From NCBI GenBank assembly GCA_016212795.1, contig JACRDT010000007.1:299627-363626 (forward strand): a stretch of DNA of 64,000 nucleotides. The letters run 5' to 3'. This document shows positions 1 through 64,000 of this stretch, piece by piece; within the stretch, counting starts at the first letter, position 1; each line of letters starts with the position of its first letter. This stretch comes from Elusimicrobiota bacterium (GTDB lineage: Bacteria > Elusimicrobiota > Elusimicrobia > UBA1565 > UBA9628). The notes beneath the pieces were generated by a model that saw nothing but the letters and a program-made list of their open reading frames with translations, did no database searches and was not told the origin of the DNA. Both the position numbers and the translations under genes were made by a program.

Positions 1-1866
1 GCGGGCCTCGACGCCCAGACCGACAAGCTCCAACAGGCGCGCAAGGAGGCGCTGGCCATCCAGCGCCAGCGCGGGATCGACGCCTCGCTCGCGAGAGCCG
101 AGCTCGCCCTTGCCAAGGACGCCGACGACGGCCCGGGCGTCCTGACGGGCAACATCAGCCTCGCCAAGCTCAGGAGCCTCGAGCGGCAGGGCCGGGTGTT
201 CTACTTCAGCGCCGACCCGGACCGCAGCGGCCGGCGGCCCTTCATCCACCCGGTGAGCGCCCTGGGCAAGAGCCCGGCGAGCCTCATCATCATGGTCCAG
301 GTGTGGGGCCCGAACCTGCCGTCGGACCAGTTCTCCTGCCTCGAGGACCTGAGGTCCTCGGCCTGGAAGGGCGCGTTCGAGAAGGTCGAGTTCGGCCCCC
401 TGGGCGTCCAGGCCCTCATCGCCGAGGCCAAGGAGGCCGAGGCCGCGGCCCGCCGGAGCGGCTGGCTGTCTTTGAAGCTCGAGGGCTACGCCTACGCGAT
501 GGAAGGCAATGACGTCGTCGAGGTGTTCCTCGACGACGAAGCGTACAAGAAGGCGTTGGAAAGGTCCAAGGATCCGAAGGACCCCTCGAACAAATGGACT
601 TTCCACAAGGTCTCCGATTTGAGAGTGGGCCTGGACTCCGACGACAGGGTCGTCGGAGTCCAGGGTCAAGGATTCGATATCAAGCTTGGGGAACGGTCGG
701 CGACGAGGTGGCTTTCCCAGGAGCTTCTCGCCCTCGTCGCCGACCCCTCAGGCAAGGTGGTCAAGACCTACACCGCGAGCGGGGACCTGGAGAAGGACGC
801 CTCCGCCTGGTGGCTGGAGGACGTGACGGGGAAGGTCTACAAGAACACCGAGAAGGAGATCTCCCCCACCCACCGCTTGAAGCGCTACATCGACCCGTCC
901 AACGGCCTCGCCGTCCAGCTGGGCAGGCCCATCCTTGAGCGCCGGCTCGACGAGGCCAAGGACGAGAAGGGCGACGTGGGCCGCTGGTCGTACATGCCGT
1001 GGAACTGGCCCAACATCGTCCTGGAGCTGCCCCGGGGCATCGTCAAGGTCCCTGTCGAGATGATCACGGGCCGCGACCCCAACCAGGAAGGCTACATCGG
1101 CAGGGTGTACATGTACCAGACCGAGGGCGGGGCCACGCGGAGCTACGGCGTGGTCGGTACGGTCCTGCGCATCATCGACATCTTCGAGATCCTGCCCGAC
1201 CCGGTCCAGCGCTACTACGACCCCAGCCAGTTCCCGAACGCCGTGAACAACTCCAGCCCCGTCAGGCCTGGCGAGTGGGAGCACGAGAAATCCCCGGAGA
1301 CGACCGACGGCAAGTGGAAGGTCCGCTTCGGCGAGGGCTACCTCGTCCGCTCCATCCGCTACGCGACCGAGGACCAGGAGGATTCCCGCGGCAGGATCAT
1401 GGCCGCCTTCTCCGGCGGGGTCAGGCGCAACTTCGTCGAGAGCGTCCGCGGCCGCTCGGGCACCTATGCCGAGTCCCGGGTCGACAACCTGCAGGGCATG
1501 ATCCCGGCCGAGGAGGTCCTGCGCAGGGTGGGCGCTAGCACGGACGCAGACGGCCGAGCCCGGGTGGACGCCAGGCCCGAGCACATCGCCGTCGACCGCG
1601 TCATCGCCGAGATCGAAATCCGCCTGGGCGCCTCCCAGCACTTGAAGCGCCAGCAGGTCTACGAGGAGTACCTCAAGACCATCCAGACCAGGATCCAGAA
1701 GCTCTCGGCGTCTTCCGACGCCGCCGGGGCCGCGGCCGAGGTCGAGCGCCTGGAGACCCTGCGCCGCAGCCTCTCGGCCGCCATGAGCACGGCGACGCCC
1801 TGGGAAGGCTACCCCGCCCCGGTCCCGCCGCTGCTCTTCTCAGGCCCGCTCGTCGGCGTCCGGTAG
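1..1866 (+). CDS. hypothetical protein, 5' end outside window
   Basis: Frame 1 is open from nt 1 (AGLDAQTDKLQQARKEALAIQ...) into the listed 196..1866 ORF and ends at TAG 1864-1866, so the gene probably starts upstream of the window. Composition looks coding. No family recognised. Confidence 0.6.
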   Translation, partial: AGLDAQTDKLQQARKEALAIQRQRGIDASLARAELALAKDADDGPGVLTGNISLAKLRSLERQGRVFYFSADPDRSGRRPFIHPVSALGKSPASLIIMVQVWGPNLPSDQFSCLEDLRSSAWKGAFEKVEFGPLGVQALIAEAKEAEAAARRSGWLSLKLEGYAYAMEGNDVVEVFLDDEAYKKALERSKDPKDPSNKWTFHKVSDLRVGLDSDDRVVGVQGQGFDIKLGERSATRWLSQELLALVADPSGKVVKTYTASGDLEKDASAWWLEDVTGKVYKNTEKEISPTHRLKRYIDPSNGLAVQLGRPILERRLDEAKDEKGDVGRWSYMPWNWPNIVLELPRGIVKVPVEMITGRDPNQEGYIGRVYMYQTEGGATRSYGVVGTVLRIIDIFEILPDPVQRYYDPSQFPNAVNNSSPVRPGEWEHEKSPETTDGKWKVRFGEGYLVRSIRYATEDQEDSRGRIMAAFSGGVRRNFVESVRGRSGTYAESRVDNLQGMIPAEEVLRRVGASTDADGRARVDARPEHIAVDRVIAEIEIRLGASQHLKRQQVYEEYLKTIQTRIQKLSASSDAAGAAAEVERLETLRRSLSAAMSTATPWEGYPAPVPPLLFSGPLVGVR

Positions 1867-1868
1867 GA

Positions 1869-4055
1869 TTACAGGTCGCCGGAGAGGACCGGGGTCTGGT
1901 CGCGGTTCTGCCGGCGCGCCGCGTCCTGCACCCTGGGCTTGAGGTACTGGTAGAGCCTGCCGGCGCGGGGCTTGGCCTCCCCTCCCCTGGCCTCCTCGTC
2001 GAGCCCTTTGAGGAAGTAGTAGGTGAAGATGCCGTGCCCCTCCGAGTCGAGCGTGCCCGTGATCTCCTCTCCCGACGCGGCCGCGAAGGCGACCAGCTTC
2101 CCCTTCGGGGCGAGCGCTCCCCCCACCTTCGCGACGAGCGGCCTGGCTCCCTTGGCGAGCACGGAGCGCCCTCCGCCGCCGGAGAAGCATGAGTCGAGCG
2201 CCGCCCAGACCCGCGCGGCCGGCAGGGAGGCGAGCGAGGCGAAGAGCTTGTTGACCGGGTAGGCCGTGGACTTCAGGAACCCCGGGTCCCCGTCCCACGG
2301 GATGAGGTAGGCCTCGCCCGTCTTGGGGTCCGGAGCCCCGTGCCCGGAGAAGTAGAAGAAGACCTCGCCGCCCTCGGGGACGTTCCGCGGGAGCCATTCC
2401 TCGACGAATTTTCGGAGGCCCGAGGCCGTCGCGTGCGGGCCCTTCAGGAGCACGATGTTCCTTTCCGGGAAGCCCAAGGCCAGGAGGTGCTCGCGCACGG
2501 CCTCGGCGTCCCTCTCCGCGAACTCGGCCTCGGGCAGGTCTTTGTACCTCTCCACGCCGACCACGAGCGCGAAGCCCTTGGGGTCCTCCTCGCGCCGATA
2601 CCCGGGCCGGTCCACGTCCGAGGAGAGCTTCTTCTCCGGGACGGACGGCGCGGGCGCTGCGGCCGGCGCGGGGGCCGCGGGCTGCCCCGCGGTCTTCAAG
2701 GAAGAGGCCGCCTTCTGGGCGTCGGCCACCTGCTCCTTGGTCATGAGGGCCTTGAGCCGCTCCATGCCCTGGCGTCCGCCGGCGTTGTCCTGGGCGGCCG
2801 AGAGCAGGTACCACTTGTAGGCCTCGACGTAGTCCTGCACGGCGCCCCAGCCGTTCTCGTAGAGGACGCCCAGCTCGGCCTGGGCCCAGGGGTTGCCCTG
2901 TTCCGCCGACTTGCGATACCACTTGGCCGCCTCGGCGTAGTCCTGCTTGACCCCCCAGCCGTGCTGGTGGCACAGCCCCATCCCTCGTTCGCCCCACTGG
3001 TTGCCCTGGTCCGCGGACTTGCGGTACCACTTGAACGTCGCCGTTGAGTCCTGCTTGACCCCCCACCCGTTCTGGTACATCCAGGCCAGCGCCTGCTGGC
3101 CGTTCCCATTGCCCTGGTCAGCGGAGCGGCTGAGCCACTTGGCCGCCTCGTCGTAGTCCTGCTTGACGCCCAACCCGTTCGAGTAGAGGTGGCCCAAGCT
3201 CGCCTGGGCATCGGCGTTGCCTTGGTCGGCGGACTTGCGCCACCACTTGGCGGCCTCGGCAAGGTCCTGCTTGACTCCCGCGCCGTTGTAGTAGAGGCCG
3301 CCGAGCTGGTTGAGCGAGAAGACATTCCCCTGCTCCGCCGACTTCCTGTACCACTTGACCGCTTCGTCGGCGTCTTTCCGAACGCCCAGGCCCGCTTCAT
3401 GGAGCCAGCCGAGCCCTCCCTGGCCGTGCTGGTTGCCTTGTTCGGCAGAGAGGCGGTACCATTTGGCAGCCTCGACATAGTCCGGCCTTACTCCCTGGCC
3501 GAGTTGGTAGAGGTAGCCGAGCCCGTGCTGGCCGCCGGCGTTGCCCTGGTCGGCGGCCTTGCGGAACCATTTGAGCGCCAGGGCGAAATCCTGCTTCACC
3601 CCCCACCCTGCCTGGTAGGCCCACCCGGCCCCGTTCTGGCCCCAGTCATGACCCCCCTCCGCGGACTTCAGGTACCATCTTCCGGCCTCGGCCAAGTCCT
3701 GCTTGACCCCCCAGCCGTTCTGGTAGAGCCAGCCGAGCCCGTTCATGGCGCCCGCGTTGCCCTGCGCGGCGGACTTCCGGAACAACTTCTCCGCTTGAGC
3801 GTAGTCCTTCCCGACCTCTTGGCCGTTGAGGTAGAGCGTGGCCAAGGTGCCTTGGGCGGCCGCGTCGCCCGCCTCGGCCGCGGGCCGCGCCAAGGAGAGG
3901 GCTTTCTTGTGGTCGCCCTTCAGGTAAGCCTGCCAGGCGTCGTCTCCCTGGCCCGCCCAAGAGGGGCAAGACGACAGCAAGGCCAAGGCGACCGTGGGGA
4001 GCAGCGTTGCCATGGACATGCCATGATGGTAGAACAATCCGCAGGGCCGCCGCAA
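1869..4055 (-). CDS. Sel1-repeat protein with C-terminal caspase-like (peptidase C14) domain, secreted or lipoprotein
   Basis: The C-terminal ~250 aa carry FYFSGHGAP (His) and ALDSCFSGGGG (Cys), a caspase-type His-Cys dyad. Upstream are ~12 Sel1-like 36-aa repeats (A.KWYRKSA.QGN..AQ..LG.LY..G.GV.QD). The N-terminus is signal-like with LLSSC (lipobox-like). The listed start is TTG at 4055; ATG alternatives are at 4019 and 4013. Only 6 nt downstream of the kinase gene stop. Confidence 0.85.
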   Translation of the reverse strand: MRRPCGLFYHHGMSMATLLPTVALALLSSCPSWAGQGDDAWQAYLKGDHKKALSLARPAAEAGDAAAQGTLATLYLNGQEVGKDYAQAEKLFRKSAAQGNAGAMNGLGWLYQNGWGVKQDLAEAGRWYLKSAEGGHDWGQNGAGWAYQAGWGVKQDFALALKWFRKAADQGNAGGQHGLGYLYQLGQGVRPDYVEAAKWYRLSAEQGNQHGQGGLGWLHEAGLGVRKDADEAVKWYRKSAEQGNVFSLNQLGGLYYNGAGVKQDLAEAAKWWRKSADQGNADAQASLGHLYSNGLGVKQDYDEAAKWLSRSADQGNGNGQQALAWMYQNGWGVKQDSTATFKWYRKSADQGNQWGERGMGLCHQHGWGVKQDYAEAAKWYRKSAEQGNPWAQAELGVLYENGWGAVQDYVEAYKWYLLSAAQDNAGGRQGMERLKALMTKEQVADAQKAASSLKTAGQPAAPAPAAAPAPSVPEKKLSSDVDRPGYRREEDPKGFALVVGVERYKDLPEAEFAERDAEAVREHLLALGFPERNIVLLKGPHATASGLRKFVEEWLPRNVPEGGEVFFYFSGHGAPDPKTGEAYLIPWDGDPGFLKSTAYPVNKLFASLASLPAARVWAALDSCFSGGGGRSVLAKGARPLVAKVGGALAPKGKLVAFAAASGEEITGTLDSEGHGIFTYYFLKGLDEEARGGEAKPRAGRLYQYLKPRVQDAARRQNRDQTPVLSGDL

Positions 4056-4061
4056 CGAGCC

Positions 4062-6554
4062 CTAAGCGGCAGCGTCGAGGAAGGCGGCGAGGAACGAGGC
4101 CGCGTCGGCGAACCTCCGCTCCGGACGAGGATTCAAGGCGCGGGCGAAGAACCCGTCGAGTCCGGGAGGGAGCGAGGGGACCTTGCTCGACACGGGGGCG
4201 AACTCGCCCCTGAGCTTGCTCCCGCGGACGTCCGACATCGCGAACGGGAACGCTCCGACCGTGATCTCGTAGGCCGTGAGCCCCAGGCTGCAGAGGTCGG
4301 ACCCGCGCGTGGCGGCCCCGAAGTCCTGCTCAGGCGCCATGTACTGAGGCGTGCCCGCGACGGAGGTCAGGGTGGGGTTCGAGAGGTCCTTCGACTGCCG
4401 CGCGATCCCGAAGTCCATGACCCGCACCGAGCCGTCGTCCGCCAGCATGATGTTCGACGGCTTGAGGTCCCGGTGCACGATCCCCTTGCCGTGCGCCCAA
4501 CCCACGGCCTCGCACGCGGCCTTGAGGATGCGGGAAGCCTCGGGAAGAGGGAACCCGCCCCTGGCCGCCAATATCTCGGCCAGGTTCTTTCCCTCCACGT
4601 AGTCGAACACGAGATAGAGCTCCCCTTCGTCGATGACCGCGTGGATCTCCACGATGTTGGGATGCCTGAGCTTGGCCACCAGCCGCGCCTCGCGAAGGAA
4701 GAGCTCCCGCTCCCCGGGCCTGCCGCAGAGCTCGCTGCGCAGCTGCTTGACCGCGACCTTGCGCTCCAAGGCCTGGTCGAAGGCCTCGTACACCACGCCC
4801 ATGCCGCCCCGGCCCACCTCGCGCGCCACCCGGTAGTTGGAGCCCAAGACCGTCCCGGGAGGCACCGTGCCTTGGGAGGCCAGGCCCGGCAAGGCCGCGG
4901 TCCGGGGAGTGGAGGGCTCCGGGGATGGATCAGCGTCCGCCCCGGCCGGAGAACGCCTGCGCGTGAGCTCCCGCGCAGCTGTCAGGCCGAACAGGATGAG
5001 CGCGGTCGAGGCACCCGCGACCCCAAGACGCATGGCCCAGCGCTTGAGCCCGGGTGCGTCGGAACCAGCGGCCAGGCCGGACGTGGACGAGCCTGACTCC
5101 CCGAGCCTCTTCCTCGCGGACGCGTAGAGAGGCTCGAAGGAAGCGTCGAGCTGAGCCGCTGCCCGATAGTCCTCGAGCGCTTCAGGCATGCGGCCGAGCC
5201 GCTCGGCAGCCTGCGCGCGATAGAGCCTGGCAAGGGCGTTGCTCGGAGCTAGACGCACGGCGGCATCAGCCGCTTCCAAGGCGCCTTGGTAGTCGCCCAT
5301 TTGCTGGAGCGCGTGGGACTTCTCGAGCAGGGCATCCACCGAATCCGGGGAGATGGCCAGGGCCGCTTCCGCGTCCGCAAGAGCCGCCTTGTGGTTCTTG
5401 AACTTGTTGCTGATCTGGGCGCGAAGAGCCAGGGCACGGGCATCCTTGGGAGCGGCGGCGATGGCCCGGGAAGAGTTGATGAGCGCGGCCTCGAGGTCCC
5501 CGAGTTCGGCCTTGCGCAGGGCCTGATGCATCATCTTCTCGGCAGGGCTGGAGGTGGGTGCGGCGGTCCCAGCCTCCGTCTTTGCCACGGCGGAGATTGA
5601 GGGATTACGCTCGTCGACCGAACGCCCCGAAGGAGGCTGGCCAGCCGCCCCGAAGCCCACCCGGTTCAAGTCGAACTTGGAACCTGACGCCGGCAGGGCG
5701 GACCTGAGGTGGGCCACGAGAGCCAGAGCGCGAGGCTCGTTCGCGTCGATGGCAAGGGATTTCTTGGCGCTCGCCAGAGCCTCCTCATTGCGTCCCTGGC
5801 CGGCGAGCGCTGTGGCGAGAAAGGCGTGGGACTCGGCGTCGTCAGGCTTCTGCCCTGTCGAGAGCCTCAGCACGCGCTCAGCCTCCTTCGGTTTCTTGGC
5901 GCCCAGGTACATCTCCCCTGCGCTCTTGAGGACCTCCGGACCGTGTTCACCCACGACAGGGGACAGGTTCTCCAGGTCTTGTCCCGCGGCCTGGTACAGG
6001 GACGAGGGGGTTTCCGAAGACTGCTGCTTCTTGTCCGAAGGGGAGGACCCGGTCAATGCGGGAGGCCCCATGTTGACGGAATCGATGTCTTGGCGCATCG
6101 TCTTGATCGAGTCCCGGGCTTCCTGGATAGATCGGGACACCAGCCATTTGGAATTGCCCAGGAGGGAACCCTCGGGCTCCACGATGTGGAAAGGGATTTT
6201 GTCGAACGCGGCCTCGGCCCGCGAAAAATCGTCCACGGCTCCCTCAAATCTCTTCAGAGCCGTCGCCATCCCCTCCAGATTCTTGGCAGTCTTGGCAGCC
6301 TCGAATTCCTCCGACAGCTCTTTCGTCACTTTGAAACAGTCTTTGACGGATTGATGGTACCGGAAGGCGCACTCGACCTGCACTCTCAATCTGCACGCCT
6401 CCTCCGTGACCAGGACGGACTTCTGACAAGCATCGCCCCCGGCCGAGGCAGGGGAAACGAGGAACAGGAGAAGGGCAAGCAGCACGGAGGAGAGTCTACA
6501 ATAACAGCGGATTCGAGAAGAAGGGTTGAGATCCCCGGGCCAGATGTTTCCCAA
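4062..6554 (-). CDS. Ser/Thr protein kinase with inverted topology: signal peptide, 4-Cys helical + TPR ectodomain, one TM, C-terminal kinase
   Basis: Hanks motifs in the last ~270 aa: GRGGMGVVYEA, VAVKQL, HRDLKPSNIM, DFGIA, GTPQYMAPE. One TM (LGVAGASTALILFGLTAA). TPR-like repeats sit N-terminal to it, with a hydrophobic signal-like N-terminus (VLLALLLFLVSPASA). The listed start is TTG 6554 with no SD, so the start is uncertain. Confidence 0.85.
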   Translation of the reverse strand: MGNIWPGDLNPSSRIRCYCRLSSVLLALLLFLVSPASAGGDACQKSVLVTEEACRLRVQVECAFRYHQSVKDCFKVTKELSEEFEAAKTAKNLEGMATALKRFEGAVDDFSRAEAAFDKIPFHIVEPEGSLLGNSKWLVSRSIQEARDSIKTMRQDIDSVNMGPPALTGSSPSDKKQQSSETPSSLYQAAGQDLENLSPVVGEHGPEVLKSAGEMYLGAKKPKEAERVLRLSTGQKPDDAESHAFLATALAGQGRNEEALASAKKSLAIDANEPRALALVAHLRSALPASGSKFDLNRVGFGAAGQPPSGRSVDERNPSISAVAKTEAGTAAPTSSPAEKMMHQALRKAELGDLEAALINSSRAIAAAPKDARALALRAQISNKFKNHKAALADAEAALAISPDSVDALLEKSHALQQMGDYQGALEAADAAVRLAPSNALARLYRAQAAERLGRMPEALEDYRAAAQLDASFEPLYASARKRLGESGSSTSGLAAGSDAPGLKRWAMRLGVAGASTALILFGLTAARELTRRRSPAGADADPSPEPSTPRTAALPGLASQGTVPPGTVLGSNYRVAREVGRGGMGVVYEAFDQALERKVAVKQLRSELCGRPGERELFLREARLVAKLRHPNIVEIHAVIDEGELYLVFDYVEGKNLAEILAARGGFPLPEASRILKAACEAVGWAHGKGIVHRDLKPSNIMLADDGSVRVMDFGIARQSKDLSNPTLTSVAGTPQYMAPEQDFGAATRGSDLCSLGLTAYEITVGAFPFAMSDVRGSKLRGEFAPVSSKVPSLPPGLDGFFARALNPRPERRFADAASFLAAFLDAAA

Positions 6555-6691
6555 GGATCGCGCCGCGGCCCAATAGCAGTTTCATGGCGTACCCTCCGCC
6601 GGGATTCCAGTGGAGATGTAACAGCGCGGTTACCTGGTTTTACCGGGCCGTGCATTTACTGGCCCCCCGATCTCTGTTAACCTTTTCAAGT

Positions 6692-7063
6692 ATGAGGAAC
6701 CCCGTCACGATCGCGGCGGCGTTAGCCGTGGCCCTCCTGCTGGACGGGTGCACGTCGGTGGGCCGCGTCGGTCTCCTGACGCGCGGCTCAGCCGACCCGG
6801 GTGGACTGCTCAAGGGCCAGCGGCACTTCCACGAGGTCGGGCCCGCCGAGGCCCGGTCTTGCCGCTTCCTCGCCCTGGGGCTCATCCCAGCGGGCAACGG
6901 CGACATCCAGGCCGCCGCGGACAAGGCTCTGGCCAAGTCCGGGGGCGACGCGCTCATCAACGTGACGACCGCCAACAGCCTCTACGGGTTCATCCCCGTC
7001 TACAACGTCCTGAGCGTCGGCTGCACCACGGTCAAGGGGACGGCCATCGCCTTCAACGACTAG
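6692..7063 (+). CDS. small lipoprotein, TRL-like
   Basis: Internal ATG at 6692, in frame with the listed ORF, gives MRNPVTIAAALAVALLLDGC (lipobox LLDGC). The C-terminal pattern CRFLALGLIPAGNGDIQAAADKALAKSGGDALINV...CTTVKGTAI resembles the TRL-like lipoprotein family as I remember it. Confidence 0.6.
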   Translation: MRNPVTIAAALAVALLLDGCTSVGRVGLLTRGSADPGGLLKGQRHFHEVGPAEARSCRFLALGLIPAGNGDIQAAADKALAKSGGDALINVTTANSLYGFIPVYNVLSVGCTTVKGTAIAFND

Positions 7064-7090
7064 CAGGCTCCCCGAGCGCGGGGGCTGCCG

Positions 7091-8257
7091 CTACCGGATC
7101 CAGGACACCTGGCCTATGTTGCGCAGGAGGGTGGCGGCCTTGACCCAGGCATGCCCGCACTGGCAGGGCCAATCGCCGTTGCCGTCGCACCCCGTGCCCC
7201 AGGAGTTCCTGATCAAGTACTCCTTGACGCCCGCTTTCTGCCTGCTTCCCACGATCAGCGCCGCGTGGTAGCCGCATTCCTTCTTGAACACCTCGCCCCC
7301 CACCGTGCCGGGGTCGCCGAACTTCTCCATGGTGTCCGCCTTGGCGGCGGCGCCCTGCGAGAGGATGGTCGAGCAGAAGTCGATGCCCGTCGGGACGCCG
7401 CCCTTGAGGTTCTCGTCCACCGTCCTCTCGAAGGTCCCGGCTTGCTGGCTCCAATGAGGGACGCACTTGGCGGCGTCGGGCGCGCACTGCAGGTCCTTGC
7501 CCGCCTGGAGGAACGGCTGGGCCGAGACCGAGATGGCCTCTTTGACGGACGTGCCCGCGGTCCAGAAGTCCCACTCCTTCTTCTGCAGGCTCCACAGGCA
7601 CACGCCGGTCAGGTCGTCGAGCTCGCCCGGCGAGCCCGTCTCGTAGGTCGTCTCCAGGAACTTCCGGCAGACCTTCTCCATCGCCGCGGCCCTCCTGGCC
7701 TGAGGCAGCGAGGCGTCCGTCTTGAGCTTGCGGTTGAGGGTGAGGATCTTCTCGATGGCCTGGTGGAGCTGGCGGTCGCCGTGCAGCCCCTTGAGCTTGA
7801 TGCCGTCGCCGTGGATCCCCACGCCGACGGGCTTGTGGCCGTCGAGGCCGAACCCGACCCCGTCGTTCAGGAAGGCCTTCATGAGCGCGAGCTTGACCGT
7901 CTCCTTGTCGCCGCGGCACCGAGGCGTGATCTTCTTCCAGAGGCCGAGCAGGTCGTCGGTCTCGTGCCCCTCGTCGAACCCCTTGGCGAGCTGGATGCCG
8001 AAGTAGATCGGCGAGGTGAACTTATCCCCGGCCGAGCCCTCCCGCAGCAGGCAGGCGTCGATCATCTGCGAGGTCATGTAGGACCAGCACCATTCGTGCT
8101 CGCCCTGGTCGTAGACCGGGATGGACTGCAGCTTGTGGCCCGGCTTGAGCTTGTAGATGGAGCCGTCGAAGAACTTCCCCCCGTAGCCGCAGGCCGAGGC
8201 CCCGGCCCGCGACGACAGGCAAGACACGGTCAGGACGAGCAGCAGGACGTTTCTCAT
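7091..8257 (-). CDS. secreted papain-like cysteine peptidase
   Basis: Trimmed from the 805-aa run-on ORF to ATG 8257 (MRNVLLLVLTVSCLSSRAGASA signal peptide; GGAGG 8 nt upstream). Catalytic-looking motifs are QGEHEWCWSYM (Gln...Cys-Trp), GYHAALIVG (His) and IRNSWG (Asn-Ser-Trp). Confidence 0.7.
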   Translation of the reverse strand: MRNVLLLVLTVSCLSSRAGASACGYGGKFFDGSIYKLKPGHKLQSIPVYDQGEHEWCWSYMTSQMIDACLLREGSAGDKFTSPIYFGIQLAKGFDEGHETDDLLGLWKKITPRCRGDKETVKLALMKAFLNDGVGFGLDGHKPVGVGIHGDGIKLKGLHGDRQLHQAIEKILTLNRKLKTDASLPQARRAAAMEKVCRKFLETTYETGSPGELDDLTGVCLWSLQKKEWDFWTAGTSVKEAISVSAQPFLQAGKDLQCAPDAAKCVPHWSQQAGTFERTVDENLKGGVPTGIDFCSTILSQGAAAKADTMEKFGDPGTVGGEVFKKECGYHAALIVGSRQKAGVKEYLIRNSWGTGCDGNGDWPCQCGHAWVKAATLLRNIGQVSWIR

Positions 8258-8304
8258 TGGCGATCCTCCCAAGAAGGGGATAGTAGCATGATTGGAGCTC
8301 CCGG

Positions 8305-9627
8305 TCATCGCGCCGGAGGCGTGTCGATGGCGGGCGCGGCGGTCGGCGGGGGCGTCCCCTCCTGGGCCGAGAGAAGGCGGCGCAGCTCGGGACGGAGGGC
8401 GGGCAGGCGCAGGGCGAAGACGGCTCCGCCGGCGAGGCAGACCGCTCCGCCGGCCGCCACCGTCATGGGCGCGCCGACGGCGTGGGCGAGGGCTCCGGCC
8501 AGGAGCGACCCGAACGGCGCCAGGCCCATGAACATCATCGAGAAGAGGGCCATCACCCGCCCGCGGAGTCCGTCGGGCACCATGGACTGGATCAGGGTGT
8601 TCGAGGAGGCCATGTGCACCATGATGGAGCAGCCCACCGGGACGAGCAGCGCGGCCGAGAGCCAGAAGGAGCGCGAGAGGCCAAAGAGGATCAGGGTCGC
8701 GCCGAACCCGGCGGTGGAGGTGGCGGTGAGCCTTCCCAGGCCGCGGGCCCCCGAGCGCGTCAACAGGCTCACGGAGCCGAGGAGCGCCCCGAGCCCGACG
8801 GACGCCATCAGGATGCCGAGGCCCGTGGGGCCCCCGTGGAGGACGCGGTCCGCGAAGATGGGCATGAGTACGGCGTAGGGCATGCCCACCAGGCTCACCA
8901 GCCCCAGCAGGAGCAGGAGCGCGGCCACGGGCGCGGTCCGGCGCACGAAGCGCACGCCTTCCAGCATCTCCTCCAACGGCGAGGCGCCCCGGGCCGGCAG
9001 GGGACGCTCGACGACGTCCATCATCATGAGGCTGGCGATCACGGCGAGGAAGCTCAGGGCGTTGGCGAGGAAGCACCAGCCTTCGCCGACGCTGCCGACG
9101 AGGATCCCGGCGACGGCGGGGCCGATGATGCGGGCGCTGTTGAACATGGTGGAGTTGAGGGCGATGGCGTTGATGAGGTCCTTGCGGCTCACCATGCCGG
9201 TGACGAAAGCCTGCCTGGCCGGGATATCGAACGAGTTGACGACGCCCAGCAGGGCGGCAATGGCGCAGATGTGCCAGACCCGCACGGTGTGGGCCAGGGT
9301 GAGGCCCGCCAGGACGCCCGCCAGCAGCATGGAGGCCGTCTGGGTGAGGACCACGATCCGGTGGCGGCTGTAGCGGTCCGCGGCGGCCCCGCCCACCGGC
9401 CCGAACACGAGCACCGGGAACTGGCCCGCGAACGCCACGGCGCCCAGCAGGAACCCGGACCCGGTCAGGCGGTAGACCAGCCAGGCTTGGGCGGTGGACT
9501 GCATCCACGTGCCCACCAGGGACACGAGCTGCCCGGCGAAGAAGATCCGGAAGTCGCGGTTCTTGAGCGCGCGGAAGGCGTAGACGACCTTCGCGCCCGT
9601 CTCGACGGGGGCGTCCCCGGGGCTCAA
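8305..9627 (-). CDS. MFS transporter (EntS/MFS_3-like)
   Basis: Multiple hydrophobic spans throughout. The N-terminal FRALKNRDFRIFFAGQLVSLVGTWMQ is typical of this MFS subgroup. 4-nt overlap with the upstream ORF. Confidence 0.8.
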   Translation of the reverse strand: MSPGDAPVETGAKVVYAFRALKNRDFRIFFAGQLVSLVGTWMQSTAQAWLVYRLTGSGFLLGAVAFAGQFPVLVFGPVGGAAADRYSRHRIVVLTQTASMLLAGVLAGLTLAHTVRVWHICAIAALLGVVNSFDIPARQAFVTGMVSRKDLINAIALNSTMFNSARIIGPAVAGILVGSVGEGWCFLANALSFLAVIASLMMMDVVERPLPARGASPLEEMLEGVRFVRRTAPVAALLLLLGLVSLVGMPYAVLMPIFADRVLHGGPTGLGILMASVGLGALLGSVSLLTRSGARGLGRLTATSTAGFGATLILFGLSRSFWLSAALLVPVGCSIMVHMASSNTLIQSMVPDGLRGRVMALFSMMFMGLAPFGSLLAGALAHAVGAPMTVAAGGAVCLAGGAVFALRLPALRPELRRLLSAQEGTPPPTAAPAIDTPPAR

Positions 9628-10088
9628 GCCGGCGGGGCGGTCGGCGGGACGGCCGGGGCCTGCGGCGCGGCGGCCGGCTCGGGCAGGTAGGAGGCCTCGA
9701 TGCCGCAGCGCAGCTGGCAGCCGCAGACCTCGGAGGCGCCCGGGTAGATGGGCTGCTGGCAGATGCCGGTGGCTTCGGTGACGGTCTGCCCGGCGGTAAG
9801 CACGGCGGTGAGCTTGCCCTCGAGGTCGAAGGAGCCTCCCCCGCAGCGGCCCGGGCAGGGGACGGAGAACTCGCAGCGGTCGGACGGGCCGAAGGCGCGC
9901 GTGGCCTTCGAGAACAGCTGCTTCTGGGGTCCGAGGATCTCGAGCTTGACCGTGAGGCGCTCGACGTTGGGGAAGCGCTGGCTGAGCGTGACGCCGCCGC
10001 GGGTCTGGCGCTCCGCCTCCATGTTCCGGCGGACCTTCAGATCGTTCTTGCTGGGGCCCGTGTTCCTGCGTTTCTTGTAGTACGCCAT
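9624..10088 (-). CDS. hypothetical Cys-rich protein
   Basis: 154-aa ORF with a basic N-terminus and 8 Cys (CEFSVPCPGRCGGG...CQQP...CGCQLRCG). Its stop overlaps the MFS gene start. No family recognised. Confidence 0.45.
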   Translation of the reverse strand: MAYYKKRRNTGPSKNDLKVRRNMEAERQTRGGVTLSQRFPNVERLTVKLEILGPQKQLFSKATRAFGPSDRCEFSVPCPGRCGGGSFDLEGKLTAVLTAGQTVTEATGICQQPIYPGASEVCGCQLRCGIEASYLPEPAAAPQAPAVPPTAPPA

Positions 10089-10137
10089 GCCCTATTGTAG
10101 CACATCGCCCCCGGCGTCCGCTCGCGGCAAGGCGGCC

Positions 10138-11520
10138 TCAGAGCTCCACCGCCTGGTGCAGGGTCGGGACCACGACGTTCCACCGCCGCTGGGCGCGCAG
10201 CTTGGCGGCGAGGGCCTCGGAGGCGCCGGTCTCGCCGTGGGTGACGAAGGCGGTCTTGGGCGGCGTCGTCAGGCCCGCGGTCCAGGTCAGCAGCTCCTGG
10301 TAGTCGGCGTGCCCCGAGAAGCCGGCGAGGTCCACGACCTCGGCCTCGACGGGCACCAGCGCGCCGAAGATCTTGAGGGTCTTCTCCCCCTCGAGGAGCC
10401 GGCGGCCGCGGGTCCCCTCGGCCTGGAAGCCGGCCAGGGCCAGGACGGTGCTGCGCAGGGGCAGGAGGTTGCCGGCGTGGCGGAGGACCCTGCCCCCCGA
10501 CATCATGCCGGAGGCCGAGATGATGATGGCCGGCCCCCGGAGCTTGTCGAGCTTCCGGGAATCGTCCGCCGTCCTGTGGGTGTTGACGTTGGGGCCCACG
10601 ATGGTGCCGCCGCCCTTGAGGACGTCGAGCTTGACCTGGTGGTTGGCGAGGTAGCGCAGGTAGATGTCGGTGGTCTTGAAGGCCATGGGGCTGTCGAGGT
10701 GGATGGGCAGGGTGGGGATGCGGCCCGCGTTCTGGAGCTCCTTGAGGATGAAGAGGATCTGCTGGGTGCGCCCCACCGCGAAGGCCGGGATGAGGAGGAC
10801 GCCGCGGCTGCGCACGACCTTCTGGACGACCTCCGTCAGCTCGTCGTGGGGGCTGGCGTTGGTATGGAGCCGGTCGCCGTAGGTCGACTCGATGACGAGG
10901 TAGTCGCTCGCCGGCGGACCCTCCGGGTCGGGCGTCATGGGAGCGTCGTAGCGGCCCACGTCGCCGCTGAACACCACCTTGACGAGGCGGTCGCCGTCCT
11001 GGATCGACACCTCGGCGATGGCCGCGCCCAGGATGTGCCCCGAGTCCAGGAACCGGACGGTGAACCGCCGGCCGACCTTGAAGGGCCGGCCGTAGCCGGC
11101 GGTGGTGAACAGCTTGACGGTGGCTTCCACGTCGGCCTGGGTGAAGAGCGGCAGCGCGGGGGTATGCTGCGACAGCCCCGCCCGGTTGAAGAAGGCCGCG
11201 TCTTCCTCCTGGAGCTTGGCCGTGTCGGCGAGCATGATCGGCAGGATCTCGGCCGTGGGCGGGGTGCAGTGCACCCTCGCGGTGAAGCCCTGGCGCACGA
11301 GCCTGGGCAGGTAGCCGCAGTGGTCGATGTGGCAGTGCGTGAGCACGACCCCGTCCAGGCCCGTGCAGGGGAAGGGGGTGGGCTCCCAGTTCTTCATGCG
11401 CAATTCCTTGAGCCCCTGGAACATGCCGCAGTCGATGAGGAGGTTCTCCCCCCCGCAGCTCAGCAGGTACTTGGAGCCGGTGACCGTCCTCGCGCCGCCG
11501 TGAAAGCTCAGTGTGATCAT
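10138..11520 (-). CDS. MBL-fold metallo-hydrolase, beta-CASP (RNA-metabolising) type
   Basis: Trimmed to ATG 11520 (MITLSFHGGARTVTGSKYLL...). HxHxDH motif THCHIDHCGYLP. The ~460-aa length and C-terminal HGE fit the beta-CASP family. Confidence 0.8.
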   Translation of the reverse strand: MITLSFHGGARTVTGSKYLLSCGGENLLIDCGMFQGLKELRMKNWEPTPFPCTGLDGVVLTHCHIDHCGYLPRLVRQGFTARVHCTPPTAEILPIMLADTAKLQEEDAAFFNRAGLSQHTPALPLFTQADVEATVKLFTTAGYGRPFKVGRRFTVRFLDSGHILGAAIAEVSIQDGDRLVKVVFSGDVGRYDAPMTPDPEGPPASDYLVIESTYGDRLHTNASPHDELTEVVQKVVRSRGVLLIPAFAVGRTQQILFILKELQNAGRIPTLPIHLDSPMAFKTTDIYLRYLANHQVKLDVLKGGGTIVGPNVNTHRTADDSRKLDKLRGPAIIISASGMMSGGRVLRHAGNLLPLRSTVLALAGFQAEGTRGRRLLEGEKTLKIFGALVPVEAEVVDLAGFSGHADYQELLTWTAGLTTPPKTAFVTHGETGASEALAAKLRAQRRWNVVVPTLHQAVEL

Positions 11521-11531
11521 GGTAAAGCAAG

Positions 11532-11537
11532 TATAAT
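11532..11537 (+). promoter_or_regulatory. TATAAT box in the 37-nt divergent spacer between the MBL hydrolase and DinG-like genes
   Basis: A perfect TATAAT stands out against ~70% GC. It lies 21 nt upstream of ATG 11558 with no SD between, so the leader would be very short. The complementary strand reads TATATTAT toward 11520. Confidence 0.3.
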
Positions 11538-11557
11538 ATAGCGCCGTCGCCCAGGCA

Positions 11558-13648
11558 ATGATCATGCAGGTCGATATCGCGCGGTTCCTCTCCTCTGACG
11601 GGCCCCTGGCCCGTCTCGACGCGTCCCACGAGGAGCGGCCGCAGCAGCTCGCCATGGCGCTGGCCGTGCACGACGCCCTGTGGTCGGAGCGGGACCTCGC
11701 CGTCGAGGCGGGGACCGGCGTGGGCAAGTCCCTGGCCTACCTCCTGCCCGGCGGCATCTGGGCCTGCGCGCCCGCCGGCGAGCGGCGGCGCCTGGTGGTC
11801 TCGACCCACACCCGGACCCTGCAGGAGCAGCTCATGAACAAGGAGCTCCCCCTGGTGAGGCAGGCGCTGAGGACCTTGGGGCTCGAGCTCGACTACGCCA
11901 TGTTGATGGGCTCGGACAATTACCTGTGCCTGCGGCGTCTGGCCAGGGCCCGGCGCACCCCCGAGCTCTTCGACCGCGGCGCCGACGCCGTCCTGGAGGA
12001 GGTGCTCGAGTGGGCAAGGGAGGCCTCCAGCGGGCACCGCTCGGCTCTGCCCGCCCTCGTGCCGGAAGGGGTCTGGTGGAGGATCTGCCGCGACCCGGAC
12101 CTGTGCCTGGGCAACGCCTGCGGGATGCGCGAGTCCTGCCTCTACCGCAAGGACTGGCAGCGCGCCGAGGCCTCGCGGGTCCTGGTGGTCAACCATGCCC
12201 TGCTGCTCTCCTCCCCCCGCCTGCCGCCGTTCCAGGCGCTCGTGGTGGACGAGGCCCACAGCCTCGAGGACGCGGCGATCTCCCACTACGGCATCCAGGT
12301 TTCGGACGCGCGGTACGCCAGGGTCCTGGCCGAGGCCGGCTCCTCCGACGGGCGGCGGGGGTTGATCCACCGCATGGGGGGCCTTCCGGACGACGACCGG
12401 CAGAGGGTGGAGGACGCCCTGGAGGCTTGCCGCAAGGGCGGCCAGCGGTTCTTCCGCGACGTCGCCCGGGCGCACGGGCTGGCCCATGGGAGCCGGGTCG
12501 CCGGCGACGGCCCGGCCCGGCCGCCTTCCAGTTTTGATGGAAGCGGCACGTCCGCGCCAGGAACGCCGGGCGCGGCCAGGCGGGGGCAGGGCGTCGAGGA
12601 CTCCCACGCGCGCCGCCTCGCGGCGGGCCATGAGTTCAAGGGGTTCGAGGCCCTCCGCGACCTGGAGGCGGCCCTGGCCGCCGTCGAGCCGTCCTGCGAG
12701 GATTTCGAGGAGGCCGCGGAGCTCAAGGCCGCGGTCCTGAGGGTGGCCAAGCTGCGCCACGACATCGAAGCGTTCCTCAAGACCGGGGACCCCTCGGTCG
12801 CCCGCTGGGTCGAGACGGCCAAGGGCCGCCTCGAACTGCGCGCCTCCCCCCTCGAGGTGGCCTCGAAGCTCGAGCGCGACCTCCTGGCCAAGGGGGTGCC
12901 GGTCGTGATGACGTCCGCGACCCTGTCGGCCGGCCGCGGGCTCAAGGACTTCAAGTCCCGCGTGGGCTTCGCCGGCGCCTCCGAGCTGGTGCTCGACTCG
13001 CCTTTCGACTACGCCGCCCAGGTCGGGCTGCTGATCGTCGACGACCTGCCCGAGCCCCAGCGCGAGGCGGAGTACGACGCCGCGGTGGCCGCGGCGTGCG
13101 GCCGCATCATCGCCGCGGTGCCGGGCGGCGTGTTCGTCCTGTTCTCGAGCTGGAGGATGCTGCGCAGCGTGGCCGCGGCGCTGCGCGAGACGGTCCGGGA
13201 CCGGCCCCTGTGGTCCCAGGGGGAGTCCGGCAACGAGGCGCTCATCGAGCAGTTCGAGCGGGCGGGCAACGCCGTGCTCTTCGGGGTCGACACCTTCTGG
13301 CAGGGGGTCGACGTCCACGGCGGCGCGCTGTCCTGCGTGGTGATGGCCAAGCTGCCGTTCCCCAACTTCGCGACGCCCCTGGAGGAAGCCCGCCGCGGCT
13401 ACATGGAATCCCTCGGCCGGAGCTATTTCGAGGACCACAGCGTCCCCAGGGCGGTCATGAAGTTCCGCCAGGGCTTCGGCCGCCTCATCCGGTCCTACGA
13501 GGACCGCGGCGCGGTGGTGGTCCTCGACTCGCGCATCCTCCACCGGCGCTACGGCCAGGCCTTCATGGAGGCGCTGCCGCGATGCAAGAGGCTCGACACG
13601 GTCTCGGACCTGTCGCGATTCCTCGAGAGCGTGCGCCCCGCGACATGA
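11558..13648 (+). CDS. dinG: DinG/Rad3-family ATP-dependent DNA helicase
   Basis: Walker A AGTGVGKS, DEAH box VVDEAHSLED, a Cys cluster between them (CLRRL...CRDPDLCLGNACGMRESC, Fe-S-like), and C-terminal helicase motifs (FWQGVD, KFRQGFGRLIR). Confidence 0.8.
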   Translation: MIMQVDIARFLSSDGPLARLDASHEERPQQLAMALAVHDALWSERDLAVEAGTGVGKSLAYLLPGGIWACAPAGERRRLVVSTHTRTLQEQLMNKELPLVRQALRTLGLELDYAMLMGSDNYLCLRRLARARRTPELFDRGADAVLEEVLEWAREASSGHRSALPALVPEGVWWRICRDPDLCLGNACGMRESCLYRKDWQRAEASRVLVVNHALLLSSPRLPPFQALVVDEAHSLEDAAISHYGIQVSDARYARVLAEAGSSDGRRGLIHRMGGLPDDDRQRVEDALEACRKGGQRFFRDVARAHGLAHGSRVAGDGPARPPSSFDGSGTSAPGTPGAARRGQGVEDSHARRLAAGHEFKGFEALRDLEAALAAVEPSCEDFEEAAELKAAVLRVAKLRHDIEAFLKTGDPSVARWVETAKGRLELRASPLEVASKLERDLLAKGVPVVMTSATLSAGRGLKDFKSRVGFAGASELVLDSPFDYAAQVGLLIVDDLPEPQREAEYDAAVAAACGRIIAAVPGGVFVLFSSWRMLRSVAAALRETVRDRPLWSQGESGNEALIEQFERAGNAVLFGVDTFWQGVDVHGGALSCVVMAKLPFPNFATPLEEARRGYMESLGRSYFEDHSVPRAVMKFRQGFGRLIRSYEDRGAVVVLDSRILHRRYGQAFMEALPRCKRLDTVSDLSRFLESVRPAT

Positions 13649-13670
13649 ACGACAAGGAGAGGACTACGAT

Positions 13671-14261
13671 ATGAGCACGACGAAATCGATCCTGTATTTC
13701 GACCGCCCCGGGCCCCGGTGCCTCAAGGAGTGCGCCGAGGCGGCGGCCATGCGGGCCGAGTCGCTCGGGCTCGGGCACGCGGTCTGCGCCACCACCTCCG
13801 GCCGCACGGCCCTGGCGCTCGCCAAGGCCCTGCGCCGCGCCGGCAGCCGGGCCAAGGTCGTGGGCGTGGCGTACGCCGAGAACTACGCCCGGCGCTGGGG
13901 CAGGCTCGACCCGGAGGTCGTGGCCCGCGCCGAGAAGCTGGGGGCGGCCTTCACCCGCGCCGGGCACGCCATGGGCGGGATCAACGCCGCCGTCGGCGAG
14001 GACTGCGCCGGCCTCACGCCCAACAAGCTCGTCGCCCGGACGTACTACACCCTCGGCCAGGGCTTCAAGGTGGCCGTCGAGGCGGTCCTGATGGCGGCCG
14101 ACCAGGGCCTCATCCCGTCCGGCGGCGAGGTCTTGGCGCTGGGCGGCACCGCGACCGGGGCGGACACGGCGCTGGTGGTCCGGCCGGCCTGCTCCGCCGA
14201 GTTCTTCAGCCTGCGGGTCTTGGAGGTCGTGTGCATGCCGAGGATCATCCCTCGTCGTTGA
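13671..14261 (+). CDS. pyruvate kinase alpha/beta (C-terminal) domain-like protein
   Basis: AAGGAGAGG SD lies 8 nt upstream. ILYFDRPGP...VCATTSGRTALALAK and the GGTATGADTALVV pattern resemble stand-alone PK C-terminal-domain proteins (from memory). Confidence 0.5.
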   Translation: MSTTKSILYFDRPGPRCLKECAEAAAMRAESLGLGHAVCATTSGRTALALAKALRRAGSRAKVVGVAYAENYARRWGRLDPEVVARAEKLGAAFTRAGHAMGGINAAVGEDCAGLTPNKLVARTYYTLGQGFKVAVEAVLMAADQGLIPSGGEVLALGGTATGADTALVVRPACSAEFFSLRVLEVVCMPRIIPRR

Positions 14262-14280
14262 CGGTCCCTGGGCAGGGAGC

Positions 14281-14286
14281 TATAAT
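14281..14286 (+). promoter_or_regulatory. TATAAT box upstream of the repeat-protein gene
   Basis: Perfect TATAAT 41 nt upstream of ATG 14327, with AAGGAG at 14315-14320 between them. Confidence 0.3.
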
Positions 14287-14326
14287 GATGCAGGTGCCTG
14301 AACAGCCTTCTTTTAAGGAGAGTGCC

Positions 14327-16771
14327 ATGTCGCGGATTCTTGCGGCCGTCCTGTCGTTGGTCCTCGCCGGAGAGCCGGTCCTGATGGCGGCCCAGCCCTC
14401 CGGCCCGGCCGTCGAGCGCGGCGCGTCCGCCGGCGCCGACGAGCGCGAGGCCATGCTCAGGGAGCTCGTGGAGCTGTTGGGGTCGCTCTCGGACGAGGAC
14501 TACACGGCCGCCATCATGCAGGTGCCCAAGGGGATGCGCGGCGCGCAGCCCGCGTCGCGCCGCGCCGCCATCAAGTCTGCCTACAGGACGCTGGCCGGGC
14601 TCGAGTACGAGAAGGCGTCCGGGGAGGCCTCGGGCGACGCTGCGGCGCGGTACGCCCAGGACCTCGAGCGCGTCACCGCCGCCCGGGAGGGCGGCCCGGC
14701 GGCGGGGGCGGCCGGGCCGCAGGAGGCGGGCCAGGCCCTTTCGGTGCTCAAGTGGCTGGCCAACGCGGTCCTGAACTACTGGGTCAAGGGCGGGCAGACC
14801 TATGTGGGCAGGAGGATCAAGACCGGTCCCGAAGCAGCGTCCGAACGTTCGCTGGCCGGGCTGGACATGGAGCTCTCGAGCGCCGAGCTCGATGCCGGCC
14901 GCAAGGCCGAGCTTCACTATAGGAAAGGGTCCCTTTACGAGAAGCTGGCGGAGGACCCGGGCGAGACCGAGCAGGCGCGCATGGCGCGCAAGGCCGAGCG
15001 CATCGGGAAGCTCGCCGAGCTGGTCGCGTCCGTCTCGGACGAGGACTACCGGGAGGCGCTCAAGTCCCTGCCCGGCGAAAGGCGTTCGAAGCTCGAGTCT
15101 CGCGCCAAGGTCCTGCATTCGGCCTACACGACCATGGCCGCGCTGGAGTACCGCCAGGCGTCCCAGGCAGGGACCGACGACCGCTATGCCCAGGCGTACG
15201 AGCGCGTTTCGCGGGAAGGCGCCGAGGCGCTGGCCATCGATCCGGTGACGCTCCAGGAGACCGGCTGGGCCGCGGACCTCTTCAAATTCGTGGGCAACGC
15301 GGTGCTCAACTACTGGCTCCATGGCGGCGAGGACTACATGTCGCGCGGCTGGAAGGGGCGAGGAGGCTCGGCCGGACCCGAGGCCGGCCCGGCGGCTGAG
15401 GAGGCCGGCGCGAAGCTGGGGCCCGGCGGCGAGCCGCAGCGGCATTTCGAGCTCGGCGCCGAGTACGAGAAGCTGGCGGCCGCGGCGTTGAAGGGCGAGA
15501 GCGAGGATGAGATCGCGGCGCGCCAGGCCGGGCGCCTGAAGATGCTCGCCGAGCTCCTCGAGTCGGTCTCGGACGAGGAGTACGCCGAGGTGGTCAAGTC
15601 CCTGCCGTCCGGCTCCCCGGCGCGGTCCCAGAAGGCCTCGCGCTCGAAGATCCTCCAGCAGGCCTACACGACGCTGGCGGGCCTGGAGTACCGCGCCGCG
15701 GTGAAGGCGTCGCCCGGCGAAGGCGAGATCGCCGAGTTCAAGCGCATCAACCGCGAGGGGGCGTCGAACCTCGTCGTCGACCCCGCCACCCTGCAGGAGA
15801 CGGGCTGGGGGACGAAGCTCCTGGGCCTGCTGGCCCTGGGCGGGATGGGCTTCGGGATCTACGAATACCAGCGGCGCCATCCTGGCCGGTCGAAGCCGTC
15901 GACGCCGGCCCCGCCGACGCCGGTCTCGCCGACGCCGAAGCCCGACGATCCCGTCTGCCCCGAGGGGACGGTCTGGAAGAACGGGAAGTGCTTGAAGAAC
16001 GCCCATGAGGGAGGCGGGCGCGTCTGCGTGGAATGCCCCGACCTGCCGTGCGGCTGCGACTGCCTGGGCATGCCCCAGGTCTGCCCCCGTGACCGCGGGC
16101 ACTGCCAAGCCGGCTCGACCTGCGCGCGCCATGCCGACCTGTACAAGTCGGCGGACGGGGTCGAGCGGGAACTGGCGTCCGCGGCCTTGGGGCCCGCGAC
16201 GGCGGGCCTGCATCGGCAACTCGGAGGCCTCTACGAGCGGTTGGCCGGCGCGCAGGTCACGGCCGAGGAAGCGGCCCCGCCCGCCGGGAAGGCGGCCGAG
16301 AAGGTCGCCTCGGCGCCGGCGCGGCCCGAGGCGCCCAAGACGCCGCCCGTCCTCGAGCCTCCGGTCGGGAAGCCCGAGGCCCCGCTCGCCTTGCTGCCGT
16401 CCGGCCCCGCGGGCCGCGACATCATGCTCCTGTGGGACGGCAGCCGCCTGGAGGGCGAGGTCACGGCGGCCAGCCTCGAGAAGATCGTCATGAAGACGGA
16501 CGACGGCATCACGGGCGTCAAGCAGGAGCGCATCCGGGCCCTCATCCTGCGCGGCGCCGGCCTGGCGGCCGAGACCGGGGAGGTCCAGATGCTGGCCTCG
16601 AAGGAGAGCCTGCCGCTCATCGTCAAGGCGGACGGCACCTCGGCGAGGGGGCGCATGGCGTCGGCCTCCCCCCGGCAGATCGTCTTCCGGCTGGCGGACG
16701 GCATCCTCACCTACGCCCGCGGCGACGTCCGCGCCGTGGTGTTCCCGGTGGCCGGCAAGAAGCCCAAGTAG
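14327..16771 (+). CDS. secreted/membrane protein with three ~180-aa tandem repeats, one TM, a Pro-rich and Cys-rich linker and a duplicated C-terminal beta-like module
   Basis: Trimmed from the 1017-aa ORF to ATG 14327 (AAGGAG 6 nt upstream; MSRILAAVLSLVLAGEPVLMAA signal). The unit (L.EL..S.SDE.Y......P.........IL..AYTT.A.LEY..A ... NAVLNYW..GG..Y) recurs three times. TM is LLGLLALGGMGFGIY. The Cys-rich stretch is CPEGTVWKNGKC...CVECPDLPCGCDCLGMPQVC. Confidence 0.7.
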   Translation: MSRILAAVLSLVLAGEPVLMAAQPSGPAVERGASAGADEREAMLRELVELLGSLSDEDYTAAIMQVPKGMRGAQPASRRAAIKSAYRTLAGLEYEKASGEASGDAAARYAQDLERVTAAREGGPAAGAAGPQEAGQALSVLKWLANAVLNYWVKGGQTYVGRRIKTGPEAASERSLAGLDMELSSAELDAGRKAELHYRKGSLYEKLAEDPGETEQARMARKAERIGKLAELVASVSDEDYREALKSLPGERRSKLESRAKVLHSAYTTMAALEYRQASQAGTDDRYAQAYERVSREGAEALAIDPVTLQETGWAADLFKFVGNAVLNYWLHGGEDYMSRGWKGRGGSAGPEAGPAAEEAGAKLGPGGEPQRHFELGAEYEKLAAAALKGESEDEIAARQAGRLKMLAELLESVSDEEYAEVVKSLPSGSPARSQKASRSKILQQAYTTLAGLEYRAAVKASPGEGEIAEFKRINREGASNLVVDPATLQETGWGTKLLGLLALGGMGFGIYEYQRRHPGRSKPSTPAPPTPVSPTPKPDDPVCPEGTVWKNGKCLKNAHEGGGRVCVECPDLPCGCDCLGMPQVCPRDRGHCQAGSTCARHADLYKSADGVERELASAALGPATAGLHRQLGGLYERLAGAQVTAEEAAPPAGKAAEKVASAPARPEAPKTPPVLEPPVGKPEAPLALLPSGPAGRDIMLLWDGSRLEGEVTAASLEKIVMKTDDGITGVKQERIRALILRGAGLAAETGEVQMLASKESLPLIVKADGTSARGRMASASPRQIVFRLADGILTYARGDVRAVVFPVAGKKPK

Positions 16772-16940
16772 AGGGCGCGAGAGATCCTCTTCGGGGGTGA
16801 CAGCGAGGCGTCCAGCGGAGCTGGAAAGCCGAGCGTCGCGAGGGGGCAGCGCCCCATGAGCGAGGAGCGCCCGCGCGGAGCGCTTCCATCGGAGCGCGGG
16901 TCTTCAGACCCGAACGCGGAGCGTGAGGGCGCGACAAGGA

Positions 16941-17027
16941 CGGAGAGAGAGGGATTCGAACCCTCGATACCCTTTCGAGTATACAGGTTTAGCAAACCTG
17001 CGCCTTAAGCCCCTCGGCCATCTCTCC
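16941..17027 (-). tRNA. tRNA-Ser (anticodon GCU)
   Basis: The reverse complement reads GGAGAGATGGCCGAGGGGCTTAAGGCGCAGGTTTGCTAAACCTGTATACTCGAAAGGGTATCGAGGGTTCGAATCCCTCTCTCTCCG. It has a 7-bp acceptor stem (GGAGAGA/TCTCTCC), anticodon stem CAGGT/ACCTG with loop TTGCTAA, a long variable arm and T-loop GGTTCGAATCC. CCA is not encoded. Confidence 0.93.
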
Positions 17028-17052
17028 TTAAGCCGGTATTACAACACTTTTT

Positions 17053-17313
17053 CTACATTACGACAAAACGGCAGAAACGCGAGCATGGCAGAATCATGCC
17101 ATGACTCGCCCCATAATGTCCTAGAAGCTCCGCCACCGTTTTCAGGTCTACCCCCTTCATCACTAGCTCGCTTGCGAAACTGTGCCGCAGGTCGTGAAAG
17201 CGAAAGTCTCTCAGCCCTACCGCCTCGAACGCCTTCTCCCGATGTCGAATCTTACCACTTTTGGTGCGCCGAAGCTCAAGGGTGTTCGCGTTCTGGTCAA
17301 TGTCAGCCCTCCG
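17053..17313 (-). pseudogene. tyrosine recombinase (phage-type integrase) C-terminal fragment
   Basis: The minus-strand frame between stops reads [77 protein letters not shown]. The HDLRH and LLGH boxes are present, but the N-terminal ~250 aa and the final catalytic Tyr context are missing. There is no start codon, and it lies directly 5' of tRNA-Ser. Confidence 0.7.
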
Positions 17314-17406
17314 TCAAGTGGTACAATGCCTCCCGGCCCACAAGGCCCGATGTCCGCGAGCATCGGAGCGGTTTGGCCGCTCTCTCGCGGAGGCGGCTCA
17401 GTTTTC

Positions 17407-17934
17407 ATGAGAGACCTGATACCCATCGAGACAATCGAACAGCGCATCTACCTGCTTCGAGGACAGAAGGTCATGCTGAGCATGGACCTGGCAAGACTCT
17501 ACGGCGTGGAAACCCGCGTGCTCAACCAGGCCGTCAAACGCAATGCCAAACGGTTCCCCGGCGATTTCATGTTCATGCTGACCCCAAGGGAAGCCGGCCT
17601 CCTGGTATCACAGAATGTGATACCCCACCGGAAGCATCTCGGAGGACACCTCCCCTATGCCTTCACCGAGCATGGGGCCGTCATGCTCGCCAGTGTCCTC
17701 AACAGCCCCATCGCCGTCGAGGCCAGCATCCAGGTGGTGCGGGCCTTCGTGCGGTTGCGACGCATGGTATCCGCCAGCAGGACGCTAGCCCGCAGGCTCG
17801 ACGGATTGGAGCGCGAGGTCAAGTCCCACGGCACGCACATTCAAAGCATCTTCTCCCTCATTGGCCGCCTCATGGACTCGCCGGCCAAGCCGCGCAGGCA
17901 AATAGGATTCACGCCGCCCGAGAAGCCAGGCTAG
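17407..17934 (+). CDS. ORF6N (KilA-N-related) domain protein
   Basis: Internal ATG 17407. IYLLRGQKVMLSMDLARLYGVETRVLNQAVKRNAKRFPGDFMFML matches the ORF6N DNA-binding domain common in mobile elements. Confidence 0.75.
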   Translation: MRDLIPIETIEQRIYLLRGQKVMLSMDLARLYGVETRVLNQAVKRNAKRFPGDFMFMLTPREAGLLVSQNVIPHRKHLGGHLPYAFTEHGAVMLASVLNSPIAVEASIQVVRAFVRLRRMVSASRTLARRLDGLEREVKSHGTHIQSIFSLIGRLMDSPAKPRRQIGFTPPEKPG

Positions 17935-17968
17935 CGCTTTTCGCGGCCGTCTGACAACGCCGGCCGGG

Positions 17969-18301
17969 TCAGATCCCGAGCCGGGCCAGCATCGTGCAGA
18001 TGTTGTTGACGGCCTCCACGAGCTCCGGGTGCGAGGCTTCGAACCCCTTGCTCGAGAGGGAGAGCCCCTCGACCGTGTGCTCGAGCATGCCCTCGGGCTT
18101 CTCCTGGCGGGTGGCCTCGTGGGCGGCCAGCGCGGCGTAGCCGGCGATGCTGTGGGCATGCTCGCCGTGCGTGCGCGAGAGGCGGTCGACCTCGGCCTTG
18201 AGCGTCCGGAGCAGCTTCAGCAGCTCCTGTTTCTTCTCGCCGTCCGGGGTCTGGAGGCTCCCGACGGCGAGTTCGATGCGCTTGATCGTTTCTTCCAGCA
18301 T
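17969..18301 (-). CDS. small helical protein, DUF4404-like
   Basis: Trimmed from the 603-aa run-on to ATG 18301 (GGAGGG 6 nt upstream). The 110-aa protein is MLEETIKRIELAVGSL...HPELVEAVNNICTMLARLGI. The family call is from memory. Confidence 0.55.
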   Translation of the reverse strand: MLEETIKRIELAVGSLQTPDGEKKQELLKLLRTLKAEVDRLSRTHGEHAHSIAGYAALAAHEATRQEKPEGMLEHTVEGLSLSSKGFEASHPELVEAVNNICTMLARLGI

Positions 18302-18342
18302 GGCAGCCCTCCGGTCTCCGACCATGATAGCACACAAAGGGT

Positions 18343-18969
18343 TCACGGGTCCGCGGCCGAACCGTCCATGAAGCCGCGCGCCTTCTCCAGCAGGGCCTCC
18401 CGCCCGTCGCCCGGCGAGAAGTCCACGCCCTGCTCCTCGAGGAAGATGCGCAGGTCCTGGCCGTCCCAGCCCGCGTCGGGCTCCAGGCGCCGAACGTCGA
18501 CGGCGCCGGGGGACGCCTCCAGGTACAGCACCCGCACGACTTCCTTGGCCGCGGGGATCCGGTCCGGCGCCCCGTGCCAGGCGTGGAGCCTGCCGCCCAC
18601 GCTGAACGCGAGCGGGCCGGACGCGGGGGACGCCAGCTCGATGGGGCCTTCGGCCTCCTGGACGCTCTTGGACTCCAGCGCCTCCCGGAGGACCTCGCGG
18701 CGCCGGCGGGTCGGATCGGACCCCCAACGGACGAGGGCGGCCACGGCGAAGGCCCCGCCGAGCAGCGGCAGGATGACCCAGCGGATGCCCTCGTCGGGGT
18801 CCATCTTGGGGGCCCGCCCGCAGGCGATGGGCGCGAGCCGCAGGAGGACCGCCAGGAAGCACCCGGCCGACGCGAGCAGGAGGTTGCGGGCCGAGCGCAG
18901 CGGCGCCGTGAGCCCGGCGAGCTCTGCCTCGCACCGCCGCCTCTCTTCCAGCCTCAACGGTCGACCCAT
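18343..18969 (-). CDS. hypothetical membrane protein (two TM + soluble C-terminal domain)
   Basis: ORF with hydrophobic spans LLLASAGCFLAVLLRLAPIA and WVILPLLGGAFAVAALV. Start chosen at ATG 18969; 19020 is also possible. No family recognised. Confidence 0.4.
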   Translation of the reverse strand: MGRPLRLEERRRCEAELAGLTAPLRSARNLLLASAGCFLAVLLRLAPIACGRAPKMDPDEGIRWVILPLLGGAFAVAALVRWGSDPTRRRREVLREALESKSVQEAEGPIELASPASGPLAFSVGGRLHAWHGAPDRIPAAKEVVRVLYLEASPGAVDVRRLEPDAGWDGQDLRIFLEEQGVDFSPGDGREALLEKARGFMDGSAADP

Positions 18970-19097
18970 GATCGCGCGCCTTCCCCTGGCTCCCGTTTCC
19001 ATGATACCATGCTGATGCACCCGATGCCATCGCGGGGGCGGGCCCTGGGTCTCGCGCCGTGGGCCGGCTGGGCCGCGACGATGCCGGAGGATCGGAC

Positions 19098-20396
19098 ATG
19101 AACACCCTTCTCGTCTTGTCGTTGGCGCTGTCCTCGCTCTCGACGGCGGGTCCCGGGGGGCGCGGCCGCAGCGTCGGCGAGCCCGAGATGCCCCTCCCGC
19201 CCGCCCAGGCCGCGCCCTCGCCCGCCGTGCCGCACGAGCCTCCGGCCCCGGCGCCCGCGGCGCCCGTCCCGGCGGCGCCCTTGCCTCCCGCCCGGGGGCT
19301 CAAGCCGGAGAGGGCGCGGGACCTCGGCATCGTCATCGGGCGCCTGGCCCCCGGGCCCAACGACGCGGTCACGGACGTCAAGGGCGTGAGGGTCGGCCAT
19401 GTCACGCTCTTCGCCGGGGAGGGCGCCCTGGTCCCGGGCAAGGGGCCGGTGCGCACCGGGGTCACGGTGGTCCTACCGGCCGAGGGGGACGTCTGGACGG
19501 CCAAGCTGGCGGCGGGCAGCTTCGTGCTCAACGGCAACGGCGAGGCCGCGGGGCTCATGTGGATCCAGGAGTCGGGCATCCTCGAGACGCCCATCGCCCT
19601 GACGAACACCCTGAGCGTCGGGGCGGTCCAGGAAGGCCTTGTCGAATGGATGCTCCGGGACCACCCCGCCATCGGCGTCGCCGACGACACCCTGACCCCG
19701 GTCGTGCTCGAGTGCGACGACGGCATGCTCAACGACATCCGCGGGCGCCACGTGAAGCCCGCCCACGTGCTCGAGGCCATCGACGCCGCGTCGGGCGGGC
19801 CGGTGGCGGAGGGCGCGGTGGGGGCCGGGACCGGGATGACCTCCTACGATTTCAAGGCCGGCATCGGCACGGCGTCGCGGGTCCTAGCCAAGGAGTCCGG
19901 CGGCTACACCGTGGGGGTCCTGCTCAACGCCAACCACGGCGGCCGCGCCGAGCTTCGGGTCGACGGCGTCCACGTGGGCGCGCAGATCCGGGACCTCATG
20001 CCGGTCGTGCGCGACGACGGCTCGGTGGTCGCGGTCGTCGCCACCGACGCGCCGCTCGACGCCCGCCAGCTCTCGCGCCTGGCCAAGCGCGCCATGCTGG
20101 GGGTCTTCCGCACGGGGGCCGTCGCGTATAACGGCAGCGGCGACCTGGCCGTCGCCTTCTCGGTCGCCAACCGCTTCCCGCACCATCCCAAGGAGCGCGC
20201 GGTCAAGGTCGAGCTGCTCTCGGATTTCCACCTCGACGGGCTCTTCGAGGCGGTCGCGGACGCGGCGGAGGAGGCCGTCATCAACTCGCTGCTCGCGGCC
20301 AGGACCACGGCGGGCCGCGACGGCAACACCTCCTACGCCCTGCCCCACGACAGGCTCAAAGCGCTCCTGAGGAGGTATCGGGAGGGCGCCGAGTGA
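19098..20396 (+). CDS. P1/S58 family peptidase (DmpA/BapA-like aminopeptidase), secreted
   Basis: ATG 19098 with GGAGG 7 nt upstream and signal peptide MNTLLVLSLALSSLSTAG. Family-like motifs: GPNDAVTDVKGVRVGHVT, TGVTVVLP, GNGE, TNTLSVG, GAGTGM, VGVLLNANHG. Confidence 0.8.
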   Translation: MNTLLVLSLALSSLSTAGPGGRGRSVGEPEMPLPPAQAAPSPAVPHEPPAPAPAAPVPAAPLPPARGLKPERARDLGIVIGRLAPGPNDAVTDVKGVRVGHVTLFAGEGALVPGKGPVRTGVTVVLPAEGDVWTAKLAAGSFVLNGNGEAAGLMWIQESGILETPIALTNTLSVGAVQEGLVEWMLRDHPAIGVADDTLTPVVLECDDGMLNDIRGRHVKPAHVLEAIDAASGGPVAEGAVGAGTGMTSYDFKAGIGTASRVLAKESGGYTVGVLLNANHGGRAELRVDGVHVGAQIRDLMPVVRDDGSVVAVVATDAPLDARQLSRLAKRAMLGVFRTGAVAYNGSGDLAVAFSVANRFPHHPKERAVKVELLSDFHLDGLFEAVADAAEEAVINSLLAARTTAGRDGNTSYALPHDRLKALLRRYREGAE

Positions 20397-20409
20397 GAGC
20401 CCGGGGCTG

Positions 20410-21495
20410 CTATCGCAGGCCGGGCTTTGGGACGTCGTAGACGGCGATCCATCCGTTGTCGACGCGCAGGACGGCTTTGCTCGCGTCCGCGGACAGGGCC
20501 AGGACCTCGCCCCAGCCGAGGTAGGCGTCGGCGCGGGTGGCGACGTCGTAGACGCGCACGGTCCGGCCGTCGCCGATGAGGGCGGTCTTGCCGTCCTCGG
20601 CCAGGACCCCGTCGACCCCCCAGTCCAGCATGGTGGTCGACCCGTTCTGGGCGTCGACGACGGAGAAAGAGCGCCCGTCGCCGACCAGGGCCGTCTTGCC
20701 GTCGAAGGAGAGCTGGGCCGTCTTGGCCCACGCCAGGTGCCGGCTGCGGCCCGTGGCGAGGTCGACCACGTCGAAGGAGTCCGCGCGCCGGAGGAGCGCG
20801 GCCGTCCCTCCGCCGGCGAGCACGCCGGAGGAGCCCCAGCCGACGAAGCGCGACTTGCCCGACTCGGTGTCCACCGCGTTGAACGTGCTGCCGTCGCCGA
20901 TCAGCGCGACCTTGCCGTCGGCCGAGAGGGCCCCGGTCTTGCCGAACCCGAGGGTGCGCTTGCGCCCGGTCTCGACGTCGACCACGCTCAAGGACGTCGC
21001 CTCCTGAAGGAGGACCTTCCTGCCGTCGCCCGAGATACAGCCCGTCGTCCCCCAGCCGGCGAAGCGGTTCTGGCCGGACTTCGCGTCGTAGACGCGCAGC
21101 GAGCCGCCTTCGCCGACGAGCACGGCGCCACCGTCCCGGGCAAGGCGGGCGGTCTGGCCCCAGGCGAGATGGCGGGAGACGCCGTCGGCCGTCTCCTGGA
21201 CGTAGACGCTGCGGTCCAGGAGGAAGACGGCGACCTTGCCGTCCGCGGAGAGCTGGATGTCGCGGCTGGCGGCGTCGATGCGGGCGGCGAGGTCGACGGC
21301 CTTGGCCGGCGCGGCGGGGACCGCCGCGGGCGTCACCGAGTCGGGCAGCGTCCCCACGGCTCCCCAGGAGCGGACCAGCTCGGCAAGCCGCTCGGCGCCC
21401 GGCAGCGCGACCCCGGCCAGCGCCGGGCGCGGGCAAAGGGTGAGCGCCGACGAGAGCAGAAGCGCCGAGACAGCCGTCTTGTTCAGGCAAGCCAT
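20410..21495 (-). CDS. secreted beta-propeller-like repeat protein
   Basis: Trimmed to ATG 21495 (MACLNKTAVSALLLSSALTL signal). About eight ~40-aa repeats of the form DGK.AL.GDG..F.VVD..TG..R.LGWG. Confidence 0.65.
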   Translation of the reverse strand: MACLNKTAVSALLLSSALTLCPRPALAGVALPGAERLAELVRSWGAVGTLPDSVTPAAVPAAPAKAVDLAARIDAASRDIQLSADGKVAVFLLDRSVYVQETADGVSRHLAWGQTARLARDGGAVLVGEGGSLRVYDAKSGQNRFAGWGTTGCISGDGRKVLLQEATSLSVVDVETGRKRTLGFGKTGALSADGKVALIGDGSTFNAVDTESGKSRFVGWGSSGVLAGGGTAALLRRADSFDVVDLATGRSRHLAWAKTAQLSFDGKTALVGDGRSFSVVDAQNGSTTMLDWGVDGVLAEDGKTALIGDGRTVRVYDVATRADAYLGWGEVLALSADASKAVLRVDNGWIAVYDVPKPGLR

Positions 21496-21617
21496 GATCG
21501 TCCTCCCGCGGGTGAGCGCGATGCCCCTATGATACAACTCGGCCCGGGGCGGCGGCATGGGAACTTGGGGCAGGCCGCCTGGGCCCTTGGGCCTACCGGG
21601 AAAATAGGCCGGAGGGC

Positions 21618-22361
21618 CTACTCGCGCACGATGGCGGCGACGCCCTGGCGGCAGCGCAGCCGTCCCGTCAGGCCGAAGCAGTCCATGCGGCCGCACCAGG
21701 AGATGTCGCGCTCGAGGCCGAGCTTCATGAGGGCCCGGCCGTTGGCGCCGGCCTTGAGCGACCGGGTCAGCCCGCGCCGGTTGAGGTGGTAGGCCGAGAA
21801 CGCGGCCATGGCGGCGTCCGAGAGCTCGACGCCCGGGAGCCTCTTCTGCACGAGCTCGACGAGGCAGCCCGCCGCGAGGCAGTCCTCCCAGGAGAAGTCC
21901 GCCACGGTCCCGGCGCAGACGATCTTGAGCCCGTGGCCGCAGCCCGGCAGGAGCGCCGCGACGGCCCTGGCCGTGGCCGAGACGTTCAGGAACGAGGCGA
22001 CGTAGACGGCCTTGGCCTTCTTGGCCGCGTGGATGGCGCGGGTGCCGTTGGTGGTGGCCATCACGATGGTCCTGCCCGCCACGGCGGGCGCGGTGAAGGC
22101 CGGGGGCGAGTTGGCCAGGTCGAAGCCGGGGATCCTGACGCGGTTCTTCTCCCCCGCAAGGAGGCTGCCCGGGAGCCCGGCCGCCAGGGTGCGGGCGTGC
22201 TCGACCGAGTCCGCCGGCACGATCCGGGAGGCGCCGTTGGCGAGGGCCGTCACCATGCTCGACGTGGCGCGAAGGACGTCGAAGATGACGCAGACCGAGC
22301 CGGAGAGGTCGCGGTCCGGCAGGGTCCGGATCTCGGTCGGGGTGAGGATGACGTCGATCAT
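21618..22361 (-). CDS. comB: 2-phosphosulfolactate phosphatase family protein
   Basis: VIFDVLRATSSMVTAL, GEKNRVRIPGFDLANSP and VMATTNGTRAIH match ComB-family motifs. Confidence 0.7.
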   Translation of the reverse strand: MIDVILTPTEIRTLPDRDLSGSVCVIFDVLRATSSMVTALANGASRIVPADSVEHARTLAAGLPGSLLAGEKNRVRIPGFDLANSPPAFTAPAVAGRTIVMATTNGTRAIHAAKKAKAVYVASFLNVSATARAVAALLPGCGHGLKIVCAGTVADFSWEDCLAAGCLVELVQKRLPGVELSDAAMAAFSAYHLNRRGLTRSLKAGANGRALMKLGLERDISWCGRMDCFGLTGRLRCRQGVAAIVRE

Positions 22362-22417
22362 GTCACTTGCCTCCCCCGCGGGGAGGCAAGTAGTTGTGGG
22401 GGCTGATGACGTGTCAC
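22358..22417 (-). promoter_or_regulatory. mini-ORF/hairpin element, copy A (19 codons, VTRHQPPQLLASPRGRQVT)
   Basis: GTG 22417-22415 overlaps the ChaN-like stop (GTGA). TGA 22360-22358 overlaps the comB ATG (ATGA). A 12-bp stem pairs 22365-22376 with 22380-22391 (ACTTGCCTCCCC/GGGGAGGCAAGT), and its 3' arm (on the transcribed minus strand) contains GGAGG. Confidence 0.6.
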
Positions 22418-23406
22418 CGAGGGAGGAGCCGGAAGTAGTCCGCCAGGGAGATGTCCTCCGACGCCGGGTCCTGGAGCTCCTTCAAGAGCTCGGGCAAAGG
22501 CCTGGAGCTGTCGTCGAGAGGGTAGGGCAGGACGCCGACCTGCCTGGCCTGGGAGCGGCGGGCGACGCTCTCCCCGATGCCGGCCCCGTAGAGCATGTGC
22601 CCCATGCCCGCGATGACCACGACCGGGCCCGCGCCGTCGGCCAGGATGTCCACCACGCTCTGGCCCATCGTCTCGTTCCAGGCGGCCATGGCCTCGAGCA
22701 TCCGGGCCTCCCTGGCCGGGTCGAGCTGCCCGTGCCCGTTGATCGTCTTCTTGACGTACGCCAGGTACCTGGGTTCCGCGATGGGGTCCACGCGGGCCGG
22801 GAGCAGGCGCCGTTCCTCGGGCGAGAGGGAGGCCAGGCCCTGGCGCGCGATGTTGCGGATGACCGACGAGGGGGCGTTGAGGGCCTTGAGCGGGAGACCG
22901 TTCTCTTTGGCGTAGACGAACAGCGGGCGGTAGAGCTCGAACGGGAAGCCCCACGCCTTCTGCCACCACAGGGCGAACTCGGCCTCGGCCAGGAGCCCCG
23001 CCGCGTAGTCGTCGAGGACCTTCTGCTGGGTGCGGTCGACCATCTCGAAGCCGACGGTGACCCGGCCCGCCCGGCCGTGGACCTCCTTGAGGACCTCGAG
23101 CTGGAGCGCGTGGTGCAGGGCCTGGTCGTGCTGCTCGCCCACGTAGACCACGGCGGCTTGCGACAGGGCCTGGCCGAGCGCGTCCCAGCCGACCACGGCG
23201 GCTCCCTCCGAGGCCACCACGACCCGCTCCTCGCCGAAGTCCCGCGCCGCGGACGGCCCGACGGGCGCCGGCAGGCGCCTGATGGCGCCGAGCCAGTCGG
23301 CGGTCGTCGGGGCGATGCGGTCGAAATCGGGGACGGTCTGGGCCTGGGCCGAGGAGGCGGACGCCACGGCCAGGCAAGCGGCGAGGGACGCTGTCAGGAT
23401 AGCCAT
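22414..23406 (-). CDS. ChaN-like (haem-binding/DUF399-type) periplasmic protein
   Basis: Trimmed from the 695-aa run-on to ATG 23406 (MAILTASLAACLAVASASSAQA signal). VVYVGEQHDQALHH and GFEMV...L resemble ChaN-family motifs (from memory). Confidence 0.55.
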   Translation of the reverse strand: MAILTASLAACLAVASASSAQAQTVPDFDRIAPTTADWLGAIRRLPAPVGPSAARDFGEERVVVASEGAAVVGWDALGQALSQAAVVYVGEQHDQALHHALQLEVLKEVHGRAGRVTVGFEMVDRTQQKVLDDYAAGLLAEAEFALWWQKAWGFPFELYRPLFVYAKENGLPLKALNAPSSVIRNIARQGLASLSPEERRLLPARVDPIAEPRYLAYVKKTINGHGQLDPAREARMLEAMAAWNETMGQSVVDILADGAGPVVVIAGMGHMLYGAGIGESVARRSQARQVGVLPYPLDDSSRPLPELLKELQDPASEDISLADYFRLLPR

Positions 23407-23435
23407 GCCCAATGATACCTCATTTCGGCGGCATG

Positions 23436-24557
23436 CTACGGTTTCTCGGCGGCCGGACCGCTTGCGCCTTGGCCGCAGGGAGCGGCCCTCATGGCCTTGG
23501 GGATGTAGGCGCAGAAGGGGTCCGTCTCGAGGAAGTCGCCCGTGACGGCCCAGGCCCGGGCGCGGGAGCCCGAGCAGACGTCGGCGTATTCGCACACGCC
23601 GCAGCGGCCCTTGAGCAGCTTGTGGTCGCGCAGCTCGCGGAAGGGGTGCGCGTTGCGGTAGATGTCGGCGATCGGGTTGGTGCGGACGTTGCCCGACGCC
23701 AGCGGGAGCAGGGCCGAGGGGCAGATGTTGCCGACGTGGTCGACGAAGATGCAGCCTTTCCCGGCGTTGGGCACGATGCCCGGGGTCTCGACCTCTTCGC
23801 GGATCCCGGGCCCCCGGTTGGGCTTGGGGGACGCGCCGCCGGCCAGTTCCTTCTCCATCAAGAAGCGCTTGAAGTGCGGGGCCTCGGTGAGCTTGACGTA
23901 ATAGGGGGCCTCGAGCTTCAGGGCGCAGAGCCGCTCGAAGGCGTCCTCGAACTCCTGCGCCGAGATGCCCCGTTCCTGGCCGCTGAGACCCCACGGCACG
24001 AGGAAGGAGATCTCCCAGAAGGCGATGTCCAGGGTGTTCACGAGGCCGATCATCTGCTCCAGGTAACGGTAGTTCCATTCCGCCACGCAGGTGTTGAGCT
24101 GGACCGGGAGGCCGAGCTCGCGCGACAGGCGCAGCCCGGCCATGCTCATGTTGAAGGAGCCGTCCACCTTGCGGAAGGTGTCGTGGGCGGCGGCGTTGGG
24201 CGCGTCGAGGCTGAACCCCAGCTGGTCGAGACCGGCGGCCTTGAGGCTCCGGAGGCGGGCCTCGGTGATGTTGGCCGTCGCGGCCGGCGTCGCCGCCATG
24301 TGAAGCCCGATGCTCTTGCCGTGCTCCACGAGTGCCTCGATGTCCCGGCGGTTGAGGCAGTCGCCGCCCGAGAGGGTGAAGATCGGCGTGTCCATGGCCG
24401 CGATGTCGGCCAGGAGGCGCTTGCCTTCCTCGGTGGAGAGCTCGGCCGAGTCCCTGGCCAAGATGGCCTCCGTCCGGCAGTGGGAGCAGGCCACGGCGCA
24501 CGAGCGCGTGGTCTCCCAGACGGCCAGGAGAGGGGATTCGTTGTAGTCGATCTTCAT
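23436..24557 (-). CDS. radical SAM/SPASM-domain protein (AhbD/NirJ/PqqE-like maturase class)
   Basis: CAVACSHC (CxxxCxxC) near the N-terminus and a C-terminal Cys-rich SPASM-like region (CIFVDHVGNICPS...GRCGVCEYADVCSGSRARAW...FCAY). I prefer ATG 24557 (MKIDYNESP) over the listed GTG 24575, which lies inside the hairpin. The same GAGTGAtATG junction occurs at 52492. Confidence 0.8.
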   Translation of the reverse strand: MKIDYNESPLLAVWETTRSCAVACSHCRTEAILARDSAELSTEEGKRLLADIAAMDTPIFTLSGGDCLNRRDIEALVEHGKSIGLHMAATPAATANITEARLRSLKAAGLDQLGFSLDAPNAAAHDTFRKVDGSFNMSMAGLRLSRELGLPVQLNTCVAEWNYRYLEQMIGLVNTLDIAFWEISFLVPWGLSGQERGISAQEFEDAFERLCALKLEAPYYVKLTEAPHFKRFLMEKELAGGASPKPNRGPGIREEVETPGIVPNAGKGCIFVDHVGNICPSALLPLASGNVRTNPIADIYRNAHPFRELRDHKLLKGRCGVCEYADVCSGSRARAWAVTGDFLETDPFCAYIPKAMRAAPCGQGASGPAAEKP

Positions 24558-24558
24558 A

Positions 24559-24612
24559 TCACTCGCCCCCCCCACGGGGGGGCGAGTAGCGGGGGGGCAG
24601 ATGCCGTTTCAT
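24559..24612 (-). promoter_or_regulatory. mini-ORF/hairpin element, copy B1 (17 codons, MKRHLPPRYSPPRGGGE)
   Basis: ATG 24612-24610. TGA 24561-24559 is followed by 1 nt and then ATG 24557. A 12-bp stem pairs 24561-24572 with 24576-24587. Nearly identical to the copy at 52437-52490. Confidence 0.65.
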
Positions 24613-24668
24613 CAGGGATCTCCTTCCCACGGGGAGGCGAGTAGCTGAGGGGGCGAGTGCTGTTCTAT
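24613..24668 (-). repeat. degenerate tandem copy B2 of the same element (no start codon; supplies AAGGAG to B1)
   Basis: The minus strand reads AGAACAGCACTCGCCCCCTCAGCTACTCGCCTCCCCGTGGGAAGGAGATCCCTG. It aligns with the element core (..CCCCC..GCTACTCGCC.CCCCG.GGG..) but the 3' arm has decayed to GGGAAGGAGAT, which is a perfect SD 8 nt before the B1 ATG. Confidence 0.5.
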
Positions 24669-24678
24669 TGGTATCCTC

Positions 24679-24864
24679 TCAGCCTTTGTTCTTGTCGATG
24701 TCCTCGGGGCGCTTCTCCGGGGGCGCGTCTTCCTTCAACCCCTGCTTGAACGCCTTGATGGACTTGCCAAGGCTCTGGCCGATCTCGGGGAGCCGCTTGG
24801 CCCCGAAGACGAGCAGCGCGATCGCGGCGACGGCCAGCCATTCTCCCCAGCCGGGGTTGAACAT
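24679..24864 (-). CDS. tatA: twin-arginine translocase subunit TatA/E
   Basis: 61 aa: MFNPGWGEWLAVAAIALLVFGAKRLPEIGQSLGKSIKAFKQGLKED, the canonical TatA TM plus amphipathic helix. Confidence 0.9.
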   Translation of the reverse strand: MFNPGWGEWLAVAAIALLVFGAKRLPEIGQSLGKSIKAFKQGLKEDAPPEKRPEDIDKNKG

Positions 24865-24870
24865 CGGGTA

Positions 24871-25278
24871 TCACCTCTCCGTGGGAGATGATACCATTTC
24901 CCCGGCCGGCCGGTTCGGCCGGGCGCCCCAAGGCCAGTCGAAACGGACCGTGAACTGGAACGCCGCGTGGGCGCCGATGCCGACGCCGTCGGCCATGAGG
25001 TCGCTGCCCGACGGGGCGGCGTCCACCACGAACTCCTTGAAGACCCCGGCCGCGGCCACGGCCAGCGAGCTGGCTAGGGTGGCTTTGGGCTTGGACCAGC
25101 CCCACCACCGCAGGAGCTCGGTCCCGGCCAGGCTGCCCGCGAACGCCGCGCCCAGGTGCAGGTTGGTGTCGTGCCTGCCCCAGGCCAGGCGCGTGTCTTC
25201 CAGGGCGGCCGCAAGGCCGGGGCGCAGGAGGGCCAGGGCGATGAGCAGCGCGGCGCAGGCGTGTCTTCTCCCCGGCAT
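24871..25278 (-). CDS. small membrane/lipoprotein-like protein, YfiM (DUF2279)-like
   Basis: Start taken at ATG 25278 (MPGRRHACAALLIALALL). The pattern W.R.DT.LH..AAFAGSLAG...KEFVVDAAPSGSDLMADGVG resembles E. coli YfiM as I remember it. Confidence 0.45.
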   Translation of the reverse strand: MPGRRHACAALLIALALLRPGLAAALEDTRLAWGRHDTNLHLGAAFAGSLAGTELLRWWGWSKPKATLASSLAVAAAGVFKEFVVDAAPSGSDLMADGVGIGAHAAFQFTVRFDWPWGARPNRPAGEMVSSPTER

Positions 25279-25381
25279 GCAGGCGAGATTATACCGCATC
25301 GGGGAAGTCGTCGCTTTGTTGCGCGGCGCTTTCCCGGACTGCTATTGTTTCCCGGTGAGGCCGGGGTATCGGGCGTGGGGC

Positions 25382-27910
25382 ATGACGGGCGCAGCCGCCG
25401 CCGGCATCGCGCTTTCCCTGCCGGGTCTTCTGGCGGCGGACGGGCCGCCGTGCGGTTTCGACACGAAGGCGTTCGGCGCCGACTGCCTCGGCGATGAGGA
25501 GCGCGCCGGGCTGCCGGAGGATAGGCTCGTCAAGTGGGTGGAGTCCTGCTCGTCGAGCGTCGACGCGTCGAGGATGGCCTGCCACTCGGCCATCGAAAAG
25601 CTCGAGGCCGACTTCTCCGGCCCCCTGTCCGACGAGCAGCGCCGGGAGCTCGCCGACAAGATCGCGGCACACAAACGCACGGCCGACGAGCTCAGCGACG
25701 CCATCCAGCATTACCTCAGTCGGGAAGACACTCAAAAGGCGCTGGAAAGGCTTGAGAGCGGACACGTAACGCTCACGAACCAGACTCGACGCCTCGTCAC
25801 GGATACCGAGGCGGTATGGGACGCGGCGGATTTCGTGTCCGGCAAGGTCTCCGAATGGCTGCAGGGGCGCTCCGACAAGGGCCCGCGGGCCGAGAACACC
25901 GGCCTTCCGGTCTCCGGCGCAGGCCGGGTCGAGCCAGGGAAGGACCCTCCGTTGAAGACGGAGCCGGCCGCGCCCGACCCGGAGGAGCTCCGCCGCCTGG
26001 CGGGCAAGGAACAGCGCCTCGCCAAGAGCGGGGGCTCGCCCGAGGACCTGGCGGACTCTTGGAGGCTGCTGGGCCGGCAGTACGAGCACGCGGGCAGCAC
26101 GGAGGCGGCGAGCCGCGCCGTGGACCGCTCCATCGCGCTCTACCCCGGCAATCCCGACGCGTACGTGACCCGCAGCGGCGTGAGGCTCGCGGGCGGCGAC
26201 CGCGCCGGCGCCTTGAGGGATGCCAAGAAAGCCTTGGAACTCGACCCGGGCCATCCCAGGGCGCGCAAGCTGGAGGCTGCCCTGACCTCCGCGCTCGGCG
26301 GCGGGCTCGACGACAAACTCAGGCTCCGCCAGCCGGTCTTCGACTCCTCGGCCGGGCAGCCGGCGGCGGGGGCCGCGGGCGGCGTGGGCGGCGCGGGGGA
26401 TTGGCGCCGCCAGGGCGGCGGGGCGGGGCGGCCGAAGAAGGGGCCGCCGAGCCCGGCGGAACTGGCCGCGGAGGCGGCCAGGCGCAAGCTGCGCGCCGGC
26501 GACTTCACGGGCGCGATCGTGGACCTGACCCGCGCCATCCAGCTCGACCCGCGCAACCCCGCGTTCTGGCGCATGCGCGCCGAGGCGTCCAACCGCTCCG
26601 GCCATCACCGGGCCGCGGCGGAGGACGCGGACCGCGCCTTGAGCCTGGACCCGGACGATCCCCTGGCGCTGCTGGAGCGAGCGTACGCTCGTCTGGAGCA
26701 GGGCGACCCGGCGGGGGCGCTGGCGGACGCCAGGCGCGCCGCGGAGCTCTCGCCCGGGAACGCCCTGGCCCACCTCTACATGGCCATGGCGAAGGAGCGC
26801 CTGGGGGACGCCGCGGGAGCCGCCGCGGACTACGAGGCCGCGGCGAAGCTCGACGCGGCCCTGCGGGCGGTGGCGGACGAGGCCATGGCTCGGATGGGCG
26901 CCAAGTCCCCCCGGCCCGCGGCGCAGGGGCTCTGGCCCGGGCTGCGCCGCAGGGGGCCGATCCTCCCGCTGCTGGCGGTCGCGACGCTGCTGATCGGATT
27001 TCCGTTGACGCGCAAGCTGGCGGGGTGGACCACGCGGTCCCAGCCCGCGGAGCCTCCCCTCGAGCCCAGCCTGGCGACCTTGGCGGAACGCCCGGCGATC
27101 CTGGCTCCCGGCGCCATGGTGGGGAGCAACCTGTGCGTCGTCCGGGAGCTCGGGCGCGGCGGCATGGGAGTGGTCTACGAGGCCTTCGACACGGCCCTGC
27201 ACCGCTGCGTGGCGGTCAAGCAGCTGCGCCGAAACCTCTACCCGGCCCCCCAGGACTACGAGCGTTTCCTCCGGGAGGCGCGCGTGGTCGCCAAGATGAG
27301 GCACCCCAACATCGCGCGGATCCAATCGGTGGTGGAGGCGGAGGGAGACGCGTTCCTGGTGTTCGACCTGGTGCGCGGACGGACGCTGGACGCCGTCGTG
27401 AAGGAGAAGGGGCGGCTGGGCGCCGCCGAGGCGGGCCGGATCGTGGGCGAGGTCTGCGCCGCGCTCGAGCATGCCCACGGCCACGATGTGATCCACCGGG
27501 ACCTCAAGCCCGCCAACGTCATGCTCGACGACGGGGGCCGCTGCCTGGTGATGGACTTCGGCATCGCCCACCAGTCCCGCTCGGCGGGCAAGCAGACCTG
27601 GACCGCGGCGTGGGGCACGCCGCCGTACATGGCGCCGGAGCAGGAGCTCGGCAGGGTGTCGCTGGAGTCCGACCTGTTCGCCGTGGGCGTGATGGCCTAC
27701 GAGCTGCTGACGGGAAGCCTGCCGTTCAAGGGGCCGAACTTCCTGGCGGACAAGATGGAGCGCCGCTGGGCGCCCGTCACCCGGCTGGACCCCGGCCTGC
27801 CCGCGGCCCTCGACGCGTTCTTCGCCAAGGCGCTGGAGCCCGAGCCGGCCGCGCGCTTCAGGGGCGCGCGCGAACTCGGAGCGTCCTTCGCTGGAGCCGC
27901 GGGCGCGTAG
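25382..27910 (+). CDS. Ser/Thr protein kinase, paralog of 4062..6554 (4-Cys helical + TPR ectodomain, one TM, C-terminal kinase)
   Basis: Trimmed from the 1080-aa ORF, whose 5' part overlaps tatA and the YfiM-like gene on the other strand. Motifs: GRGGMGVVYEA, VAVKQL, HRDLKPANVM, DFGIAH, GTPPYMAPE. TM is ILPLLAVATLLIGFPL. The TPR block aligns with the first kinase. Start is uncertain: ATG 25382 chosen, 25277 possible. Confidence 0.8.
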   Translation: MTGAAAAGIALSLPGLLAADGPPCGFDTKAFGADCLGDEERAGLPEDRLVKWVESCSSSVDASRMACHSAIEKLEADFSGPLSDEQRRELADKIAAHKRTADELSDAIQHYLSREDTQKALERLESGHVTLTNQTRRLVTDTEAVWDAADFVSGKVSEWLQGRSDKGPRAENTGLPVSGAGRVEPGKDPPLKTEPAAPDPEELRRLAGKEQRLAKSGGSPEDLADSWRLLGRQYEHAGSTEAASRAVDRSIALYPGNPDAYVTRSGVRLAGGDRAGALRDAKKALELDPGHPRARKLEAALTSALGGGLDDKLRLRQPVFDSSAGQPAAGAAGGVGGAGDWRRQGGGAGRPKKGPPSPAELAAEAARRKLRAGDFTGAIVDLTRAIQLDPRNPAFWRMRAEASNRSGHHRAAAEDADRALSLDPDDPLALLERAYARLEQGDPAGALADARRAAELSPGNALAHLYMAMAKERLGDAAGAAADYEAAAKLDAALRAVADEAMARMGAKSPRPAAQGLWPGLRRRGPILPLLAVATLLIGFPLTRKLAGWTTRSQPAEPPLEPSLATLAERPAILAPGAMVGSNLCVVRELGRGGMGVVYEAFDTALHRCVAVKQLRRNLYPAPQDYERFLREARVVAKMRHPNIARIQSVVEAEGDAFLVFDLVRGRTLDAVVKEKGRLGAAEAGRIVGEVCAALEHAHGHDVIHRDLKPANVMLDDGGRCLVMDFGIAHQSRSAGKQTWTAAWGTPPYMAPEQELGRVSLESDLFAVGVMAYELLTGSLPFKGPNFLADKMERRWAPVTRLDPGLPAALDAFFAKALEPEPAARFRGARELGASFAGAAGA

Positions 27911-27961
27911 GCCGCGCCGCGGCGTGCGGGCCCGGCCGCGGGGTTCGGGGCCGCCGGCGGG

Positions 27962-30667
27962 TCACGGGCGGAGGAGGAGGTCCTCCCCGGTCTCCGAGCC
28001 GATGGTCATCTGGGGCGTCTGCTCGCGGTTGTCGCGCCGGGCCCGGTCCTTCACGTTGGGCAGCAGGAAGTCGTAGAGCGACTTCACCGTCACCTTCCCG
28101 TCGGCATCCTTGGCCGCGCCGTTGAGCCCCTTGAGCAGGTAGTACGTGAACAAGCCGTGGCCCTGGTCCGGCGCGGTCCCCGAGATCTCGTCGGACTGGG
28201 AGGCGCTGAAGGTGACCGTCTTCCCGGTGCCTGCCACCCCCAGCTCCAGCTTGCTGACCAAAGGCCGGGTCCCGGGCGCCAGGACCGAGCGGCCTCCGGC
28301 GCCGGAGAAGCAGGAATCCAGCGCGACGATCACCCGCCGGACCTTGAGCCCGTTGAGCGTGTCGTAGAGGCGCTTCACGGGGTAGGCGGTCTCGGCCAGG
28401 TATTTCGGGTCCCCGTCGGACGGCAGCAGGTAGGCCTGGCCGCTGACCGGGTCCGGGGCCCCGTGGCCGGAGTAATAGAAGAAGACGGTCGACTTCTCGT
28501 TGGCGTTGCGCGGGAGCCAGGTCTCGATGTGCTTGAGCAGGCCGGTCTTGGTGGCCTTGGCGCCCGTCAGGAAGACGATGTTGCGCTCGGGCACGCCCAG
28601 GCCGCGCAGGTGCTCCCGGACGGCCTCGGCGTCGCGCTCCGCGAACTGTGCGTCGGGGAGGTCGGAGTACTTCTCCACCCCGGCCACGATGGCCAGCTGG
28701 TCCGGGTCCTCCGGGACGGCGTACGCGGGCCGGTCCACCTCGGTGGAATACGACACCTGGACCGGGGCCTTGTCCTCGACCTTGCTCACGGTGGCCTTCC
28801 GGATGGCCTCGTCCATCATGCGCTGCATCTCGTCCTTGTCCACGGACGGGGAGGAGGGCGTCGAGCCGCGCTTGGGCTTCTCCAGGCCCTCCTGGTAGCG
28901 GACCAGGAGGCGCACGATGTCCCCCTGGCCCTGGACCTCGGCCATGAGCGCGGCGGTCTGCTTTTTGCGGTTCTTGATCTTCATGTCGGCCCCGTGCAGG
29001 AGGAGAGCCTTGACCAGGTCCACCCGGCCGTCGCGCGCGGCCAGCATGAGCGCCGTCAGGCCCAGGGTCTTCTCCTTGGCGTCGATCTCCTTGCCGGAGG
29101 CCAGGACGAGCCCGACCAGGTCCGCGTCCCCGTTGACCACCGCGTGCATGAGCGGGGTCCAGCCGGATTCCTCCGTCCCCGCCGTCCGGGTCCCGCCGCG
29201 GATGAGCTCCTTGGCGATGTCGTTCTTCTTGAGCGAGATGGCGTGCACGAGTGCGGTCCGGCCCCGCGCGTCCTTCCGGTTGACGTCGGCCCCCTTGGCC
29301 AGCAGGGCGCGGACGATCTCGAGGTCCCCGTGTTGGACCGCGAGCATCAGGGGCGTCAGCCCTTCCTGGTACGTCCCCCCCTGGTCGGCGCCTCGCCGCG
29401 CCAGCTCGAGCGCGATCTCGCCCTTGCTCCCCAGCAGCGCCTGCATGAGCGCGGTGCGGCCTGCCTCGTCGCGCGCGCCGCTGTCGGCCTTCTTCTCCAG
29501 CATGAGCCCGGCCAGCTCGGGGTCGCCGCGCTCGACCGCGAGCATCAGGGTCGTGCGCCCTTTCTCCGAGCCTCCGAGCTCGGCCCCGCCCCGCACCAGC
29601 TCCTTGGCGGCGTCGATGCGGTTGTTGAGGAGGGCCCACATCACCGCGGTCCGGCCGTCGGCGTCCTTGGCCTTGGTGTCGGGCTTGCGCTCCATCGCGG
29701 TCTTGACCACGGCGGCGTCGCAGTGCCGCACCGCCATCATCAGGGTCGTCTCCTTGGTGTCGCCCAACCCCGAGATGTCCGCGCCGCCGCGCAGGAGCTC
29801 GAGGGAGACCGCCTTGTCGCCGGCCAAAAGAGCCTGCATGAGCGCCGTGTGCTTCCTGGCATCCCGGCGCTCGGTGTCGGCCCCTTTCTCCAGCAGGATC
29901 CTCACGATCGCCGGGTCCGAGCGCTTGACCGCGTACATGAGGGCGGTGCGGTCCTGCCCGTCGCGCCGCGCGGCGTCGGCTCCCCGGGCGAGCATCTCCT
30001 GCAGGACGGGGGGTTCCGCGAGCTCGGCGGCCAGCATCAAGGCGTCCCGGCCGCCGTCGGTCTCCCCTCCGAGGTCGGCGCGGTTTTTCAAGAGCAGCAG
30101 GGCGAGGTCCCCTTTCTTCTGGAGGATGGCCTGCATCAGGGGGGTGGCCCCGCCCCTGTCCTTGGCCCTGGTGTCGGAGCGCCTCTCCAGCATGGCGCGT
30201 ACCAGGTCCGCGTCGCCGAGCTCGATGGCGAGGTGGAGCGTGCTGCGGCCGTCCTTGTATTTGCCGTTGACCTCGGCCGCCGAGGCGGCCAGGAGCTTGG
30301 CCGTGGCGAGCAGGTCAGGCTCGGGGCGGGCGGCTCGCGCCAGCGCCCGCATGAAGACGGTCTGGGACTCGGCGTCCTTGGCGTTGAGCTTGGCCCCCCT
30401 GTCGAGCAGCAGCCGGAAGACTTGGGCGTGGGAGGCGGGCGGGGCGGCCCAGACGAGTTGGTGGAGAGGCGGCAGGCCGCCGGCGTTCCTGGCGTTCGGG
30501 TCCGCGCCCGCCTCCAGGAGACGTTTGACCTCGTCGACCTGGCCATCGGCGACGGCGCGGGGAAGCAGGTCCTTGGCCGGCTTGGCGGGCTTGGCGGCGA
30601 CGGCGGGCGGGATCGCCCCCGCGAGCAACAGCGGCACGATGAAGAGGACCGGGCGCATCGATGGCAT
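27962..30667 (-). CDS. ankyrin-repeat protein with C-terminal caspase-like (peptidase C14) domain, secreted
   Basis: Signal peptide MPSMRPVLFIVPLLLAGAIPPAVAA. A long array of 33-aa ankyrin-like repeats (G.T.LM.A...G....V..LL..GAD....D). The C-terminal domain has FYYSGHGAP and ALDSCFSGAGG and is clearly paralogous to the 1869..4055 C-terminus (VDRP.Y...EDP....V.GVE.Y.DLP.A.FAERDAEAVREHL). Confidence 0.85.
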   Translation of the reverse strand: MPSMRPVLFIVPLLLAGAIPPAVAAKPAKPAKDLLPRAVADGQVDEVKRLLEAGADPNARNAGGLPPLHQLVWAAPPASHAQVFRLLLDRGAKLNAKDAESQTVFMRALARAARPEPDLLATAKLLAASAAEVNGKYKDGRSTLHLAIELGDADLVRAMLERRSDTRAKDRGGATPLMQAILQKKGDLALLLLKNRADLGGETDGGRDALMLAAELAEPPVLQEMLARGADAARRDGQDRTALMYAVKRSDPAIVRILLEKGADTERRDARKHTALMQALLAGDKAVSLELLRGGADISGLGDTKETTLMMAVRHCDAAVVKTAMERKPDTKAKDADGRTAVMWALLNNRIDAAKELVRGGAELGGSEKGRTTLMLAVERGDPELAGLMLEKKADSGARDEAGRTALMQALLGSKGEIALELARRGADQGGTYQEGLTPLMLAVQHGDLEIVRALLAKGADVNRKDARGRTALVHAISLKKNDIAKELIRGGTRTAGTEESGWTPLMHAVVNGDADLVGLVLASGKEIDAKEKTLGLTALMLAARDGRVDLVKALLLHGADMKIKNRKKQTAALMAEVQGQGDIVRLLVRYQEGLEKPKRGSTPSSPSVDKDEMQRMMDEAIRKATVSKVEDKAPVQVSYSTEVDRPAYAVPEDPDQLAIVAGVEKYSDLPDAQFAERDAEAVREHLRGLGVPERNIVFLTGAKATKTGLLKHIETWLPRNANEKSTVFFYYSGHGAPDPVSGQAYLLPSDGDPKYLAETAYPVKRLYDTLNGLKVRRVIVALDSCFSGAGGRSVLAPGTRPLVSKLELGVAGTGKTVTFSASQSDEISGTAPDQGHGLFTYYLLKGLNGAAKDADGKVTVKSLYDFLLPNVKDRARRDNREQTPQMTIGSETGEDLLLRP

Positions 30668-31302
30668 GACATCCCCCAGGGAGGCGGCAGGCGACAGCGG
30701 CGCCCCCTGAAGATAGGATAGCGCCCGAGGACCCCGGCGTCAAGCCGGCCTGTAGCGGCCGCGGGGCTCGACCTCACTCACTTTTCGGCGGGCCTGACTT
30801 TGGGCAAGCTTCCCGGCCTCCCTGGGCGAGGGCCGCGACGAGGCGGCCAGTGAGATCGAGGTGCTGATCGCGTGTGCATGCATTCCGCTGGTTCCGGGCC
30901 GAGGAAAATGACGTTTCCATGGATTCTACTTCAGCGATGAAAGAGAAATGACTGGAAACGCAATCAGGTCTTTGTCAGACAGTACGCGTTGGTGCGTCAT
31001 GAGGCTAATGGCCCACCTGGATTTGGGTCCAATGACAGTCTTGTCCGAGGCACCCGATGTTGAAGTCAGCTGATTCTCCGTCACTTACAGCGCCGAGCTA
31101 GTCTGGTTCCTGCCACGTGGAATCCAGGCAGAAACGTAGTCGCCATAAGCGGGCATCCGCGACATAGCAGGATATCGTGAGTCCCGCCCCCCCCAGGAGG
31201 TTCGCCCTCCGAACCGCCATTGGGATATGTTACCATGAGAAAATCGACCATGAACGACCGGGGTCTGGGCGGGAAAGGCGGGGTCCTCGATGCTGGTCAA
31301 AC

Positions 31303-31334
31303 GGCCGGGCGAAGCCCGGCTGTGCCGGGCTTTT
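31303..31334 (+). terminator. intrinsic-terminator-like hairpin with a competing upstream arm (three-arm attenuator-like arrangement)
   Basis: GCCGGGC (31304-31310) gaa GCCCGGC (31314-31320) tgt GCCGGGC (31324-31330) TTTT (31331-34). The middle arm can pair with either neighbour. The downstream pairing is an 8-bp GC stem followed by a T-run, 41 nt before ATG 31376. Confidence 0.35.
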
Positions 31335-31375
31335 CAGTCGGCTGGAAGGGGATCAATCGCTAGGGAACCGGGCGC

Positions 31376-32215
31376 ATGAATCGGACGATCGACCTGATAC
31401 TCCTGACGCTCGGCTGTCTATCCATCGGTGCGGGAACATACGTCATCGCCGCCGATTCCCCGCTCCTAGAGGGCATCGGCGGGATGGGCGTCGTGTTCAA
31501 GGGGTGGGACCGGGAGCTCGAGCGGGACGTCGCAATCAAGCGGATGCATGGCGCCATCGCCAAGGACGCGAAGGCCCGGGACCAGTTCCTCCGGGAGGCC
31601 CGCACCGTCGCCAAGCTCAACCACCCCTACATCGTGGCCATCCACGACATCGTCCGGTCCGCAGACGACCTCTACCTCGTCTTTGAGCACGTCGACGGGG
31701 AGACCATTTCGGACATCCTGGTCAGCAGCAAAAAGCTCGAACCCAAGGAGTGCGTCCGCATCCTGCGCTTCGTCTGCGAGGCCCTGGCTCACGCACACGA
31801 GAACGGCGTCATCCATCGCGACCTCAAGCCCGCCAACATCATGATGAGCAGGCGCGGCTACGTGAAGGTCATGGATTTCGGCATCGCCAGGCACCTCTCG
31901 GCCGGCCACAAGTTGGGAGAGGGGACCATAGCGGGCACCCTGCCCTACATGGCCCCCGAACAGCACGACGGGAAGTCCTCGGCGCAGTCGGATGTCTACT
32001 CCCTGGGCGTCGTGGCCTACGAGTTCCTCATGGGCGAGCGCCCATTCTCGGGCGTCCACTGCCACAGGGACAAGGAGGCGGAACGCTTCCCTCCCCTGTC
32101 CAAGAACCTTCCTGAAGGGCTCTCCCGCCTAGTCATCGCCTGCCTCAAGAAGGACCCGGCGGCCAGGCCCCAGGGGATGAGCCGGGTGATGGCCGGGCTG
32201 GTGGCGGCCCGCTGA
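31376..32215 (+). CDS. short Ser/Thr protein kinase: N-terminal TM + kinase domain only
   Basis: LILLTLGCLSIGAGTYVIAA, then GIGGMGVVFKG, VAIKRM, HRDLKPANIM, DFGIAR, GTLPYMAPE. It has no ectodomain and a shortened N-lobe lead-in. Confidence 0.75.
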   Translation: MNRTIDLILLTLGCLSIGAGTYVIAADSPLLEGIGGMGVVFKGWDRELERDVAIKRMHGAIAKDAKARDQFLREARTVAKLNHPYIVAIHDIVRSADDLYLVFEHVDGETISDILVSSKKLEPKECVRILRFVCEALAHAHENGVIHRDLKPANIMMSRRGYVKVMDFGIARHLSAGHKLGEGTIAGTLPYMAPEQHDGKSSAQSDVYSLGVVAYEFLMGERPFSGVHCHRDKEAERFPPLSKNLPEGLSRLVIACLKKDPAARPQGMSRVMAGLVAAR

Positions 32216-32336
32216 CCCGTCCGCGGTTCCACGTAGCCCCGGCGTTGCCTGGAGCGTTCTCCTTGCGCGTCGAAACCGGCCCCGCTTCCTGACTCCCGGC
32301 TGGTCGGACTCCCGCCGGGGCTCCCGTTGTTCCTTG

Positions 32337-32360
32337 AAGGCTGACGGTCCAGCCTGTTTT
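32337..32360 (+). terminator. weak intrinsic-terminator candidate downstream of the short kinase
   Basis: AAGGCTG acggtc CAGCCTgTTTTC: a 6-bp stem followed by a T-run, ~120 nt after the stop at 32215. Confidence 0.25.
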
Positions 32361-32557
32361 CTATAGATCTTGCTCGGGGTCCTGCCGCCGGTGGGCCGAC
32401 ACCGTGCTCTACTGCGTCTGGACGCACCAGAGCACGCTCGGACCCTCGCAAGAGGAGGCGTCCCCGACGGATAGGGGCCGGGACGCTTGCCCCAAGTCGG
32501 GCCCGTCGAAAGGTGGGGGAGGTCGAGGTTGCGGGGGCGACAGGCCTCCGGCGCGGG

Positions 32558-34540
32558 TTACTCGTAGCGGAGCGCCTCGATGGGCGAGAGCAACGACGCC
32601 CGCCTGGCGGGCCAGTAGCCGAAGACCACGCCCACGCCCGCGGAGAACACGAAGGCCAGGGCCACGGATTCGGGCGTGACCACCACGGCCCAGCCCGCGA
32701 GCTTGGAGATGGCCAGCGAGACCGACCCGCCGAGCAGGATGCCGAGCACGCCGCCCAAGGCCGCCAGGGAGGCGGACTCCATCAGGAACTGCGACAGGAT
32801 CGCCCGCCTGGTCGCGCCCAGGGCCTTCCTGAGCCCGATCTCCCGGGTGCGCTCGCTGACCGACACGAGCATGATGTTCATGATGCCGATGCCGCCGACC
32901 AGGAGCGAGATGGCGGCCACGATGCCCAGCAGCATGGAGAAGGTCTTGGTGGTGCCTTCGAGGGCGGCCTGGATGTCGGCCATGTTCCTGAGGTCGAAGT
33001 CGTCCTCCTTCCAGTCCGGGAGGCGGTTGCGCCTGCGCATCAGGGCGCGGACGTCCGCGATGGCGGGGGCGATGTTCTCCGGGGCGTCGCACTCGAAGGC
33101 GATGTTGTTCAGGTGCTTCTTGCCGACGAGCCGGCGCATGGCGGTCTTCAAGGGCACCAGGACCATGTCGTCCTGGTCGCGGAAGCCCCCCGCGCCCTTG
33201 GCGGGCAGGACGCCGACGACCTCGAAGCCGATGCGGTTGAGCTTGACGGTCTTGCCCACCGGGTTGTCGTCGCCGAAGAGGTTGGTGACCACGGTCTGGC
33301 CCAGGAGCACCACCCGGGAGAGCCGCTCGTTCTCGGCCTCGGTGAAGAACCTCCCGAAGTAGGGCTGGGCGTTGCGCATGGCGGCGTAGACCGGCAGGGC
33401 CCCGGTGGCCTGGGTGTTGGCGTTCTTGTCCGCGTAAACGGCCTGGACCTGGCCGCTGACATTGCCGTCCGCTGCCACGATGTGCGGGTTGGCCTTGGCC
33501 ACGGCCTTGAGGTCGTCGAGGTCGAGGCGGCTGGTGGACCCTCGCTCGCCCCGGACGCCGTGCGATGAAGGGGAGCCAGGCATGAGCATGACCAGGTTCG
33601 AGCCGAGGCTGGCGAGCTGGCGCTCGATGGATTTCTGCGCGCCCTTGCCCAGGGCGAGCATGGCGATGACCGCGGCCACGCCGATGAGGATGCCGAGCAT
33701 GGAGAGCGCGCTCCTGACCTTGTTGGCGGCCATGGCGCGCGCGGCCGAGGACCAGTACTCGCGGAACTCCGCCAGGCTCGACCCGGCGGGCGTGGCCATG
33801 ACCCCGGCGAGCCTGGCGGGCCTGGTCGCGACCGCGACCCCGCCTTTGGGGCCGCCACCTCCGTCGCCGGCGGTCGTGTCGGAGACCACCGTGCCGTCGC
33901 GGATGCGGATGACCCGCCGGGCGTGGCCGGCCACCTCCGGGTCGTGGGTCACGATGACCACGGTGACCCCGCCCTTGTTGAGGAGCTTAAGGTACTCGAG
34001 GATCTCCGCGGATTGGTCCGTGGCCAGGTTGCCCGTGGGCTCGTCGGCGAAGATGATCTTGGGCCGGTTGGCCATGGCGCGGGCGATGGCGACCCGCTGC
34101 TGCTGGCCGCCGGAGAGCTGGTTGGGCTTGTGGCCGACGCGGTCGGCCAGGCCGACCTCCCGGAGCAGGTCCCGGGCGCGCTCGTCCCGGCGCGGGGCGC
34201 CCGAGTAGATCATCGGGAGCGTGACGTTCTCGAGCGCGCTCGTGCGGGAGAGCAGGTTGAACATCTGGAAGACGAAGCCGATGAAGCGCGAACGGATGGC
34301 CGCGGCCTCGTCCTCCGCGAGCCGGGAGACGTCCTGGCCGGCCAGGAGGTAGGCGCCCGAGGTGGGCTTGTCGAGCATGCCGAGGATCTGCAGGAGCGTG
34401 GATTTCCCGGAGCCCGACGGGCCCATGATGGCCGCGAACTCCCCTTCCTCGATGGAGAGGTCGATGCCCTTGAGGATCTTGAGCTCCTCCGCGGCCATCA
34501 GGTAGGACCGGGTGATGCCGCGCAGCTCGACGAGGGCCAT
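32558..34540 (-). CDS. macB: MacB-type ABC transporter (fused ATPase + FtsX-like permease)
   Basis: GPSGSGKST Walker A, LSGGQQQRVAIARA signature and IIFADEPTGNLA Walker B, followed by a 4-TM FtsX-type permease with a large periplasmic loop. Confidence 0.9.
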   Translation of the reverse strand: MALVELRGITRSYLMAAEELKILKGIDLSIEEGEFAAIMGPSGSGKSTLLQILGMLDKPTSGAYLLAGQDVSRLAEDEAAAIRSRFIGFVFQMFNLLSRTSALENVTLPMIYSGAPRRDERARDLLREVGLADRVGHKPNQLSGGQQQRVAIARAMANRPKIIFADEPTGNLATDQSAEILEYLKLLNKGGVTVVIVTHDPEVAGHARRVIRIRDGTVVSDTTAGDGGGGPKGGVAVATRPARLAGVMATPAGSSLAEFREYWSSAARAMAANKVRSALSMLGILIGVAAVIAMLALGKGAQKSIERQLASLGSNLVMLMPGSPSSHGVRGERGSTSRLDLDDLKAVAKANPHIVAADGNVSGQVQAVYADKNANTQATGALPVYAAMRNAQPYFGRFFTEAENERLSRVVLLGQTVVTNLFGDDNPVGKTVKLNRIGFEVVGVLPAKGAGGFRDQDDMVLVPLKTAMRRLVGKKHLNNIAFECDAPENIAPAIADVRALMRRRNRLPDWKEDDFDLRNMADIQAALEGTTKTFSMLLGIVAAISLLVGGIGIMNIMLVSVSERTREIGLRKALGATRRAILSQFLMESASLAALGGVLGILLGGSVSLAISKLAGWAVVVTPESVALAFVFSAGVGVVFGYWPARRASLLSPIEALRYE

Positions 34541-35556
34541 CAGGACCCCGGCGCTGCGGCCTTGCGGTTGCGCCGCGCTCCCCCGGCCGGCTGGGTCTGC
34601 CCCGGCTGGGCGCCGCCCGGCCGCCTGCCCAAGGAGAGGAGGCTGGTCGCGGGACCGGCCTGCGGGGAGTAGCGCTTCGACTGGAGGAAGACCTGGTCCC
34701 CGGGCTTGAGGCCCGCGAGGATCTCGGTCATCTCCCCGCTCTCGATGCCGACCTTGACGGCCTGGCGGGAGGGCTTGCCGTCCGGGCCCGGGACCAGCAC
34801 GGTCTTCTCCCCGTCGCGGTTCTCCTTGATGGCGCTGGTGGCGAGGAGCACGGCGCCGGCCTTCCGGCGGAGGATGAGCTTGATGTTGGCCGTCATCTGG
34901 GACCTGAAGTTCGCCGGGACCCGGTCCGGCGAGATCTTCACCATGTAAGTGATGACGTTGGAGACGTTCTTGCCCTCGAAGAGTACGCGGAAGACCTTGC
35001 CGCCGACCGTCTTGTCCGGGAAGGAGTCCAGGGTGATGTCCGCGGGCATCCCGTTCTTGACGCGGCCGATGTCCGCCTCGTCGACGGAGGCGGAGACGAT
35101 GAGCCGGTCCGAGACCGCGTAGATGATGGCGCTGGACCCCACCTGCTCGCCCACGACCACGTTGCGCAGGATCACGTCCCCGGCGATGGGCGCCACGATG
35201 GGGGTGGGCTTGTAGGCGTCCTGCCAGCGGGCGAACTCGTCTTTGCCCTTGGCCTGGGCCGCGTCGAGGACCGCGACGCGGTCCGTCGAGCTCATCCAGC
35301 CCACGATCTGGCCGGCCGCGACCTTGTCCCCCTCCTCGACGAGGAGCTGGTCGATCCTGCCGGCGATGGGCGAGCGGACCTCCACGCGGTTGAGCGGCTC
35401 GACCGCGCCGGTGGCCTCCACGGCCTCGACGATGGGGCCGCTCTCCACCGCGACCGTGCGGAGCTGGTCCCTGCCGTTGAGCTTCTTGCGCTGGAAGACG
35501 AAGACCGCGCTCCCCGCGGCCGCGATCAGGATGAAGGCGATGACCTTGGTTCTCAC
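34540..35556 (-). CDS. macA: efflux adaptor (MacA/HlyD-family periplasmic subunit)
   Basis: Trimmed to GTG 35556 (GGAGG 5 nt upstream; GTGA overlap with the TolC-like stop). N-terminal TM VIAFILIAAAGSAVFVF. The lipoyl/barrel-like motifs VRSPIAGRIDQLLVEEGDKVAAGQIV are typical of HlyD-family adaptors. Confidence 0.85.
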   Translation of the reverse strand: MRTKVIAFILIAAAGSAVFVFQRKKLNGRDQLRTVAVESGPIVEAVEATGAVEPLNRVEVRSPIAGRIDQLLVEEGDKVAAGQIVGWMSSTDRVAVLDAAQAKGKDEFARWQDAYKPTPIVAPIAGDVILRNVVVGEQVGSSAIIYAVSDRLIVSASVDEADIGRVKNGMPADITLDSFPDKTVGGKVFRVLFEGKNVSNVITYMVKISPDRVPANFRSQMTANIKLILRRKAGAVLLATSAIKENRDGEKTVLVPGPDGKPSRQAVKVGIESGEMTEILAGLKPGDQVFLQSKRYSPQAGPATSLLSLGRRPGGAQPGQTQPAGGARRNRKAAAPGS

Positions 35557-36800
35557 TGTTCCTCCAGGGCTCTGCCGAGGGCTTCGTCCCAAGCCGCCCG
35601 GGCGGCCAGGGCGTCCCGGAGCGCGCGGATGTAGCTCTTCTCGGATTGGACGAACTCCGAGACCACGGTCGACCAGTTCTCGAAGTTCATGAGGCCCGAG
35701 GCGTAGCGCACCCCGGCCTCGTCGTTGCGCTGGCGGGACGCCTCGAGGGATTCGGCGCCCACGGCCACGTCCGAGGCGGCCGTGGCGACGCCGGCCCAGG
35801 CCGTCTCGAGGGCCGAGCGCAGGGAGGCCTGGCCGGAGCGGTAGTCCTCCTCCGCCTTGGCAAGGGTCTTGGCGGCCTTGGAGATGCCGTAGTAGACGGC
35901 GGTGGGGCCGCCCGAGAAGAGCTTGTAGCTCACGGACCCGTTGGCGCTCCAATGGGGCTGGTCCGGGAACCAGTCGGTGTTCTGCCAGGACTGGGAGACG
36001 CTCGCGCTGAGCGTGGGCCAGAGGCTCGCCTTCGCGGACGCCACCGAGGCCTTGGCGCCCGTGATGGAGTATTGGAGGACCGCCAGTTGGGGGTGCGCCT
36101 TCAGGAGGTCGGGCGTCGGCTCGGCCGGGACCTCCGGCACGGGCCAGGTCCCGGTCGCGACGGTCGCGGCGTATTCGTCGCGGCCCAGCAGCTTGTTGAG
36201 GGCGATGCGGGCGGTCCGGACGTCCCGCCGCGCCGCTTGGGCGTCGGCCTTGGCCGACGACAGGTCGGCCTTGGACCTGAGCATGTTCCCCTTGGATTCC
36301 CGCCCCGAGTCGTACTTGAGCGTCACCAGGTCCGCGTTGGCCTGACGCATGGCCTGGATGCGGTCCGCCACGGCCACGGCGTCCTGGGCGTAGAGGAGCT
36401 GGGCGAATGCTTTGCGCAGGCTCGCCCGGACGCCGGCGGACTTGAGCTTCAGCGAGGCTTCGGCCGAACGGGCCGACGCGGAGGCCGAGCGGATGGAGGC
36501 GTAGGTCCCCATGTTGAAGAGGTCCAGGCCCATCGAGCCCGAGGCGGACCAGGATTCCTTGGCGCTCGAGTCGGAGTCGGAGACGCCGTGGGAGAGCGAG
36601 AGGCTGGGCATGAGCGAGCTGAAGGTCCCCTTGTAGCCGGCCCGGGCGGCTTCGAAGGACAGGCGGGAGGAGGCCAGGTCAGGGTTGTGCCGCAGGGCGA
36701 GGGAGACGCACTCCTCCCAGCGCATGGGAGGCTCCGAGGACCCGGCCGACGGGACCGCGAGCGCGGCCGCGATGATGGCCGTCTGAAGCGTTCTCTTCAT
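35553..36800 (-). CDS. TolC-family outer-membrane efflux protein
   Basis: Trimmed to ATG 36800 (MKRTLQTAIIAAALAVPSAGS signal; ATGA overlap with the upstream gene). Two repeats of the TolC-type helical pattern (NPDLASSRLSFEAARAGYK...; HPQLAVLQYSITGAKASV...). Confidence 0.85.
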   Translation of the reverse strand: MKRTLQTAIIAAALAVPSAGSSEPPMRWEECVSLALRHNPDLASSRLSFEAARAGYKGTFSSLMPSLSLSHGVSDSDSSAKESWSASGSMGLDLFNMGTYASIRSASASARSAEASLKLKSAGVRASLRKAFAQLLYAQDAVAVADRIQAMRQANADLVTLKYDSGRESKGNMLRSKADLSSAKADAQAARRDVRTARIALNKLLGRDEYAATVATGTWPVPEVPAEPTPDLLKAHPQLAVLQYSITGAKASVASAKASLWPTLSASVSQSWQNTDWFPDQPHWSANGSVSYKLFSGGPTAVYYGISKAAKTLAKAEEDYRSGQASLRSALETAWAGVATAASDVAVGAESLEASRQRNDEAGVRYASGLMNFENWSTVVSEFVQSEKSYIRALRDALAARAAWDEALGRALEEQ

Positions 36801-37372
36801 GGGGCCTTGGAGTGCCCGGTCCTGGCGTGCCCCAGGATGATGTCCCAGGAGGCTTCCGGGACCTTGATGAAGACGCCTTCCGCCTCGGCGAATGCCTTGC
36901 CCCGGCGGTCGACGATCTCGCCCGCGACCAGGACATGGGACTTCCCGGCGCGCCTGATGCGGGTCTCGACCGTCGCGACCGTGCCCAGCGGGACCATGCG
37001 CCGGTACCTCACCGAGAGCTTGGCGGTCATGACCACCAGGCCCGCGGCCCACGCCGCCGCGCCCAGGGCCTCGTCGAGCACGGCCGCCACGCTCCCGCCG
37101 TGCGCGTGGCCCGGCGGGCCTTCCGAGGCCGGGCCGAACCAGACCCTGGCGACGAGCGCGCCGTCCGCGGTCCGGCGGAAGTAGCGGAGCTTGAGCCTGT
37201 GGTCCGAGCCGTCGGAGGAGAGGAAGCCCCGCACCTCCGACAACTGCCAGAAAGGGTCGATCGGCTTCCAGCCGGTCCGTGGGGCCAGCGCCGGGGGGCC
37301 CCATACGTCCTTCGGACGTTTCCCCCGGCACGGCCGGGAGCGGAGACTTGCCGTCCGCGCGGGGGGTCTCAT
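36797..37372 (-). CDS. hotdog-fold thioesterase (PaaI-like)
   Basis: GPPGHAHGGSVAAVLDEALG and the following beta-strand pattern are typical of PaaI/4HBT thioesterases. Start ATG 37372 overlaps the upstream stop (ATGA). Confidence 0.6.
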   Translation of the reverse strand: MRPPARTASLRSRPCRGKRPKDVWGPPALAPRTGWKPIDPFWQLSEVRGFLSSDGSDHRLKLRYFRRTADGALVARVWFGPASEGPPGHAHGGSVAAVLDEALGAAAWAAGLVVMTAKLSVRYRRMVPLGTVATVETRIRRAGKSHVLVAGEIVDRRGKAFAEAEGVFIKVPEASWDIILGHARTGHSKAP

Positions 37373-37749
37373 CTCTTGGGGAACGCCGCGAGGACCGGCC
37401 AGGCCGCCGCCGAGTCCGGGTCGAGGCCGAGTCTCTTGAGGCCCTGCCTGGCCTGCGCCCGGTTTGGCCTGTAGCCCTGCCCGAGCAGCTGGAGCGGAGG
37501 CCTCGAGGAAGGCCAGGTATAGAGGAAGTACATGGTGACCGCCAGGACGAAGCCCGCCTCGTAGACGACCGTGACCATCAGGGAGTCGACTTTGAAGGCC
37601 TGGAGGAAGGCGAACATCAGCACGGCTCCGGAGGAGATCAGGCACAGCGAGAAAGGGTGGTAGGACGTCCCTTTCCAGTCCGGGAAAGCGAGCAGGAAGA
37701 GCACGAGCACCGCGACCCCGTAGGCGAGCAGTCTGACGAGCATTCCCAT
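37369..37749 (-). CDS. small integral membrane protein (3-4 TM)
   Basis: 126-aa ORF made almost entirely of hydrophobic helices, translationally coupled to the thioesterase gene. Confidence 0.55.
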   Translation of the reverse strand: MGMLVRLLAYGVAVLVLFLLAFPDWKGTSYHPFSLCLISSGAVLMFAFLQAFKVDSLMVTVVYEAGFVLAVTMYFLYTWPSSRPPLQLLGQGYRPNRAQARQGLKRLGLDPDSAAAWPVLAAFPKR

Positions 37750-37772
37750 GGTCGATGGCGGCTTATTGTACT

Positions 37773-38450
37773 TTATCTGCCGGACTTGAGGGACACGTGG
37801 ACTTTAAGGAAAGGCTCGTCGTAGCCGCCGGGCAAGGGAGGGAAGGGGCCCGCGTCCCGGGCCGCGCCCAGGGCCGCCAGGTCGAAGCTCGGATCGCCCG
37901 AGCTCTCCTCGATGCGCAGGTCCACGATGCCGCCGTTGGGCATGATGGAGAAGACCACGACGGCCAGGCTCTCCGCGGACGGCATCCGGGAGGACCACTG
38001 GTTCCACAGGGCGACCCGGACCTGGCTGATGTACCAGGGATAGGGGAAGTTGGGCAGGTCCGTGACGATGCCGCCGGACCCGGGCGCGCCGGAGATGGCC
38101 TGGCCGGATTCCACGGCGGCGGGCGCGGCCTCCGCGGGCTCCTCGGCGGGCTCGGGCTCGGCCCGCGGGGGAGGGGCGTCGGAGGCGAGGCTCGGCTTGG
38201 GGAGATGGACCCTCTTTTTGGACGGCACGACGAGGTCCTCGGACCGGGACGGCCGCGCCGCGGGGGCGGCGGCCGGCTTGGCCGCGGGCTCCTGGACCCG
38301 GCCGGCGACGGCCGACGGGCCGACGAAGTCGATCGTGTAGATGGGGCTCGACCGGTCCGCCCGCGCCCGCAGCAGCAGCATGGCCGCCAGGAGGAGGCCG
38401 GCGTGCGCGGCGAAGGAGTAGGTGAGGTAGGGGCGAAGGGTATCCGTCAA
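37773..38450 (-). CDS. TonB/TolA-like energy transducer
   Basis: TTG 38450 overlaps the ExbD-like stop (TTGA). N-terminal TM YSFAAHAGLLLAAMLLL, a Pro/Ala/Glu-rich linker, and a C-terminal TonB_C-like segment (PYPWYISQVRVALWNQW...IMPNGGIVDLRIEESSGDPSFDLAALGAAR). Confidence 0.65.
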   Translation of the reverse strand: MTDTLRPYLTYSFAAHAGLLLAAMLLLRARADRSSPIYTIDFVGPSAVAGRVQEPAAKPAAAPAARPSRSEDLVVPSKKRVHLPKPSLASDAPPPRAEPEPAEEPAEAAPAAVESGQAISGAPGSGGIVTDLPNFPYPWYISQVRVALWNQWSSRMPSAESLAVVVFSIMPNGGIVDLRIEESSGDPSFDLAALGAARDAGPFPPLPGGYDEPFLKVHVSLKSGR

Positions 38451-38857
38451 GGGGCCTCGGCCGTCACGCCGATGCCGAGCTTGGCCACGCCCAGCTTCTT
38501 GGAGATGTCCAGGACCGCCACGACCTTGTCGACGGCCACGCTCTTGTCGGCCTGGACCAGCACGGTCTTCTTGGCGGACTTGCCCAGCCGCAGCACCAGC
38601 TCCCGCTCGAGGCCGCCCCAGCGGACCGCGCTGCCGTCGATGGAGACGTTGCCCCGGCGGTCGATCTGGACGTTGACGGTGTCGGGGCTGGCCGAGGGGG
38701 CGCCGGTCTCGGCCTTGGGGAGCTTGACCGTGAGCTGGGAGTGGATGAGGATGGGGGTCAGCACCATGAAGATGATGACCAGGATGAGGGAGACGTCGAT
38801 GAGCGGGATGAGGTTCATCTCCACGATGGGCTTGCGCCCGGTCGCCTGGAACGTCAT
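38447..38857 (-). CDS. ExbD/TolR family protein
   Basis: EMNLIPLIDVSLILVIIFMV is the signature TM region, followed by a periplasmic domain (NVQIDRRGNVSIDG...VLVQADKSVAVDKVVAVLD). Confidence 0.9.
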   Translation of the reverse strand: MTFQATGRKPIVEMNLIPLIDVSLILVIIFMVLTPILIHSQLTVKLPKAETGAPSASPDTVNVQIDRRGNVSIDGSAVRWGGLERELVLRLGKSAKKTVLVQADKSVAVDKVVAVLDISKKLGVAKLGIGVTAEAP

Positions 38858-38912
38858 GGTGTTCGCCCGCTTGGCTCAACCATTCCCTCGCGATCGGCTG
38901 CGATCGCTTCGG

Positions 38913-39554
38913 TCATCTCGCGGATTTCTCGGAGAGCTTCTCGATGATCTCCTCGGCGATCCAGCCGAGCTCCTCGGCGAAGCGCGCCGAGCGGTGGTTG
39001 AAGTAGTTGTAGGCCGCGAGGGCGGGGATGGCCACGAAGATCCCGGCCGCGGTGCACACCAGGGCCTCGGAGATGCCGATGGCCACGACCCCCGGGCCCG
39101 CGCCCGCCGCGGAGGCCAGGTCCCTGAACGCGCGCATCACGCCCACCACGGTGCCAAAGAGCCCGATGAACGGCGCGACGCTCGCGATGGTGCCGAGGGC
39201 CGTCAGCCCCTTCTGGAGCTCGGCCAGCGCCCGCTCGATGGCCCGCTGGGTGGAGCGCTTGCGGTCCTCCCGGTCGGGCGACCCGGTGAGGCTCGCCATC
39301 ACGACGCCGGAGGCCAGCCCCTTGTGCCCCTTGCACAGGCCGACGGCGTCGGCGAGGCTGCCCTGCTGGATCATGGCTCTGAGCTTGTCGACGAGGCGCG
39401 CGAGGTCCCCCGCCGAGCGCTGGTAGGTCTTCCATCTTTCCCAGATCAGGGCCACGGAGTAGACCGACAGTCCGGCCAGCAAGGCCAGCGTGGGGCCGCC
39501 CGAGACGATGATGTCCTTGACGCCGACGCCGAACCCCGGACCTGGCGCTGCCAT
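38913..39554 (-). CDS. MotA/TolQ/ExbB proton-channel protein
   Basis: Three TM segments with the conserved C-terminal block LGTIASVAPFIGLFGTVVGVMRAF...ISEALVCTAAGIFVAIPA. Confidence 0.9.
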   Translation of the reverse strand: MAAPGPGFGVGVKDIIVSGGPTLALLAGLSVYSVALIWERWKTYQRSAGDLARLVDKLRAMIQQGSLADAVGLCKGHKGLASGVVMASLTGSPDREDRKRSTQRAIERALAELQKGLTALGTIASVAPFIGLFGTVVGVMRAFRDLASAAGAGPGVVAIGISEALVCTAAGIFVAIPALAAYNYFNHRSARFAEELGWIAEEIIEKLSEKSAR

Positions 39555-39595
39555 GACCGGATTATGTCAAATCCACGGGGTCGATTCAATGAAAC

Positions 39596-39687
39596 CACTC
39601 ACCTCCCCCGCGGCCTGGCCGAGTCCTACAGTCGGCCAGGGGTGAGTAGCCGAGGGGGTAGATGTCGTTTCATGGGAGAGGTGAGTC
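39596..39687 (-). promoter_or_regulatory. mini-ORF/hairpin element, copy C (15 codons, MKRHLPPRLLTPGRL; hairpin split by a nested 7-bp hairpin)
   Basis: ATG 39673-39671, TAG 39628-39626. The outer stem is ACTCACC/GGTGAGT (39641-39647 with 39597-39603). The inner hairpin is TGGCCGA...TCGGCCA. A second copy of the 5' arm (GACTCACCTCTCCC, 39674-39687) sits just upstream of the ATG. The 3' arm ends 41 nt before the TolQ-like ATG 39554. Confidence 0.55.
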
Positions 39688-39732
39688 GTTCCGTTGTCTT
39701 TGCTATCATTTCCCATGCGAGCCCCAAACGAC

Positions 39733-40107
39733 ATGCCCAAGAGAATCGTCGTGGTGGAGGACGACCCGCTGATCAGCGAGCTGGTCAAGGAGATCCTCGC
39801 CCCCCTTTACGAGGTCCACGTGGCCATGGACGGCGACTCGGGCCTCGAGGCGATCCGGCGGGTCGTGCCGGACTTGGCGGTCGTCGACATCAAGCTGCCC
39901 AGGATGCACGGCTTCGAGCTCTGCCAGGTCGTCCGGGGCGATGCGCGCCTCAAGGGCGTCAGGATACTGATCGTCTCGGCCAAGTCGTACCTGAGCGACA
40001 TCAAGACCGCCGCCGAGGTCGGGGTGAACGGCTACCTCGTCAAGCCTTTCGAGCCCAAGGACCTGCGCGAGAAGGTCAGAGAGATCCTCGGAGCGCCGGT
40101 CGGATGA
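39733..40107 (+). CDS. single-domain response regulator (CheY-like receiver)
   Basis: IVVVEDDPLISE (acidic pocket), LAVVDIKLP (phospho-acceptor Asp), ILIVSAK, GYLVKPF. ATG 39733 preferred; 39715 and 39694 are possible. Confidence 0.85.
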   Translation: MPKRIVVVEDDPLISELVKEILAPLYEVHVAMDGDSGLEAIRRVVPDLAVVDIKLPRMHGFELCQVVRGDARLKGVRILIVSAKSYLSDIKTAAEVGVNGYLVKPFEPKDLREKVREILGAPVG

Positions 40108-41012
40108 CGGCCTGGGCCGCCGCGCTCCTGCTCGCGGCGGGGGCCTCGGCCGGGGCGCCGCCCTCGTCCCGGGAGCCTCCGCCGCGGTTCTATGGGATGA
40201 CCGAGGGGCAGATCGCGTCCGCGCTGCGCAAGATCCACCGCGACCACACCGGCTTGGCTTCCCGCGTCGAGGCGGTCAGCGCCTCCTTCCTGGGGACGCC
40301 CTACAAGCTCGGTCCCCTGGGCGAGGGCGAGGACGGCGAGTTCGACCGGGACCCCCTCTACAGCTTCGCGCAGGCCGATTGCGTGACCTTCGTGGAGCAG
40401 GTGATGGCGCTGTCCCTGGAGCCCGAGCTCGCCGAGGCCCTGTCCGGCGTCCTCCAGAAGATCCGCTATCGCGACGGCAAGGTCGGCTACGCCACCCGCA
40501 ACCATTTCACCGAGGTCGACTGGCTCCCGGCCAACGCAGCCGCCGGGTTCGTCGCCGACATCACGGCCGGGGTCGCGGGCGACAAGGTCAAGCGCGCCGC
40601 CAAGACCATCTCCAAGCGCGAGTGGTACGCCCGCAAGACGCTCGACGACCTCCAGGGCTTCGACGGGGCTCCCCAGGCCGAGCGGGAAAGGCGGCTCAAG
40701 GCCCTGCAGTCCCTGGGCTCGGGCCTGGCCGACGAGGACGCCTCGGTCCCGTATGTCCCGATCGAGTCCCTCCCCGAGCTGCTGCCCAAGATCCCCTCCG
40801 GCGCCATCGCCAGCCTCGTGCGCGAGGACAAGCCGGACAAGCCCGTGCTCATCTCCCATCAGGCGCTCCTCATCGACAAGGGGGGCGTCAAGTTCGTCCG
40901 CCACGCCGCCGCCGGCCGCCAGGTCGAGGACGTGCCCGCCCTCGAGTACTTCTACAAATACTTCAACGCCTCCTGGCGCCTCTTGGGGCTGAACCTCGGC
41001 CGGATCCGCTGA
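40104..41012 (+). CDS. DUF1460-like (amidase-like) secreted protein
   Basis: This is the last 302 codons of the 1085-aa run-on ORF. ATG 40104 overlaps the receiver gene stop (ATGA). Signal peptide MTAWAAALLLAAGASAGA. FLGTPYKLGPLGEG...DCVTFVEQV resembles DUF1460 (from memory). Confidence 0.55.
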   Translation: MTAWAAALLLAAGASAGAPPSSREPPPRFYGMTEGQIASALRKIHRDHTGLASRVEAVSASFLGTPYKLGPLGEGEDGEFDRDPLYSFAQADCVTFVEQVMALSLEPELAEALSGVLQKIRYRDGKVGYATRNHFTEVDWLPANAAAGFVADITAGVAGDKVKRAAKTISKREWYARKTLDDLQGFDGAPQAERERRLKALQSLGSGLADEDASVPYVPIESLPELLPKIPSGAIASLVREDKPDKPVLISHQALLIDKGGVKFVRHAAAGRQVEDVPALEYFYKYFNASWRLLGLNLGRIR

Positions 41013-41015
41013 CGT

Positions 41016-42506
41016 TCATTTGAACGCGACCTTCCGCAGGGTGGGAGCATCGGAGGTGAAGAAGACGTCCTCGTAGGCGCCCTTGGACCCGTCCTGCCGG
41101 ACGAAGAACGCGCCTTCGCGCTTCACCACGTCGTTGCCCTGGCCGTCGAAGTCCTTGGTCAGCCGGGACGGGCTGCCGGACAGGACGATCTCTCGGACGC
41201 CGGCTTGCGCCAGCAAGACGGTCTTGTTGAAGAGCCCGCCGATCCGCATCCCCAGGCCGTAGACGCGGCCCAGGTCCGCGAGGTCCTCCCGGCTCAATCG
41301 GTCCGGCTGGGCCGCGCCCGAGGGCAGCACGCCCTGGCGCCGGGCCTTGGCCGCCAGGGCCGCGAGCGCCTCGAAACCGTCCGCGTAGCCGTCCGGCTTG
41401 CCGTCTCCGTCGAGGTCGGTCACGTCCCCGAAGAGCTCGCGGCCGGTCGCGCCGGCGAGGCCGTCGCCGTTGCCGTCGAAGACCAGCACGCCGGCGTCGG
41501 AGGCGATGTCGTGGACCTCCTCGAGCCGGCCGTCGCCGGAGAGGTCGTAGCGGACCACCCGGTCGCTGGATCTCACGCCGCTGCCCTTGAGGTCGAAGAC
41601 GAGCGGGGAGGACCTGAGCGTCATCCGGGTCCCGGTTGGCGTCTCCATCAGCAGCAGGTTGCGTTCGCCCAGGGGCTTGGATTGGTCGTAGGAGAGCTGC
41701 GTGACCTTCGTCCCGTCCTCCGTCTTGAAGAAGAAACGGCCGGCGGAGTCGCGGCCGCAGCCGCCGCCCAACGCGCACGTCCACGCCGCGCGGCTGAGGT
41801 CGGTGTGGGTCGTGCCCCAGCCGTCGTCGTCGGCCGCGGCGGCCTTGCCGCTGTTCTTGGCGGGGGCGCTCTTGGCGGGCGAGGTCCCCCCTCCCGCCCA
41901 TGCCAGCAGGGTGGCGCCCCGGACGGCCCTGTCCGGGGTCAGGCGCATCGTGCGCAAGCCGTCGGCGACCGGGCCGGTCCGGTAGAAATCCGCGGCGGAC
42001 TCGAGCCGCGCTAGGGCCGGCCGGAAGGGCGAGCGTTCCACCATGAGCGGCCGGCCGGTTTCCTCCTCCGGCCGTGCCGGGGGTTGCGCCCGAAGGGCGT
42101 AGGGGGTCTCCCGGCGCGGCCGGCCGGTTTCCTCTTCCGGCCGTGCCGGAACGGCGGGCCCCTCGAGCGCGAACATCATCGGGACGAGCGGGTCGGCGCC
42201 GGCCGCCGCCGTCTCGGTGTCCGCGGCGGCGGGCCAGAGGTCCTCGGTCTGCGCCGCTGCGGATGCCCGGGAGACGGGCGGGGCGGGGGCGGCGTCGCCC
42301 GCGGCCGCGGGCCCGGGGCTCTCTCGATGGAAAGACCATGCCACCGCGGCCGCCACGATCCCGGGCAGGACGAGCAGGAAGGGATGGCCGGCGCGCGGCT
42401 CCGGCTTCGCGGCCCGGGGGCCCGCCGCTCCCGACCGGCTGAACTCCGGCATCGGCGTGTACGCCTCGACCGGCCCGTGCTCGCGCGGCTCGCTGGACTG
42501 GATCAT
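41016..42506 (-). CDS. membrane-anchored hypothetical protein with Asp-rich Ca-binding-like loops
   Basis: ATG 42506. TM is FLLVLPGIVAAAVAW. Internal 23-aa duplication (ARPEEETGRP x2). DLSGDGRLE, DGNGDGLAG and DLDGDGKPDG loops. No family assigned. Confidence 0.6.
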   Translation of the reverse strand: MIQSSEPREHGPVEAYTPMPEFSRSGAAGPRAAKPEPRAGHPFLLVLPGIVAAAVAWSFHRESPGPAAAGDAAPAPPVSRASAAAQTEDLWPAAADTETAAAGADPLVPMMFALEGPAVPARPEEETGRPRRETPYALRAQPPARPEEETGRPLMVERSPFRPALARLESAADFYRTGPVADGLRTMRLTPDRAVRGATLLAWAGGGTSPAKSAPAKNSGKAAAADDDGWGTTHTDLSRAAWTCALGGGCGRDSAGRFFFKTEDGTKVTQLSYDQSKPLGERNLLLMETPTGTRMTLRSSPLVFDLKGSGVRSSDRVVRYDLSGDGRLEEVHDIASDAGVLVFDGNGDGLAGATGRELFGDVTDLDGDGKPDGYADGFEALAALAAKARRQGVLPSGAAQPDRLSREDLADLGRVYGLGMRIGGLFNKTVLLAQAGVREIVLSGSPSRLTKDFDGQGNDVVKREGAFFVRQDGSKGAYEDVFFTSDAPTLRKVAFK

Positions 42507-42628
42507 GATCGCTCCCGTCGGCCGGCGGCCGGGACGAGCCGCCTTGCTACAAGTCTAGACCCGGGAGCGGGCGATATCCACCGTCGTTCGGCAAAATCTC
42601 GGAAAAAGAAGGGTAACCCGCGGCGAGG

Positions 42629-43702
42629 TCACGTCCCCGAGACGGCCCTGAGCGCCTTGTCGGCGGACTCGCGCACGCTCGGGGAGGGGTCGCGGACCGC
42701 GGCGGCGAGGAGCGCCGACCAGCGTCGGGCCGCCGGGCCGAGCGCGCCGAGGGCGAGGACGGCGTGGCGGCGGACGTGCTCGTTCGGGTCGTCGAGCGCG
42801 GCGGCGAGGGCTTCGTCGGCGGCCGAGGCGGCGGGCCCCATGCACGCGAGGGTCTCGGCCGCGCCGGCGCGCAGGCGCCAGTCGGGGTTGCGCAGGACGG
42901 CGGCGAGGCGCCCGGCCGCCGGGCCGGCGGCGGGTCCCAGGGAGCGAAGGGCGAAGAGGGGCGGCCATAGGCGGTCGTGGTCGAGCGAGGGGTCGATGCC
43001 CTCCGCGAGCGCGCGCAAGGCGCCCGGGCCGGCCGCGGCCAGCGCGCAGGCGGCGTTCAACCTCACCCCGAACCCGGGGTCCTCGCGGAAGGCGCGGGCC
43101 AGGGCGTCGAAGGCCGCCGCCGCCTCGGCGCCCGAGGCTTGGAGCCTTGCCGCGGCCGCGCAGCGCACGCCGTACTGGACGCCCTTGTCGTCGCGCTCGT
43201 AGGAGAGGGCGTCGGCCAGCGCCTGGGCTTTGGGGGCGCCGCGGCCGAGGAGGTCGTCCAGGACGGCTTCCACCGCCCAGCCGGTCGTGCAGCGGTGGCG
43301 TCCCATCCCGACCGTGTCGAACGCGTCTCGCCCCCCGGACTCGCGCACGCCGAAGCGGGCCAGGGCGTCGTTGATGCTGATCTTCAGGGCGCGCGGCTCG
43401 CCGTCAGCCCAGTAATCGCAGGACTGCCTGCCTTCGCCGCCGAAGTAGGAGGCCGTCGCATGGGCGAGAGGGCCCTGGCGCGAGGCGTGCCGGCACCAGC
43501 CCGGGACCGCTTCGGTCATCGGCGCGGCCTCGGAGCCCTTCCAGCGGCGCAGTTGGTCGGCCAGTTCGTCGGTGAGCGGGACCAGACCGAGCTCGCCGAA
43601 GAGCGACGCGGCCAGGGAGGAGGGTAGCTCCGCGGTCCAGCGGAGCAGGTCGACGCGTCTCCCTAGGAAGGCCTCGATCTCGTAGGACACGGGTATCCCC
43701 AA
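42629..43702 (-). CDS. HEAT-repeat protein
   Basis: The C-terminal half has repeated ..VR..AA.AL..LGP.A......L...L.D....VR pattern (e.g. DPNEHVRRHAVLALGALGPAA, DPSPSVRESADKALRAV). The listed start is TTG, so the start is uncertain. Confidence 0.6.
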   Translation of the reverse strand: MGIPVSYEIEAFLGRRVDLLRWTAELPSSLAASLFGELGLVPLTDELADQLRRWKGSEAAPMTEAVPGWCRHASRQGPLAHATASYFGGEGRQSCDYWADGEPRALKISINDALARFGVRESGGRDAFDTVGMGRHRCTTGWAVEAVLDDLLGRGAPKAQALADALSYERDDKGVQYGVRCAAAARLQASGAEAAAAFDALARAFREDPGFGVRLNAACALAAAGPGALRALAEGIDPSLDHDRLWPPLFALRSLGPAAGPAAGRLAAVLRNPDWRLRAGAAETLACMGPAASAADEALAAALDDPNEHVRRHAVLALGALGPAARRWSALLAAAVRDPSPSVRESADKALRAVSGT

Positions 43703-43764
43703 TTGATTCTAGCATGCCGGAGGCGCCCGCGACAGGTCCGCCGCTCCGCTGTCCCGAAGGGGGC

Positions 43765-44883
43765 TCAGGCGTTGCGCAGGAGGAACTTGCTGCCCAGGTA
43801 GCCGACGCCCACCCCGACCGCCAGGCCCACGACCAGGCCGATGGGGCCGAAGAAGGCCCCGACGATGAGACCGAGCAGCCCGCCTCCGGCCATGGCCCAC
43901 TTCTTGACGGCCTTGGCCCCGCCGGAGCCGCTCTCCATCTTGGCCAGCTCGTCCTCGTCGGACCCCTGGGAGGGCACGGGCAGGATGACCGGAGGCTTCT
44001 TCTCGACGGGCTTGGGAGGATTGAGCGCCAGGTCCGGGGTGCCGCCGAGCTGGGGCGAGGTCACGCCGACCGGCGCGGGATCCTTGGGGCCCACGCCGGC
44101 GTCCACTACCGGCGTCTCCTTGGAGGGCTCCCCGTCGTAGACGGGGGCCGGCCCGGTCTTGGCCTCCTCGGCGGGGGCGTTCTTGCCCTTCTCGGCGATC
44201 TCCTTGGCCCTGCGGGCGGCTTCGAGGGCCTTGCGCGCCTTCTCGGCTTCGAGGGCCTTGCTCCGTTGCGCCTCGCCGGCGATCCTGGTTTTCTCGGCCT
44301 CGATGGCCTTGCCCCGTTGCGCCTCGGCGGCGGCCAGCTTCCGGGCCTCGGCCGGGGCGTTCTTGGCGAGCGGGGTCTGCAGGTATTTCGCGGTCGTCTC
44401 CTTCATGGTGCTCCGGGCCGTGGCGATGACGCTGAGCGCCCTGGAGTTGTCGCCCTTGGCGAGCTTCTCGTTGGCGTCCTTGATCATGCCGAGGATGATG
44501 TCCTTCTTGATTCCCGGCTCCATCATCCTGAAGAAATGCATCAGCGCGCCCCACTCGGCGGGCTCGACCATCTCCTTGACGGACTTGCCTGCCATGTTCG
44601 TGGCGGGCTGGCGGTCGACGTAGTCGGCGGCGTGGGCCACGATCTTGCCGCGCCAGCGCGTTACGGCGTCTTTGATCGCCTCGGGATTGCCCGCGGCCGC
44701 GGCGGCTTCCTTTTGGAAAGCCTCGGCCTCGGCCGGATTGGAGAGGATCCCCGCCATCATCGTCTGTTCATCCGCGTTGAACTGGGAAAAGATGGCCACC
44801 TGCGGGTCTTCGTCCGCCCGCGCCGGCCCGGCGATGACGGCCAAGGACAGGAGTCCCCAAAGGAGATGTCTCATGGGAGTCAT
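43765..44883 (-). CDS. secreted coiled-coil protein with C-terminal glycine-zipper TM
   Basis: Signal MTPMRHLLWGLLSLAVIAGPARA. Lys/Ala/Glu-rich repeats (AEAQRGKAIEAEK / GEAQRSKALEAEK). C-terminal GGLLGLIVGAFFGPIGLVVGLAVGVGVGYLG. Start 44883 is preceded by GGGGGGGAGCGAGTACA, which resembles the 3' arm of the hairpin element. 44874 is possible. Confidence 0.6.
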   Translation of the reverse strand: MTPMRHLLWGLLSLAVIAGPARADEDPQVAIFSQFNADEQTMMAGILSNPAEAEAFQKEAAAAAGNPEAIKDAVTRWRGKIVAHAADYVDRQPATNMAGKSVKEMVEPAEWGALMHFFRMMEPGIKKDIILGMIKDANEKLAKGDNSRALSVIATARSTMKETTAKYLQTPLAKNAPAEARKLAAAEAQRGKAIEAEKTRIAGEAQRSKALEAEKARKALEAARRAKEIAEKGKNAPAEEAKTGPAPVYDGEPSKETPVVDAGVGPKDPAPVGVTSPQLGGTPDLALNPPKPVEKKPPVILPVPSQGSDEDELAKMESGSGGAKAVKKWAMAGGGLLGLIVGAFFGPIGLVVGLAVGVGVGYLGSKFLLRNA

Positions 44884-44977
44884 TGTACTCGCTCCCCCCC
44901 TCCCGCCGTATGAGGCCAACAGCCTATCCCCGGCGGTTCTTTGGACCCAGGGTTTCCGGGACCCGGCTGAGGGATCT

Positions 44978-45778
44978 TCAGGGATTCGGCAAAAGCCGGG
45001 AGGTCCTGCGGACGGCCAGCGCCAGAGCGGCGCCGGCGCAGAACATGGCGATCGAGACGACCTGGGCCGCGGTCAGGCCCAGGCCGGCGAGCGGCACCGT
45101 GTCCGCCCGGAAGAACTCGTTGGCGAAGCGCAGCACGGGGTAGGACATCAGCAGGCCGGCGGTCACGTAGCCCGGCGGGTGGCGGCCCCGCTCGAGGGGC
45201 TTGAAGAGCAGGAAGTAGAGCGCCCCGACGATGAATGGCTCGGGAAGGGCTTCGTAGAGCTGGGCCGGGTGGAGCGGACGCCCCAGCAGCGACGGCGGCA
45301 CGAGCGACCGGGGGTCGGTGAAGACGACGGCCCACGGCACGTCGGACGGCCTGCCGCCGCAGCAGCCCGCGCCGAAGCAGCCGAGCCTGCCGAAGAAATG
45401 CCAGAGCGGCAGGACCAGGCTGACGTGGTCCATGACCCGCAGGAACCCGAGGCCCAGCCTGCGGCACAGGACGAAGACCCCGAGCGTCGCCGCGATGAAC
45501 GACCCCAGCACCGTGAAGCCGCTCCCGAAGGTCAGGGCGCGTCCCCAGAAATCCGGCGAGGAGAAGGGGACGTAGAGGGCCAAATAGAGCAGCCGGCCGC
45601 CCACGAACCCGCTGATGAGCCCGATGTTCACGAGCATCCAGAAGTGCTCGTCCTTACTGAAGCCCATGGTCCCGCGCCGGCTGTGCAGGAAGACGAAGGA
45701 CACCAGCGCGCCCAGCCCGATCATGGCGCCGTACGTGGGGAGCCTCAGCGGGCCGAGGCTGATCAGCAGCGGGATCAT
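44978..45778 (-). CDS. lgt: prolipoprotein diacylglyceryl transferase
   Basis: YGAMIGLGALV, GGRLLY, FGRLGCFGAGCCGGRPSDVPWAVVF, HPAQLYEAL: canonical Lgt blocks. The ATG overlaps the upstream stop (ATGA). Confidence 0.88.
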   Translation of the reverse strand: MIPLLISLGPLRLPTYGAMIGLGALVSFVFLHSRRGTMGFSKDEHFWMLVNIGLISGFVGGRLLYLALYVPFSSPDFWGRALTFGSGFTVLGSFIAATLGVFVLCRRLGLGFLRVMDHVSLVLPLWHFFGRLGCFGAGCCGGRPSDVPWAVVFTDPRSLVPPSLLGRPLHPAQLYEALPEPFIVGALYFLLFKPLERGRHPPGYVTAGLLMSYPVLRFANEFFRADTVPLAGLGLTAAQVVSIAMFCAGAALALAVRRTSRLLPNP

Positions 45779-47262
45779 CCGGCCCTGGTCGCCAGCTCCG
45801 GCCCGGCCATGCGCACTTTGGGGGAGTGGGCGCCGCAGGACTCCGTTTCCGGGGCTCCGGCGCGGTCACGGCCGTAGAAGCCGAACTCCTGGAGCACGGC
45901 CAGCTTGGGCAGGACGTTGCCGGCGAGGTCGAAGTGGAAGAACCCCGGGAACAGGTCGGGGTTGCGCTCGATGTACTCGAAGATGTGCCTGTGCGCCGGC
46001 GGGAACTCGCAGCGCGCGCCGGCCAGCGCCTCGTGCCCCGTGAGCATGTATTCGGGGAGGAGGTCATGGCAGAACTCGAGCCTTCCCGAGCCGCGGACCT
46101 CCTCGTAGAGCCTGGTCTGCGGCAGGAAGCAGAGCAGGCTGGGCAGGATGCGCGCGCCCAGCGCCCGGAAGGCCACCATCTGGAAGACGGACTGGCGGAA
46201 GTCCTCCATGGTCTCGAACGGGAAGCCCCAGATGTAGAAGCAGTCCGTCCGGTCGAAGATGTCCACCGCCTTGGAGACCACCGCCGTCGCCTGCTCCGGG
46301 GTGAAGCCCTTGCGGGTCCTCTCCAGGACCCGGCGGGAGCCGGACTCGATGCCGTAGCGGATCTCGCAGCAGCCGGCGGCGGCCATGGCCCGCATGGTCT
46401 CCTCGTCCGTCAGGTCCACGCGGCCGAAGGCCTTCCATTTGACCTTCAGGCCGGACCTCGAGAGCGCGTCGCAGAACTCCATGACGCGGGCCTTGCCGCT
46501 GACGAAGAACTCGTCCTGGAACAGGAACAATCGCACGCCGTGCTCCGCGTGGAGCCGGCCCATCTCGCCGACGATGTTCGCGGGCGAGCGCGAGAAGCTC
46601 TTCAGGTCCCAGACCGGCGCCACCGAGCAGAACGTGCAGGGGTAGGGACAGCCCCGGCTGGTGATCATGCCGTAGGCGCCGTAATCGGCCACGCGGACGC
46701 GCCCGAAGGCGGGCGGGGGAAGCTCGTCGAGGAGGCTGATCCGCTCGGGCCTGGGGGTCTCGACGTAAGTCCGGCCCTTCATGAAGCTGACGCCGGGCAC
46801 GGCCTCGAGGGGCGTCTGGTCGCGCAGGGCTGCGGCCAGCAGGGGACCCGACACCTCCCCCTCCCCCCGGGCCACGACGTCGATCCAGGGGCAGCGCTCG
46901 AGGATGAGCCGCTCCACGCTCTTGGCGCCCACGCCGCCCAGCACCACGGTCTTCCCGGGGTGGGCCCGCTTGAAGTCCCTGAGGGCCAGGAGCGCGAAGG
47001 GCAGGAGGTTGGCCATGCAGCTCACGCCGAGTACCGGGGCGCTGCCGGCCAGGCAGGCCTCGATGGCGGCGGGTGAGAAGGGGTCGTCGCACGCGAAGGT
47101 CTGGTAGTCCCTGAAATCCACGCGGAGCCCCGCCCGCTCGAGGGCCGCGGTCAGGTAGAGCGGACCCAGCGGCAGGTGCCGCTCCCGCTCGGCGCGGCCG
47201 TCCGCGTGCCGGACGTAGAGCATGTTGAGGTTGACCAGCGTGATGTCGGCCGCGGTCTTCAT
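45775..47262 (-). CDS. B12-binding-domain radical SAM protein
   Basis: Trimmed from the 646-aa run-on to ATG 47262. N-terminal Rossmann-like cobalamin-binding-type domain (VLGVSCMAN...VVLGGVGA), then SRGCPYPCTFCS (CxxxCxxC) and a TIM-barrel-like core (FQDEFF, IRYGIESGS). Confidence 0.8.
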   Translation of the reverse strand: MKTAADITLVNLNMLYVRHADGRAERERHLPLGPLYLTAALERAGLRVDFRDYQTFACDDPFSPAAIEACLAGSAPVLGVSCMANLLPFALLALRDFKRAHPGKTVVLGGVGAKSVERLILERCPWIDVVARGEGEVSGPLLAAALRDQTPLEAVPGVSFMKGRTYVETPRPERISLLDELPPPAFGRVRVADYGAYGMITSRGCPYPCTFCSVAPVWDLKSFSRSPANIVGEMGRLHAEHGVRLFLFQDEFFVSGKARVMEFCDALSRSGLKVKWKAFGRVDLTDEETMRAMAAAGCCEIRYGIESGSRRVLERTRKGFTPEQATAVVSKAVDIFDRTDCFYIWGFPFETMEDFRQSVFQMVAFRALGARILPSLLCFLPQTRLYEEVRGSGRLEFCHDLLPEYMLTGHEALAGARCEFPPAHRHIFEYIERNPDLFPGFFHFDLAGNVLPKLAVLQEFGFYGRDRAGAPETESCGAHSPKVRMAGPELATRAG

Positions 47263-48029
47263 CGGTCCTTCTTGGCCGGCGGCACGTCGCCCCGGATGCC
47301 CCTCGACACGTTCTCGCTCGGGGGCTGGGCCTCCTGGCTTTGGGGCGAGGCCTCCTCGATGGGGCTCCCGCCCGGCGGGAGCGCGGCGGCCGGGCGGGCG
47401 TGCTGGGAGGGCGCCGGGGGCGGCCAGATCATGATCCGGTCGTCGCTCTGGAGAGGCTTGGAAGGCGGCTCGTCGCCCAGGATGCCGCCGGGCGCGGGGA
47501 CGTTCTCCGGCCGGAAGCCCGGGTCGCTCTCCTGCCCGGCGTCCCCGCCTTCGGGCTTCTTCTGCTGCTCCCGGTCCTTCTCCGGAGGCTTGGCCGTCGA
47601 GGTCTTCGCCGGCGGTTCCTGGTCCGTGATGCCCATGGACACGACCCCGAGCATGCCCTCGAGTTTGTCGCAGCCGGTCAGGCTCGCGGCGAGCAGGGCC
47701 GCGGCCGCGGCCCACGACGCGGTCGCGGGGATGCGGGGCCTGATGGGAGCCGTCCTGCGGCAGAACGACTCGACCATGGCCTCCAAGGCGTCGCGCGGGA
47801 CGGACTGGACCACGGCGCGCTCGCCGGCGGAGAGCGCCAGCCCCGCCTCATCCGCCGCGGCCAGCGGGTCCGCGAGGACCTTCTCCCGCCATGGAATTCC
47901 GAAGCAGGCCAGGGCCAGCAGGTGTTCGAGCCCGCAGGGGGCCTTCAAGCTCTTGCCGCTCCCGGACCCGGGAGGCTGGGGCCCCACGATCGTCGGGGAT
48001 GGTTCGTCCAGCGGTCTCTCGTGGTCCAT
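47259..48029 (-). CDS. hypothetical protein: leader-like helical N-terminus, lipobox-like TM (LLAASLTGC), Pro/Glu/Gln-rich disordered tail
   Basis: SD GGGAGAGG before ATG 48029. The stop overlaps the radical SAM ATG (ATGA). An alternative internal start (MVESFCRRTAPIRPR...LLAASLTGC) would make a classical lipoprotein precursor. Confidence 0.5.
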   Translation of the reverse strand: MDHERPLDEPSPTIVGPQPPGSGSGKSLKAPCGLEHLLALACFGIPWREKVLADPLAAADEAGLALSAGERAVVQSVPRDALEAMVESFCRRTAPIRPRIPATASWAAAAALLAASLTGCDKLEGMLGVVSMGITDQEPPAKTSTAKPPEKDREQQKKPEGGDAGQESDPGFRPENVPAPGGILGDEPPSKPLQSDDRIMIWPPPAPSQHARPAAALPPGGSPIEEASPQSQEAQPPSENVSRGIRGDVPPAKKDR

Positions 48030-48091
48030 GGGCCTCTCCCTGGTGAACGACGCCGTCTGGCATATCGTACCATACGCGGGAGTCGGGCCGC

Positions 48092-48685
48092 CTAACGGCA
48101 GCGGGGAGGGACGACGCCCGGGGTCATGTAGCGGTCCCGGAACTCGGTCTGGTACTGGACGGCCTCGCCTTCCTCGGCGTCCGAGAAGTCCTCCAGCCGT
48201 ACCTTCTTATACTGGACTTGGAAGAAGTGCACGTACTCGTGCGCGAGGGAGTCGTCCAGGAACCTCTTGAGCTTGCCGTAGTACGAGGCGTCGGCGGTGA
48301 GGAAGACCTCGTTGCTCGACGGGACGTAGGCGTTGAGGAACATCCCGGGCCTGAGGCCCCACTGCGGCTCGACGGCGTCCTGGAAGCGCTCGAGCGGGGT
48401 GTCGCTCTCCAGCCGCACGGCCGGGGCGGGGATGTCCGGCCGCAGCGTGATGCCCATCATGTCGGCCACCGTCGCCAGCACGCAGGCGGGGGCATGCTTC
48501 GGCGCGGCCCAGCGCTTCGCGGCCGCAGGGGTCCGCCGGGCTTGCGCGGCCGCGGGCCGGTCCTCGCGCCAGCCGGCGAGCAGCGCCCGGGCGTCGCCGG
48601 AGCGGGACCAGTCCGATGCCGGCGACTGGGACCACGCCGGCGCCGAGACCGCCAGACCCGCCGCGAGGATGGCCCAACTCTTCAT
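48092..48685 (-). CDS. secreted putative HExxH metallopeptidase-like protein
   Basis: Trimmed to ATG 48685 (MKSWAILAAGLAVSAPAWS signal). SLAHEYVHFFQ contains HExxH. No family assigned. Confidence 0.5.
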   Translation of the reverse strand: MKSWAILAAGLAVSAPAWSQSPASDWSRSGDARALLAGWREDRPAAAQARRTPAAAKRWAAPKHAPACVLATVADMMGITLRPDIPAPAVRLESDTPLERFQDAVEPQWGLRPGMFLNAYVPSSNEVFLTADASYYGKLKRFLDDSLAHEYVHFFQVQYKKVRLEDFSDAEEGEAVQYQTEFRDRYMTPGVVPPRCR

Positions 48686-48792
48686 GCCCGGATAGGATAG
48701 CCGCCCGTGCGACTTCCGTCCAGGGCCGCAGGACCCGGGCGGCCGGGGGTCCAAGGGCCTGGCAGGCTTTCCCCCTCCCTCCCAAGACAAGC

Positions 48793-48798
48793 TATAAT
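48793..48798 (+). promoter_or_regulatory. TATAAT box upstream of the zinc-ribbon gene
   Basis: Perfect TATAAT 51 nt upstream of ATG 48850, with AGGAGG at 48836-48841 between them. Confidence 0.3.
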
Positions 48799-48849
48799 AG
48801 CGCCCAGGGCCGTCCATCAAGGAACTGTATGAGCCAGGAGGCTTGCGCC

Positions 48850-49395
48850 ATGAAGTGTCCGGTCTGCAAGAAAGACGAGTTCGTCGTCGAGGACATGGGA
48901 GACGGTCTGACCTCCCTCCATTGCGAGCAGTGCGAGGGGCACTGGCTCCCGTCCTTCGTCTACTGGAAGTGGCGCCAACGGCGCGGGTTCAACGCGCCGG
49001 AGACGGCCTCGGAGGCCGGCGCGAGGGCGCCCAAGCCGGAGCCGAAGGGCGCGAAGCTCTGCCCGGAGTGCGGCCGGCTCCTGATCAAGTACCGCGTCAG
49101 CAAGGACATACCGTTCACCGTGGACCGGTGCGGCAACTGCGCGGGCGTCTGGCTGGACTGCGGCGAGTGGGCGGCCCTGAAGGGCCGCGACCTGCACGAC
49201 GACCTCGACTACATCTTCACTTCCGTCTGGCAGGCGGGCCTGCGCAAGGAGATCTCGGCCGGGAGCGTCGACGCCGGGCTCGCGAAGGCGCTGGGCGCCG
49301 CCGACTACGCCCGGGCCAAGAAGGTCAGGGACTGGCTCTCCGAGCATCCCGAGCGCAGCCGCCTCCTGGCGTTCCTCGGCCGCCGCGAGGCATGA
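48850..49395 (+). CDS. zinc-ribbon (TFIIB-type zf) domain protein
   Basis: ATG 48850 with AGGAGG 8 nt upstream. Two CxxC...CxxC modules (CPVCKK...CEQCEGHW; CPECGR...CGNCAGVWLD) are typical of the zf-TFIIB/DUF-type transcription factor zinc ribbon. Confidence 0.65.
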   Translation: MKCPVCKKDEFVVEDMGDGLTSLHCEQCEGHWLPSFVYWKWRQRRGFNAPETASEAGARAPKPEPKGAKLCPECGRLLIKYRVSKDIPFTVDRCGNCAGVWLDCGEWAALKGRDLHDDLDYIFTSVWQAGLRKEISAGSVDAGLAKALGAADYARAKKVRDWLSEHPERSRLLAFLGRREA

Positions 49396-50564
49396 CCCTG
49401 ATCGCGCGGGCGCTGTGCCTGCTGGCCGCCGCGGCCGCGGCCGCCGCCGTCTCCGGCGAGCTGAGGGCGGCCTCCGACGACGGCGGCTCCAAGGCCGCCG
49501 GCGGCGCGGGCGGCGCCGGCAAGACGGATTGGTCGGTCGCGCTCGACGTCCCCCCGGGCTGGGAGGACGTGACGGGCCAGCGCAGCAGCGCCGACATCGT
49601 GGCGGCGCTCGCCGGCCCCGAGGGGAGCTCCTTCGTGCTCGCCAAGCTCAAGCCCGCGGGGCTCTCCGACGCCGCCGGCAAGAGGGCCCTCCTGCTCGAC
49701 GTGCTGTCCGGGGTCAACAGGAAGACGGGGCTCTCCTTCCTCCCCAAGCGCGAGTTGAAGACCGCGACGTACAAGAACGACGTGGCCGCCCATTACATCC
49801 AGGCCGACCTGGACGGCAAGCCCCGGATGATCCTCGCCATCACCGAGTTCCGGGGCCGCTACATGCTGGGCACCATCAAGAGCAGCGTGCCCGACACCCT
49901 GCTGCCCTCCATCCTGGGCTCGATCCAGTACGGCGCCGGCGGCCGGGACCAGCGTCTCGCGCGGCGCGGGACGAGCGTCGACGGGCAGCTCGCCTTCGCG
50001 CTGCCCGAAGGCGTCTGGCTGCGGGCCGTGTCGGCCCGGGAGAGGAATAAGGGGATGGTGGCCGTGATCCTCGGCTACGATTCGGTGATGAGCGTCACGA
50101 AGCTCGACGAGATCGGCTCCTCGGCCACCGAGGAGGCCGGGATGGTCAAGTACGTCCTGAAGTCGGTCAAGGGCGTCGACAACCTGTCCGTCTCCCTGGT
50201 CCAGTCCATGTCCACGCCGGCCGGGCCGGGGCTCCTCTACGCCTGGGCGAAGGTCAAGTCGGAGGCGGGCCAGAGCCAGGCGGCGGCGGGCTTCATGCCC
50301 TGGGGGTACTGGGGCTATTCGCTGTGGGCCTCGGGGCCCCGCTCCAAGGACCTCCTCGAGAGCGCCATGAAGTCGCTCGCCGCGGGGCCCTCGGCCGACA
50401 AGAAGATCCTGGACGCGACGCCGCGGCTGGCCACGACGTGGGGGTTGAGGACCATGCTCCTCACGGGCCTGGGGGCGGCCCTGGCGGCGGTGGTCCTGCT
50501 GGTCGTGGCCGGCCGCCTCGCCCAGGCGCTGCTCAGCCGCAAGAGACCCGTGGAAGAGGAGTGA
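49392..50564 (+). CDS. hypothetical membrane-anchored protein (N-terminal signal, C-terminal TM)
   Basis: ATG 49392 overlaps the upstream stop (ATGA). Signal MTLIARALCLLAAAAAAAAVSG. C-terminal TM LLTGLGAALAAVVLLVVAG. It lies immediately upstream of MoxR. Confidence 0.55.
   Translation: MTLIARALCLLAAAAAAAAVSGELRAASDDGGSKAAGGAGGAGKTDWSVALDVPPGWEDVTGQRSSADIVAALAGPEGSSFVLAKLKPAGLSDAAGKRALLLDVLSGVNRKTGLSFLPKRELKTATYKNDVAAHYIQADLDGKPRMILAITEFRGRYMLGTIKSSVPDTLLPSILGSIQYGAGGRDQRLARRGTSVDGQLAFALPEGVWLRAVSARERNKGMVAVILGYDSVMSVTKLDEIGSSATEEAGMVKYVLKSVKGVDNLSVSLVQSMSTPAGPGLLYAWAKVKSEAGQSQAAAGFMPWGYWGYSLWASGPRSKDLLESAMKSLAAGPSADKKILDATPRLATTWGLRTMLLTGLGAALAAVVLLVVAGRLAQALLSRKRPVEEE
49446..49504 (+). repeat. 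59-nt segment shared with 62051..62109
   Basis: gccgtctccggcgagctgagggcggcctccgacgacggcggctccaaggccgccggcgg versus the 62051 copy gives 55/59 identical by hand alignment. Same strand and same reading frame (AVSGELRAASDDGGSKAAGG). Confidence 0.7.
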
Positions 50565-50569
50565 CGCCC

Positions 50570-51577
50570 ATGAAGACGCCGTCGGAGGGGGTCGGGACCG
50601 GCCAGGACCTGCGCATGGCCGAGAAGCTCAAGGCCGCCAGGGACGAAGTCGTCGCCCAGCTCGGCTCCATCATCGTCGGGCAGGAGCACGTGGTCTCGGA
50701 GCTCCTCATCACGCTCTTCGCCCGAGGCCACTGCCTGATCCAGGGCGTGCCGGGCCTGGCCAAGACCCTGCTCGTGTCGAGCCTGTCCAAGATCCTCGAC
50801 CTCGAGTTCTCCCGCATCCAGTTCACGCCCGACCTCATGCCGTCGGACATCACCGGCTCCGAGATCCTCCAGGAGGACCCGCAGACCCGGCAGAGGTTCT
50901 TCCGCTTCATGCCCGGCCCCGTGTTCGCGAACATGATCCTGGCCGACGAGATCAACCGCACCCCCCCCAAGACCCAGTCGGCCCTGCTCCAGGCCATGCA
51001 GGAATACCAGGTGACCTGCGCGGGCCAGACCCGGCCGCTGCCCCTGCCCTTCTTCGTGATGGCGACCCAGAACCCCATCGAGCAGGAAGGGACCTACCCC
51101 CTGCCCGAGGCCCAGCTCGACCGCTTCTTCCTGCAGATCGCCATGACCTACCCGAGCCAGGCCGAGGAGGAGAGGATCGTCGCCGAGACGACCGGCTCGC
51201 GGGACGCCGCGCTCAAGAAGGTCCTCGACGGCAAGGAGGTCCTGGCGCTCCAGGACCTCGTGCGGCGCGTCCCCGTGCCCGAGTCCGCGGTGAGGCTGGC
51301 GGTCAACCTGGCGCGCTGGACGCGGCCTCTCGAGCCGCAGGCCAGGGAGTTCGTCAAGCGCTGGGTCTCCTGGGGCGCCGGTCCGCGCGCCGGCCAGGCC
51401 CTCGTGGTCGGCGCCAAGGCCAGGGCCCTCCTGGCGGGCCGCCTCGCCGTGGCCGAGGATGACGTGCTGGCCCTGGCCAAGCCGGTCCTGCGCCACCGTG
51501 TCGTGCTGAATTTCCAGGCGGAGGCGGAGGGCATCAAGCCCGACGACCTGGTCGCGAAGCTCCTCGACACCGTTTGA
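50570..51577 (+). CDS. MoxR-family AAA+ ATPase
   Basis: Trimmed to ATG 50570. GVPGLAKT (Walker A), ILADEINRTPPKTQSALLQAMQE (Walker B/sensor), ATQNPIEQEGTYPLPEAQLDRF: canonical MoxR blocks. Confidence 0.92.
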   Translation: MKTPSEGVGTGQDLRMAEKLKAARDEVVAQLGSIIVGQEHVVSELLITLFARGHCLIQGVPGLAKTLLVSSLSKILDLEFSRIQFTPDLMPSDITGSEILQEDPQTRQRFFRFMPGPVFANMILADEINRTPPKTQSALLQAMQEYQVTCAGQTRPLPLPFFVMATQNPIEQEGTYPLPEAQLDRFFLQIAMTYPSQAEEERIVAETTGSRDAALKKVLDGKEVLALQDLVRRVPVPESAVRLAVNLARWTRPLEPQAREFVKRWVSWGAGPRAGQALVVGAKARALLAGRLAVAEDDVLALAKPVLRHRVVLNFQAEAEGIKPDDLVAKLLDTV

Positions 51578-52440
51578 AATATCTCGACCCTATCGCGCTG
51601 GCCAAGCTCAGGAACCTCGACCTGCGGGTCCGCAAGTCCGTGTCGTGGGCTCCCTCGTCGGGCCGCCACCGCAGCGCGACCCGCGGGCTGTCGAACGACT
51701 TCGCCCAGCACCGCGCCTACGCCCCGGGCGACGAGCTGCGCAGGCTCGACTGGAAGGTCTACGCCCGCAAGGACCGCTTCTACGTCAAGGAGTTCGACGA
51801 GGAGAGGATGGCCACGGCCACCATCATGGTCGACGCCTCCGGCTCCATGGGCTTCGGGGGCAAGTGGGACCTGGCCTGCAGGCTGGCCATGGCCATGGCG
51901 TACCTGGTCGTCGCCAAGGGAGACGCGGCCGGGATCCTGACCTTCGACGTCGGCCCGCGGGAGGCGGTCCCCCCCAGGGCGGGCCTCGGCCACCTCGAGG
52001 CGCTCGACGCGGCCCTGGGGCGCTCCGCCCCGGGCGGCGAGACCGACCTGGGCAGGGTGCTGGAGAAGGCCGCCGGGCAGATCAAGCGGCGCTCGCTCAT
52101 CGTCCTCGTGAGCGACCTCATGGGCGACCCCTCGGCTGTCGTGGCCGTGCTGAAATCCTTCAAAGCCAGGCGGCATGAGGTCATGGTCCTGCGGGTGCTC
52201 GACCCCCGGGAACGCTCGCTCGACTTCGAGGGGCCGGTCGTCTTCGAGAGCCTCGAGGACGGCGGGACCCTGGCCAGCGACGCCGACGCCATCCGAGAGC
52301 CCTACGTCCGGGAGTTCGAGAGGATCATGAGGCTCTACGAGAGCGGGTTCCACGGCGCCGAGATGGCCTACGCCTCCTTCTTCACGGACGTGCGCTGGGA
52401 GCTGTCCTTGGCCAACTTCCTGTCGCGTGGGTCCAAATGA
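51574..52440 (+). CDS. DUF58 (vWA-like) protein, MoxR partner
   Basis: TTG start overlaps the MoxR stop (TTGA). HRSATRGLSNDFAQHRAYAPGDELRRLDWKVYARKDRFYVKEFDEE and VDASGSM are DUF58 hallmarks. Confidence 0.8.
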   Translation: MKYLDPIALAKLRNLDLRVRKSVSWAPSSGRHRSATRGLSNDFAQHRAYAPGDELRRLDWKVYARKDRFYVKEFDEERMATATIMVDASGSMGFGGKWDLACRLAMAMAYLVVAKGDAAGILTFDVGPREAVPPRAGLGHLEALDAALGRSAPGGETDLGRVLEKAAGQIKRRSLIVLVSDLMGDPSAVVAVLKSFKARRHEVMVLRVLDPRERSLDFEGPVVFESLEDGGTLASDADAIREPYVREFERIMRLYESGFHGAEMAYASFFTDVRWELSLANFLSRGSK

Positions 52441-52490
52441 AACGGCATCGGCCCCCCCGCTACTCGCCCCCCCGCGGGGGGGGCGAGTGA
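52437..52490 (+). promoter_or_regulatory. mini-ORF/hairpin element, copy D (17 codons, MKRHRPPRYSPPRGGGE)
   Basis: ATG 52437 overlaps the DUF58 stop (ATGA). TGA 52488-52490 is 1 nt before ATG 52492. A 12-bp stem pairs 52462-52473 with 52477-52488 (ACTCGCCCCCCC/GGGGGGGCGAGT). Confidence 0.65.
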
Positions 52491-52491
52491 T

Positions 52492-55371
52492 ATGAGCTTC
52501 ACGCACCCGGCGGCCCTTTGGGCGCTGCCCCTGGCCCTGGCCCCGCTCATCCTGCACCTGCTGAACCTGCGCCGGTCCCGGCGGGTGGAGTTCAGCGACC
52601 TGACGCTCCTGCGGGCCGTCGAGGCCAGGTCGCTCCCGAGGCGGCGCCTGAGGTCGTGGCTCCTGGCCGCGGTGCGCTCCCTGCTCCTGGCGCTCCTGGC
52701 GCTGGCCTGGGCCGGCCCGGTCGTGTCGCGCGGCGGGCCCGGGGCCGGCGAGGGCGAGGCCGGCCTGGGCATGGTCGTGCTGTTGGACTCGTCCTACTCG
52801 ATGGGCTACCGCGTCCACGGCAAGACCCGGTTCGAGGCGGCGCGGGCCGCGGCGGAGCGGGTCGTGCGCGGCCTCGGGTCTGCCGACCGCGTCGCGGTGG
52901 GCGTCTTCTCGGACCGCCTCGAGCTCCCGGCCGGCCCGCTGCGGTGGGCCGAAGGCAAGGCCGAGGCGCTCGAGGTCCTCTCGAAGGCCACCCTGAGCCA
53001 CCGGGGCACCGATGTCGGCGCCGCCCTTACCGCGGCCCACGGGCTCCTGCGGCCGCAGGGCTCCAGCCGCGGGCCGCGCCGGGTCGTGCTGGTGCTCTCG
53101 GACGGCGCGCGCCACGGCTTCAGGCGCGGGGCTCCGGAGCCCGACCCGGGGACCAAGGTGTTGGGTCTCGTCTGGGATGACGAGCCCGCCAACGCTCGCC
53201 TGGCGTCGGTCCTGCCGTCGCCGGAGAGCTCCCCGGTCCAGCCCGCCGTCCTGGCGCGGGCCGCGGCCAGCGGCCCGGCCCCCCGGCAGACCTCGGCGCA
53301 GCTGACCTCCTCGGGCGTGCGCGCCGGGTCCGCCGTCCTGAGCTTCGCTGGCAGGGCCGAGGACCACGCGGTGCTGCGCCTGGGTCCCGCGGCGGACCCG
53401 CGCCGCCCCGCCTGGCAGGGGTGGGTCGAGCTCACGCCGGACGCCCTGAGCGCCGACGACCGCTACTACTTCTCCTTGCGCCACGCGCCCAGGCCCCGCG
53501 TGCTCTGCCTATCCGGCAGCCCCGACTTCTTCAGGGTCTCCCGCGCCGGCTACTTCCTTAAAGAGCTCTTCGGGTCCGAGAAGGGGAGCCTGCTCGCCTA
53601 CGACGGCGACTTCCTGGACATCGGCAGGGCCGAGGAGGCGGCGCTCGCCGACTACCGCGCCGTCATCCTGGCCGATTTCAAGGATATCCCGCCGAAGCTG
53701 CGCAAGGCGCTCGAGGAACGGGTCCGTTCGGGCGCGGGGCTGTGGGTTCTGCCCGGCGCGGCGACTCCCGACGACGCCCTCAGGGAGTTGGGCGGGCTCA
53801 TGCCCGCGGCCGTCGGCTCCTCCGTCTCCCCGGCGGGCGCCTTCGGCCTGGTCCCGGCCGCCGACGCGGTCCGCTCGCCGGAGGGGGCTCGGCCCGCCGA
53901 CGCCGGCGCGGTCTGGAAGGAGTTCGAGCTCCAGAAGGTGGCCGTCCGGCGCTACCGCAGGCTCGAGCCCGCGGCCGGGGCCCGGGTGCTCTTCAGGACC
54001 TCCTCGGGAGACCCGGTCCTGGTCACCGGGTCGCTGGGCGCGGGCGCGGTCGCCCTCTGGGCTTCCCCGCTCGACCTCGAGTGGACGAACCTCGCCCTCA
54101 AGCCGGTCTTCGCCGCGTGGGTGGAGCAGGTCCTCGACATCGTCAGCCGCAAGGCCGAGCTCAAGACTTCGGTGCTCCAGGTCCTGGTGGACGAGCCCAT
54201 CAGGCTGGCCTGGAAGGAAGGCGAGCCGCTGCCCGACGGCGTGAAGGTCCGTTCGCCGCTCGGCAAGCTGACGCCCCTGCGCCCCAAGAACCGCGCGGTC
54301 GCCTACGGCGACACCGCCGTGCCCGGGCTCTACGCCGTCGTCGAGGAGGGGGCGACCGCCCGGGAGAGCGTGTTCGCCGTGAACACGGACCGCGCCTTCG
54401 AGGGCGACCTCTCGCGCCAGCCCGACCCGCCGTGGGAATCCATCCGCGCCGGCGCCGTGGAGGAGGACCTCCGCGGCGCCCTTTTCGGCCGGGACGCGCG
54501 GGGCCAGGCCTTCGGCGGCGCGCTCGCGCTCCTCATCGCCGAGATGCTCCTGGCCTTCCCCTGGCGGAAAAACCAGGGGCCGCCCGGCCTGGGGCGTCCT
54601 CGCCGTTCGGCGTCTTCGGTCGCCAGGGCGCTCGTCTTGCTGGCGCTGGCGCTGCTCGCGGCCGCGCCGTGCTCCGCTCAATCCCCCGCCGGGCCCGGCC
54701 CGAGCGACCGGTTCGTGTGGACCCAGCTCAAGCTGGGGCCGGACTGGGACCCCTACGCGGACGCGGCCAAGGAGGCGCTGGAGCTCTTCGGGAAGGTCAC
54801 CAGCGTCCTGGTCCTGCCGGAGCGCAGGGTCCTGGCGCTCGACGACGAGGCGGTCTTCGAGTCGCCCCTGCTCATCCTGGCGGGCCGCAGCGCTCCCGAA
54901 CCGCTCTCGGACGACCGGCTGAGGACCCTGAGGAGCTTCGTCGCGGGCGGGGGCATGCTGTGGATCGAGGACGTCGCCGGCGCTTCGTCGAGCTCCTTCG
55001 ACCGCTGGGTGAGGAAGACCCTGGCGGCCCTCCTGCCGGAGGCCGAGCTGTCGGCCCTGCCGCCGGACCACGTGGTCTACAAGACCTTCTTTTTCCTGCG
55101 CGGGCCCGCGGGCCGGGCCATGGTGCGGCCGAACATCGAGGGCGTCGTCTGGGGCGGCAGGGTCGCGGTGCTCTACTCCAGGAACGACCTCCTCGGCGCC
55201 TGGGCCAAGGACGCGCTCGGCCGGCCCCTGCTGAACTGCACGCCGGGCGGCGAGGCGCAGCGCCACAACGCCAGGAAGCTCACGCTCAACATCATGATGT
55301 ACTCGCTGACCGGGAGCTACAAGTCGGACGCGGTCCACCAGCCCTACCTCCTCGAGAAGATGCGCCAATGA
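52492..55371 (+). CDS. fused BatA-N (double-TM) / vWA / DUF4159-like protein
   Basis: The N-terminus FTHPAALWALPLALAPLILHLLNLRR is the aerotolerance BatA N-terminal motif. MVVLLDSSYSMG is a vWA MIDAS-type DxSxS. The C-terminal ~210 aa (DRFVWTQLKLGPDWDPY...LILAG...MLWIED...LTLNIMMYSLTG) resemble DUF4159. Confidence 0.75.
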   Translation: MSFTHPAALWALPLALAPLILHLLNLRRSRRVEFSDLTLLRAVEARSLPRRRLRSWLLAAVRSLLLALLALAWAGPVVSRGGPGAGEGEAGLGMVVLLDSSYSMGYRVHGKTRFEAARAAAERVVRGLGSADRVAVGVFSDRLELPAGPLRWAEGKAEALEVLSKATLSHRGTDVGAALTAAHGLLRPQGSSRGPRRVVLVLSDGARHGFRRGAPEPDPGTKVLGLVWDDEPANARLASVLPSPESSPVQPAVLARAAASGPAPRQTSAQLTSSGVRAGSAVLSFAGRAEDHAVLRLGPAADPRRPAWQGWVELTPDALSADDRYYFSLRHAPRPRVLCLSGSPDFFRVSRAGYFLKELFGSEKGSLLAYDGDFLDIGRAEEAALADYRAVILADFKDIPPKLRKALEERVRSGAGLWVLPGAATPDDALRELGGLMPAAVGSSVSPAGAFGLVPAADAVRSPEGARPADAGAVWKEFELQKVAVRRYRRLEPAAGARVLFRTSSGDPVLVTGSLGAGAVALWASPLDLEWTNLALKPVFAAWVEQVLDIVSRKAELKTSVLQVLVDEPIRLAWKEGEPLPDGVKVRSPLGKLTPLRPKNRAVAYGDTAVPGLYAVVEEGATARESVFAVNTDRAFEGDLSRQPDPPWESIRAGAVEEDLRGALFGRDARGQAFGGALALLIAEMLLAFPWRKNQGPPGLGRPRRSASSVARALVLLALALLAAAPCSAQSPAGPGPSDRFVWTQLKLGPDWDPYADAAKEALELFGKVTSVLVLPERRVLALDDEAVFESPLLILAGRSAPEPLSDDRLRTLRSFVAGGGMLWIEDVAGASSSSFDRWVRKTLAALLPEAELSALPPDHVVYKTFFFLRGPAGRAMVRPNIEGVVWGGRVAVLYSRNDLLGAWAKDALGRPLLNCTPGGEAQRHNARKLTLNIMMYSLTGSYKSDAVHQPYLLEKMRQ

Positions 55372-55393
55372 TCGAGCCGAGCGGGCGAATACC

Positions 55394-57670
55394 ATGAACT
55401 GGTCCGTCGAGCTGGCGGCGGAGCCCTGGCAGCGGGCCTTGGCCGCGGCCGCGGCGCTGGTCTGCGGCTGGCACCTCTGGCAAGGCCGCCGGGCCCAGGG
55501 CCTGGGCCGCCGGGCCGGGGCCGCCATCCTGGTCTTGAGGGGTGCGGCCGCCGGGGTGCTGCTGCTGGCCGCGCTCCTGCCGTGCGTCTCGGTGTCCGAG
55601 CCGGCCCTGGTCAAGCCCAGGCTCCTCGTCCTCGTCGACGCGGGGTACTCGATGCAGTCGGCCTCGGGGGGAGGCACGAGGATGCAGACGGCGCTCAAGT
55701 GGCTGGGCAGGAACCGCAAGGCCGTGGAGGAGCGCTGCGAGCCCGAGGTCTTCGCCGTCTCGGACCGCGCCCGGCCGGTCGCGGGGCTGGGCGGCCTCGA
55801 CAGGGTCGAGCCGTCGGACGCCGGCTTCCAGGCGGTCGACGCGATCCTCGACGTGGCCCAGGCCTCCGGCAGGAAGGCGGACCGCGCCTGGCTGCTCAGC
55901 GACGGCAACGCCGTCCACGCCGACGGCGTCGAGCGGGCCTTGTCGCGCCTCGGGGTGCCCGTGGACGTCATCGGCGTGGGCCCCGGCCGCCGGGGCAAGG
56001 GGATGTCGTTCTCGGCGATCAAGACCCCGGACTTCGTCTTCCTCCACGGGCGCTTCCCGGTGGAGCTCTCGGTCGAGGCCACGGGCCTGGCCGGGGAGCG
56101 CCTCAGGCTCGCTTTGCTCAAGGAGGAACCGTCGGGCCCGGGGTCCGGGCCGCCGGGCCCGGGGTCTGGGCCGCCGGGCCGGGGCTCGTGGAAGACCCTG
56201 GACAGCCGGACCTTCACGGCGGGTTCGGACTACGAGATCCTTCAGGCGAGCTTCAGCGCCGTGGCCGAGTCCCTGGGCCGGGAGCGCTACCGCCTGGAGG
56301 CCGGGATCCTGTCGAAGGCTTCCCCACTCGCGTCGCGGGACCTGGGCGTGGAGGTCATCCGGCAGAAGTACCGCATCATGTACCTCTCGGGCAGGCCGAG
56401 CTACGGCTACTCGGCCCTGAGGGAGTTCATGAAGTCGGACCCCAACCACGAGCTGGTCTCCTTCGTCATCCTGCGCAACCCCGAGTCCGCCCTGCTCGTG
56501 CCGGATCACGAGCTCTCGCTGATCCCCTTCCCGGCCGAGGAGATCTTCGCGCGCAGTCTCTCGCAGTTCGACCTCTTCATCCTCGAGAACTTCTCCTACA
56601 GGCGGTTCAACCTGCCCGTGGCCTACCTCAACGGCCTCAAGGGGTTCGTCGCCTCGGGCGGGGCGCTCCTGGTCATCGGCGGGGAGCAGGCCTTCGGCCT
56701 GGGGGGCTATCGCGCCACGCCCCTAGAGGACATCCTGCCGGTGACCTTGTCGGCCTCGGCCGAGGACTTCGTCCTGGCCAGGTTCTCGCCCAAGCCGAGC
56801 TCCCTGTCTCACCCGCTCCTGGGCATCTACGAGACCCAGCCCGTCTCCCAGGCGGCCTGGGACGGCTTGCCGCCGCTGTTCGGCTACGCGAAGTTCGGCT
56901 CGGTGCGGGAGGGGACCTCCGTTCTGCTCGTGCACCCCAAGGAGAAGACCGAGAGCGGCCAGGCCCTGCCGGTCATGGCCCTGAGGAACTACGGCCGCGG
57001 GAAGGTCCTGCTCGTCAGCACGGACTCGACCTGGCGCTGGAAGCTGGGGGCGTCGCGGGACTGGAAGCTCGCCGGGTTCTACGGCCGGTTCTGGACCCGG
57101 GCGGTGCAGTACTTGACGGGGAGCCTGGACCTCTCCAAGGTCAAGTTCGCCCCGGTGCCGGACAAGATCGCGCCCCGCGAGCCCGCCGTGTTCATCCTGC
57201 GGGTCTTCGATGAGAACTTCAGGCCCGCCCAGGCGGGCGTGGAGCCCACGGTCCTGTGGACCCAGCCGGACGGGAAGGTCACGAGCGTCTGGGCGAGGGA
57301 GGGCGAGCCCGGCGCCTTCCGCGTGGAGCTCACCGGCCTCAAGGAAGGCGGCCACAGCCTCAAGGCGTCGGTGAAGCTGGCGGGCAAGCCCTGGGGCGAG
57401 GATTCGGCGCGCTTCTCCTGGCACGCCGCGGGCTCGGAGGCGCCCATGGACCGGCAGTTCCTCGAGCGCGTCGCCTCAGCCGGCGGGGGGCGCTTCACGC
57501 CGCTGGCCGCGGCCAGGGCCGGCGAGCTCCTCGACGCCCTGCCGGCCGTCCGTGAGGAGTCCCGCCTGACGCGGCGCCACTACCCCTGGACCCAGCGCTC
57601 CTGGCTGCTGCTGGCCTGCCTCCTGTTCCTGGCCGAGTGGGCCCTGCGCCGCAGCCGCGGCTACGACTGA
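55394..57670 (+). CDS. Bat-operon-type membrane protein (vWA-like N-terminal region, GATase1/ThuA-like region, C-terminal TM)
   Basis: LLVLVDAGYSMQ is vWA-like. YRIMYLSGRPSYGY...FDLFILENF...GGALLVIGG is a ThuA-like fold pattern. C-terminal TM is WLLLACLLFLAEWAL. It contains a 21-nt tandem repeat (56134-56185). Confidence 0.55.
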   Translation: MNWSVELAAEPWQRALAAAAALVCGWHLWQGRRAQGLGRRAGAAILVLRGAAAGVLLLAALLPCVSVSEPALVKPRLLVLVDAGYSMQSASGGGTRMQTALKWLGRNRKAVEERCEPEVFAVSDRARPVAGLGGLDRVEPSDAGFQAVDAILDVAQASGRKADRAWLLSDGNAVHADGVERALSRLGVPVDVIGVGPGRRGKGMSFSAIKTPDFVFLHGRFPVELSVEATGLAGERLRLALLKEEPSGPGSGPPGPGSGPPGRGSWKTLDSRTFTAGSDYEILQASFSAVAESLGRERYRLEAGILSKASPLASRDLGVEVIRQKYRIMYLSGRPSYGYSALREFMKSDPNHELVSFVILRNPESALLVPDHELSLIPFPAEEIFARSLSQFDLFILENFSYRRFNLPVAYLNGLKGFVASGGALLVIGGEQAFGLGGYRATPLEDILPVTLSASAEDFVLARFSPKPSSLSHPLLGIYETQPVSQAAWDGLPPLFGYAKFGSVREGTSVLLVHPKEKTESGQALPVMALRNYGRGKVLLVSTDSTWRWKLGASRDWKLAGFYGRFWTRAVQYLTGSLDLSKVKFAPVPDKIAPREPAVFILRVFDENFRPAQAGVEPTVLWTQPDGKVTSVWAREGEPGAFRVELTGLKEGGHSLKASVKLAGKPWGEDSARFSWHAAGSEAPMDRQFLERVASAGGGRFTPLAAARAGELLDALPAVREESRLTRRHYPWTQRSWLLLACLLFLAEWALRRSRGYD
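56134..56185 (+). repeat. 21-nt tandem repeat, ~2.4 units (encodes GPGSGPP GPGSGPP GRG)
   Basis: gggcccggggtccgggccgcc / gggcccggggtctgggccgcc / gggccggggc, in frame inside the 55394..57670 CDS. Confidence 0.7.
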
Positions 57671-58536
57671 CCAGGGTCGGTGGCGAGTTGGCCGCAGGCG
57701 GCGGCGATGCGGCGGCCCTTGGTCTCGCGCACGACCGCGTGCCGGCCCGCCAGCCGGAGCCTGCCCTGGAAGCGCTCCGTCTCGGCCCTGGTGGGAGGCT
57801 CGAAGCCCTCGCCTCCGCGGATGCCGTTGTACGGGATGAGGTTCACCGAGGCGCGGAACGGCTCGAGGAAGGCGGCGAGCTCGTCGGCGTGCTCGGGCCG
57901 GTCGTTGATCCCGCGCAGGAGCACGTACTCGGCCATGAAGACCCCCCGGCGCAAGGGATAGTCCAGCAGGGCCTGCCGCAGGGACGCCATCGGGTGCCTG
58001 CGGTTGATGGGCATGAGGCTGGAGCGGATGGCGTCGTTGGGCGCGTTGAGGGAGACCGCCAGGGCGACCCTCTTCCAGGAGAGCGCGGCCAGGCGGCTCA
58101 AGCCCGGCAGGAAGCCGCAGGTGGAGACCGTCATGCGGTTCATGGCGACCGCGCTCCCGGCGGGGGCGCCGATCAGCAGTCGCACGGATGCGGCCCAGTT
58201 CTCGAAGTTGTCGAGAGGCTCGCCCATGCCCATGAAGGAGATGTTGGTCGGCCTGGCGCCGAGGAGGCGGGCGGCCCGCACCTGGGCCATGATCTCGGCC
58301 GGCTCGAGGTCGCGCACGAAACCCATGCGCCCCGTGGCGCAGAACGCGCAGCCCATCCGGCAGCCGACCTGCGTCGAGACGCACAGGGAGGCGCGCTCCC
58401 TGCCGGGCGCGCGCTCTCGCATGGGCACCACCACGGACTCCACCTCCGCTCCGTCGGAGAGGCGCAGGGCGAACTTGATGATGCCCCCCTCCCGGCGCAG
58501 GCGGGTGACGCCGCCGGGCAGGCCGGTCGTCTTCAT
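57661..58536 (-). CDS. rlmN: RlmN/Cfr-family radical SAM rRNA/tRNA methyltransferase, short form
   Basis: Trimmed to ATG 58536 (ATGA overlap with the upstream stop). LCVSTQVGCRMGCAFCATG (CxxxCxxC), FMGMGEPL, VSTCG (second catalytic Cys), LIPYN. It lacks the ~60-aa N-terminal domain of E. coli RlmN. Confidence 0.75.
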   Translation of the reverse strand: MKTTGLPGGVTRLRREGGIIKFALRLSDGAEVESVVVPMRERAPGRERASLCVSTQVGCRMGCAFCATGRMGFVRDLEPAEIMAQVRAARLLGARPTNISFMGMGEPLDNFENWAASVRLLIGAPAGSAVAMNRMTVSTCGFLPGLSRLAALSWKRVALAVSLNAPNDAIRSSLMPINRRHPMASLRQALLDYPLRRGVFMAEYVLLRGINDRPEHADELAAFLEPFRASVNLIPYNGIRGGEGFEPPTRAETERFQGRLRLAGRHAVVRETKGRRIAAACGQLATDPGQS

Positions 58537-59513
58537 TCGTAGAACGGCGTCAGCGCTCCGCGGGCGTCGACGGCCATCATCCGCATCGAGCACCCGGAGG
58601 AGGAGACGCCCACGAGCAGGAAGGTCTGCTTGCGGGCCTGCTGGCGGGTGCCAGGTTCGAGGGAGAAGGCCTGCCGGGCGTAGGGCATCCGGCACGTCGC
58701 CTTGTCGCAGTGCTGCCGGTAGGCCTGCCGGCTCAGGGGGTAAGTGTACGTCGCGGTCGCCGTCCCGATGATGAGCTGGCGCAAGACGCGGAGGCCGTAG
58801 GAGAGCTTCTCGTCCCAGACCAGGTGTTCGTGCCCGGAGACGTAGGCGTCCAGGCCCGCCCTCGCCAGGCGCGCCCCGAACCCGTCCCGGAAATCGGCGT
58901 CGGTCCTGCCCAGCACGGAGATCAGCGGGACATGCCCGAACCCGAGCTTGAGCCGCCCCGAGGCGCGCGCGATGTCCTCGAGGGCCCACTCCTCCATGGC
59001 CGGGTCGACGTCGCGGCTGACGACGTTCATGAGCGTGAAATGCGCGCCGCCCGAGTCGAAGGAGTAGTAGAGGGGCGGTTCGCCGTCGAGGATGAGGCTC
59101 GGGGTCTCCTCGCGCAGCTTTGCCCAGGCCTCCTGATAGCCTTGGCGATGCACGGCCCGGTACTGGTCGTGGTTGCCCGGCATGGGCAGCACCGGGATGC
59201 CGGCCCTCGAGAGGGGCTGCAGGCTTTCCTTGAGGGCGGACCACCAGCCGCGCACGTCGTCAAGGCCGAAGTCGTCGTCCTCGTTGCCGCTCGTCAGGTC
59301 CCCCGCCATGATGACGAACCTCGGCCGGAGCGCCGCGAGGTGCTCGACGAGCGGCTTGAAGGCCGGGGTGAGCGTCCCGTTGGTGTAGACGTGGATGTCC
59401 GAGATGACCGCGAACGTCCACTGGGGCGCGTCCTCGCCGGCCTGGGGCTGGGCGCAGACGCGGGCCGCCAGGAGGCCCAGCCCCGCGAACGCCGTGAGGA
59501 TGATCCGACCCAT
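58533..59513 (-). CDS. secreted metallophosphoesterase (calcineurin-like)
   Basis: AVISDIH, MAGDLTSGNE, MPGNHD, FGHVP and SGHEH motifs, with an N-terminal signal peptide. Confidence 0.85.
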   Translation of the reverse strand: MGRIILTAFAGLGLLAARVCAQPQAGEDAPQWTFAVISDIHVYTNGTLTPAFKPLVEHLAALRPRFVIMAGDLTSGNEDDDFGLDDVRGWWSALKESLQPLSRAGIPVLPMPGNHDQYRAVHRQGYQEAWAKLREETPSLILDGEPPLYYSFDSGGAHFTLMNVVSRDVDPAMEEWALEDIARASGRLKLGFGHVPLISVLGRTDADFRDGFGARLARAGLDAYVSGHEHLVWDEKLSYGLRVLRQLIIGTATATYTYPLSRQAYRQHCDKATCRMPYARQAFSLEPGTRQQARKQTFLLVGVSSSGCSMRMMAVDARGALTPFYE

Positions 59514-59552
59514 ACGCTATGATGCCATGACGGGATCCCCCGTGCCGGGGAT

Positions 59553-59906
59553 TCAGCGGTGGGACCTCCGCCACCACTCGTAGACGCCGATGGCAGCGAA
59601 GATCGCCAGCGTGAACAGGATGCTGTTCAGGCGCGTCCTGCGGATGAGGGCCTGGTCGTCGGGGACGCGGCGGCTCAGGAAATCCACGCCGCCGAAATGG
59701 GCTCCGACCAGCTTGTAGCGGTAGCAGCCGATCAGCTTGACCGGGAAGCCCGCGAACTGTCTCCAGAGCACCGCGACGTGCGACCCGCACTCGGGGCACT
59801 TGGCCGCCTCCCCCTTGAACTCGTGGCCGAACAGGCCCTCCTTGATGCTCCCTGAGGACTCGTCGGTCGACCCGGCCCGGCACTTCTCGCAGAAACCCTC
59901 GGTCAT
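59553..59906 (-). CDS. zinc-ribbon membrane protein, hypothetical
   Basis: AAGGAGGG SD before ATG 59906. CEKC...CPECG ribbon, then a C-terminal TM ILFTLAIFAAIGVY. Confidence 0.55.
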   Translation of the reverse strand: MTEGFCEKCRAGSTDESSGSIKEGLFGHEFKGEAAKCPECGSHVAVLWRQFAGFPVKLIGCYRYKLVGAHFGGVDFLSRRVPDDQALIRRTRLNSILFTLAIFAAIGVYEWWRRSHR

Positions 59907-59970
59907 CGTCCCTCCTTCCCGCGGCGCTCGCTAATAGCTATCATCCTACTTCCGGGACCCCGGTTTCAAG

Positions 59971-60489
59971 ATGAAAGACATCGCGACCTATAGGAGCTGG
60001 CGCCTCGCCGCGGCCGCGGCCGGATCCATCCTGATGGGGCTGGTCTGTCTGGCCGTCGTCGGGTCGCTCTTCTTCTTCATCCGCAGCGAGAAGGCCTCCT
60101 GGGGGGTCCTGCTCGTGGGCCTGTTCCCGCTGGCGCTCGGCTCGGGGGTCCTCACCCACGGGGTGCGCCGCGCGCGCGAGTCGAGGGAACAAGGCTGCTT
60201 CCTGCGCGCCGGGCCCGAAGGCCTCGCCCTGCGCCTCCCCGGTCCCGCCAAGAGGAGGTTCCTGTGCGCTTCCTACGACATGTGGGAGTATTCGTTCCGC
60301 TGGGACGAGGTGACCAGCGTCACTTGGACCCTCGGGTCGGACCGGGCGCGGAGCATCGTCATCCACGCCCGGGGCGGCAGTCTCACCCTGGAGGCCGCTT
60401 GGTTCAAGGAGCCCGCGGCGGCCATCCTCGACAACATGCGGCGGGCCGCCCACCCGGTCTCGCCGCCCATCCCCAAGACCACCCTTTGA
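59971..60489 (+). CDS. hypothetical membrane protein (2 TM + small soluble domain)
   Basis: 172-aa ORF with two hydrophobic helices (ILMGLVCLAVVGSLFFFI; VLLVGLFPLALGSGVL). No family recognised. Confidence 0.5.
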   Translation: MKDIATYRSWRLAAAAAGSILMGLVCLAVVGSLFFFIRSEKASWGVLLVGLFPLALGSGVLTHGVRRARESREQGCFLRAGPEGLALRLPGPAKRRFLCASYDMWEYSFRWDEVTSVTWTLGSDRARSIVIHARGGSLTLEAAWFKEPAAAILDNMRRAAHPVSPPIPKTTL

Positions 60490-60514
60490 CGGGCTTTTTG
60501 CCGCCGCAAGTTGG

Positions 60515-60520
60515 TATAAT
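60515..60520 (+). promoter_or_regulatory. extended -10-like box TGgTATAAT upstream of the permease gene
   Basis: TGGTATAAT at 60512-60520, 42 nt before ATG 60563. The nearest TTGACG (60485-60490) is 24 nt away, which is too far for a canonical -35. Confidence 0.3.
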
Positions 60521-60562
60521 GCCGGCCAGCATAGCCTCACATCCTTCTAGAACAGAGCGACC

Positions 60563-62119
60563 ATGAACAACCTCTTCGCCACCAAGCCCCTGGACCTCCT
60601 CCTGGAGGAGATGAAGGGCGAGAACCGCCTGCGCCGCGTGCTGGGGCCCTGGCAGTTGACGAGCCTGGGCGTCGGGGCCATCATCGGCACCGGAATCTTC
60701 GTCCTCACCGGCATCGCGGCCCACGACAAGGCGGGCCCGGCGCTCATCTTGTCCTTCGTGCTCGCGGGCGTGGCCTGCATCTTCGCGGCCCTGTGCTACG
60801 CCGAGTTCGCCTCCATGGTGCCGGTCGCGGGCTCCGCCTACACCTACGCCTATGCCACCCTGGGCGAGCTCTTCGCCTGGATCATCGGCTGGGACCTGGT
60901 GCTCGAGTACACGGTCGCCTCCTCCGCGGTGGCGCACGGCTGGTCGCACTACTTCCAGAACTTCATCGGCATCTTCGGCGTCGAGGTCCCCAAGTGGATG
61001 GCCAAGGCGCCCTTCGATTTCAACCCCGAGCTGGGGCGCTTCGTCGGCACCGGCAGCGTCCTCGACCTGCCGGCCATCATCATCGCGGCCGTCATCGCGG
61101 CCATCCTGGTCAAAGGCATCCAGGAGAGCGCCACCTTCAACACGGCCATGGTGGTGGTGAAATTGGTCATCGTGCTCTTCGTCATCGTGGTCGGGGCCTT
61201 TTACGTGAACCCGGCCAACTGGAAGCCCTTCGCGCCCTTCGGGCTGACCGGGATCAGCTTCTTCGGCAAGACGCTCCTGGGCCAGACCGGGGCCGGGGGC
61301 GAGCCCTTGGGCATGTTCGCCGGGGCCGCCATGATCTTCTTCGCCTACATCGGCTTCGACTCCATCTCGACCCACGCCGAGGAGGCCAAGGACCCGCAGA
61401 AGGACGTCCCCTTCGGCATCATCACCTCGCTCCTCGTCTGCACCGTGCTCTACATCGCGGTCTCGGCCGTGCTCACGGGCATGGTCCCTTACAACAAGAT
61501 CAACATCGACGCTCCGGTGTCCGACGCCTTCAAGCAGATGGGCCTGCCCTGGGCGCAGTTCCTCATCTCCCTGGGAGCCATCACGGGCATCACCTCGGTC
61601 CTGCTCGTCATGATGCTCAGCCAGCCGCGCGTGTTCCTCGCCATGGCCCGGGACGGCCTGGTCCCCCCCTCCATCTTCGGCGCGATCCACGAGAAGTTCC
61701 GCACCCCGTGGAAATCCACCATCCTCACGGGGTGCGTCGTCGGCCTCATGGCCGCGTTCCTGCCCCTGCGCATCCTGGCTGAGCTCGTGAACATCGGGAC
61801 CCTGCTGGCTTTCGTGATCGTGTGCGGGGCCGTCCTGATCATGAGGAAGACCCACCCGGAGGCCAACCGGCCCTTCAAGTGCCCCATGGTGCCGCTCGTG
61901 CCGATCCTGGGCATCGGGTTCTGCCTGCTGCTGATGTTCTCCCTGCCGGCCGAGAACTGGTTGCGCCTGGTCGTCTGGCTCGGCATCGGGATGGCCATCT
62001 ACTTCTTCTACGGCAGGCACCACAGCGTGCTGGCCCAGCGCCGGGCTGCAGCCGTCTCTGGCGAGCGGAGGGCGGCCTCCGACGACGGCGGCTCCAGGGC
62101 CGCCGCCGGGAAAGCCTGA
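60563..62119 (+). CDS. APC-superfamily amino acid permease (cationic amino acid transporter-like)
   Basis: 12+ TM. The N-terminal LRRVLGPWQLTSLGVGAIIGTGIFVLTG and FAALCYAEFASMVPVAGSAYTYAY are typical APC/CAT blocks. The C-terminal tail carries the 59-nt shared segment. Confidence 0.9.
   Translation: MNNLFATKPLDLLLEEMKGENRLRRVLGPWQLTSLGVGAIIGTGIFVLTGIAAHDKAGPALILSFVLAGVACIFAALCYAEFASMVPVAGSAYTYAYATLGELFAWIIGWDLVLEYTVASSAVAHGWSHYFQNFIGIFGVEVPKWMAKAPFDFNPELGRFVGTGSVLDLPAIIIAAVIAAILVKGIQESATFNTAMVVVKLVIVLFVIVVGAFYVNPANWKPFAPFGLTGISFFGKTLLGQTGAGGEPLGMFAGAAMIFFAYIGFDSISTHAEEAKDPQKDVPFGIITSLLVCTVLYIAVSAVLTGMVPYNKINIDAPVSDAFKQMGLPWAQFLISLGAITGITSVLLVMMLSQPRVFLAMARDGLVPPSIFGAIHEKFRTPWKSTILTGCVVGLMAAFLPLRILAELVNIGTLLAFVIVCGAVLIMRKTHPEANRPFKCPMVPLVPILGIGFCLLLMFSLPAENWLRLVVWLGIGMAIYFFYGRHHSVLAQRRAAAVSGERRAASDDGGSRAAAGKA
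62051..62109 (+). repeat. 59-nt segment shared with 49446..49504
   Basis: gccgtctctggcgagcggagggcggcctccgacgacggcggctccagggccgccgccgg encodes AVSGERRAASDDGGSRAAAG at the extreme C-terminus of the permease. Confidence 0.7.
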
Positions 62120-62140
62120 GGAGCTTCGGGAAGGCGGGGG

Positions 62141-63604
62141 TCAGCGCCCGCCGCGGCGCCAGGCCGCGTAGACCGGGATCCCGCTGAGCACGATCGCGAC
62201 CCCGGGCCAGGTGTAGAGCGGCTTGAGCGCGAGCAGGTCCGCGCATAGCGCGGCCCCGGCCAGGATGTAGAGGGCCGGCACCGCCGGGTAGCCCCAGGTC
62301 TTGTAGGGCCGTTCCTCCAGGGGCCTCTTCCAACGCAGGATGAACACGCCCGCCACGGTCAGGCAGTAGAAGATGAGGACCGCGAAGACCACGTAGTCGA
62401 GCAGGTCCCCGTAGGTCCCGGAAAGGCACAGGACGCCGGCCCAGACGCCCTGGACCACGAGCGCCACGCCCGGGACCGAGCGGTCGTTGAGCGTGCCCAC
62501 CCGGCGGAAGAACAGCCCGTCCTGGGCCATGGCGTAGTACACCCGCGCGCCGGACAGGACGATGCCGTTGACGCACCCGAAGGTAGAGACCATGATGAGC
62601 AGGGCCATCAGGGTCTCCCCAGCCGGCCCCAGGATGGCCGACATGGCCGCGGTCCCCACCCGGTCGTTCAAGGCGAACTGGATGCCGCGCCCCAGCGCGT
62701 CCGCGGCCTCGGGCGAGCCCGCGACGGGCAGGACCGCGAGGTAGCCCAGGTTGGCCAGCAAGTAGAGCGCGGTCACGATCCCGGTGCCCAGGATGAGGCT
62801 CAGCGGGACGTTGCGCCGGGGGTCGGCGGTTTCGCCGGCCGTGAAGGTCGCGTTCTCCCAGGCCACGGAGGAGAACAGCGAGCCGACCATGGCCACGCCG
62901 ATGGCGCAGAGGACCCCCAGGCCGCCGAGCGGCTCGACCGCCGCGATCCGTCCGTCGGCCAGCCGCGTCCAGGCCGCGTCCCACGCCCCGGCCAGGTTCG
63001 CCGCGAGGGAGCCGGCGTTTCTGCCCACGGTCAAGGCGAGCACGATGAGCAGGCCGAGCGCCGCGGCCTTGGCGACCGTGAAGACGTTCTGGATGAGCCT
63101 GCCGTGGCGCAGGCCGCGCAGGTTGAGCCCCGTCAGAGCGGCGATGACGACGATGGCCAGGGCCTGGGCCGCCGAGACCCTCAGAGGCCCGGCCGAGAGC
63201 AGGATGTGCTTCTCGCTGAACCACGGGACGAGGACCGCGAAGAACTTGGCGAAGGCGACCGCCACGGCCGCGATGGTCCCGGTCTGGATGACCAGGAAGA
63301 GCGTCCAGCCGTAGAGGAAGCTGGTGAGCGGCCCGTAGGCCTCGCGCAGGTAGACGTATTGGCCGCCGGCCCCGGGCATCATGCAGGCGAGCTCGCCGTA
63401 GCTGAGGGCCGCGGCCAGCGTCATCGCGGCCGTGATGAGCCAGACGACGAGGAGCCAGCCCGCGCCGCCCATGGTGCGGGCGATGTCGGCGCTCACGATG
63501 AAGATGCCCGAGCCGATCATCGAGCCCACGACCAGCATGGTCGCGTCGAAGAGGCCGAGCTCCCGCCGGAGGCTCCCGGCGGCGAGGGGCTGGGTGGCTC
63601 CCAT
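62141..63604 (-). CDS. APC-superfamily amino acid permease (LAT/SteT-like)
   Basis: Trimmed to ATG 63604. LGLFDATMLVVGSMIGSGIFIVS and LSYGELACMMPGAGGQYVYLREAYG are typical APC blocks. 12 TM. Confidence 0.88.
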   Translation of the reverse strand: MGATQPLAAGSLRRELGLFDATMLVVGSMIGSGIFIVSADIARTMGGAGWLLVVWLITAAMTLAAALSYGELACMMPGAGGQYVYLREAYGPLTSFLYGWTLFLVIQTGTIAAVAVAFAKFFAVLVPWFSEKHILLSAGPLRVSAAQALAIVVIAALTGLNLRGLRHGRLIQNVFTVAKAAALGLLIVLALTVGRNAGSLAANLAGAWDAAWTRLADGRIAAVEPLGGLGVLCAIGVAMVGSLFSSVAWENATFTAGETADPRRNVPLSLILGTGIVTALYLLANLGYLAVLPVAGSPEAADALGRGIQFALNDRVGTAAMSAILGPAGETLMALLIMVSTFGCVNGIVLSGARVYYAMAQDGLFFRRVGTLNDRSVPGVALVVQGVWAGVLCLSGTYGDLLDYVVFAVLIFYCLTVAGVFILRWKRPLEERPYKTWGYPAVPALYILAGAALCADLLALKPLYTWPGVAIVLSGIPVYAAWRRGGR

Positions 63605-63618
63605 GATGGAGGAGATTC

Positions 63619-63624
63619 TATAAT
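63619..63624 (+). promoter_or_regulatory. TATAAT box in the 30-nt divergent spacer between the permease and FIST genes
   Basis: A perfect TATAAT ends 10 nt before ATG 63635 with no SD after it, suggesting a leaderless or very short-leader mRNA. The complementary strand reads ATTATA toward 63604. Confidence 0.3.
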
Positions 63625-63634
63625 ATGCCCAGCC

Positions 63635-64000
63635 ATGAGGATCGCCATCGGGTTGGGGTCGGGCCCGGATGCCGGGCGGGCGGCGCGCCAGGCCGCCTGC
63701 GAGGCGCGCAAGACCGTGCCCGAGCCGGACCTGGCGATCGCCTTCGGCTCCATCTACCTCGACCAGAAGGAGGTCCACGAGGCGCTCCGCGCCGAGTTGG
63801 GCCCCGCCGCGCTGGTCGGCGGCTCGAGCTACCGGGAGATCACCAACGCGGGCGTGACCCGGGGCACCGTGGCGGTCCTGCTCCTCTCCCTCGAGGGCGC
63901 CAGGGCGTCGTTGGCCACCGCCGACTCCGGGCCCGAGCCCTACTCGACCGGGCTCGCCCTGGCCAAGGGGCTCGCCCGGCCTTCCGACCCTGGCCTCAGG
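63635..64000 (+). CDS. FIST-domain protein, 3' end outside window
   Basis: Not in the ORF track because there is no stop in the window. ATG 63635 opens 122 codons without a stop to nt 64000. MRIAIGLGSGPDAGRAARQAACEARKTVPEPDLAIAFGSIYLDQKEVHEALRAELGPAALVGGSSYREI fits the FIST_N pattern (from memory). Confidence 0.55.
   Translation, partial: MRIAIGLGSGPDAGRAARQAACEARKTVPEPDLAIAFGSIYLDQKEVHEALRAELGPAALVGGSSYREITNAGVTRGTVAVLLLSLEGARASLATADSGPEPYSTGLALAKGLARPSDPGLR

Follow-up and report, generated by a model that had tools for sequence, protein, structure and literature searches.

The predicted receptor-type Ser/Thr kinase and the Sel1-repeat caspase-like protein encoded side by side in this Elusimicrobiota metagenome-assembled genome (GC 70%) are probably independent envelope proteins whose genes adjoin by chance. 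Their adjacency arose recently and is specific to the lineage, and evidence for a dedicated kinase–protease circuit is lacking. Both genes belong to lineage-wide expansions, and because related genomes do not keep the pair together, the arrangement is read here as a chance juxtaposition of two expanded families. Sel1–metacaspase fusions and kinases with periplasmic TPR domains are already present in the literature, and neither family trend is specific to the locus.

Arrangement of the locus

Positions refer to the window, i.e., the whole stretch of 64,000 nucleotides that was analyzed. The ORF listing contains both genes on the minus strand: the kinase gene at 4062–6554 (longest ORF, 830 aa from a TTG start) and the gene for the predicted exported Sel1-repeat C14 (caspase-like) protein at 1869–4055 (728 aa from TTG 4055). 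Third-position GC is of the coding type in both (0.82 for the kinase ORF, 0.91 for the caspase ORF), and the translations give Pfam matches for both proteins and NCBIfam matches for the kinase, so that the two genes exist as the initial annotation had described them. They form an isolated two-gene unit on one strand, flanked by divergent and convergent genes, a layout consistent with co-transcription, and in this genome the two genes are probably transcribed together. The spacing of 6 nt given previously holds only for the longest caspase ORF; with translation from ATG 4019 or ATG 4013 instead, the gap widens to 42–48 nt. A scan for sigma-70 promoters found none, and a weak terminator-like hairpin between the genes (4039–4055) is no more than expected by chance.

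Sequence reading places an upstream ORF of 29 codons, equipped with a consensus Shine-Dalgarno sequence (GGAGGG), at 6498–6585 on the minus strand, overlapping the kinase start out of frame. The unit is bounded by a divergent gene for a 123-aa lipoprotein (6692–7063, plus strand; sequence reading and homologue searches). This lipoprotein was considered as a conserved partner of the kinase and rejected, as it has orthologues in about 14 genomes of the family and none of them is kinase-adjacent. In four Nitrospirota loci, members of the same lipoprotein family are encoded immediately upstream of C14 genes.

A segment of 30 kb of the window holds three kinase genes and two C14 genes, and a predicted papain-like exported protein is encoded at 7091–8257. 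Among these genes is the second pair that had been reported 20 kb away. It comprises a TPR-TM-kinase paralogue at 24668–27910 on the plus strand (Pfam, alignment), with a true start probably well inside the ORF, and a predicted exported ankyrin-repeat C14 protein at 27962–30667 on the minus strand (Pfam, signal-like N-terminus). The second pair thus exists and carries a different repeat scaffold, but its genes are convergent, so that the proposed co-transcription fits the layout of the first pair and not that of the second, and the recurrence does not exceed chance in this genome.

Architecture and topology of the kinase

The catalytic domain occupies the C-terminal part of the chain (aa 574–830, 4065–4835; this and the following features are on the minus strand). 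It matches Pkinase (PF00069) at aa 574–777 with 157 bits and carries all catalytic motifs (GRGGMG, VAVK, HRDLKPSN, DFG, and MAPE), which identifies it as a Hanks-type Ser/Thr kinase. The PknB/Stk1 PASTA family model NF033483 was rejected as an identity for the protein: its score of 230 bits is below the cut-off of 450, only the kinase domain matches, the domain order is reversed, and PASTA domains are absent. Upstream of the catalytic domain, a single TM helix at aa 513–532 (4959–5018) is indicated by hydropathy and by an AF2 helix over the same residues, and is followed by the sequence RELTRRR. Its hydropathy is 1.47 in a 19-residue window (aa 507–525) within a hydrophobic stretch of approximately aa 507–532, and paralogues have a stronger TM segment at the equivalent position. 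Pfam, hydropathy, and the AF2 model thus agree with the earlier description of a C-terminal kinase domain behind one TM helix.

The region ahead of the TM helix begins with a putative signal peptide or signal anchor (aa 1–39, 6438–6554), composed of a basic n-region, a hydrophobic core at aa 21–39 (hydropathy 2.0), and the sequence SPASA/GG. It is followed by a helical cap with four cysteines (aa 43–118, 6201–6428) in the pattern C-x10-C-x7-C-x10-C, formed by Cys43, Cys54, Cys62, and Cys73. In the AF2 model, the cap consists of helices 41–90 and 94–118 with low to moderate pLDDT. Two TPR blocks follow, the first at aa 206–286 (5697–5939; TPR_19 at aa 217–283, AF2 helices 206–286 with pLDDT 78–93), and the second at aa 337–488 (5091–5546; TPR_16, TPR_2, and TPR_1 at aa 386–471, pLDDT 84–97). 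Two long linkers in the ectodomain, aa 158–203 and 288–334, are disordered in the model.

The kinase is plausibly a type-I, N-out receptor-like protein with an outward-facing TPR sensor. Two hydrophobic segments flank the 4-Cys/TPR region, the homologues P0124, P0125, L111, and L112 all begin with a signal peptide, and the Cys pattern is identical in orthologue L111 and present as a 4-Cys variant in L112. Kinase catalysis requires cytoplasmic ATP. These points support the extracytoplasmic placement of the N-terminal region proposed earlier. The opposite reading, in which translation starts at an internal GTG to give a protein that lacks the signal peptide, and that is either peripheral or has cytoplasmic TPR blocks and an external kinase domain, is one to which we give very little credence. 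It draws on the public gene call, which is 755 aa long (P0123) and loses the signal peptide, on the lack of a Shine-Dalgarno sequence ahead of TTG 6554 (sequence reading), and on equal counts of Lys plus Arg residues (46 against 46), which make the positive-inside rule uninformative for the topology. However, the 75 residues upstream of the public start contain the signal peptide together with the four cysteines, and since this segment is conserved in orthologues from other genera, the 830-aa form is favored. Moreover, an extracellular kinase domain would be without ATP, and the plan of signal peptide, TM helix, and kinase domain is found in all family members checked.

In the receptor-like arrangement, the N-terminal signal peptide or anchor would send the disulfide-capable cap and both TPR blocks to the periplasm, and the single TM helix would bring the chain back to the cytoplasm, where the intact kinase domain would phosphorylate its targets. 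The likely trigger would be a protein or peptide ligand of the periplasm that binds in the TPR groove.

The genome encodes 35–36 kinases, about half of which have a TM helix 20–50 aa ahead of a C-terminal kinase domain, and the kinase described here belongs to a set of roughly a dozen paralogues. A protein homologue search with the kinase returned at least two full-length relatives among the matches listed. Within its Elusimicrobiota family, 77 of 78 genomes show the collinear TPR-TM-kinase layout, often in tandem; further families of the class have it too, but other classes do not. The layout had been singled out as inverted, and the order is indeed reversed relative to PknB, but it is common throughout the clade and not a peculiarity of this gene.

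Architecture of the Sel1-repeat caspase-like protein

The caspase-like protein starts with a predicted signal peptide (aa 1–34, 3954–4055; this and the following features are on the minus strand), deduced from its sequence and from the N-termini of paralogues. It contains either a lipobox, L-S-S-C30, or a signal peptidase I site, SWA/GQ, and agrees with the signal- or lipobox-like N-terminus noted previously; the protein would thereby be exported and possibly lipid-anchored. Residues 36–454 (2694–3950) form a Sel1-like repeat solenoid (PF08238, 274 bits; AF2 pLDDT >90) with ten repeats and two capping half-repeats, for which the earlier count of approximately 12 repeats is a fair description. 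With Foldseek, the solenoid matches 4bwr, 6ok3, 8sxq, and 6deh at probability 1.0 and target-normalized TM-scores of 0.67–0.88, as expected for a Sel1-like repeat (SLR) protein. A Pro/Ala-rich linker (aa 455–489, 2589–2693), disordered at aa 455–476 (pLDDT <50), connects the solenoid to a Peptidase_C14 domain at aa 493–725 (1881–2579).

The C14 assignment relies on PF00656 (aa 493–725, 46.9 bits, cut-off 21.4), on an AF2 model with pLDDT 75–93 that adopts the caspase/haemoglobinase fold, on Foldseek matches to the bacterial caspase-like protein GSU0716 (3bij, target-normalized TM-score 0.61) and to MALT1, and on HMM profile matches to MALT1 and metacaspases at ~1e-5. The catalytic dyad is composed of His572 in FSGHG (nt 2340–2342) and Cys623 in LDSCFSG (nt 2187–2189). 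Both residues had been described as intact, and they are invariant in nine paralogues and 13 orthologues. An identity as EACC1-associated caspase (NF047832) was discarded because the score of 69.4 bits is below the cut-off of 140 and the protein is predicted to be exported rather than cytoplasmic. In metacaspases, an Asp two residues before the catalytic Cys goes with specificity for Arg/Lys, and the Asp in the same position here suggests, by analogy, that Arg or Lys is preferred at P1. The protein would act as an exported clan-CD C14 cysteine protease, with the Sel1 solenoid as a scaffold for binding substrates or partners. A conserved disordered loop directly after the catalytic Cys (aa 624–647) contains Arg/Lys, and may serve as an autoprocessing linker.

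The bracketing hydrophobic segments and conserved signal peptides of the kinase, the need for ATP, and the signal-like N-termini make it plausible that the TPR sensor and the Sel1-caspase share the periplasm, in line with the earlier proposal that both scaffolds are located in one compartment. C14 genes occupy 17–20 loci in this genome; the 17 N-termini that were read are nearly all signal-like, and the proteins have exchangeable scaffolds (Sel1, Ank, WD40, and others) at the N-terminus.

Conservation of the gene pair

The initial annotation took the recurrence of the pair as an argument that it is functional, and named a lack of enrichment across related genomes as evidence to the contrary; the latter is what gene neighborhoods revealed in the relatives searched, a set that may leave out very close ones. 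None of the 79 closest caspase loci has an adjacent kinase, and their flanks of up to 10 kb (1.15 Mb) hold three kinases where ~4.9 are expected from background density. Of the 94 C14 genes in seven related genomes, two have a kinase at a distance of 5 kb or less, compared with ~4.6 expected. No kinase accompanies any of the three full-length Sel1-caspase orthologues (59, 57, and 51% identity), which occur in three different contexts, indicative of mobile or plastic loci. Likewise, neither of the two closest kinase orthologues (57 and 47% identity) has a C14 or Sel1 gene within 8–9 kb, and there is no synteny. Two genomes (G016 and G018) contain at least ten TPR-TM-kinase genes and no C14 gene at all.

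Within this genome, four C14 genes have a kinase no farther than 5 kb away, where 1.8 are expected (P=0.10), and two have one no farther than 1.5 kb away, where 0.7 are expected (P=0.15). Among the best 29 kinase loci in other genomes, two have a C14 gene within 1.5 kb (~0.2–0.3 expected), so that there may be a weak recurrent association, and sporadic adjacencies are seen in genomes G012, G002, and G051. The four caspase-adjacent kinases of this genome are scattered on the kinase tree, corresponding to four independent changes, and the kinase of the second pair is the sister of the caspase-less C42_209940 (98/94 support). Three gene orders occur among the pairs: kinase followed by caspase, convergent, and caspase followed by kinase. 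Duplication of an ancestral kinase–caspase pair is rejected on the grounds of the kinase tree and the differing orientations.

Two accounts assign more meaning to the adjacency than chance does. The pair may be co-regulated but mechanistically independent, with an operon that provides expression under the same conditions, e.g., during envelope remodeling or nutrient scavenging, in the absence of direct interaction, and with both families accumulating in plastic regions. The tight same-strand spacing, the density of both families and of other exported proteases such as the papain-like protein in the window, and the uniformly different contexts of the orthologues agree with this account, while the hairpin between the genes speaks against it, albeit within chance; we consider it rather unlikely. 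Less probable still is a lineage-specific module coupled to proteolysis, in which the Sel1-caspase would bind or cleave either the TPR ectodomain or a ligand common to both proteins, thereby switching the kinase, and which would have been assembled several times independently in this genome. The bicistronic layout of a tight same-strand pair usually signifies co-expression, both repeat scaffolds are predicted in one compartment, the disordered ectodomain linkers could be accessible to a protease, and periplasmic caspase-like domains have a precedent in signaling in DdvA (PMC11506125). The four adjacencies in this genome, approximately twice the expectation, together with the sporadic cases elsewhere, can also be placed on this side. 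On the other hand, the excess within the genome is not significant, the relatives and the 79 caspase loci show no enrichment, orthologues of either gene occur without the partner, the adjacent kinases are unrelated to each other and come in three gene orders, and the kinase family thrives in genomes that lack C14 genes altogether. Two independent envelope proteins brought together by chance therefore remains our preferred reading of the locus.

Comparison with known systems

Sel1 is among the four domains most commonly fused to prokaryotic metacaspases, at ~6% of those surveyed (Asplund-Samuelsson et al. 2012, PMC3501461). Many of the surveyed proteins have N-terminal TM helices or signal peptides, and some genomes show multi-copy expansions (PMC3501461). 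Elusimicrobia yielded no metacaspases in the same survey, as gut isolates were all that was available from them at the time. As in the known metacaspase and orthocaspase fusions with Sel1, TPR, or WD40, the protein described here combines a His-Cys C14 domain with protein-interaction repeats; relative to the survey, however, the clade reaches ~20 copies per genome of 2–4 Mb, and nearly all copies read in this genome look exported. The nearest solved structures, GSU0716 and MALT1, are distant. The protein also resembles the SLR proteins of the envelope, such as E. coli c5321/EsiB (4bwr), Legionella LpnE/LceB, Helicobacter HcpC, AlgK, ExoR, and MotX, in being a solenoid with a predicted signal peptide that would provide a binding scaffold, but these lack a protease domain, whereas the present protein carries C14.

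With PknB/PrkC/StkP and the planctomycetal TPR/WD40 kinases (PMC11032199; PMC1262709), the kinase shares lineage-specific expansions with tandem arrays and, on its predicted topology, would also share single-pass Ser/Thr kinase architecture with cytoplasmic catalysis and a periplasmic or extracellular repeat sensor. Those enzymes are of type II, with an N-terminal kinase domain followed by a TM helix and a C-terminal sensor, whereas the predicted order here is signal peptide, sensor, TM helix, and C-terminal kinase (type I), as for eukaryotic receptor kinases. Unlike the PknB/PrkC/StkP type, it has no PASTA domains.

The initial annotation was aware of no characterized example of such signaling, but the Myxococcus xanthus anti-sigma factor DdvA, with a periplasmic TPR-CHAT region and a proposed proteolysis-driven transmembrane signaling mechanism, is a characterized periplasmic caspase-like case (PMC11506125). 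Both systems feature a clan-CD caspase-like domain and repeat scaffolds, predicted here to lie in the periplasm as they do in DdvA. The differences are substantial: DdvA has a CHAT domain instead of C14, its protease is fused to the transmembrane signaling protein instead of being encoded by a separate gene, and it signals through an ECF sigma factor that RIP sets free, not through a kinase. Furthermore, the DdvA–DdvS pairing is conserved, whereas the kinase–caspase pairing is not.

Implications for the clade

A functional pairing would represent a new bacterial coupling of periplasmic proteolysis to Ser/Thr phosphorylation, but the comparative evidence argues against this. A more far-reaching idea, which we hold to be more doubtful again, is that exported caspases with repeat scaffolds were recruited to sites beside TPR receptor kinases more than once, each time independently, in this genome and perhaps in unsampled close relatives, to clip or dock onto the ectodomain linkers. 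If true, a Ser/Thr receptor kinase would here be gated by proteolysis, a bacterial counterpart to the control of eukaryotic receptor kinases by ectodomain shedding. What the families themselves reveal does not depend on the pair. Receptor-kinase-like Hanks kinases with a predicted outward N-terminus and a C-terminal kinase domain are a common layout in a whole class of uncultured Elusimicrobiota, and C14 proteases have expanded in the clade with interchangeable binding scaffolds, nearly all of them apparently exported in this genome.

Gene calls and local arrangement

The window (C42:299627–363626, GC about 70%) belongs to a 4.18-Mb genome in 50 contigs that is roughly 90% complete, and its proteins have their closest relatives exclusively in Elusimicrobiota MAGs from groundwater, soil or lake. 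Third-position GC in both genes of module 1, the kinase (4062–6554, minus strand, 830 aa) and the Sel1-C14 caspase-like protein (1869–4055, minus strand, 728 aa), is as high as real genes of this genome usually show (0.82 and 0.91, respectively). Between the kinase stop at 4062 and the caspase ORF there are 6 nt if the latter begins at its first start codon (TTG, 4055), and 42–48 nt if it begins at one of the ATG codons. Since a 123-aa lipoprotein gene (6692–7063, plus strand) is divergent upstream of the kinase and a convergent ORF ends at 1866, downstream of the caspase gene, the two stand alone as a pair on one strand, probably sharing a transcript. Consensus scans of module 1 for a sigma-70 promoter and a terminator-like hairpin returned nothing beyond chance.

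The lipoprotein gene is single copy in the source genome and has orthologues in about 14 family genomes, none adjoining a kinase. A profile of its family finds one or two copies directly upstream of a C14 gene in four Nitrospirota loci, and a member near a C14 gene at two further loci (L064, L068, L071, L072, L034/L162 and L058 in all); an association of small lipoprotein and caspase may exist, inconsistently in Elusimicrobiota. Beyond it, at 7091–8257 (minus strand, GC 0.65, below the surroundings), lies a gene for a 388-aa exported-type protein with a Shine-Dalgarno GGGAGGA, a signal/lipobox LTVSC and papain-like motifs (QGEHEWCWSY, GYHAALIVG and IRNSWG). It matches Pfam Peptidase_C1 at E=0.006, under cut-off, and is the third exported cysteine-protease-like gene in 7 kb.

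Structure and topology of the kinase

Pfam places Pkinase at residues 574–777 (157 bits) and TPR-family matches at 217–283 and 386–471. The catalytic motifs GRGGMG, VAVK, HRDLKPSN, DFG and APE can all be read, and because this set is complete the kinase should be active. According to hydropathy and the AF2 model, an N-terminal hydrophobic helix (21–39, ending SPASA/GG) is followed by long helices carrying Cys43, Cys54, Cys62 and Cys73, and the TM helix spans residues 513–532. [quoted passage not shown]

The public gene call of the record is 755 aa long and lacks the signal peptide. The signal peptide and four-Cys cap are, however, kept in kinase orthologues of two other genera (L111 and L112), with the spacing C-x10-C-x7-C-x10-C identical in L111, and signal peptides are also present on the homologues P0124 and P0125, which supports the 830-aa ORF as the correct form. 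Support for the predicted N-out/C-in topology comes from both hydrophobic segments, from conservation of the Cys quartet and from the kinase's need for ATP, and the prediction agrees with the initial annotation, where the sensor region was placed outside the cytoplasm and the catalytic domain after the TM helix. The positive-inside rule gives no topology signal (K/R 46 vs 46 over 16 paralogues). The kinase start itself lacks a Shine-Dalgarno. A 29-codon upstream ORF (6498–6585, minus strand), with a perfect GGAGGG 6 nt before its ATG, runs across the TTG start in another frame and stops 13 nt short of an in-frame GTG, and may provide translational coupling or reinitiation.

Structure of the caspase-like protein

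The N-terminus is signal-like, with either a lipobox (L-S-S-C30) or a cleavage site (SWA/GQ), and is followed by ten Sel1 repeats (274 bits) and a Peptidase_C14 domain (residues 493–725, 46.9 bits). His572 (SGHG) and Cys623 (DSCFSG), noted as intact at the outset, are invariant across nine paralogues and thirteen orthologues. With ORFs, GC3, Pfam matches, catalytic motifs and AF2 models in accord, the architecture originally described for both genes holds. In the AF2 model (mean pLDDT 85), a Sel1 solenoid (36–454) is followed by a disordered Pro/Ala linker and a caspase fold, in which a disordered loop of conserved sequence (624–647, GGGGRSVLAKGARPLV) comes immediately after the catalytic Cys. 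Its position is that of the caspase intersubunit linker, which makes the loop a candidate site for autoprocessing. In Foldseek searches the solenoid resembles SLR proteins that are periplasmic or secreted (4bwr, 6ok3, 8sxq, 6deh and 1ouv), and the protease domain resembles GSU0716 (3bij), a bacterial caspase-like protein, and MALT1. Among solved structures, MALT1 and metacaspases come nearest in a sequence-profile comparison (about 1e-5).

The closest caspase-domain relatives, at 79 loci (L001–L079) in Elusimicrobiota, Nitrospirota and Desulfobacterota, are mostly 430–550 aa long, with an N-terminal hydrophobic segment and an unannotated N-terminal region of 150–250 aa, and frequently stand as two or three C14 genes in tandem. 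In other phyla, long Sel1 arrays very similar to that of module 1 are joined without a break to Pkinase, trypsin-like (PF13365/PF00089), FGE-sulfatase, AAA+ and TIR domains. The array seems to serve as a promiscuous scaffold that can be exchanged between proteins.

Both families are expanded

By tblastn the source genome has 17 C14 loci, and three additional Pfam matches bring the count to 20; nearly all of the 17 proteins read have signal-like N-termini, on varied scaffolds. About half of its 35–36 kinases carry a TM helix 20–50 aa before a C-terminal kinase domain. Collinear TPR-TM-kinase genes, often in tandem arrays, are present in 77 of 78 genomes from the family of the source genome and extend to other families of the class, so the "inverted" topology is normal throughout the clade and not peculiar to module 1. 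Other classes of the phylum yielded kinase-domain matches only, and the TPR-TM-kinase layout was not seen there. Arrays of two or three members recur across the family (G000 C33:274300–282000, G077:C2, G062:C21 and G005:C14). Near module 2, a 279-aa protein (31376–32215, plus strand) consists of a TM helix and a kinase domain (Pkinase, 188 bits) without an ectodomain.

Is the kinase–caspase pairing conserved?

The pairing is not conserved, and its enrichment is not demonstrable overall. In a caspase-centred census of the 79 other-species loci (caspase domain 44–64% identical, flanks of 10 kb at most, together 1.15 Mb), an adjacent kinase was found at none, and the three kinase domains present compare with about 4.9 expected from the mean kinase density of the clade. 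Three full-length Sel1-C14 orthologues (59, 57 and 51% identity) lie in three unrelated neighbourhoods, all without a kinase, and the two closest kinase orthologues (57 and 47% whole-protein identity) share no synteny and have no C14 or Sel1 gene within 8–9 kb. L110 (G061:C112), the kinase's closest orthologue, with 75% identity across the kinase domain, has an in-frame TAA codon in its second TPR block, pointing to a pseudogene or to an assembly error. Complete lists, available for seven relatives, put 2 of 94 C14 genes no more than 5 kb from a kinase, where about 4.6 would be expected, and two genomes (G016 and G018) encode at least ten TPR-TM-kinases and no C14 gene. The gene-neighbourhood statistics proposed with the initial annotation thus show no enrichment across related genomes.

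In the source genome itself, four C14 genes lie 5 kb or less from a kinase (1.8 expected, P=0.10), and at a limit of 1.5 kb the count is two (0.7 expected, P=0.15). The pairing does recur 20 kb from module 1, as originally observed, in module 2 (kinase 24668–27910, plus strand; ankyrin-repeat C14 27962–30667, minus strand), but the order there is convergent, as in a case on contig C33, whereas in module 1 the caspase follows the kinase on the same strand and in a case on C22 it precedes the kinase. The four caspase-adjacent kinases, in three types of gene order, are scattered on the kinase tree, where the sister of the module 2 kinase is an unpaired paralogue. The sole hint in favour of an association is a C14 gene within 1.5 kb at 2 of the 29 best kinase loci of other genomes (about 0.2–0.3 expected). 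The proposal of a functional module is not supported, and a direct circuit between protease and kinase seems improbable to us.

Relation to known systems

Sel1 is among the four domains most commonly fused to prokaryotic metacaspases, for which N-terminal signal or TM segments have been noted (PMC3501461). Planctomycetota and Myxobacteria commonly have membrane kinases whose periplasmic part is an array of TPR or WD40 repeats (PMC11032199; PMC1262709), but there the kinase domain is N-terminal, whereas the order is permuted in module 1, with the catalytic domain at the C-terminus. For a caspase-like domain that works in transmembrane signalling from the periplasm, DdvA, a TPR-CHAT anti-sigma factor, offers a characterised precedent (PMC11506125). 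Unlike module 1, with its separate genes and unconserved pairing, DdvA is a single fused protein whose pairing with an ECF sigma factor is conserved.

Most likely, the kinase and caspase are two independent envelope proteins, which may be co-expressed. The kinase would act as a type-I receptor-like Hanks kinase sensing a periplasmic ligand through its TPRs, and the caspase as an exported C14 protease binding substrates through its Sel1 solenoid, and the two would have become neighbours recently, in a genome where both families abound. The kinase and the Sel1-caspase each join already known kinds of protein.

Follow-up and report, generated by a model that had tools for sequence, protein, structure and literature searches.

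A receptor-like kinase gene and a caspase-like protease gene in an Elusimicrobiota genome: probably convergent neighbours by chance

The adjacency of K2, a receptor-like Hanks-type Ser/Thr kinase gene, and C2, which encodes an ankyrin-repeat protease of the C14 (metacaspase-like) type, is local to the genome of one uncultured Elusimicrobiota bacterium and does not form a conserved unit. In our judgement K2 and C2 are likely to be independent genes, each from a large expanded family, that came to be convergent neighbours in a single lineage by chance. They probably do not form a dedicated two-gene system, and we infer that no functional link joins them. The window (the whole stretch of 64,000 nucleotides that was analysed) also holds module 1, a kinase gene (K1) beside a Sel1-repeat C14 gene (C1). 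The original prediction had seen K2 and C2 as a second such module, its catalytic parts kept and its scaffold swapped, in the manner of conflict or surveillance systems.

Architecture of the two genes

All the features that the original prediction described are present at the positions it gave. K2 is ordered from a signal-like N-terminus through a TPR ectodomain and one membrane helix to a C-terminal kinase (Table 1). An in-frame GTG at 25355 is an alternative start and yields a better signal peptide, MRPGYRAWGMTG..., and the N-terminus may well be exported and cleaved. Pfam Pkinase (PF00069) matches aa 587-786 at 157 bits against a cut-off of 31.7; with this score and its G-loop, catalytic Lys, HRD, DFG and APE, K2 is a Hanks-type Ser/Thr kinase, and its kinase domain is, from these motifs, apparently active. 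The TPR block is presumably periplasmic: the ectodomain would stand outside, a single helix would cross the membrane and the kinase would lie in the cytoplasm. Searched against a collection of 5.8 billion proteins, K2 is a singleton whose nearest match is 43% identical.

C2 begins MPSMRPVLFIVPLLLAGAIPPAVAAKP, a putative signal peptide that is probably cleaved and from which a location outside the cytoplasm is predicted. The ankyrin array is recognized by Pfam Ank_2 (E=4.5e-91, with nine stretches) and Ank (E=9.6e-61), its approximately 16 repeats being a count by eye. Peptidase_C14 (PF00656) covers aa 657-888 with 46.6 bits against a cut-off of 21.4, and C1 scores 46.9. The catalytic dyad consists of His735 (codon 28463-28465, in YYSGHG) and Cys786 (codon 28310-28312, in DSCFSG); like K2, C2 looks active. 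An AF2 model of the domain has a pLDDT of 89.7 and a pTM of 0.90, and Foldseek matches it to MALT1, GSU0716, metacaspases and caspases with a probability of 1.00 and TM-scores of about 0.6-0.69, which places the modelled domain in the caspase-haemoglobinase fold. By sequence, the top PDB match is Yca1, the yeast metacaspase.

Metacaspases carry Asp at the position before the catalytic Cys, where caspases carry Gln, and MALT1 and metacaspases cleave after basic residues. Given the Asp at that position in C2 and its nearest structures, a preference for basic P1 residues may be expected by analogy. In the mechanism that we propose, C2 would be exported via its Sec signal peptide to the periplasm or cell surface, the ankyrin solenoid would bind a protein target there, and the C14 domain would cut the bound target through His735 and Cys786, with Arg or Lys as the most likely P1 residue.

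The stop codon of K2 ends at 27910 and that of C2 starts at 27962 on the opposite strand, so that the convergent stops are indeed 51 nt apart, as had been claimed. A terminator-like site was searched for in this gap and none was found, and the predicted fold of the gap is no better than that of shuffled sequence (z=-0.21). The arrangement also differs from that of module 1 in the way predicted, K1 and C1 both lying on the minus strand.

Table 1. Coordinates of the genes and features discussed, numbered from the first letter of the window
Feature	Position	Strand	Description
K2	25382..27910	+	Receptor-like Hanks-type Ser/Thr kinase; 842 aa from ATG 25382; ORF and translation
K2 signal-like hydrophobic N-terminus	25382..25441	+	Weak from ATG 25382, better with GTG 25355
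K2 TPR block	26030..26851	+	aa ~217-490; Pfam TPR_2, TPR_17, TPR_14, TPR_16, others
K2 single transmembrane helix	26954..27010	+	aa 525-543, GPILPLLAVATLLIGFPLT; Kyte-Doolittle mean 1.86-2.01
K2 kinase domain	27128..27889	+	Intact GRGGMG G-loop, VAVK, HRDLKPAN, DFG, APE
K2-C2 gap	27911..27961	.	51 nt, GC-rich, between convergent stop codons
C2	27962..30667	-	Ankyrin-repeat C14 (metacaspase-like) protease, predicted exported; 901 aa; ORF and Pfam
C2 C14 domain	27965..28747	-	aa 641-901; PF00656
C2 ankyrin array	28868..30565	-	aa ~35-600; ~16 repeats; T(A/P)LM replaces canonical TPLH
C2 putative Sec-type signal peptide	30596..30667	-	aa 1-24, AVA|AK; from sequence; hydrophobic 12-mer score 2.73
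C1	1869..4055	-	Module-1 Sel1-repeat C14 protein; 10 Sel1 stretches and C14
K1	4062..6554	-	Module-1 kinase; ORF and Pfam
K3	31376..32215	+	Short TM and kinase protein; Pfam Pkinase 188 bits

Two separate, expanded families

Both genes resemble their counterparts in module 1 far beyond chance. K2 and K1, correctly described as paralogues in the original prediction, align along 666 aa with 40% identity (E=6e-117), and the TPR block, including the stretch that had been quoted, is part of the alignment. The C14 domains of C2 and C1 are 58% identical over 248 aa without a gap (E=1e-95) and every quoted motif aligns, while the ankyrin and Sel1 scaffolds, both confirmed by Pfam in front of their C14 domains, give no alignment at all. 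The likely start of C1 is an ATG 36 nt inside its ORF, followed by a lipobox-like LSSC. The paralogy of the two proteases stands, but not the special mutual closeness ascribed to them: mean column identity is 63-69% across C14 family alignments, and the similarity of C2 to C1 is simply typical of the family. A C-x10-C...C-x10-C motif near the N-terminus occurs only in K1 and K2 among 22 kinases of this genome and in 1 of 24 relatives; as the mark of a docking module common to the two it is not supported, their N-terminal 200 aa not being significantly similar (E=1.3).

The trees do not show co-duplication. With relatives included, C2 joins ankyrin-repeat C14 orthologues from two other genera and C1 joins a different protein, and monophyly of C1 and C2 is rejected (AU p=0.02). 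A tree of the C14 domains of this genome had shown C1 and C2 as sisters (93/86), a grouping that arose because relatives were left out and that vanished once they were added. For K1 and K2, the AU test does not reject monophyly (p=0.058 and 0.45). In our reading the duplications were independent, and the co-duplication that the suggested phylogenies were to test is contradicted both by the C14 tree and by C2 orthologues that stand without a kinase.

The C14 family of this metagenome-assembled genome (MAG) comprises 21 ORFs, and in the family at large the copy number reaches 32 per genome. The suggested survey for copies on other scaffolds found them, Pfam identifying two ankyrin proteins besides Sel1, Kelch, WD40, HlyD, CARDB and FGE-sulfatase. 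The protease domain is nearly constant throughout (55-83% identity); in 72 aligned members the catalytic His and Cys are invariant, and at least 90% of them retain the Asp of D-S-C-F-S-G that precedes this Cys. Signal-like N-termini are present in most C14 paralogues of the genome and in 88 of 116 relatives. Exchange of the scaffold on a conserved, predictedly exported protease domain accordingly survives as a pattern of the whole family, but the original prediction, which had placed it in a duplicated module of kinase and caspase, does not hold in that form. Family members swap their N-terminal binding module among ankyrin, Sel1, Kelch, WD40, HlyD-like and CARDB types. Shuffling of the ankyrin array between the two ankyrin-repeat C14 paralogues of this genome was considered and discarded, the arrays being only 28% identical, an ordinary similarity for such repeats.

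Similarly, the genome encodes some 35 kinases. The kinase domain is C-terminal in 23 of 31, and in approximately 17 of those 23 a helix immediately precedes it; the ectodomain-first layout of K2 is the main kinase architecture of this genome.

Conservation and meaning of the pairing

Pairing is the exception in both families: in this genome 18 of the 21 C14 genes have no kinase partner, and about 31 of the 35 kinases no C14 partner. The original prediction had named as refuting outcomes the independent duplication of kinases and caspase domains, or many unpaired copies elsewhere in the genome, and both occurred. Four kinases do have a partner: K1, K2, K3 and one on contig C22. K3 is divergent from C2 at a distance of roughly 700 bp, which gives C2 a kinase gene on both sides; its kinase clade differs from that of K1 and K2. 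The pair on contig C22 joins another ankyrin-repeat C14 gene to a kinase, both from other clades and in the opposite gene order. In two of the three pairs both genes run in the same direction, separated by 4-42 nt and by 25 nt, an arrangement that looks like an operon. In all three the C14 protein carries an alpha-solenoid scaffold (ankyrin, ankyrin and Sel1).

Related loci in other genomes were gathered by alignment of the C14 domain, a single-protein query with K1 having returned no relatives. Other Elusimicrobiota genomes yielded 125 distinct related C14 genes, and none of them directly adjoins a kinase, against a chance expectation of approximately 2.3. At least 3 kb of sequence is present on both sides of 81 of the 125, and only one of these 81 has a kinase within 3 kb (at 2.3 kb). 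Among 24 kinases of the K1/K2 kind in relatives, one adjoins a C14 gene (genome G012). The full-length orthologues of C2, 74% identical in genome G004 and 58% in G014 over about 900 aa, belong to two other genera; there is no kinase near either, and no neighbours are shared.

Against independence could be set a lineage-specific signalling pair in the periplasm, in which C2 either acts on the TPR ectodomain of K2, by binding or cleavage, or produces the ligand of K2, turning proteolysis outside into phosphorylation inside; the Sel1-repeat C14 protein with K1 and the pair on contig C22 would work likewise. The count of adjacencies speaks for it: three C14 genes of this genome adjoin a kinase where 0.38 would be expected (p ~0.007), although ascertainment inflates this p-value because the window was picked for its pairing, and with K3 counted as a fourth kinase neighbour p falls to ~0.0006 under random placement in this genome. 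The operon-like pairs, the separate kinase-C14 pair in G012 and the predicted exposure of K2 and C2 domains in the same compartment point the same way. However, K2 and C2 are convergent and therefore not co-transcribed, the C2 orthologues of two genera lack any kinase, the 125 related C14 genes offer no direct neighbour, and the pairs of this genome differ among themselves in kinase clade, C14 clade and gene order. We regard such a signalling pair as unlikely. A more general form of the idea, which we hold to be distinctly improbable, is that in this lineage exported C14 proteases with ankyrin or Sel1 solenoids have been recruited as extracellular partners of ectodomain-first receptor kinases, the protease cleaving the TPR ectodomain or freeing a ligand. 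The three or four adjacencies of this genome and the pair in G012 would then be independent recruitments of one partnership, and the result a protease-coupled receptor-kinase pathway in the bacterial periplasm. The logic is comparable to that in plants, where metacaspase-4 frees the Pep1 peptide for PEPR receptor kinases. Should protease and kinase cooperate across the membrane, the pair would represent a new type of transmembrane signalling in bacteria and offer a first way into the function of the caspase homologues that bacteria export.

Two further readings are less probable still. Ankyrin proteins of bacteria often act as effectors, and C2, with its predicted signal peptide and an array that matches Legionella Ank effector models below threshold, might be secreted against a eukaryotic host or prey, the kinase being irrelevant. 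Those matches, however, fall far under the cut-offs and reflect ankyrin repeats generally; further, many scaffolds of the family are not ankyrin, no secretion-system genes were seen beside C2, and the related genomes are groundwater, soil and lake MAGs, all of which makes an effector very improbable. Extremely improbable is the conflict or surveillance cassette, that is, a duplicated kinase and caspase whose recognition scaffold is exchanged to track a phage or competitor target. A constant catalytic domain with variable binding scaffolds would suit it, albeit family-wide, and defence-library models do match, the PADLOC hits at the locus being to generic domains only (PD-T4-6 kinase, caspase, ankyrin), with no partner genes present. 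NF047832, the EACC1-associated caspase of conflict systems, scores C2 at 90.7 and C1 at 69.4 bits, below its cut-off of 140, and the locus holds no NTPase, sensor or effector partner. The genes around K2 and C2 are of housekeeping or envelope types such as ChaN and MacB rather than defence genes, the protease, judged by its signal peptide, would lie outside the cytoplasm, C1 and C2 do not form a sister pair, and the pairing is unconserved. By the outcomes that it had itself named, the conflict or surveillance proposal is largely refuted. Chance adjacency of two independent genes thus remains the preferred reading, and as a two-gene system K2 and C2 are of little importance, given that their pairing is local to this genome.

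Comparison with known systems

Prokaryotic metacaspase-like proteins, or orthocaspases, were surveyed by Asplund-Samuelsson et al. (2012; PMC3501461), who found WD40, TPR and Sel1 to be the commonest partner domains of prokaryotic C14, an N-terminal helix that is perhaps a signal peptide in many of the proteins, and no metacaspases in the Elusimicrobia genomes available in 2012; the word ankyrin is absent from the main text of that survey. Like those orthocaspases, the proteins described here join a C14 His-Cys dyad to repeat scaffolds. Unlike them, the Elusimicrobiota family is hugely expanded, is mostly exported as judged from its N-termini, and has its C14 domain at the C-terminus. The broader value of the locus, modest as it is, lies in this: soil and groundwater Elusimicrobiota hold very large families of caspase-like proteins, predicted to be exported, among which scaffolds are freely exchanged.

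In structure, the best matches to the C14 domain of C2 are MALT1, Geobacter sulfurreducens GSU0716 (PDB 3BIJ), AtMC9, Yca1 and TbMCA2, with TM-scores of about 0.67-0.69, E-values of about 1e-12 to 1e-10 and sequence identities of 15-20%. The metacaspases have in common with C2 the Asp before the catalytic Cys. MALT1 and metacaspases are cytosolic and bear other accessory domains, whereas C2 is predicted to be exported, and GSU0716 is without the ankyrin array that C2 carries.

K2, for its part, has the catalytic domain of PknB/Stk1-type Hanks kinases with all of its motifs, and its kinase part scores 236 bits with the PknB/Stk1 PASTA kinase model NF033483, below the cut-off of 450. In PknB and Stk1 the kinase is N-terminal and a PASTA ectodomain follows at the C-terminus; in K2 the order is reversed and the ectodomain is built of TPRs, with no PASTA. 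Alongside their caspase-like families, the soil and groundwater Elusimicrobiota also carry receptor kinases that are built ectodomain first and kinase last.

Two neighbouring genes and their paralogues

The kinase K2 and the ankyrin-repeat protein C2, which carries a caspase-like Peptidase_C14 (C14) domain, are probably independent members of two expanded families that became neighbours by local history. The original prediction set them beside the K1/C1 pair of the same window (module 1) as a duplicated kinase and caspase unit with an exchanged scaffold; its observation is confirmed in every detail and its interpretation is partly supported. K2 shares 40% identity with K1 over 666 aa, and the C14 domains of C2 and C1 share 58% over 248 aa without gaps, while Pfam domains confirm ankyrin repeats in C2 and Sel1 in C1, scaffolds that yield no alignment. 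The coordinates likewise agree that K2 and C2 are convergent, with stop codons separated by 51 nt, whereas K1 lies upstream of C1 on the same strand. The source assembly (4.18 Mb in 50 contigs, ~90% complete, ~70% G+C) holds the window on contig C42.

Coordinates of the genes and of selected features within them (window positions unless a contig is named)
Feature	Position	Strand	Description
C1	1869-4055	-	Sel1 x10 + C14; follows K1
K1	4062-6554	-	upstream of C1
K2	ATG 25382 to 27910	+	ORF, 842 aa
K2, C-x10-C...C-x10-C	25451-25582		aa 24-67
C2	27962-30667	-	901 aa; signal peptide, ankyrin repeats, C14
C2, S-D-V-D-x-P-x-Y	28700-28747		aa 641-656
C2, ankyrin array	28868-30565		
C2/K3 intergenic	30668-31375		~700 bp
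K3	31376-32215	+	short TM+kinase; divergent from C2
C22 pair (locus L154)	contig C22, 11838-18215		ANK-C14 gene, 891 aa; 25 nt; 1227-aa TM-kinase

As read from its sequence, C2 begins with a predicted Sec-type signal peptide (MPSMRPVLFIVPLLLAGAIPPAVA, cut before AK), followed by ~16 ankyrin repeats (Ank_2, E=4.5e-91, Pfam), a linker of ~40 aa and the C14 domain (aa 641-901), in which motifs place the catalytic residues at His735 (YYSGHG) and Cys786 (DSCFSG). T(A/P)LM replaces the canonical TPLH in the array, where two repeat types seemingly alternate, and S-D-V-D-x-P-x-Y, ~12 residues ahead of the first C14 strand, is strongly conserved family-wide. Across 72 aligned C14 sequences mean column identity is 63% and the His and Cys are invariant; the AlphaFold2 model of the domain built from this alignment is confident (pLDDT 89.7, pTM 0.90). 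Its top structural matches are the MALT1 paracaspase, Geobacter GSU0716 (3BIJ) and metacaspases (TM ~0.67-0.69), with animal caspases ranked lower, and the nearest solved protein by sequence is the yeast metacaspase Yca1, a weak match. Metacaspases have an Asp two residues before the catalytic Cys, whereas caspases have Q-A-C. Given that C2 has the Asp (D-S-C), which fits the former and not the latter, we infer that it would cleave after Arg or Lys. C2 would be an exported, ankyrin-guided, metacaspase-like protease.

K2 has an in-frame GTG at 25355 that would add MRPGYRAWG and give a more convincing signal peptide than the ATG. TPR families (aa ~220-490, Pfam) precede a hydrophobic helix (aa 525-543) and a protein kinase domain (aa 587-786, 157 bits, Pfam) with the G-loop, VAVK, HRDLKPAN, DFG and APE motifs all intact. 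The usual order in bacterial Ser/Thr kinases is kinase, helix, ectodomain, which is rare among those of this genome. A six-frame search returned ~35 kinase-domain ORFs; the kinase domain is C-terminal in 23 of the 31 with a full domain, ~17 of them with a membrane helix 30-60 aa upstream, so the ectodomain-first layout of K2 is the norm here (further examples are C33:274219-282777 and C42:208254-210734). K2 would be an ectodomain-first TPR receptor kinase. The C33 example is also a tandem triplet of TPR receptor kinases, as is a relative's locus, L053 (G020:C2:216170-223280). C2 has a kinase gene on either flank, and K3 belongs to another kinase clade than K1 and K2. The C-x10-C...C-x10-C pattern of K2 recurs at aa 43-73 of K1 and is confined to these two among 22 kinases of the genome, with one case among 24 kinases of relatives; similarity between the surrounding N-terminal 200 aa of the two is not significant (E=1.3). 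No close relative of K2 was found (best match 45% identity in 40 related genomes, 43% in a 5.8-billion-protein collection), nor one of K1.

Common ancestry or local history

Whether C1 and C2 come out as sisters depends on which sequences enter the trees. Within this genome C1 and C2 are sisters (support 93/86) beside an unpaired paralogue on contig C7, and monophyly of K1 and K2 is borderline (AU p=0.058), the sister of K2 being the unpaired kinase C42:208254-210734 (99/94) and K1 falling in the same five-member clade. With relatives included, C2 groups with orthologues from genomes G004 and G014 inside a clade of other-genera sequences, C1 groups with a G002 protein encoded in tandem with another C14 gene, and monophyly of C1 with C2 is rejected (AU p=0.02); the kinase tree does not settle the K1/K2 relation (AU p=0.45). 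Both the kinase and the C14 domain of the C22 pair come from other clades. Co-duplication of a kinase and caspase unit thus lacks support, and the caspase tree rejects it.

Pairing as a unit fares no better. Only three of 21 C14 genes in this genome touch a kinase: C1, C2 and the ANK-C14 gene of the C22 pair. The ankyrin arrays of the latter and of C2 share only 28% identity, and the N-terminal ~900 aa of the C22 kinase match no Pfam family and precede a membrane helix and the kinase domain at its C-terminus. Full-length C2 orthologues occur in two other genera (G004, 74% over 902 aa; G014, 58% over 895 aa), with no kinase on the 15.5 kb and 19.6 kb examined, respectively, and no other gene in common between the two loci; against the window, only one ORF-level match was found at the G014 locus, ~5 kb away from the C14 gene there, and none at the G004 locus. 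A kinase is the direct neighbour of none of the 125 distinct subfamily C14 genes pooled from the loci analysed in other genomes (~2.3 expected). For 81 of these genes the sequence extends 3 kb or more in both directions, and a single one of the 81 has a kinase within that distance, at 2.3 kb. From the kinase side, relatives yielded 20 loci with 24 K1/K2-like kinases, and one of these kinases has a C14 neighbour (G012; C14 then kinase, 37-nt gap). When 21 C14 genes and 35 kinases are scattered at random over ~3800 gene slots in a simulation, the mean is 0.38 adjacent pairs, with P(>=3)=0.007 and P(>=4)=0.0006, a null that does not account for the clustering of kinase genes in tandem triplets. 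Since the excess is limited to a genome noticed precisely for its pairing, we read it as a weak, lineage-specific signal, and a real functional link between K2 and C2 is unlikely.

An expanded protease family and known systems

The proposed likeness to conflict or surveillance systems found little to sustain it. PADLOC and NCBIfam matched only generic kinase, ankyrin and caspase models, the EACC1-type caspase model scored under its cut-off, and the flanking genes checked encode a ChaN-like haem-binding protein and a MacB-type ABC transporter. The predicted export of the C2 protease is at odds with surveillance inside the cell.

The exchange of scaffolds on a constant catalytic domain does hold, but it belongs only to the protease family, not to a kinase and protease module. 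A six-frame search accounts for the 21 C14-domain ORFs, of which nine form a close subfamily with C-terminal C14 behind ankyrin repeats (C2 and one on C22), Sel1 (C1), Kelch, WD40 (two), HlyD-like, CARDB/Ig and, in the ninth, a scaffold without a Pfam match. Double WD40 propellers mark a second group, and in a third an N-terminal C14 is joined to a C-terminal FGE-sulfatase domain, or to Sel1 in one case. Most have signal-like N-termini. Genomes of the family and order carry very many subfamily members, up to 32 matches in a single genome, and a scan of species genomes gave at least 555 relatives; related loci come from Elusimicrobia/Elusimicrobiota of groundwater, soil and lakes. Three to five members share a contig in some relatives (G038:C107:5486-10318; G003:C18:1856-38884; G001:C13:173920-177024), some close enough for tandem copies, which points to expansion by local duplication. 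One tandem copy (L046:11022-11753, on G039:C22) has Tyr for the catalytic His (AGYGAPD) beside an intact copy and may be a pseudo-protease. A survey of prokaryotic caspase homologues (PMC3501461) recorded no metacaspases for Elusimicrobia among the genomes of the time and leaves ankyrin unmentioned in its main text. Its commonest partner domains are WD40, TPR and Sel1, and the family-wide exchange of scaffolds on C14 agrees with that survey.

Follow-up and report, generated by a model that had tools for sequence, protein, structure and literature searches.

Mycobacterial interspersed repetitive units (MIRUs) are outlined in PMC12548453 as mobile elements whose targets are start codons and whose internal open reading frame (ORF) is coupled at −4 nt. 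PMC3184786 adds that they have direct repeats of four nucleotides, sites in both empty and filled form, and inverted repeats inside the unit that are rich in GC, and the primary description, by Supply et al. 1997, is given through both sources. A GC-rich hairpin repeat of ~55 nt is present in five copies at four sites of the window, the 64,000-nucleotide stretch of Elusimicrobiota DNA analysed here. By sequence comparison, the family to which it belongs probably consists of small mobile repeats (about 51–55 nt) that are non-autonomous, occur in groundwater Elusimicrobia and are analogous to MIRUs. The element adds one more example to a kind of repeat known from earlier work and is no novel regulatory device; the sequence-only reading had known of no element with such an architecture, and the MIRUs as described in those two sources match it. 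Start-codon-targeting mini-repeats, hitherto mainly a mycobacterial topic, are seen to arise as well in a phylum that is uncultivated and unrelated to the mycobacteria.

Copies in the window and in related genomes

The window copies (D, B1, B2, A and C) form a real family, as had been claimed from four loci, and chance would account for none of them, since 100 shuffles gave 0 matches. Every copy lies on the same strand as the gene that follows it, and the starts and stops of the short ORFs (mini-ORFs) are where the sequence-only reading had placed them. Copy D (52437–52491, + strand) begins with an ATGA (52437–52440) in which the TGA stop of a DUF58 gene (52438–52440) overlaps the mini-ORF ATG. 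Its 51-nt inserted body (52441–52491, 79.8 bits) reads AACGGCATC-NN-CCCCC..CTACT, then the hairpin (52462–52488; 12-bp stem ACTCGCCCCCCC/GGGGGGGCGAGT, 3-nt loop, −28.4 kcal/mol), then GTGAT. The mini-ORF (52437–52490, MKRHRPPRYSPPRGGGE*) stops 1 nt upstream of the ATG in the right-hand ATGA (52492–52495), which is the BatA start codon; residue 1 from this start aligns to position 1 of the Pfam BatA profile.

The other copies are on the − strand. Copy A (22358–22417, 78.5 bits; repeat proper 22362–22417) extends from a left GTGA with the stop of a ChaN-like gene (22414–22417), through a 52-nt body (22362–22413) with its hairpin (22365–22391), to a right ATGA (22358–22361) that is the ComB start and is overlapped by the mini-ORF stop. 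Copy B1 (24554–24612, 81.1 bits; mini-ORF 24612–24559, hairpin 24561–24587) ends in the ATGA (24554–24557) of a radical SAM/SPASM gene starting at 24557, and is 97% identical to copy D across 59 nt, the next gene's ATGA included. Next to it lies B2 (24613–24668, 35 bits), a degenerate tandem copy with ATAG replacing ATGA and a decayed 3′ arm (only −8 kcal/mol), of which a remnant, GGAAGGAG, stands 8 nt upstream of the B1 ATG. Both B copies were located as described, and the gene upstream of them is TatA (stop 24679–24681, 13 nt upstream of B2) rather than the ORF ending at 24665 that had been assigned there. Copy C (about 39590–39687, 28.7 bits) is atypical: it has its ATG at 39673–39671 and occupies the divergent intergenic region between ExbB (start 39554, 42 nt away) and a response regulator (39736), with a 23-nt hairpin insertion nested at 39616–39638, an extra 5′-arm-like ACTCACCTCTCCC at 39674–39687, and GTTTCAT at 39596–39590.

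The stem comprises 12 GC-rich base pairs, with energies from −24 to −31 kcal/mol among the copies, and contains an SD-like GGAGG or GGGGG 8–10 nt upstream of the new ATG. The compensatory changes noted earlier are real: U-A/C-G and C-G/U-A swaps occur across the copies in all four combinations, with a third swap in copy C, and together with the stem energies they support selection for pairing. Comparison of the window with the Rfam covariance models gave no family at gathering score on the element (best E = 0.36), a tRNA-Ser being the single match in the window. A scan for intrinsic terminators found none at the copies, whose stems are followed by GUGAUAUGA and not by a U-tract, and no promoter-like site was seen there either.

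The close family has at least 14 copies, and 12 independent sites among the matches listed. All related copies among these matches come from MAGs of groundwater Elusimicrobia, and between related MAGs the element alone matches at the DNA level, being more conserved than the flanking genes. Tabulating orientation and distance bore out the association with the following gene: among the matches listed, all 12 independent close-family sites are in sense orientation (sign test about 2e-4), 11/12 have the element end 0–6 nt from a start codon, and 11 of the 12 have a co-oriented upstream gene. The units (51–55 nt) are thus dispersed within operons and oriented like the genes. The adjacent genes (BatA, ComB, radical SAM, ExbB, RpiB-like, SecY, PlsX, response regulator, MvhD-like) have no common predicted function.

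A CTAC tetranucleotide (GTAG on the opposite strand) is invariant at the stem foot. The left end varies (AAACGG, CACGG, GAAACGG, TCCACGG, AGAACAA), as does the spacer of 1–6 nt between hairpin and right ATGA, which is untidy for precise transposition. The right end is ATGA in 9/9 copies, which is only modestly significant given how often genes in these genomes start with ATGA (29/65 starts); 4-nt overlaps occur in 21 of their 41 co-directional gene pairs. Some copies are decayed, arranged in tandem, nested or duplicated in part (B2, C, L027, L072), and the sole doublet, B2-B1, is a direct tandem, with no inverted pairs. A distant family member lies antisense and in frame within a DPD/PreA-like (dihydropyrimidine-dehydrogenase-like) gene (L072/L073), which has ~21 aa extra relative to PDB 1h7x and GACATG repeats on the flanks. 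In a Logan contig of the same genome the break falls inside the hairpin. Repeats of this kind break short-read assemblies and, in MAGs, can cause errors when start codons are annotated or small ORFs are sought.

Insertion at start codons

The empty and filled sites of the Elusimicrobia element are unusually clean. In all five orthologous loci (L080, L081, L084, L085 and L086) DUF58 and BatA meet in nothing more than an ATGA overlap, where the window has ATGA-[51 nt]-ATGA (copy D). ChaN and ComB share just a GTGA overlap in both orthologues (L083 and L087), against GTGA-[52 nt]-ATGA in the window (copy A). A 4-nt direct repeat therefore flanks the element. By this comparison, the left ATGA of copy D is the counterpart of the ancestral stop/start overlap, the only ATGA found at this junction in the five orthologous loci. 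In copy A the GTG start has been replaced by ATG, and since the orthologues have the bare GTGA, the new ATG is probably derived from the element. Copy C is likewise missing from the region upstream of ExbB in L081. Because 7/7 related orthologous junctions are simple 4-nt ATGA or GTGA overlaps without it, the coupling is older than the element, and the latter was inserted secondarily. Neither the roughly 50 ORFs of the window nor 270 kb of related loci yielded a transposase of whatever type, and mobility is for this reason deduced from presence and absence alone.

The moving unit would be (A/C)ACGGCATC-NN-CCCCC-N3-4-CTACT, followed by the 12-bp GC hairpin and GTGA-(N1-6)-ATGA. Mobilised by an enzyme that presumably acts in trans, it would insert in the sense direction, directly 3′ of an NTGA. 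This tetranucleotide is normally the start codon of a gene with the A that follows, and is frequently the 4-nt overlap in which the stop and start of two coupled genes meet. The former start codon, still served by its earlier initiation signals or by coupling with the stop upstream, would then open an ORF of 17–22 codons through the element, and the right end would bring TGA in two frames (GTGA, ATGA), the SD-like run and a fresh ATG. Ribosomes on the short ORF would unwind the stem, terminate on the new ATG or 1–4 nt before it, and re-initiate there; the downstream gene would still be expressed, and the insertion therefore tolerated. In five copies the stop of the mini-ORF and the downstream start have 4 nt in common; in four the stop lies 1 nt before that start and in two 4 nt before it, and one further copy has its mini-ORF fused in frame with the downstream gene. 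In seven copies the mini-ORF begins right next to the upstream stop or overlapping it. Given an SD-like arm within a very stable stem, it is reasonable that the downstream ATG is reached through a translated upstream mini-ORF. The obligatory translational relay proposed in the sequence-only reading is plausible as the way in which insertion gets tolerated, and not as an evolved device, the seven orthologous junctions doing without it. A selfish insertion would thereby be made nearly harmless, carrying two-frame stops, an SD and an ATG that are opened by the ribosome from the old start. The mobilising activity, if found, would be an NTGA- or start-codon-specific insertion system.

Alternative readings

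The element could instead be, whatever its origin, a host-selected cis-regulatory RNA, whose SD-sequestering hairpin ties downstream to upstream translation as a coupling enforcer or tuner, or which serves as an mRNA-stability or processing hairpin in operons. The GGAGG 8 nt before the ATG within very stable stems, the compensatory changes and the exchange of a GTG start for ATG in copy A agree with this. So does the orthologous filled site L025/L047, in which the hairpin is identical at 28/29 positions and the core at 45/47, in a pair found through a pattern requiring part of that core, which tempers the comparison; 4-fold degenerate sites of the flanking genes are just 50–59% identical (synonymous divergence near-saturated). 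The contrast points to constraint or gene conversion on the element, rather than neutral junk. Against regulation stand the seven orthologous junctions, already 4-nt coupled without the element, the lack of a common function among the host genes, the decayed, nested or within-coding-sequence copies, and the absence of an Rfam match and of a terminator-like tail. We consider this reading unlikely.

A REP/REPIN-type element would be mobilised by a RAYT (an IS200/IS605-like Y1 transposase) that sees the hairpin as single-stranded DNA, its link to gene starts being a by-product of target choice and purifying selection. The short GC-rich palindrome with its invariant CTAC/GTAG at the stem foot fits this, as do the asymmetric structure and the strand-specific insertion beside a tetranucleotide; in copy A, the left GTGA is kept and the right is ATGA, as expected of insertion 3′ of the target without duplication. 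REP elements have a GTAG-head arrangement at the stem, and CTAC on the 5′ side of the sense-strand stem is its mirror image. Furthermore, no Y1 or RAYT gene was found among the window ORFs, nor in the 270 kb by tblastn with approximate IS200 TnpA and RAYT queries, no copy lies between convergent 3′ ends, and among the matches listed the close copies are all sense and at gene starts, with the direct tandem B1/B2 in place of inverted pairs. The pattern that the sequence-only reading had named as the mark of REP-like selfish DNA (both orientations, 3′ ends, a RAYT) was accordingly not seen, and we give this reading little credence. A DDE-type MITE was also considered and rejected, as the element's AACGGCATC... 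and ...GAGTGAT ends do not form inverted repeats, although the 4-nt direct repeat is present; inverted ends (ATGAAAC/GTTTCAT) occur in copy C only.

It is similarly doubtful that the element is a self-spreading 'portable translation-initiation cassette', recognising NTGA start/stop junctions through an enzyme or mechanism that perhaps acts on single-stranded DNA or the hairpin, and retained by the host as its SD-locking hairpin turns loose into strict coupling and a weak GTG into ATG. Such retention would explain the near-unchanged L025/L047 core beside near-saturated flanking synonymous sites.

The mini-ORF had been read as a leader peptide under selection, with most differences between copies at third, synonymous positions. 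An M[KT]RHxPP frame is indeed common to 8/13 copies. In codons 1–8 of these eight, the variable sites number 1/3/4 at codon positions 1/2/3 and follow the N positions of the motif, so that the synonymous excess expected with more copies was not found. The frame relative to the conserved core is not constant (MKRHxPP..., MRNGISP..., MKPPSAP...): because of indels before the core (+1 or +2 nt) or within it (1 nt between the C-run and CTACT), peptides differ between copies (MRNGISPLRY, MKNNIRPHSY, MKPPSAPTTT). The mini-ORF is open through the hairpin, as was claimed, and this follows from the composition, which leaves each of the three frames open there. With the frame so variable, the first codons most diverged in L025/L047 while the nucleotide core is fixed, and the start codon lost in B2, a conserved leader-peptide (uORF) regulator acting through its amino acids, for instance through an EF-P- or speed-sensitive PP motif, is rejected as highly improbable.

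Comparison with known systems

The mobile-repeat reading is closest to the MIRUs. As described in PMC12548453 and PMC3184786, these are 40–100 bp repeats (51–55 nt here) dispersed in operons, with the orientation of the genes on either side. They seem to be mobile, target start codons and have no known transposase, and they show an internal ORF that overlaps the neighbouring stop and start at its two ends (−4 nt coupling), tetranucleotide direct repeats, empty and filled orthologous sites, GC-rich internal inverted repeats and tandem copies. The Elusimicrobia element belongs to another phylum and is likened by architecture, its sequence being presumably unrelated; common descent is unlikely because of this host. 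It also differs in its single very stable 12-bp hairpin containing the SD-like run, in a right-hand ATG that is apparently element-borne, and in having a distant relative inside coding sequence.

The architecture was partly described already for Neisseria REP2 (Morelle et al. 2003, as presented in PMC3184786), which also contains a promoter and tags a set of genes regulated together, whereas the present element has no promoter-like site and lies within operons beside unrelated genes. Rickettsia palindromic elements (RPEs; Ogata et al. 2000, as presented in PMC3184786) are likewise small palindromic mobile elements with in-frame gene insertion, as in L072/L073, but measure 105–146 bp and are mostly intragenic, unlike the window subfamily, which is exclusively at gene starts. 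With REP/REPIN elements the family shares the short GC-rich hairpin, compensatory evolution, a conserved stem-foot tetranucleotide and non-autonomy; REPs are typically 3′-end or extragenic, in both orientations or inverted doublets, and RAYT-linked, none of which was seen here.

In synthetic bicistronic designs (BCDs), a short leader cistron includes the second gene's SD and overlaps the start of that gene at its own end, so that the translating ribosome clears inhibitory structure. PMC12548453 refers to BCDs by way of Sun et al. 2021. They are engineered, and neither mobile nor repeated, whereas the Elusimicrobia element is their natural counterpart.

Copies of the element and their hairpin

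All of the copies described in the sequence-only reading (D, B1, B2, A and C) are present in the window, which has a GC content of 70%, and the observation was largely right. The family of repeats is genuine and has clear limits. Two motif searches recovered every reported copy with no matches in 100 dinucleotide shuffles, and a covariance model of the element (R1), built from 13 copies and run with filters off, found no extra copies in the window. The flanking genes were settled by codon-position GC and Pfam. Copy D (52437-52491, + strand) lies between a DUF58 gene (stop at 52438-52440) and a BatA/VWA/DUF4159 gene, whose ATG at 52492 places residue 1 at position 1 of the Pfam BatA profile. 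The remaining copies are on the – strand. Copy A (22362-22417) separates a gene for a ChaN-like haem-binding protein from ComB, while copy B1 (24559-24612) is upstream of a radical SAM/SPASM gene starting at 24557 and has a degenerate tandem partner, B2 (24613-24668), on the TatA side (true stop at 24679-24681). D and B1 share 97% identity across 59 nt, extending through the ATGA of the next gene.

Copy C (about 39590-39687) is atypical, and lies in the intergenic region between divergent genes, with ExbB starting 42 nt downstream. It alone among the copies is bounded by a 7-nt inverted repeat, ATGAAAC...GTTTCAT (39590-39596 / 39667-39687, –), and preceded by an extra 5'-arm-like segment, ACTCACCTCTCCC, which pairs with the 3' arm in the MFE fold. 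Nested in its 5' arm is a 23-nt perfect mini-hairpin, TGGCCGA-CTGTAGGAC-TCGGCCA (39616-39638, –), which occurs once in the window and could represent another mobile hairpin of smaller size.

The conserved core reads ACGGCATC-NN-CCCCC-N-C-N1-2-CTACT, followed by a 12-bp stem with a 3-nt loop, and then by GTGA, 1-6 nt and ATGA. The hairpin energies are –24.5 to –30.7 kcal/mol, with just –8 kcal/mol for the decayed B2. The compensatory stem changes noticed earlier between copies were confirmed: two stem positions show double changes (U-A/C-G and C-G/U-A), with all four combinations present among the copies, and copy C has a third swap, from G-C to A-U. Together with the proportion of paired cells in the stem (95.5%, compared to 57-76% in slid controls), these changes establish that the stem pairing is selected, on the DNA or RNA level. 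An alternative hairpin between the 5' C-run and a G-run was rejected, as its pairing is not kept in the CCTCCCC subfamily. Scans at the copies detected no terminator, U-tract or promoter-like site.

Several other features were observed in the window. A 66-nt direct repeat (49439-49504 and 62044-62109, +; 91% identity) has one copy in an unknown 573-aa ORF and the other in the C-terminal tail of an amino-acid permease (...AAAVSGERRAASDDGGSRAAAGKA*), and could be a further small repeat that lies within coding sequence. A tRNA-Ser(GCT) (16941-17027, –) adjoins an ORF6N/KilA-N-type phage-associated DNA-binding protein (17182-17934, +), and this stretch, where the coding signal is weak, may be what is left of an integrated element. 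Two large caspase-domain (Peptidase_C14) proteins are encoded at 1869-4055 (–) and 27962-30667 (–), one with about ten 108-nt Sel1 repeats (2768-3826) and the other with ankyrin repeats, beside three TPR-Ser/Thr kinases (4062-6554, about 25298-27910 and 31376-32215).

Insertion and spread of the family

Comparison of junctions between genomes confirmed that the element is an insertion. In the orthologous operons of five related genomes (BatA 49-65% identical), the DUF58-BatA junction is in every case (5/5) a bare 4-nt overlap, ...ATGAgcttcac..., and in the window it reads ...ATGA-[51 nt]-ATGAgcttcac.... The ChaN-ComB junction is ...ccccaGTGAt(c/a)gacg... in both relatives compared (73% and 71% identical, one of the same sample), and ...cctcgGTGA-[52 nt]-ATGAtcgacg... 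in the window. Upstream of ExbB in L081, a locus from a relative, the conserved TTTGACATAATCC leader is kept and copy C is absent. Since the junctions of the relatives are already 4-nt ATGA/GTGA overlaps without the element, the claim that the element is the source of the coupling was wrong.

In copy A, the GTGA on the left is ancestral and the ATGA on the right is new. These sequences are most simply read as an element that ends in ATGA, lands 3' of NTGA and so would donate an ATG start; alternatively, a 4-nt duplication could have been followed by a G-to-A change. The right ends are ATGA in 9/9 cases, which is only modestly significant because targets are abundant in these genomes: of 65 called starts, 42 are NTGA, and a 4-nt overlap joins the genes in 21 of 41 co-directional pairs.

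The BatA and ComB proteins of the window have identical counterparts in a MAG catalogued at NCBI as an Elusimicrobia bacterium. A scan of a genome collection with one genome per species returned at least 71 loci, mostly chance matches. Among the matches listed, nine are true family members, from three groundwater Elusimicrobia MAGs (JACQWX01, JACRNU01 and JACRDQ01), and these nine loci match the window at the nucleotide level in the element only. A metagenome scan with a hairpin-only pattern returned eight loci, all of a more distant subfamily in which CCCCC-N3-CTACTCGCC and the hairpin are kept and the ATGAAACGGCATC head is absent; two scans of viral contigs gave no matches. The density of four sites in the 64-kb window, compared to no copies found by R1 in about 98 kb of unbiased sequence from relatives, suggests a lineage-specific expansion. 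The Logan contig of the window's genome breaks within the copy A hairpin; repeats are a frequent cause of such breaks.

Close-family sites are in sense orientation at 12/12 independent sites (sign test about 2e-4), counting B1/B2 once and the orthologous pair L025/L047 once. The downstream genes are unrelated, and include BatA, ComB, radical SAM, ExbB, RpiB-like, response regulator and MvhD-like genes, among others, as well as SecY (after L15) and PlsX (after L32). In the distant subfamily, the element lies 4 nt before a response-regulator start (L078) or 7 nt before secG (L075), and copies also occur inside genes. L072 and L073 are antisense and in frame within a dihydropyrimidine-dehydrogenase/PreA-like gene, between its two Fe-S motifs; the protein is about 21 residues longer there than PDB 1h7x, and GACATG repeats border the element on either side. 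L074 lengthens the 3' end of a TetR gene, and L076, which lies within LpxI, is an ambiguous case, with no length change relative to 4ggm. Given these unrelated host genes and intragenic copies, and the occurrence of decay (B2), tandems (B2-B1), nested insertion (C) and partial duplication of the 3' arm (L027 and L072), the copies behave as small selfish repeats and not as a dedicated regulator.

In both partial duplications, the 3' arm and GTGAC(ATG) tail are partly doubled (L027, 684-761, GGAGGCAAGTGGCAC-GGAGGCAAGTGA; L072, 575-640, GGGGCGAGTGACATGG twice), a pattern that suggests slippage or repeated end-joining at the right end of the element. Directly upstream of the element before secG, L075 has a second GC hairpin (ccccctccc-gta-gggagggg, 4420-4460), hinting that different hairpin repeats may cluster.

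The sites L025 and L047, from two MAGs, are orthologous and both filled. Their flanks have 68-86% protein identity, with 50-59% identity at 4-fold degenerate sites (45% expected from composition), and the first codons after the ATG have diverged. The element is identical at 45/47 core and 28/29 hairpin positions, the latter with a probability of about 7e-6 at a neutral identity of 0.6, where the search pattern had demanded part of the core and not the hairpin. This conservation could reflect constraint at the host level, gene conversion between copies, or more than one insertion at that junction.

The mini-ORF and mobilisation

The mini-ORF, which crosses the element to the next gene start, begins with ATG or GTG in every close copy but B2. 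It traverses the stem, and its end overlaps the next start by 4 nt in five copies; the stop is 1 nt before the next start in four copies and 4 nt before in two, and in L027 the mini-ORF is fused in frame to the next gene. The ORF thus reads through the hairpin as first described, but the element is almost pure G+C, which leaves all three frames open throughout it, and at the right end, GTGA-N-ATGA, two of them meet a TGA while the third is the frame of the gene itself. The proposed selection on the peptide is unsupported. The distance from ATG to core is 9, 10, 11 or 15 nt, and two subfamilies differ by a 1-nt indel between the C-run and CTACT, so the peptides are read in different frames and differ (MKRHRPPRY..., MRNGISPLRY..., MKPPSAPTTT...). 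Among the eight copies sharing a frame, codons 1-8 have one variable site at first, three at second and four at third codon positions, giving no significant position-3 excess (binomial P about 0.26 for at least 4 of 8), and the variable sites are the N positions of the nucleotide motif regardless of frame. The mini-ORF architecture is explicable without selection on the peptide, and the element does not class with leader peptides.

The stable stem holds an SD-like sequence (GGAGG or a G-run) 8-10 nt upstream of the new ATG, the mini-ORF stops are on or beside this ATG, and the left ATG overlaps or abuts the upstream stop in seven copies. Stems this strong over a ribosome-binding site block de novo initiation, while translating ribosomes unwind them. 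Termination within a few nt of a start codon supports re-initiation (reviewed in PMC12548453). Ribosomes would start at the left ATG, which would be the former start of the gene, melt the stem while translating the mini-ORF, terminate at either GTGA or ATGA, and then re-initiate at the right-hand ATG. Such a relay, previously proposed as obligatory, is plausible as the reason that insertion is harmless, but not as the reason the element exists.

Neither the window nor 270 kb of related loci yielded a transposase. A weak tblastn match to IS200 TnpA (17088-17267) was rejected, being in a non-coding frame with no Pfam match, as was IS608-type guide pairing, since the 4 nt 5' of the stem foot have no convincing complementarity to an ATGA target. 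L081, from a MAG that bears the repeat family elsewhere, contains a fragment of DUF4096 (IS5-family transposase N-terminal; 22143-22523, –), for which no link to the element was seen.

Comparison with known repeats

The sequence-only reading, whose account of the architecture was right, knew of no described element of this kind, but the architecture has already been described. Rfam, at gathering and permissive thresholds, has nothing relevant to the element. MIRUs have empty and filled sites, tetranucleotide direct repeats, GC-rich internal inverted repeats and ORFs overlapping neighbouring genes, REP2 repeats of Neisseria lie upstream of ORFs and supply an RBS and an ATG, and RPE insertions within genes are in frame (PMC3184786). 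The element falls within the functional definition of a MIRU-like repeat, although homology to MIRUs is unlikely given the host phylum. We consider it improbable that the element is an exapted, start-codon-targeting 'portable initiation cassette' with an undiscovered mobilisation mechanism. It differs from REP/REPIN in orientation and doublet structure, from DDE-MITEs in having no terminal inverted repeats, and it is not a terminator. The element is a new family of an already known kind of repeat.
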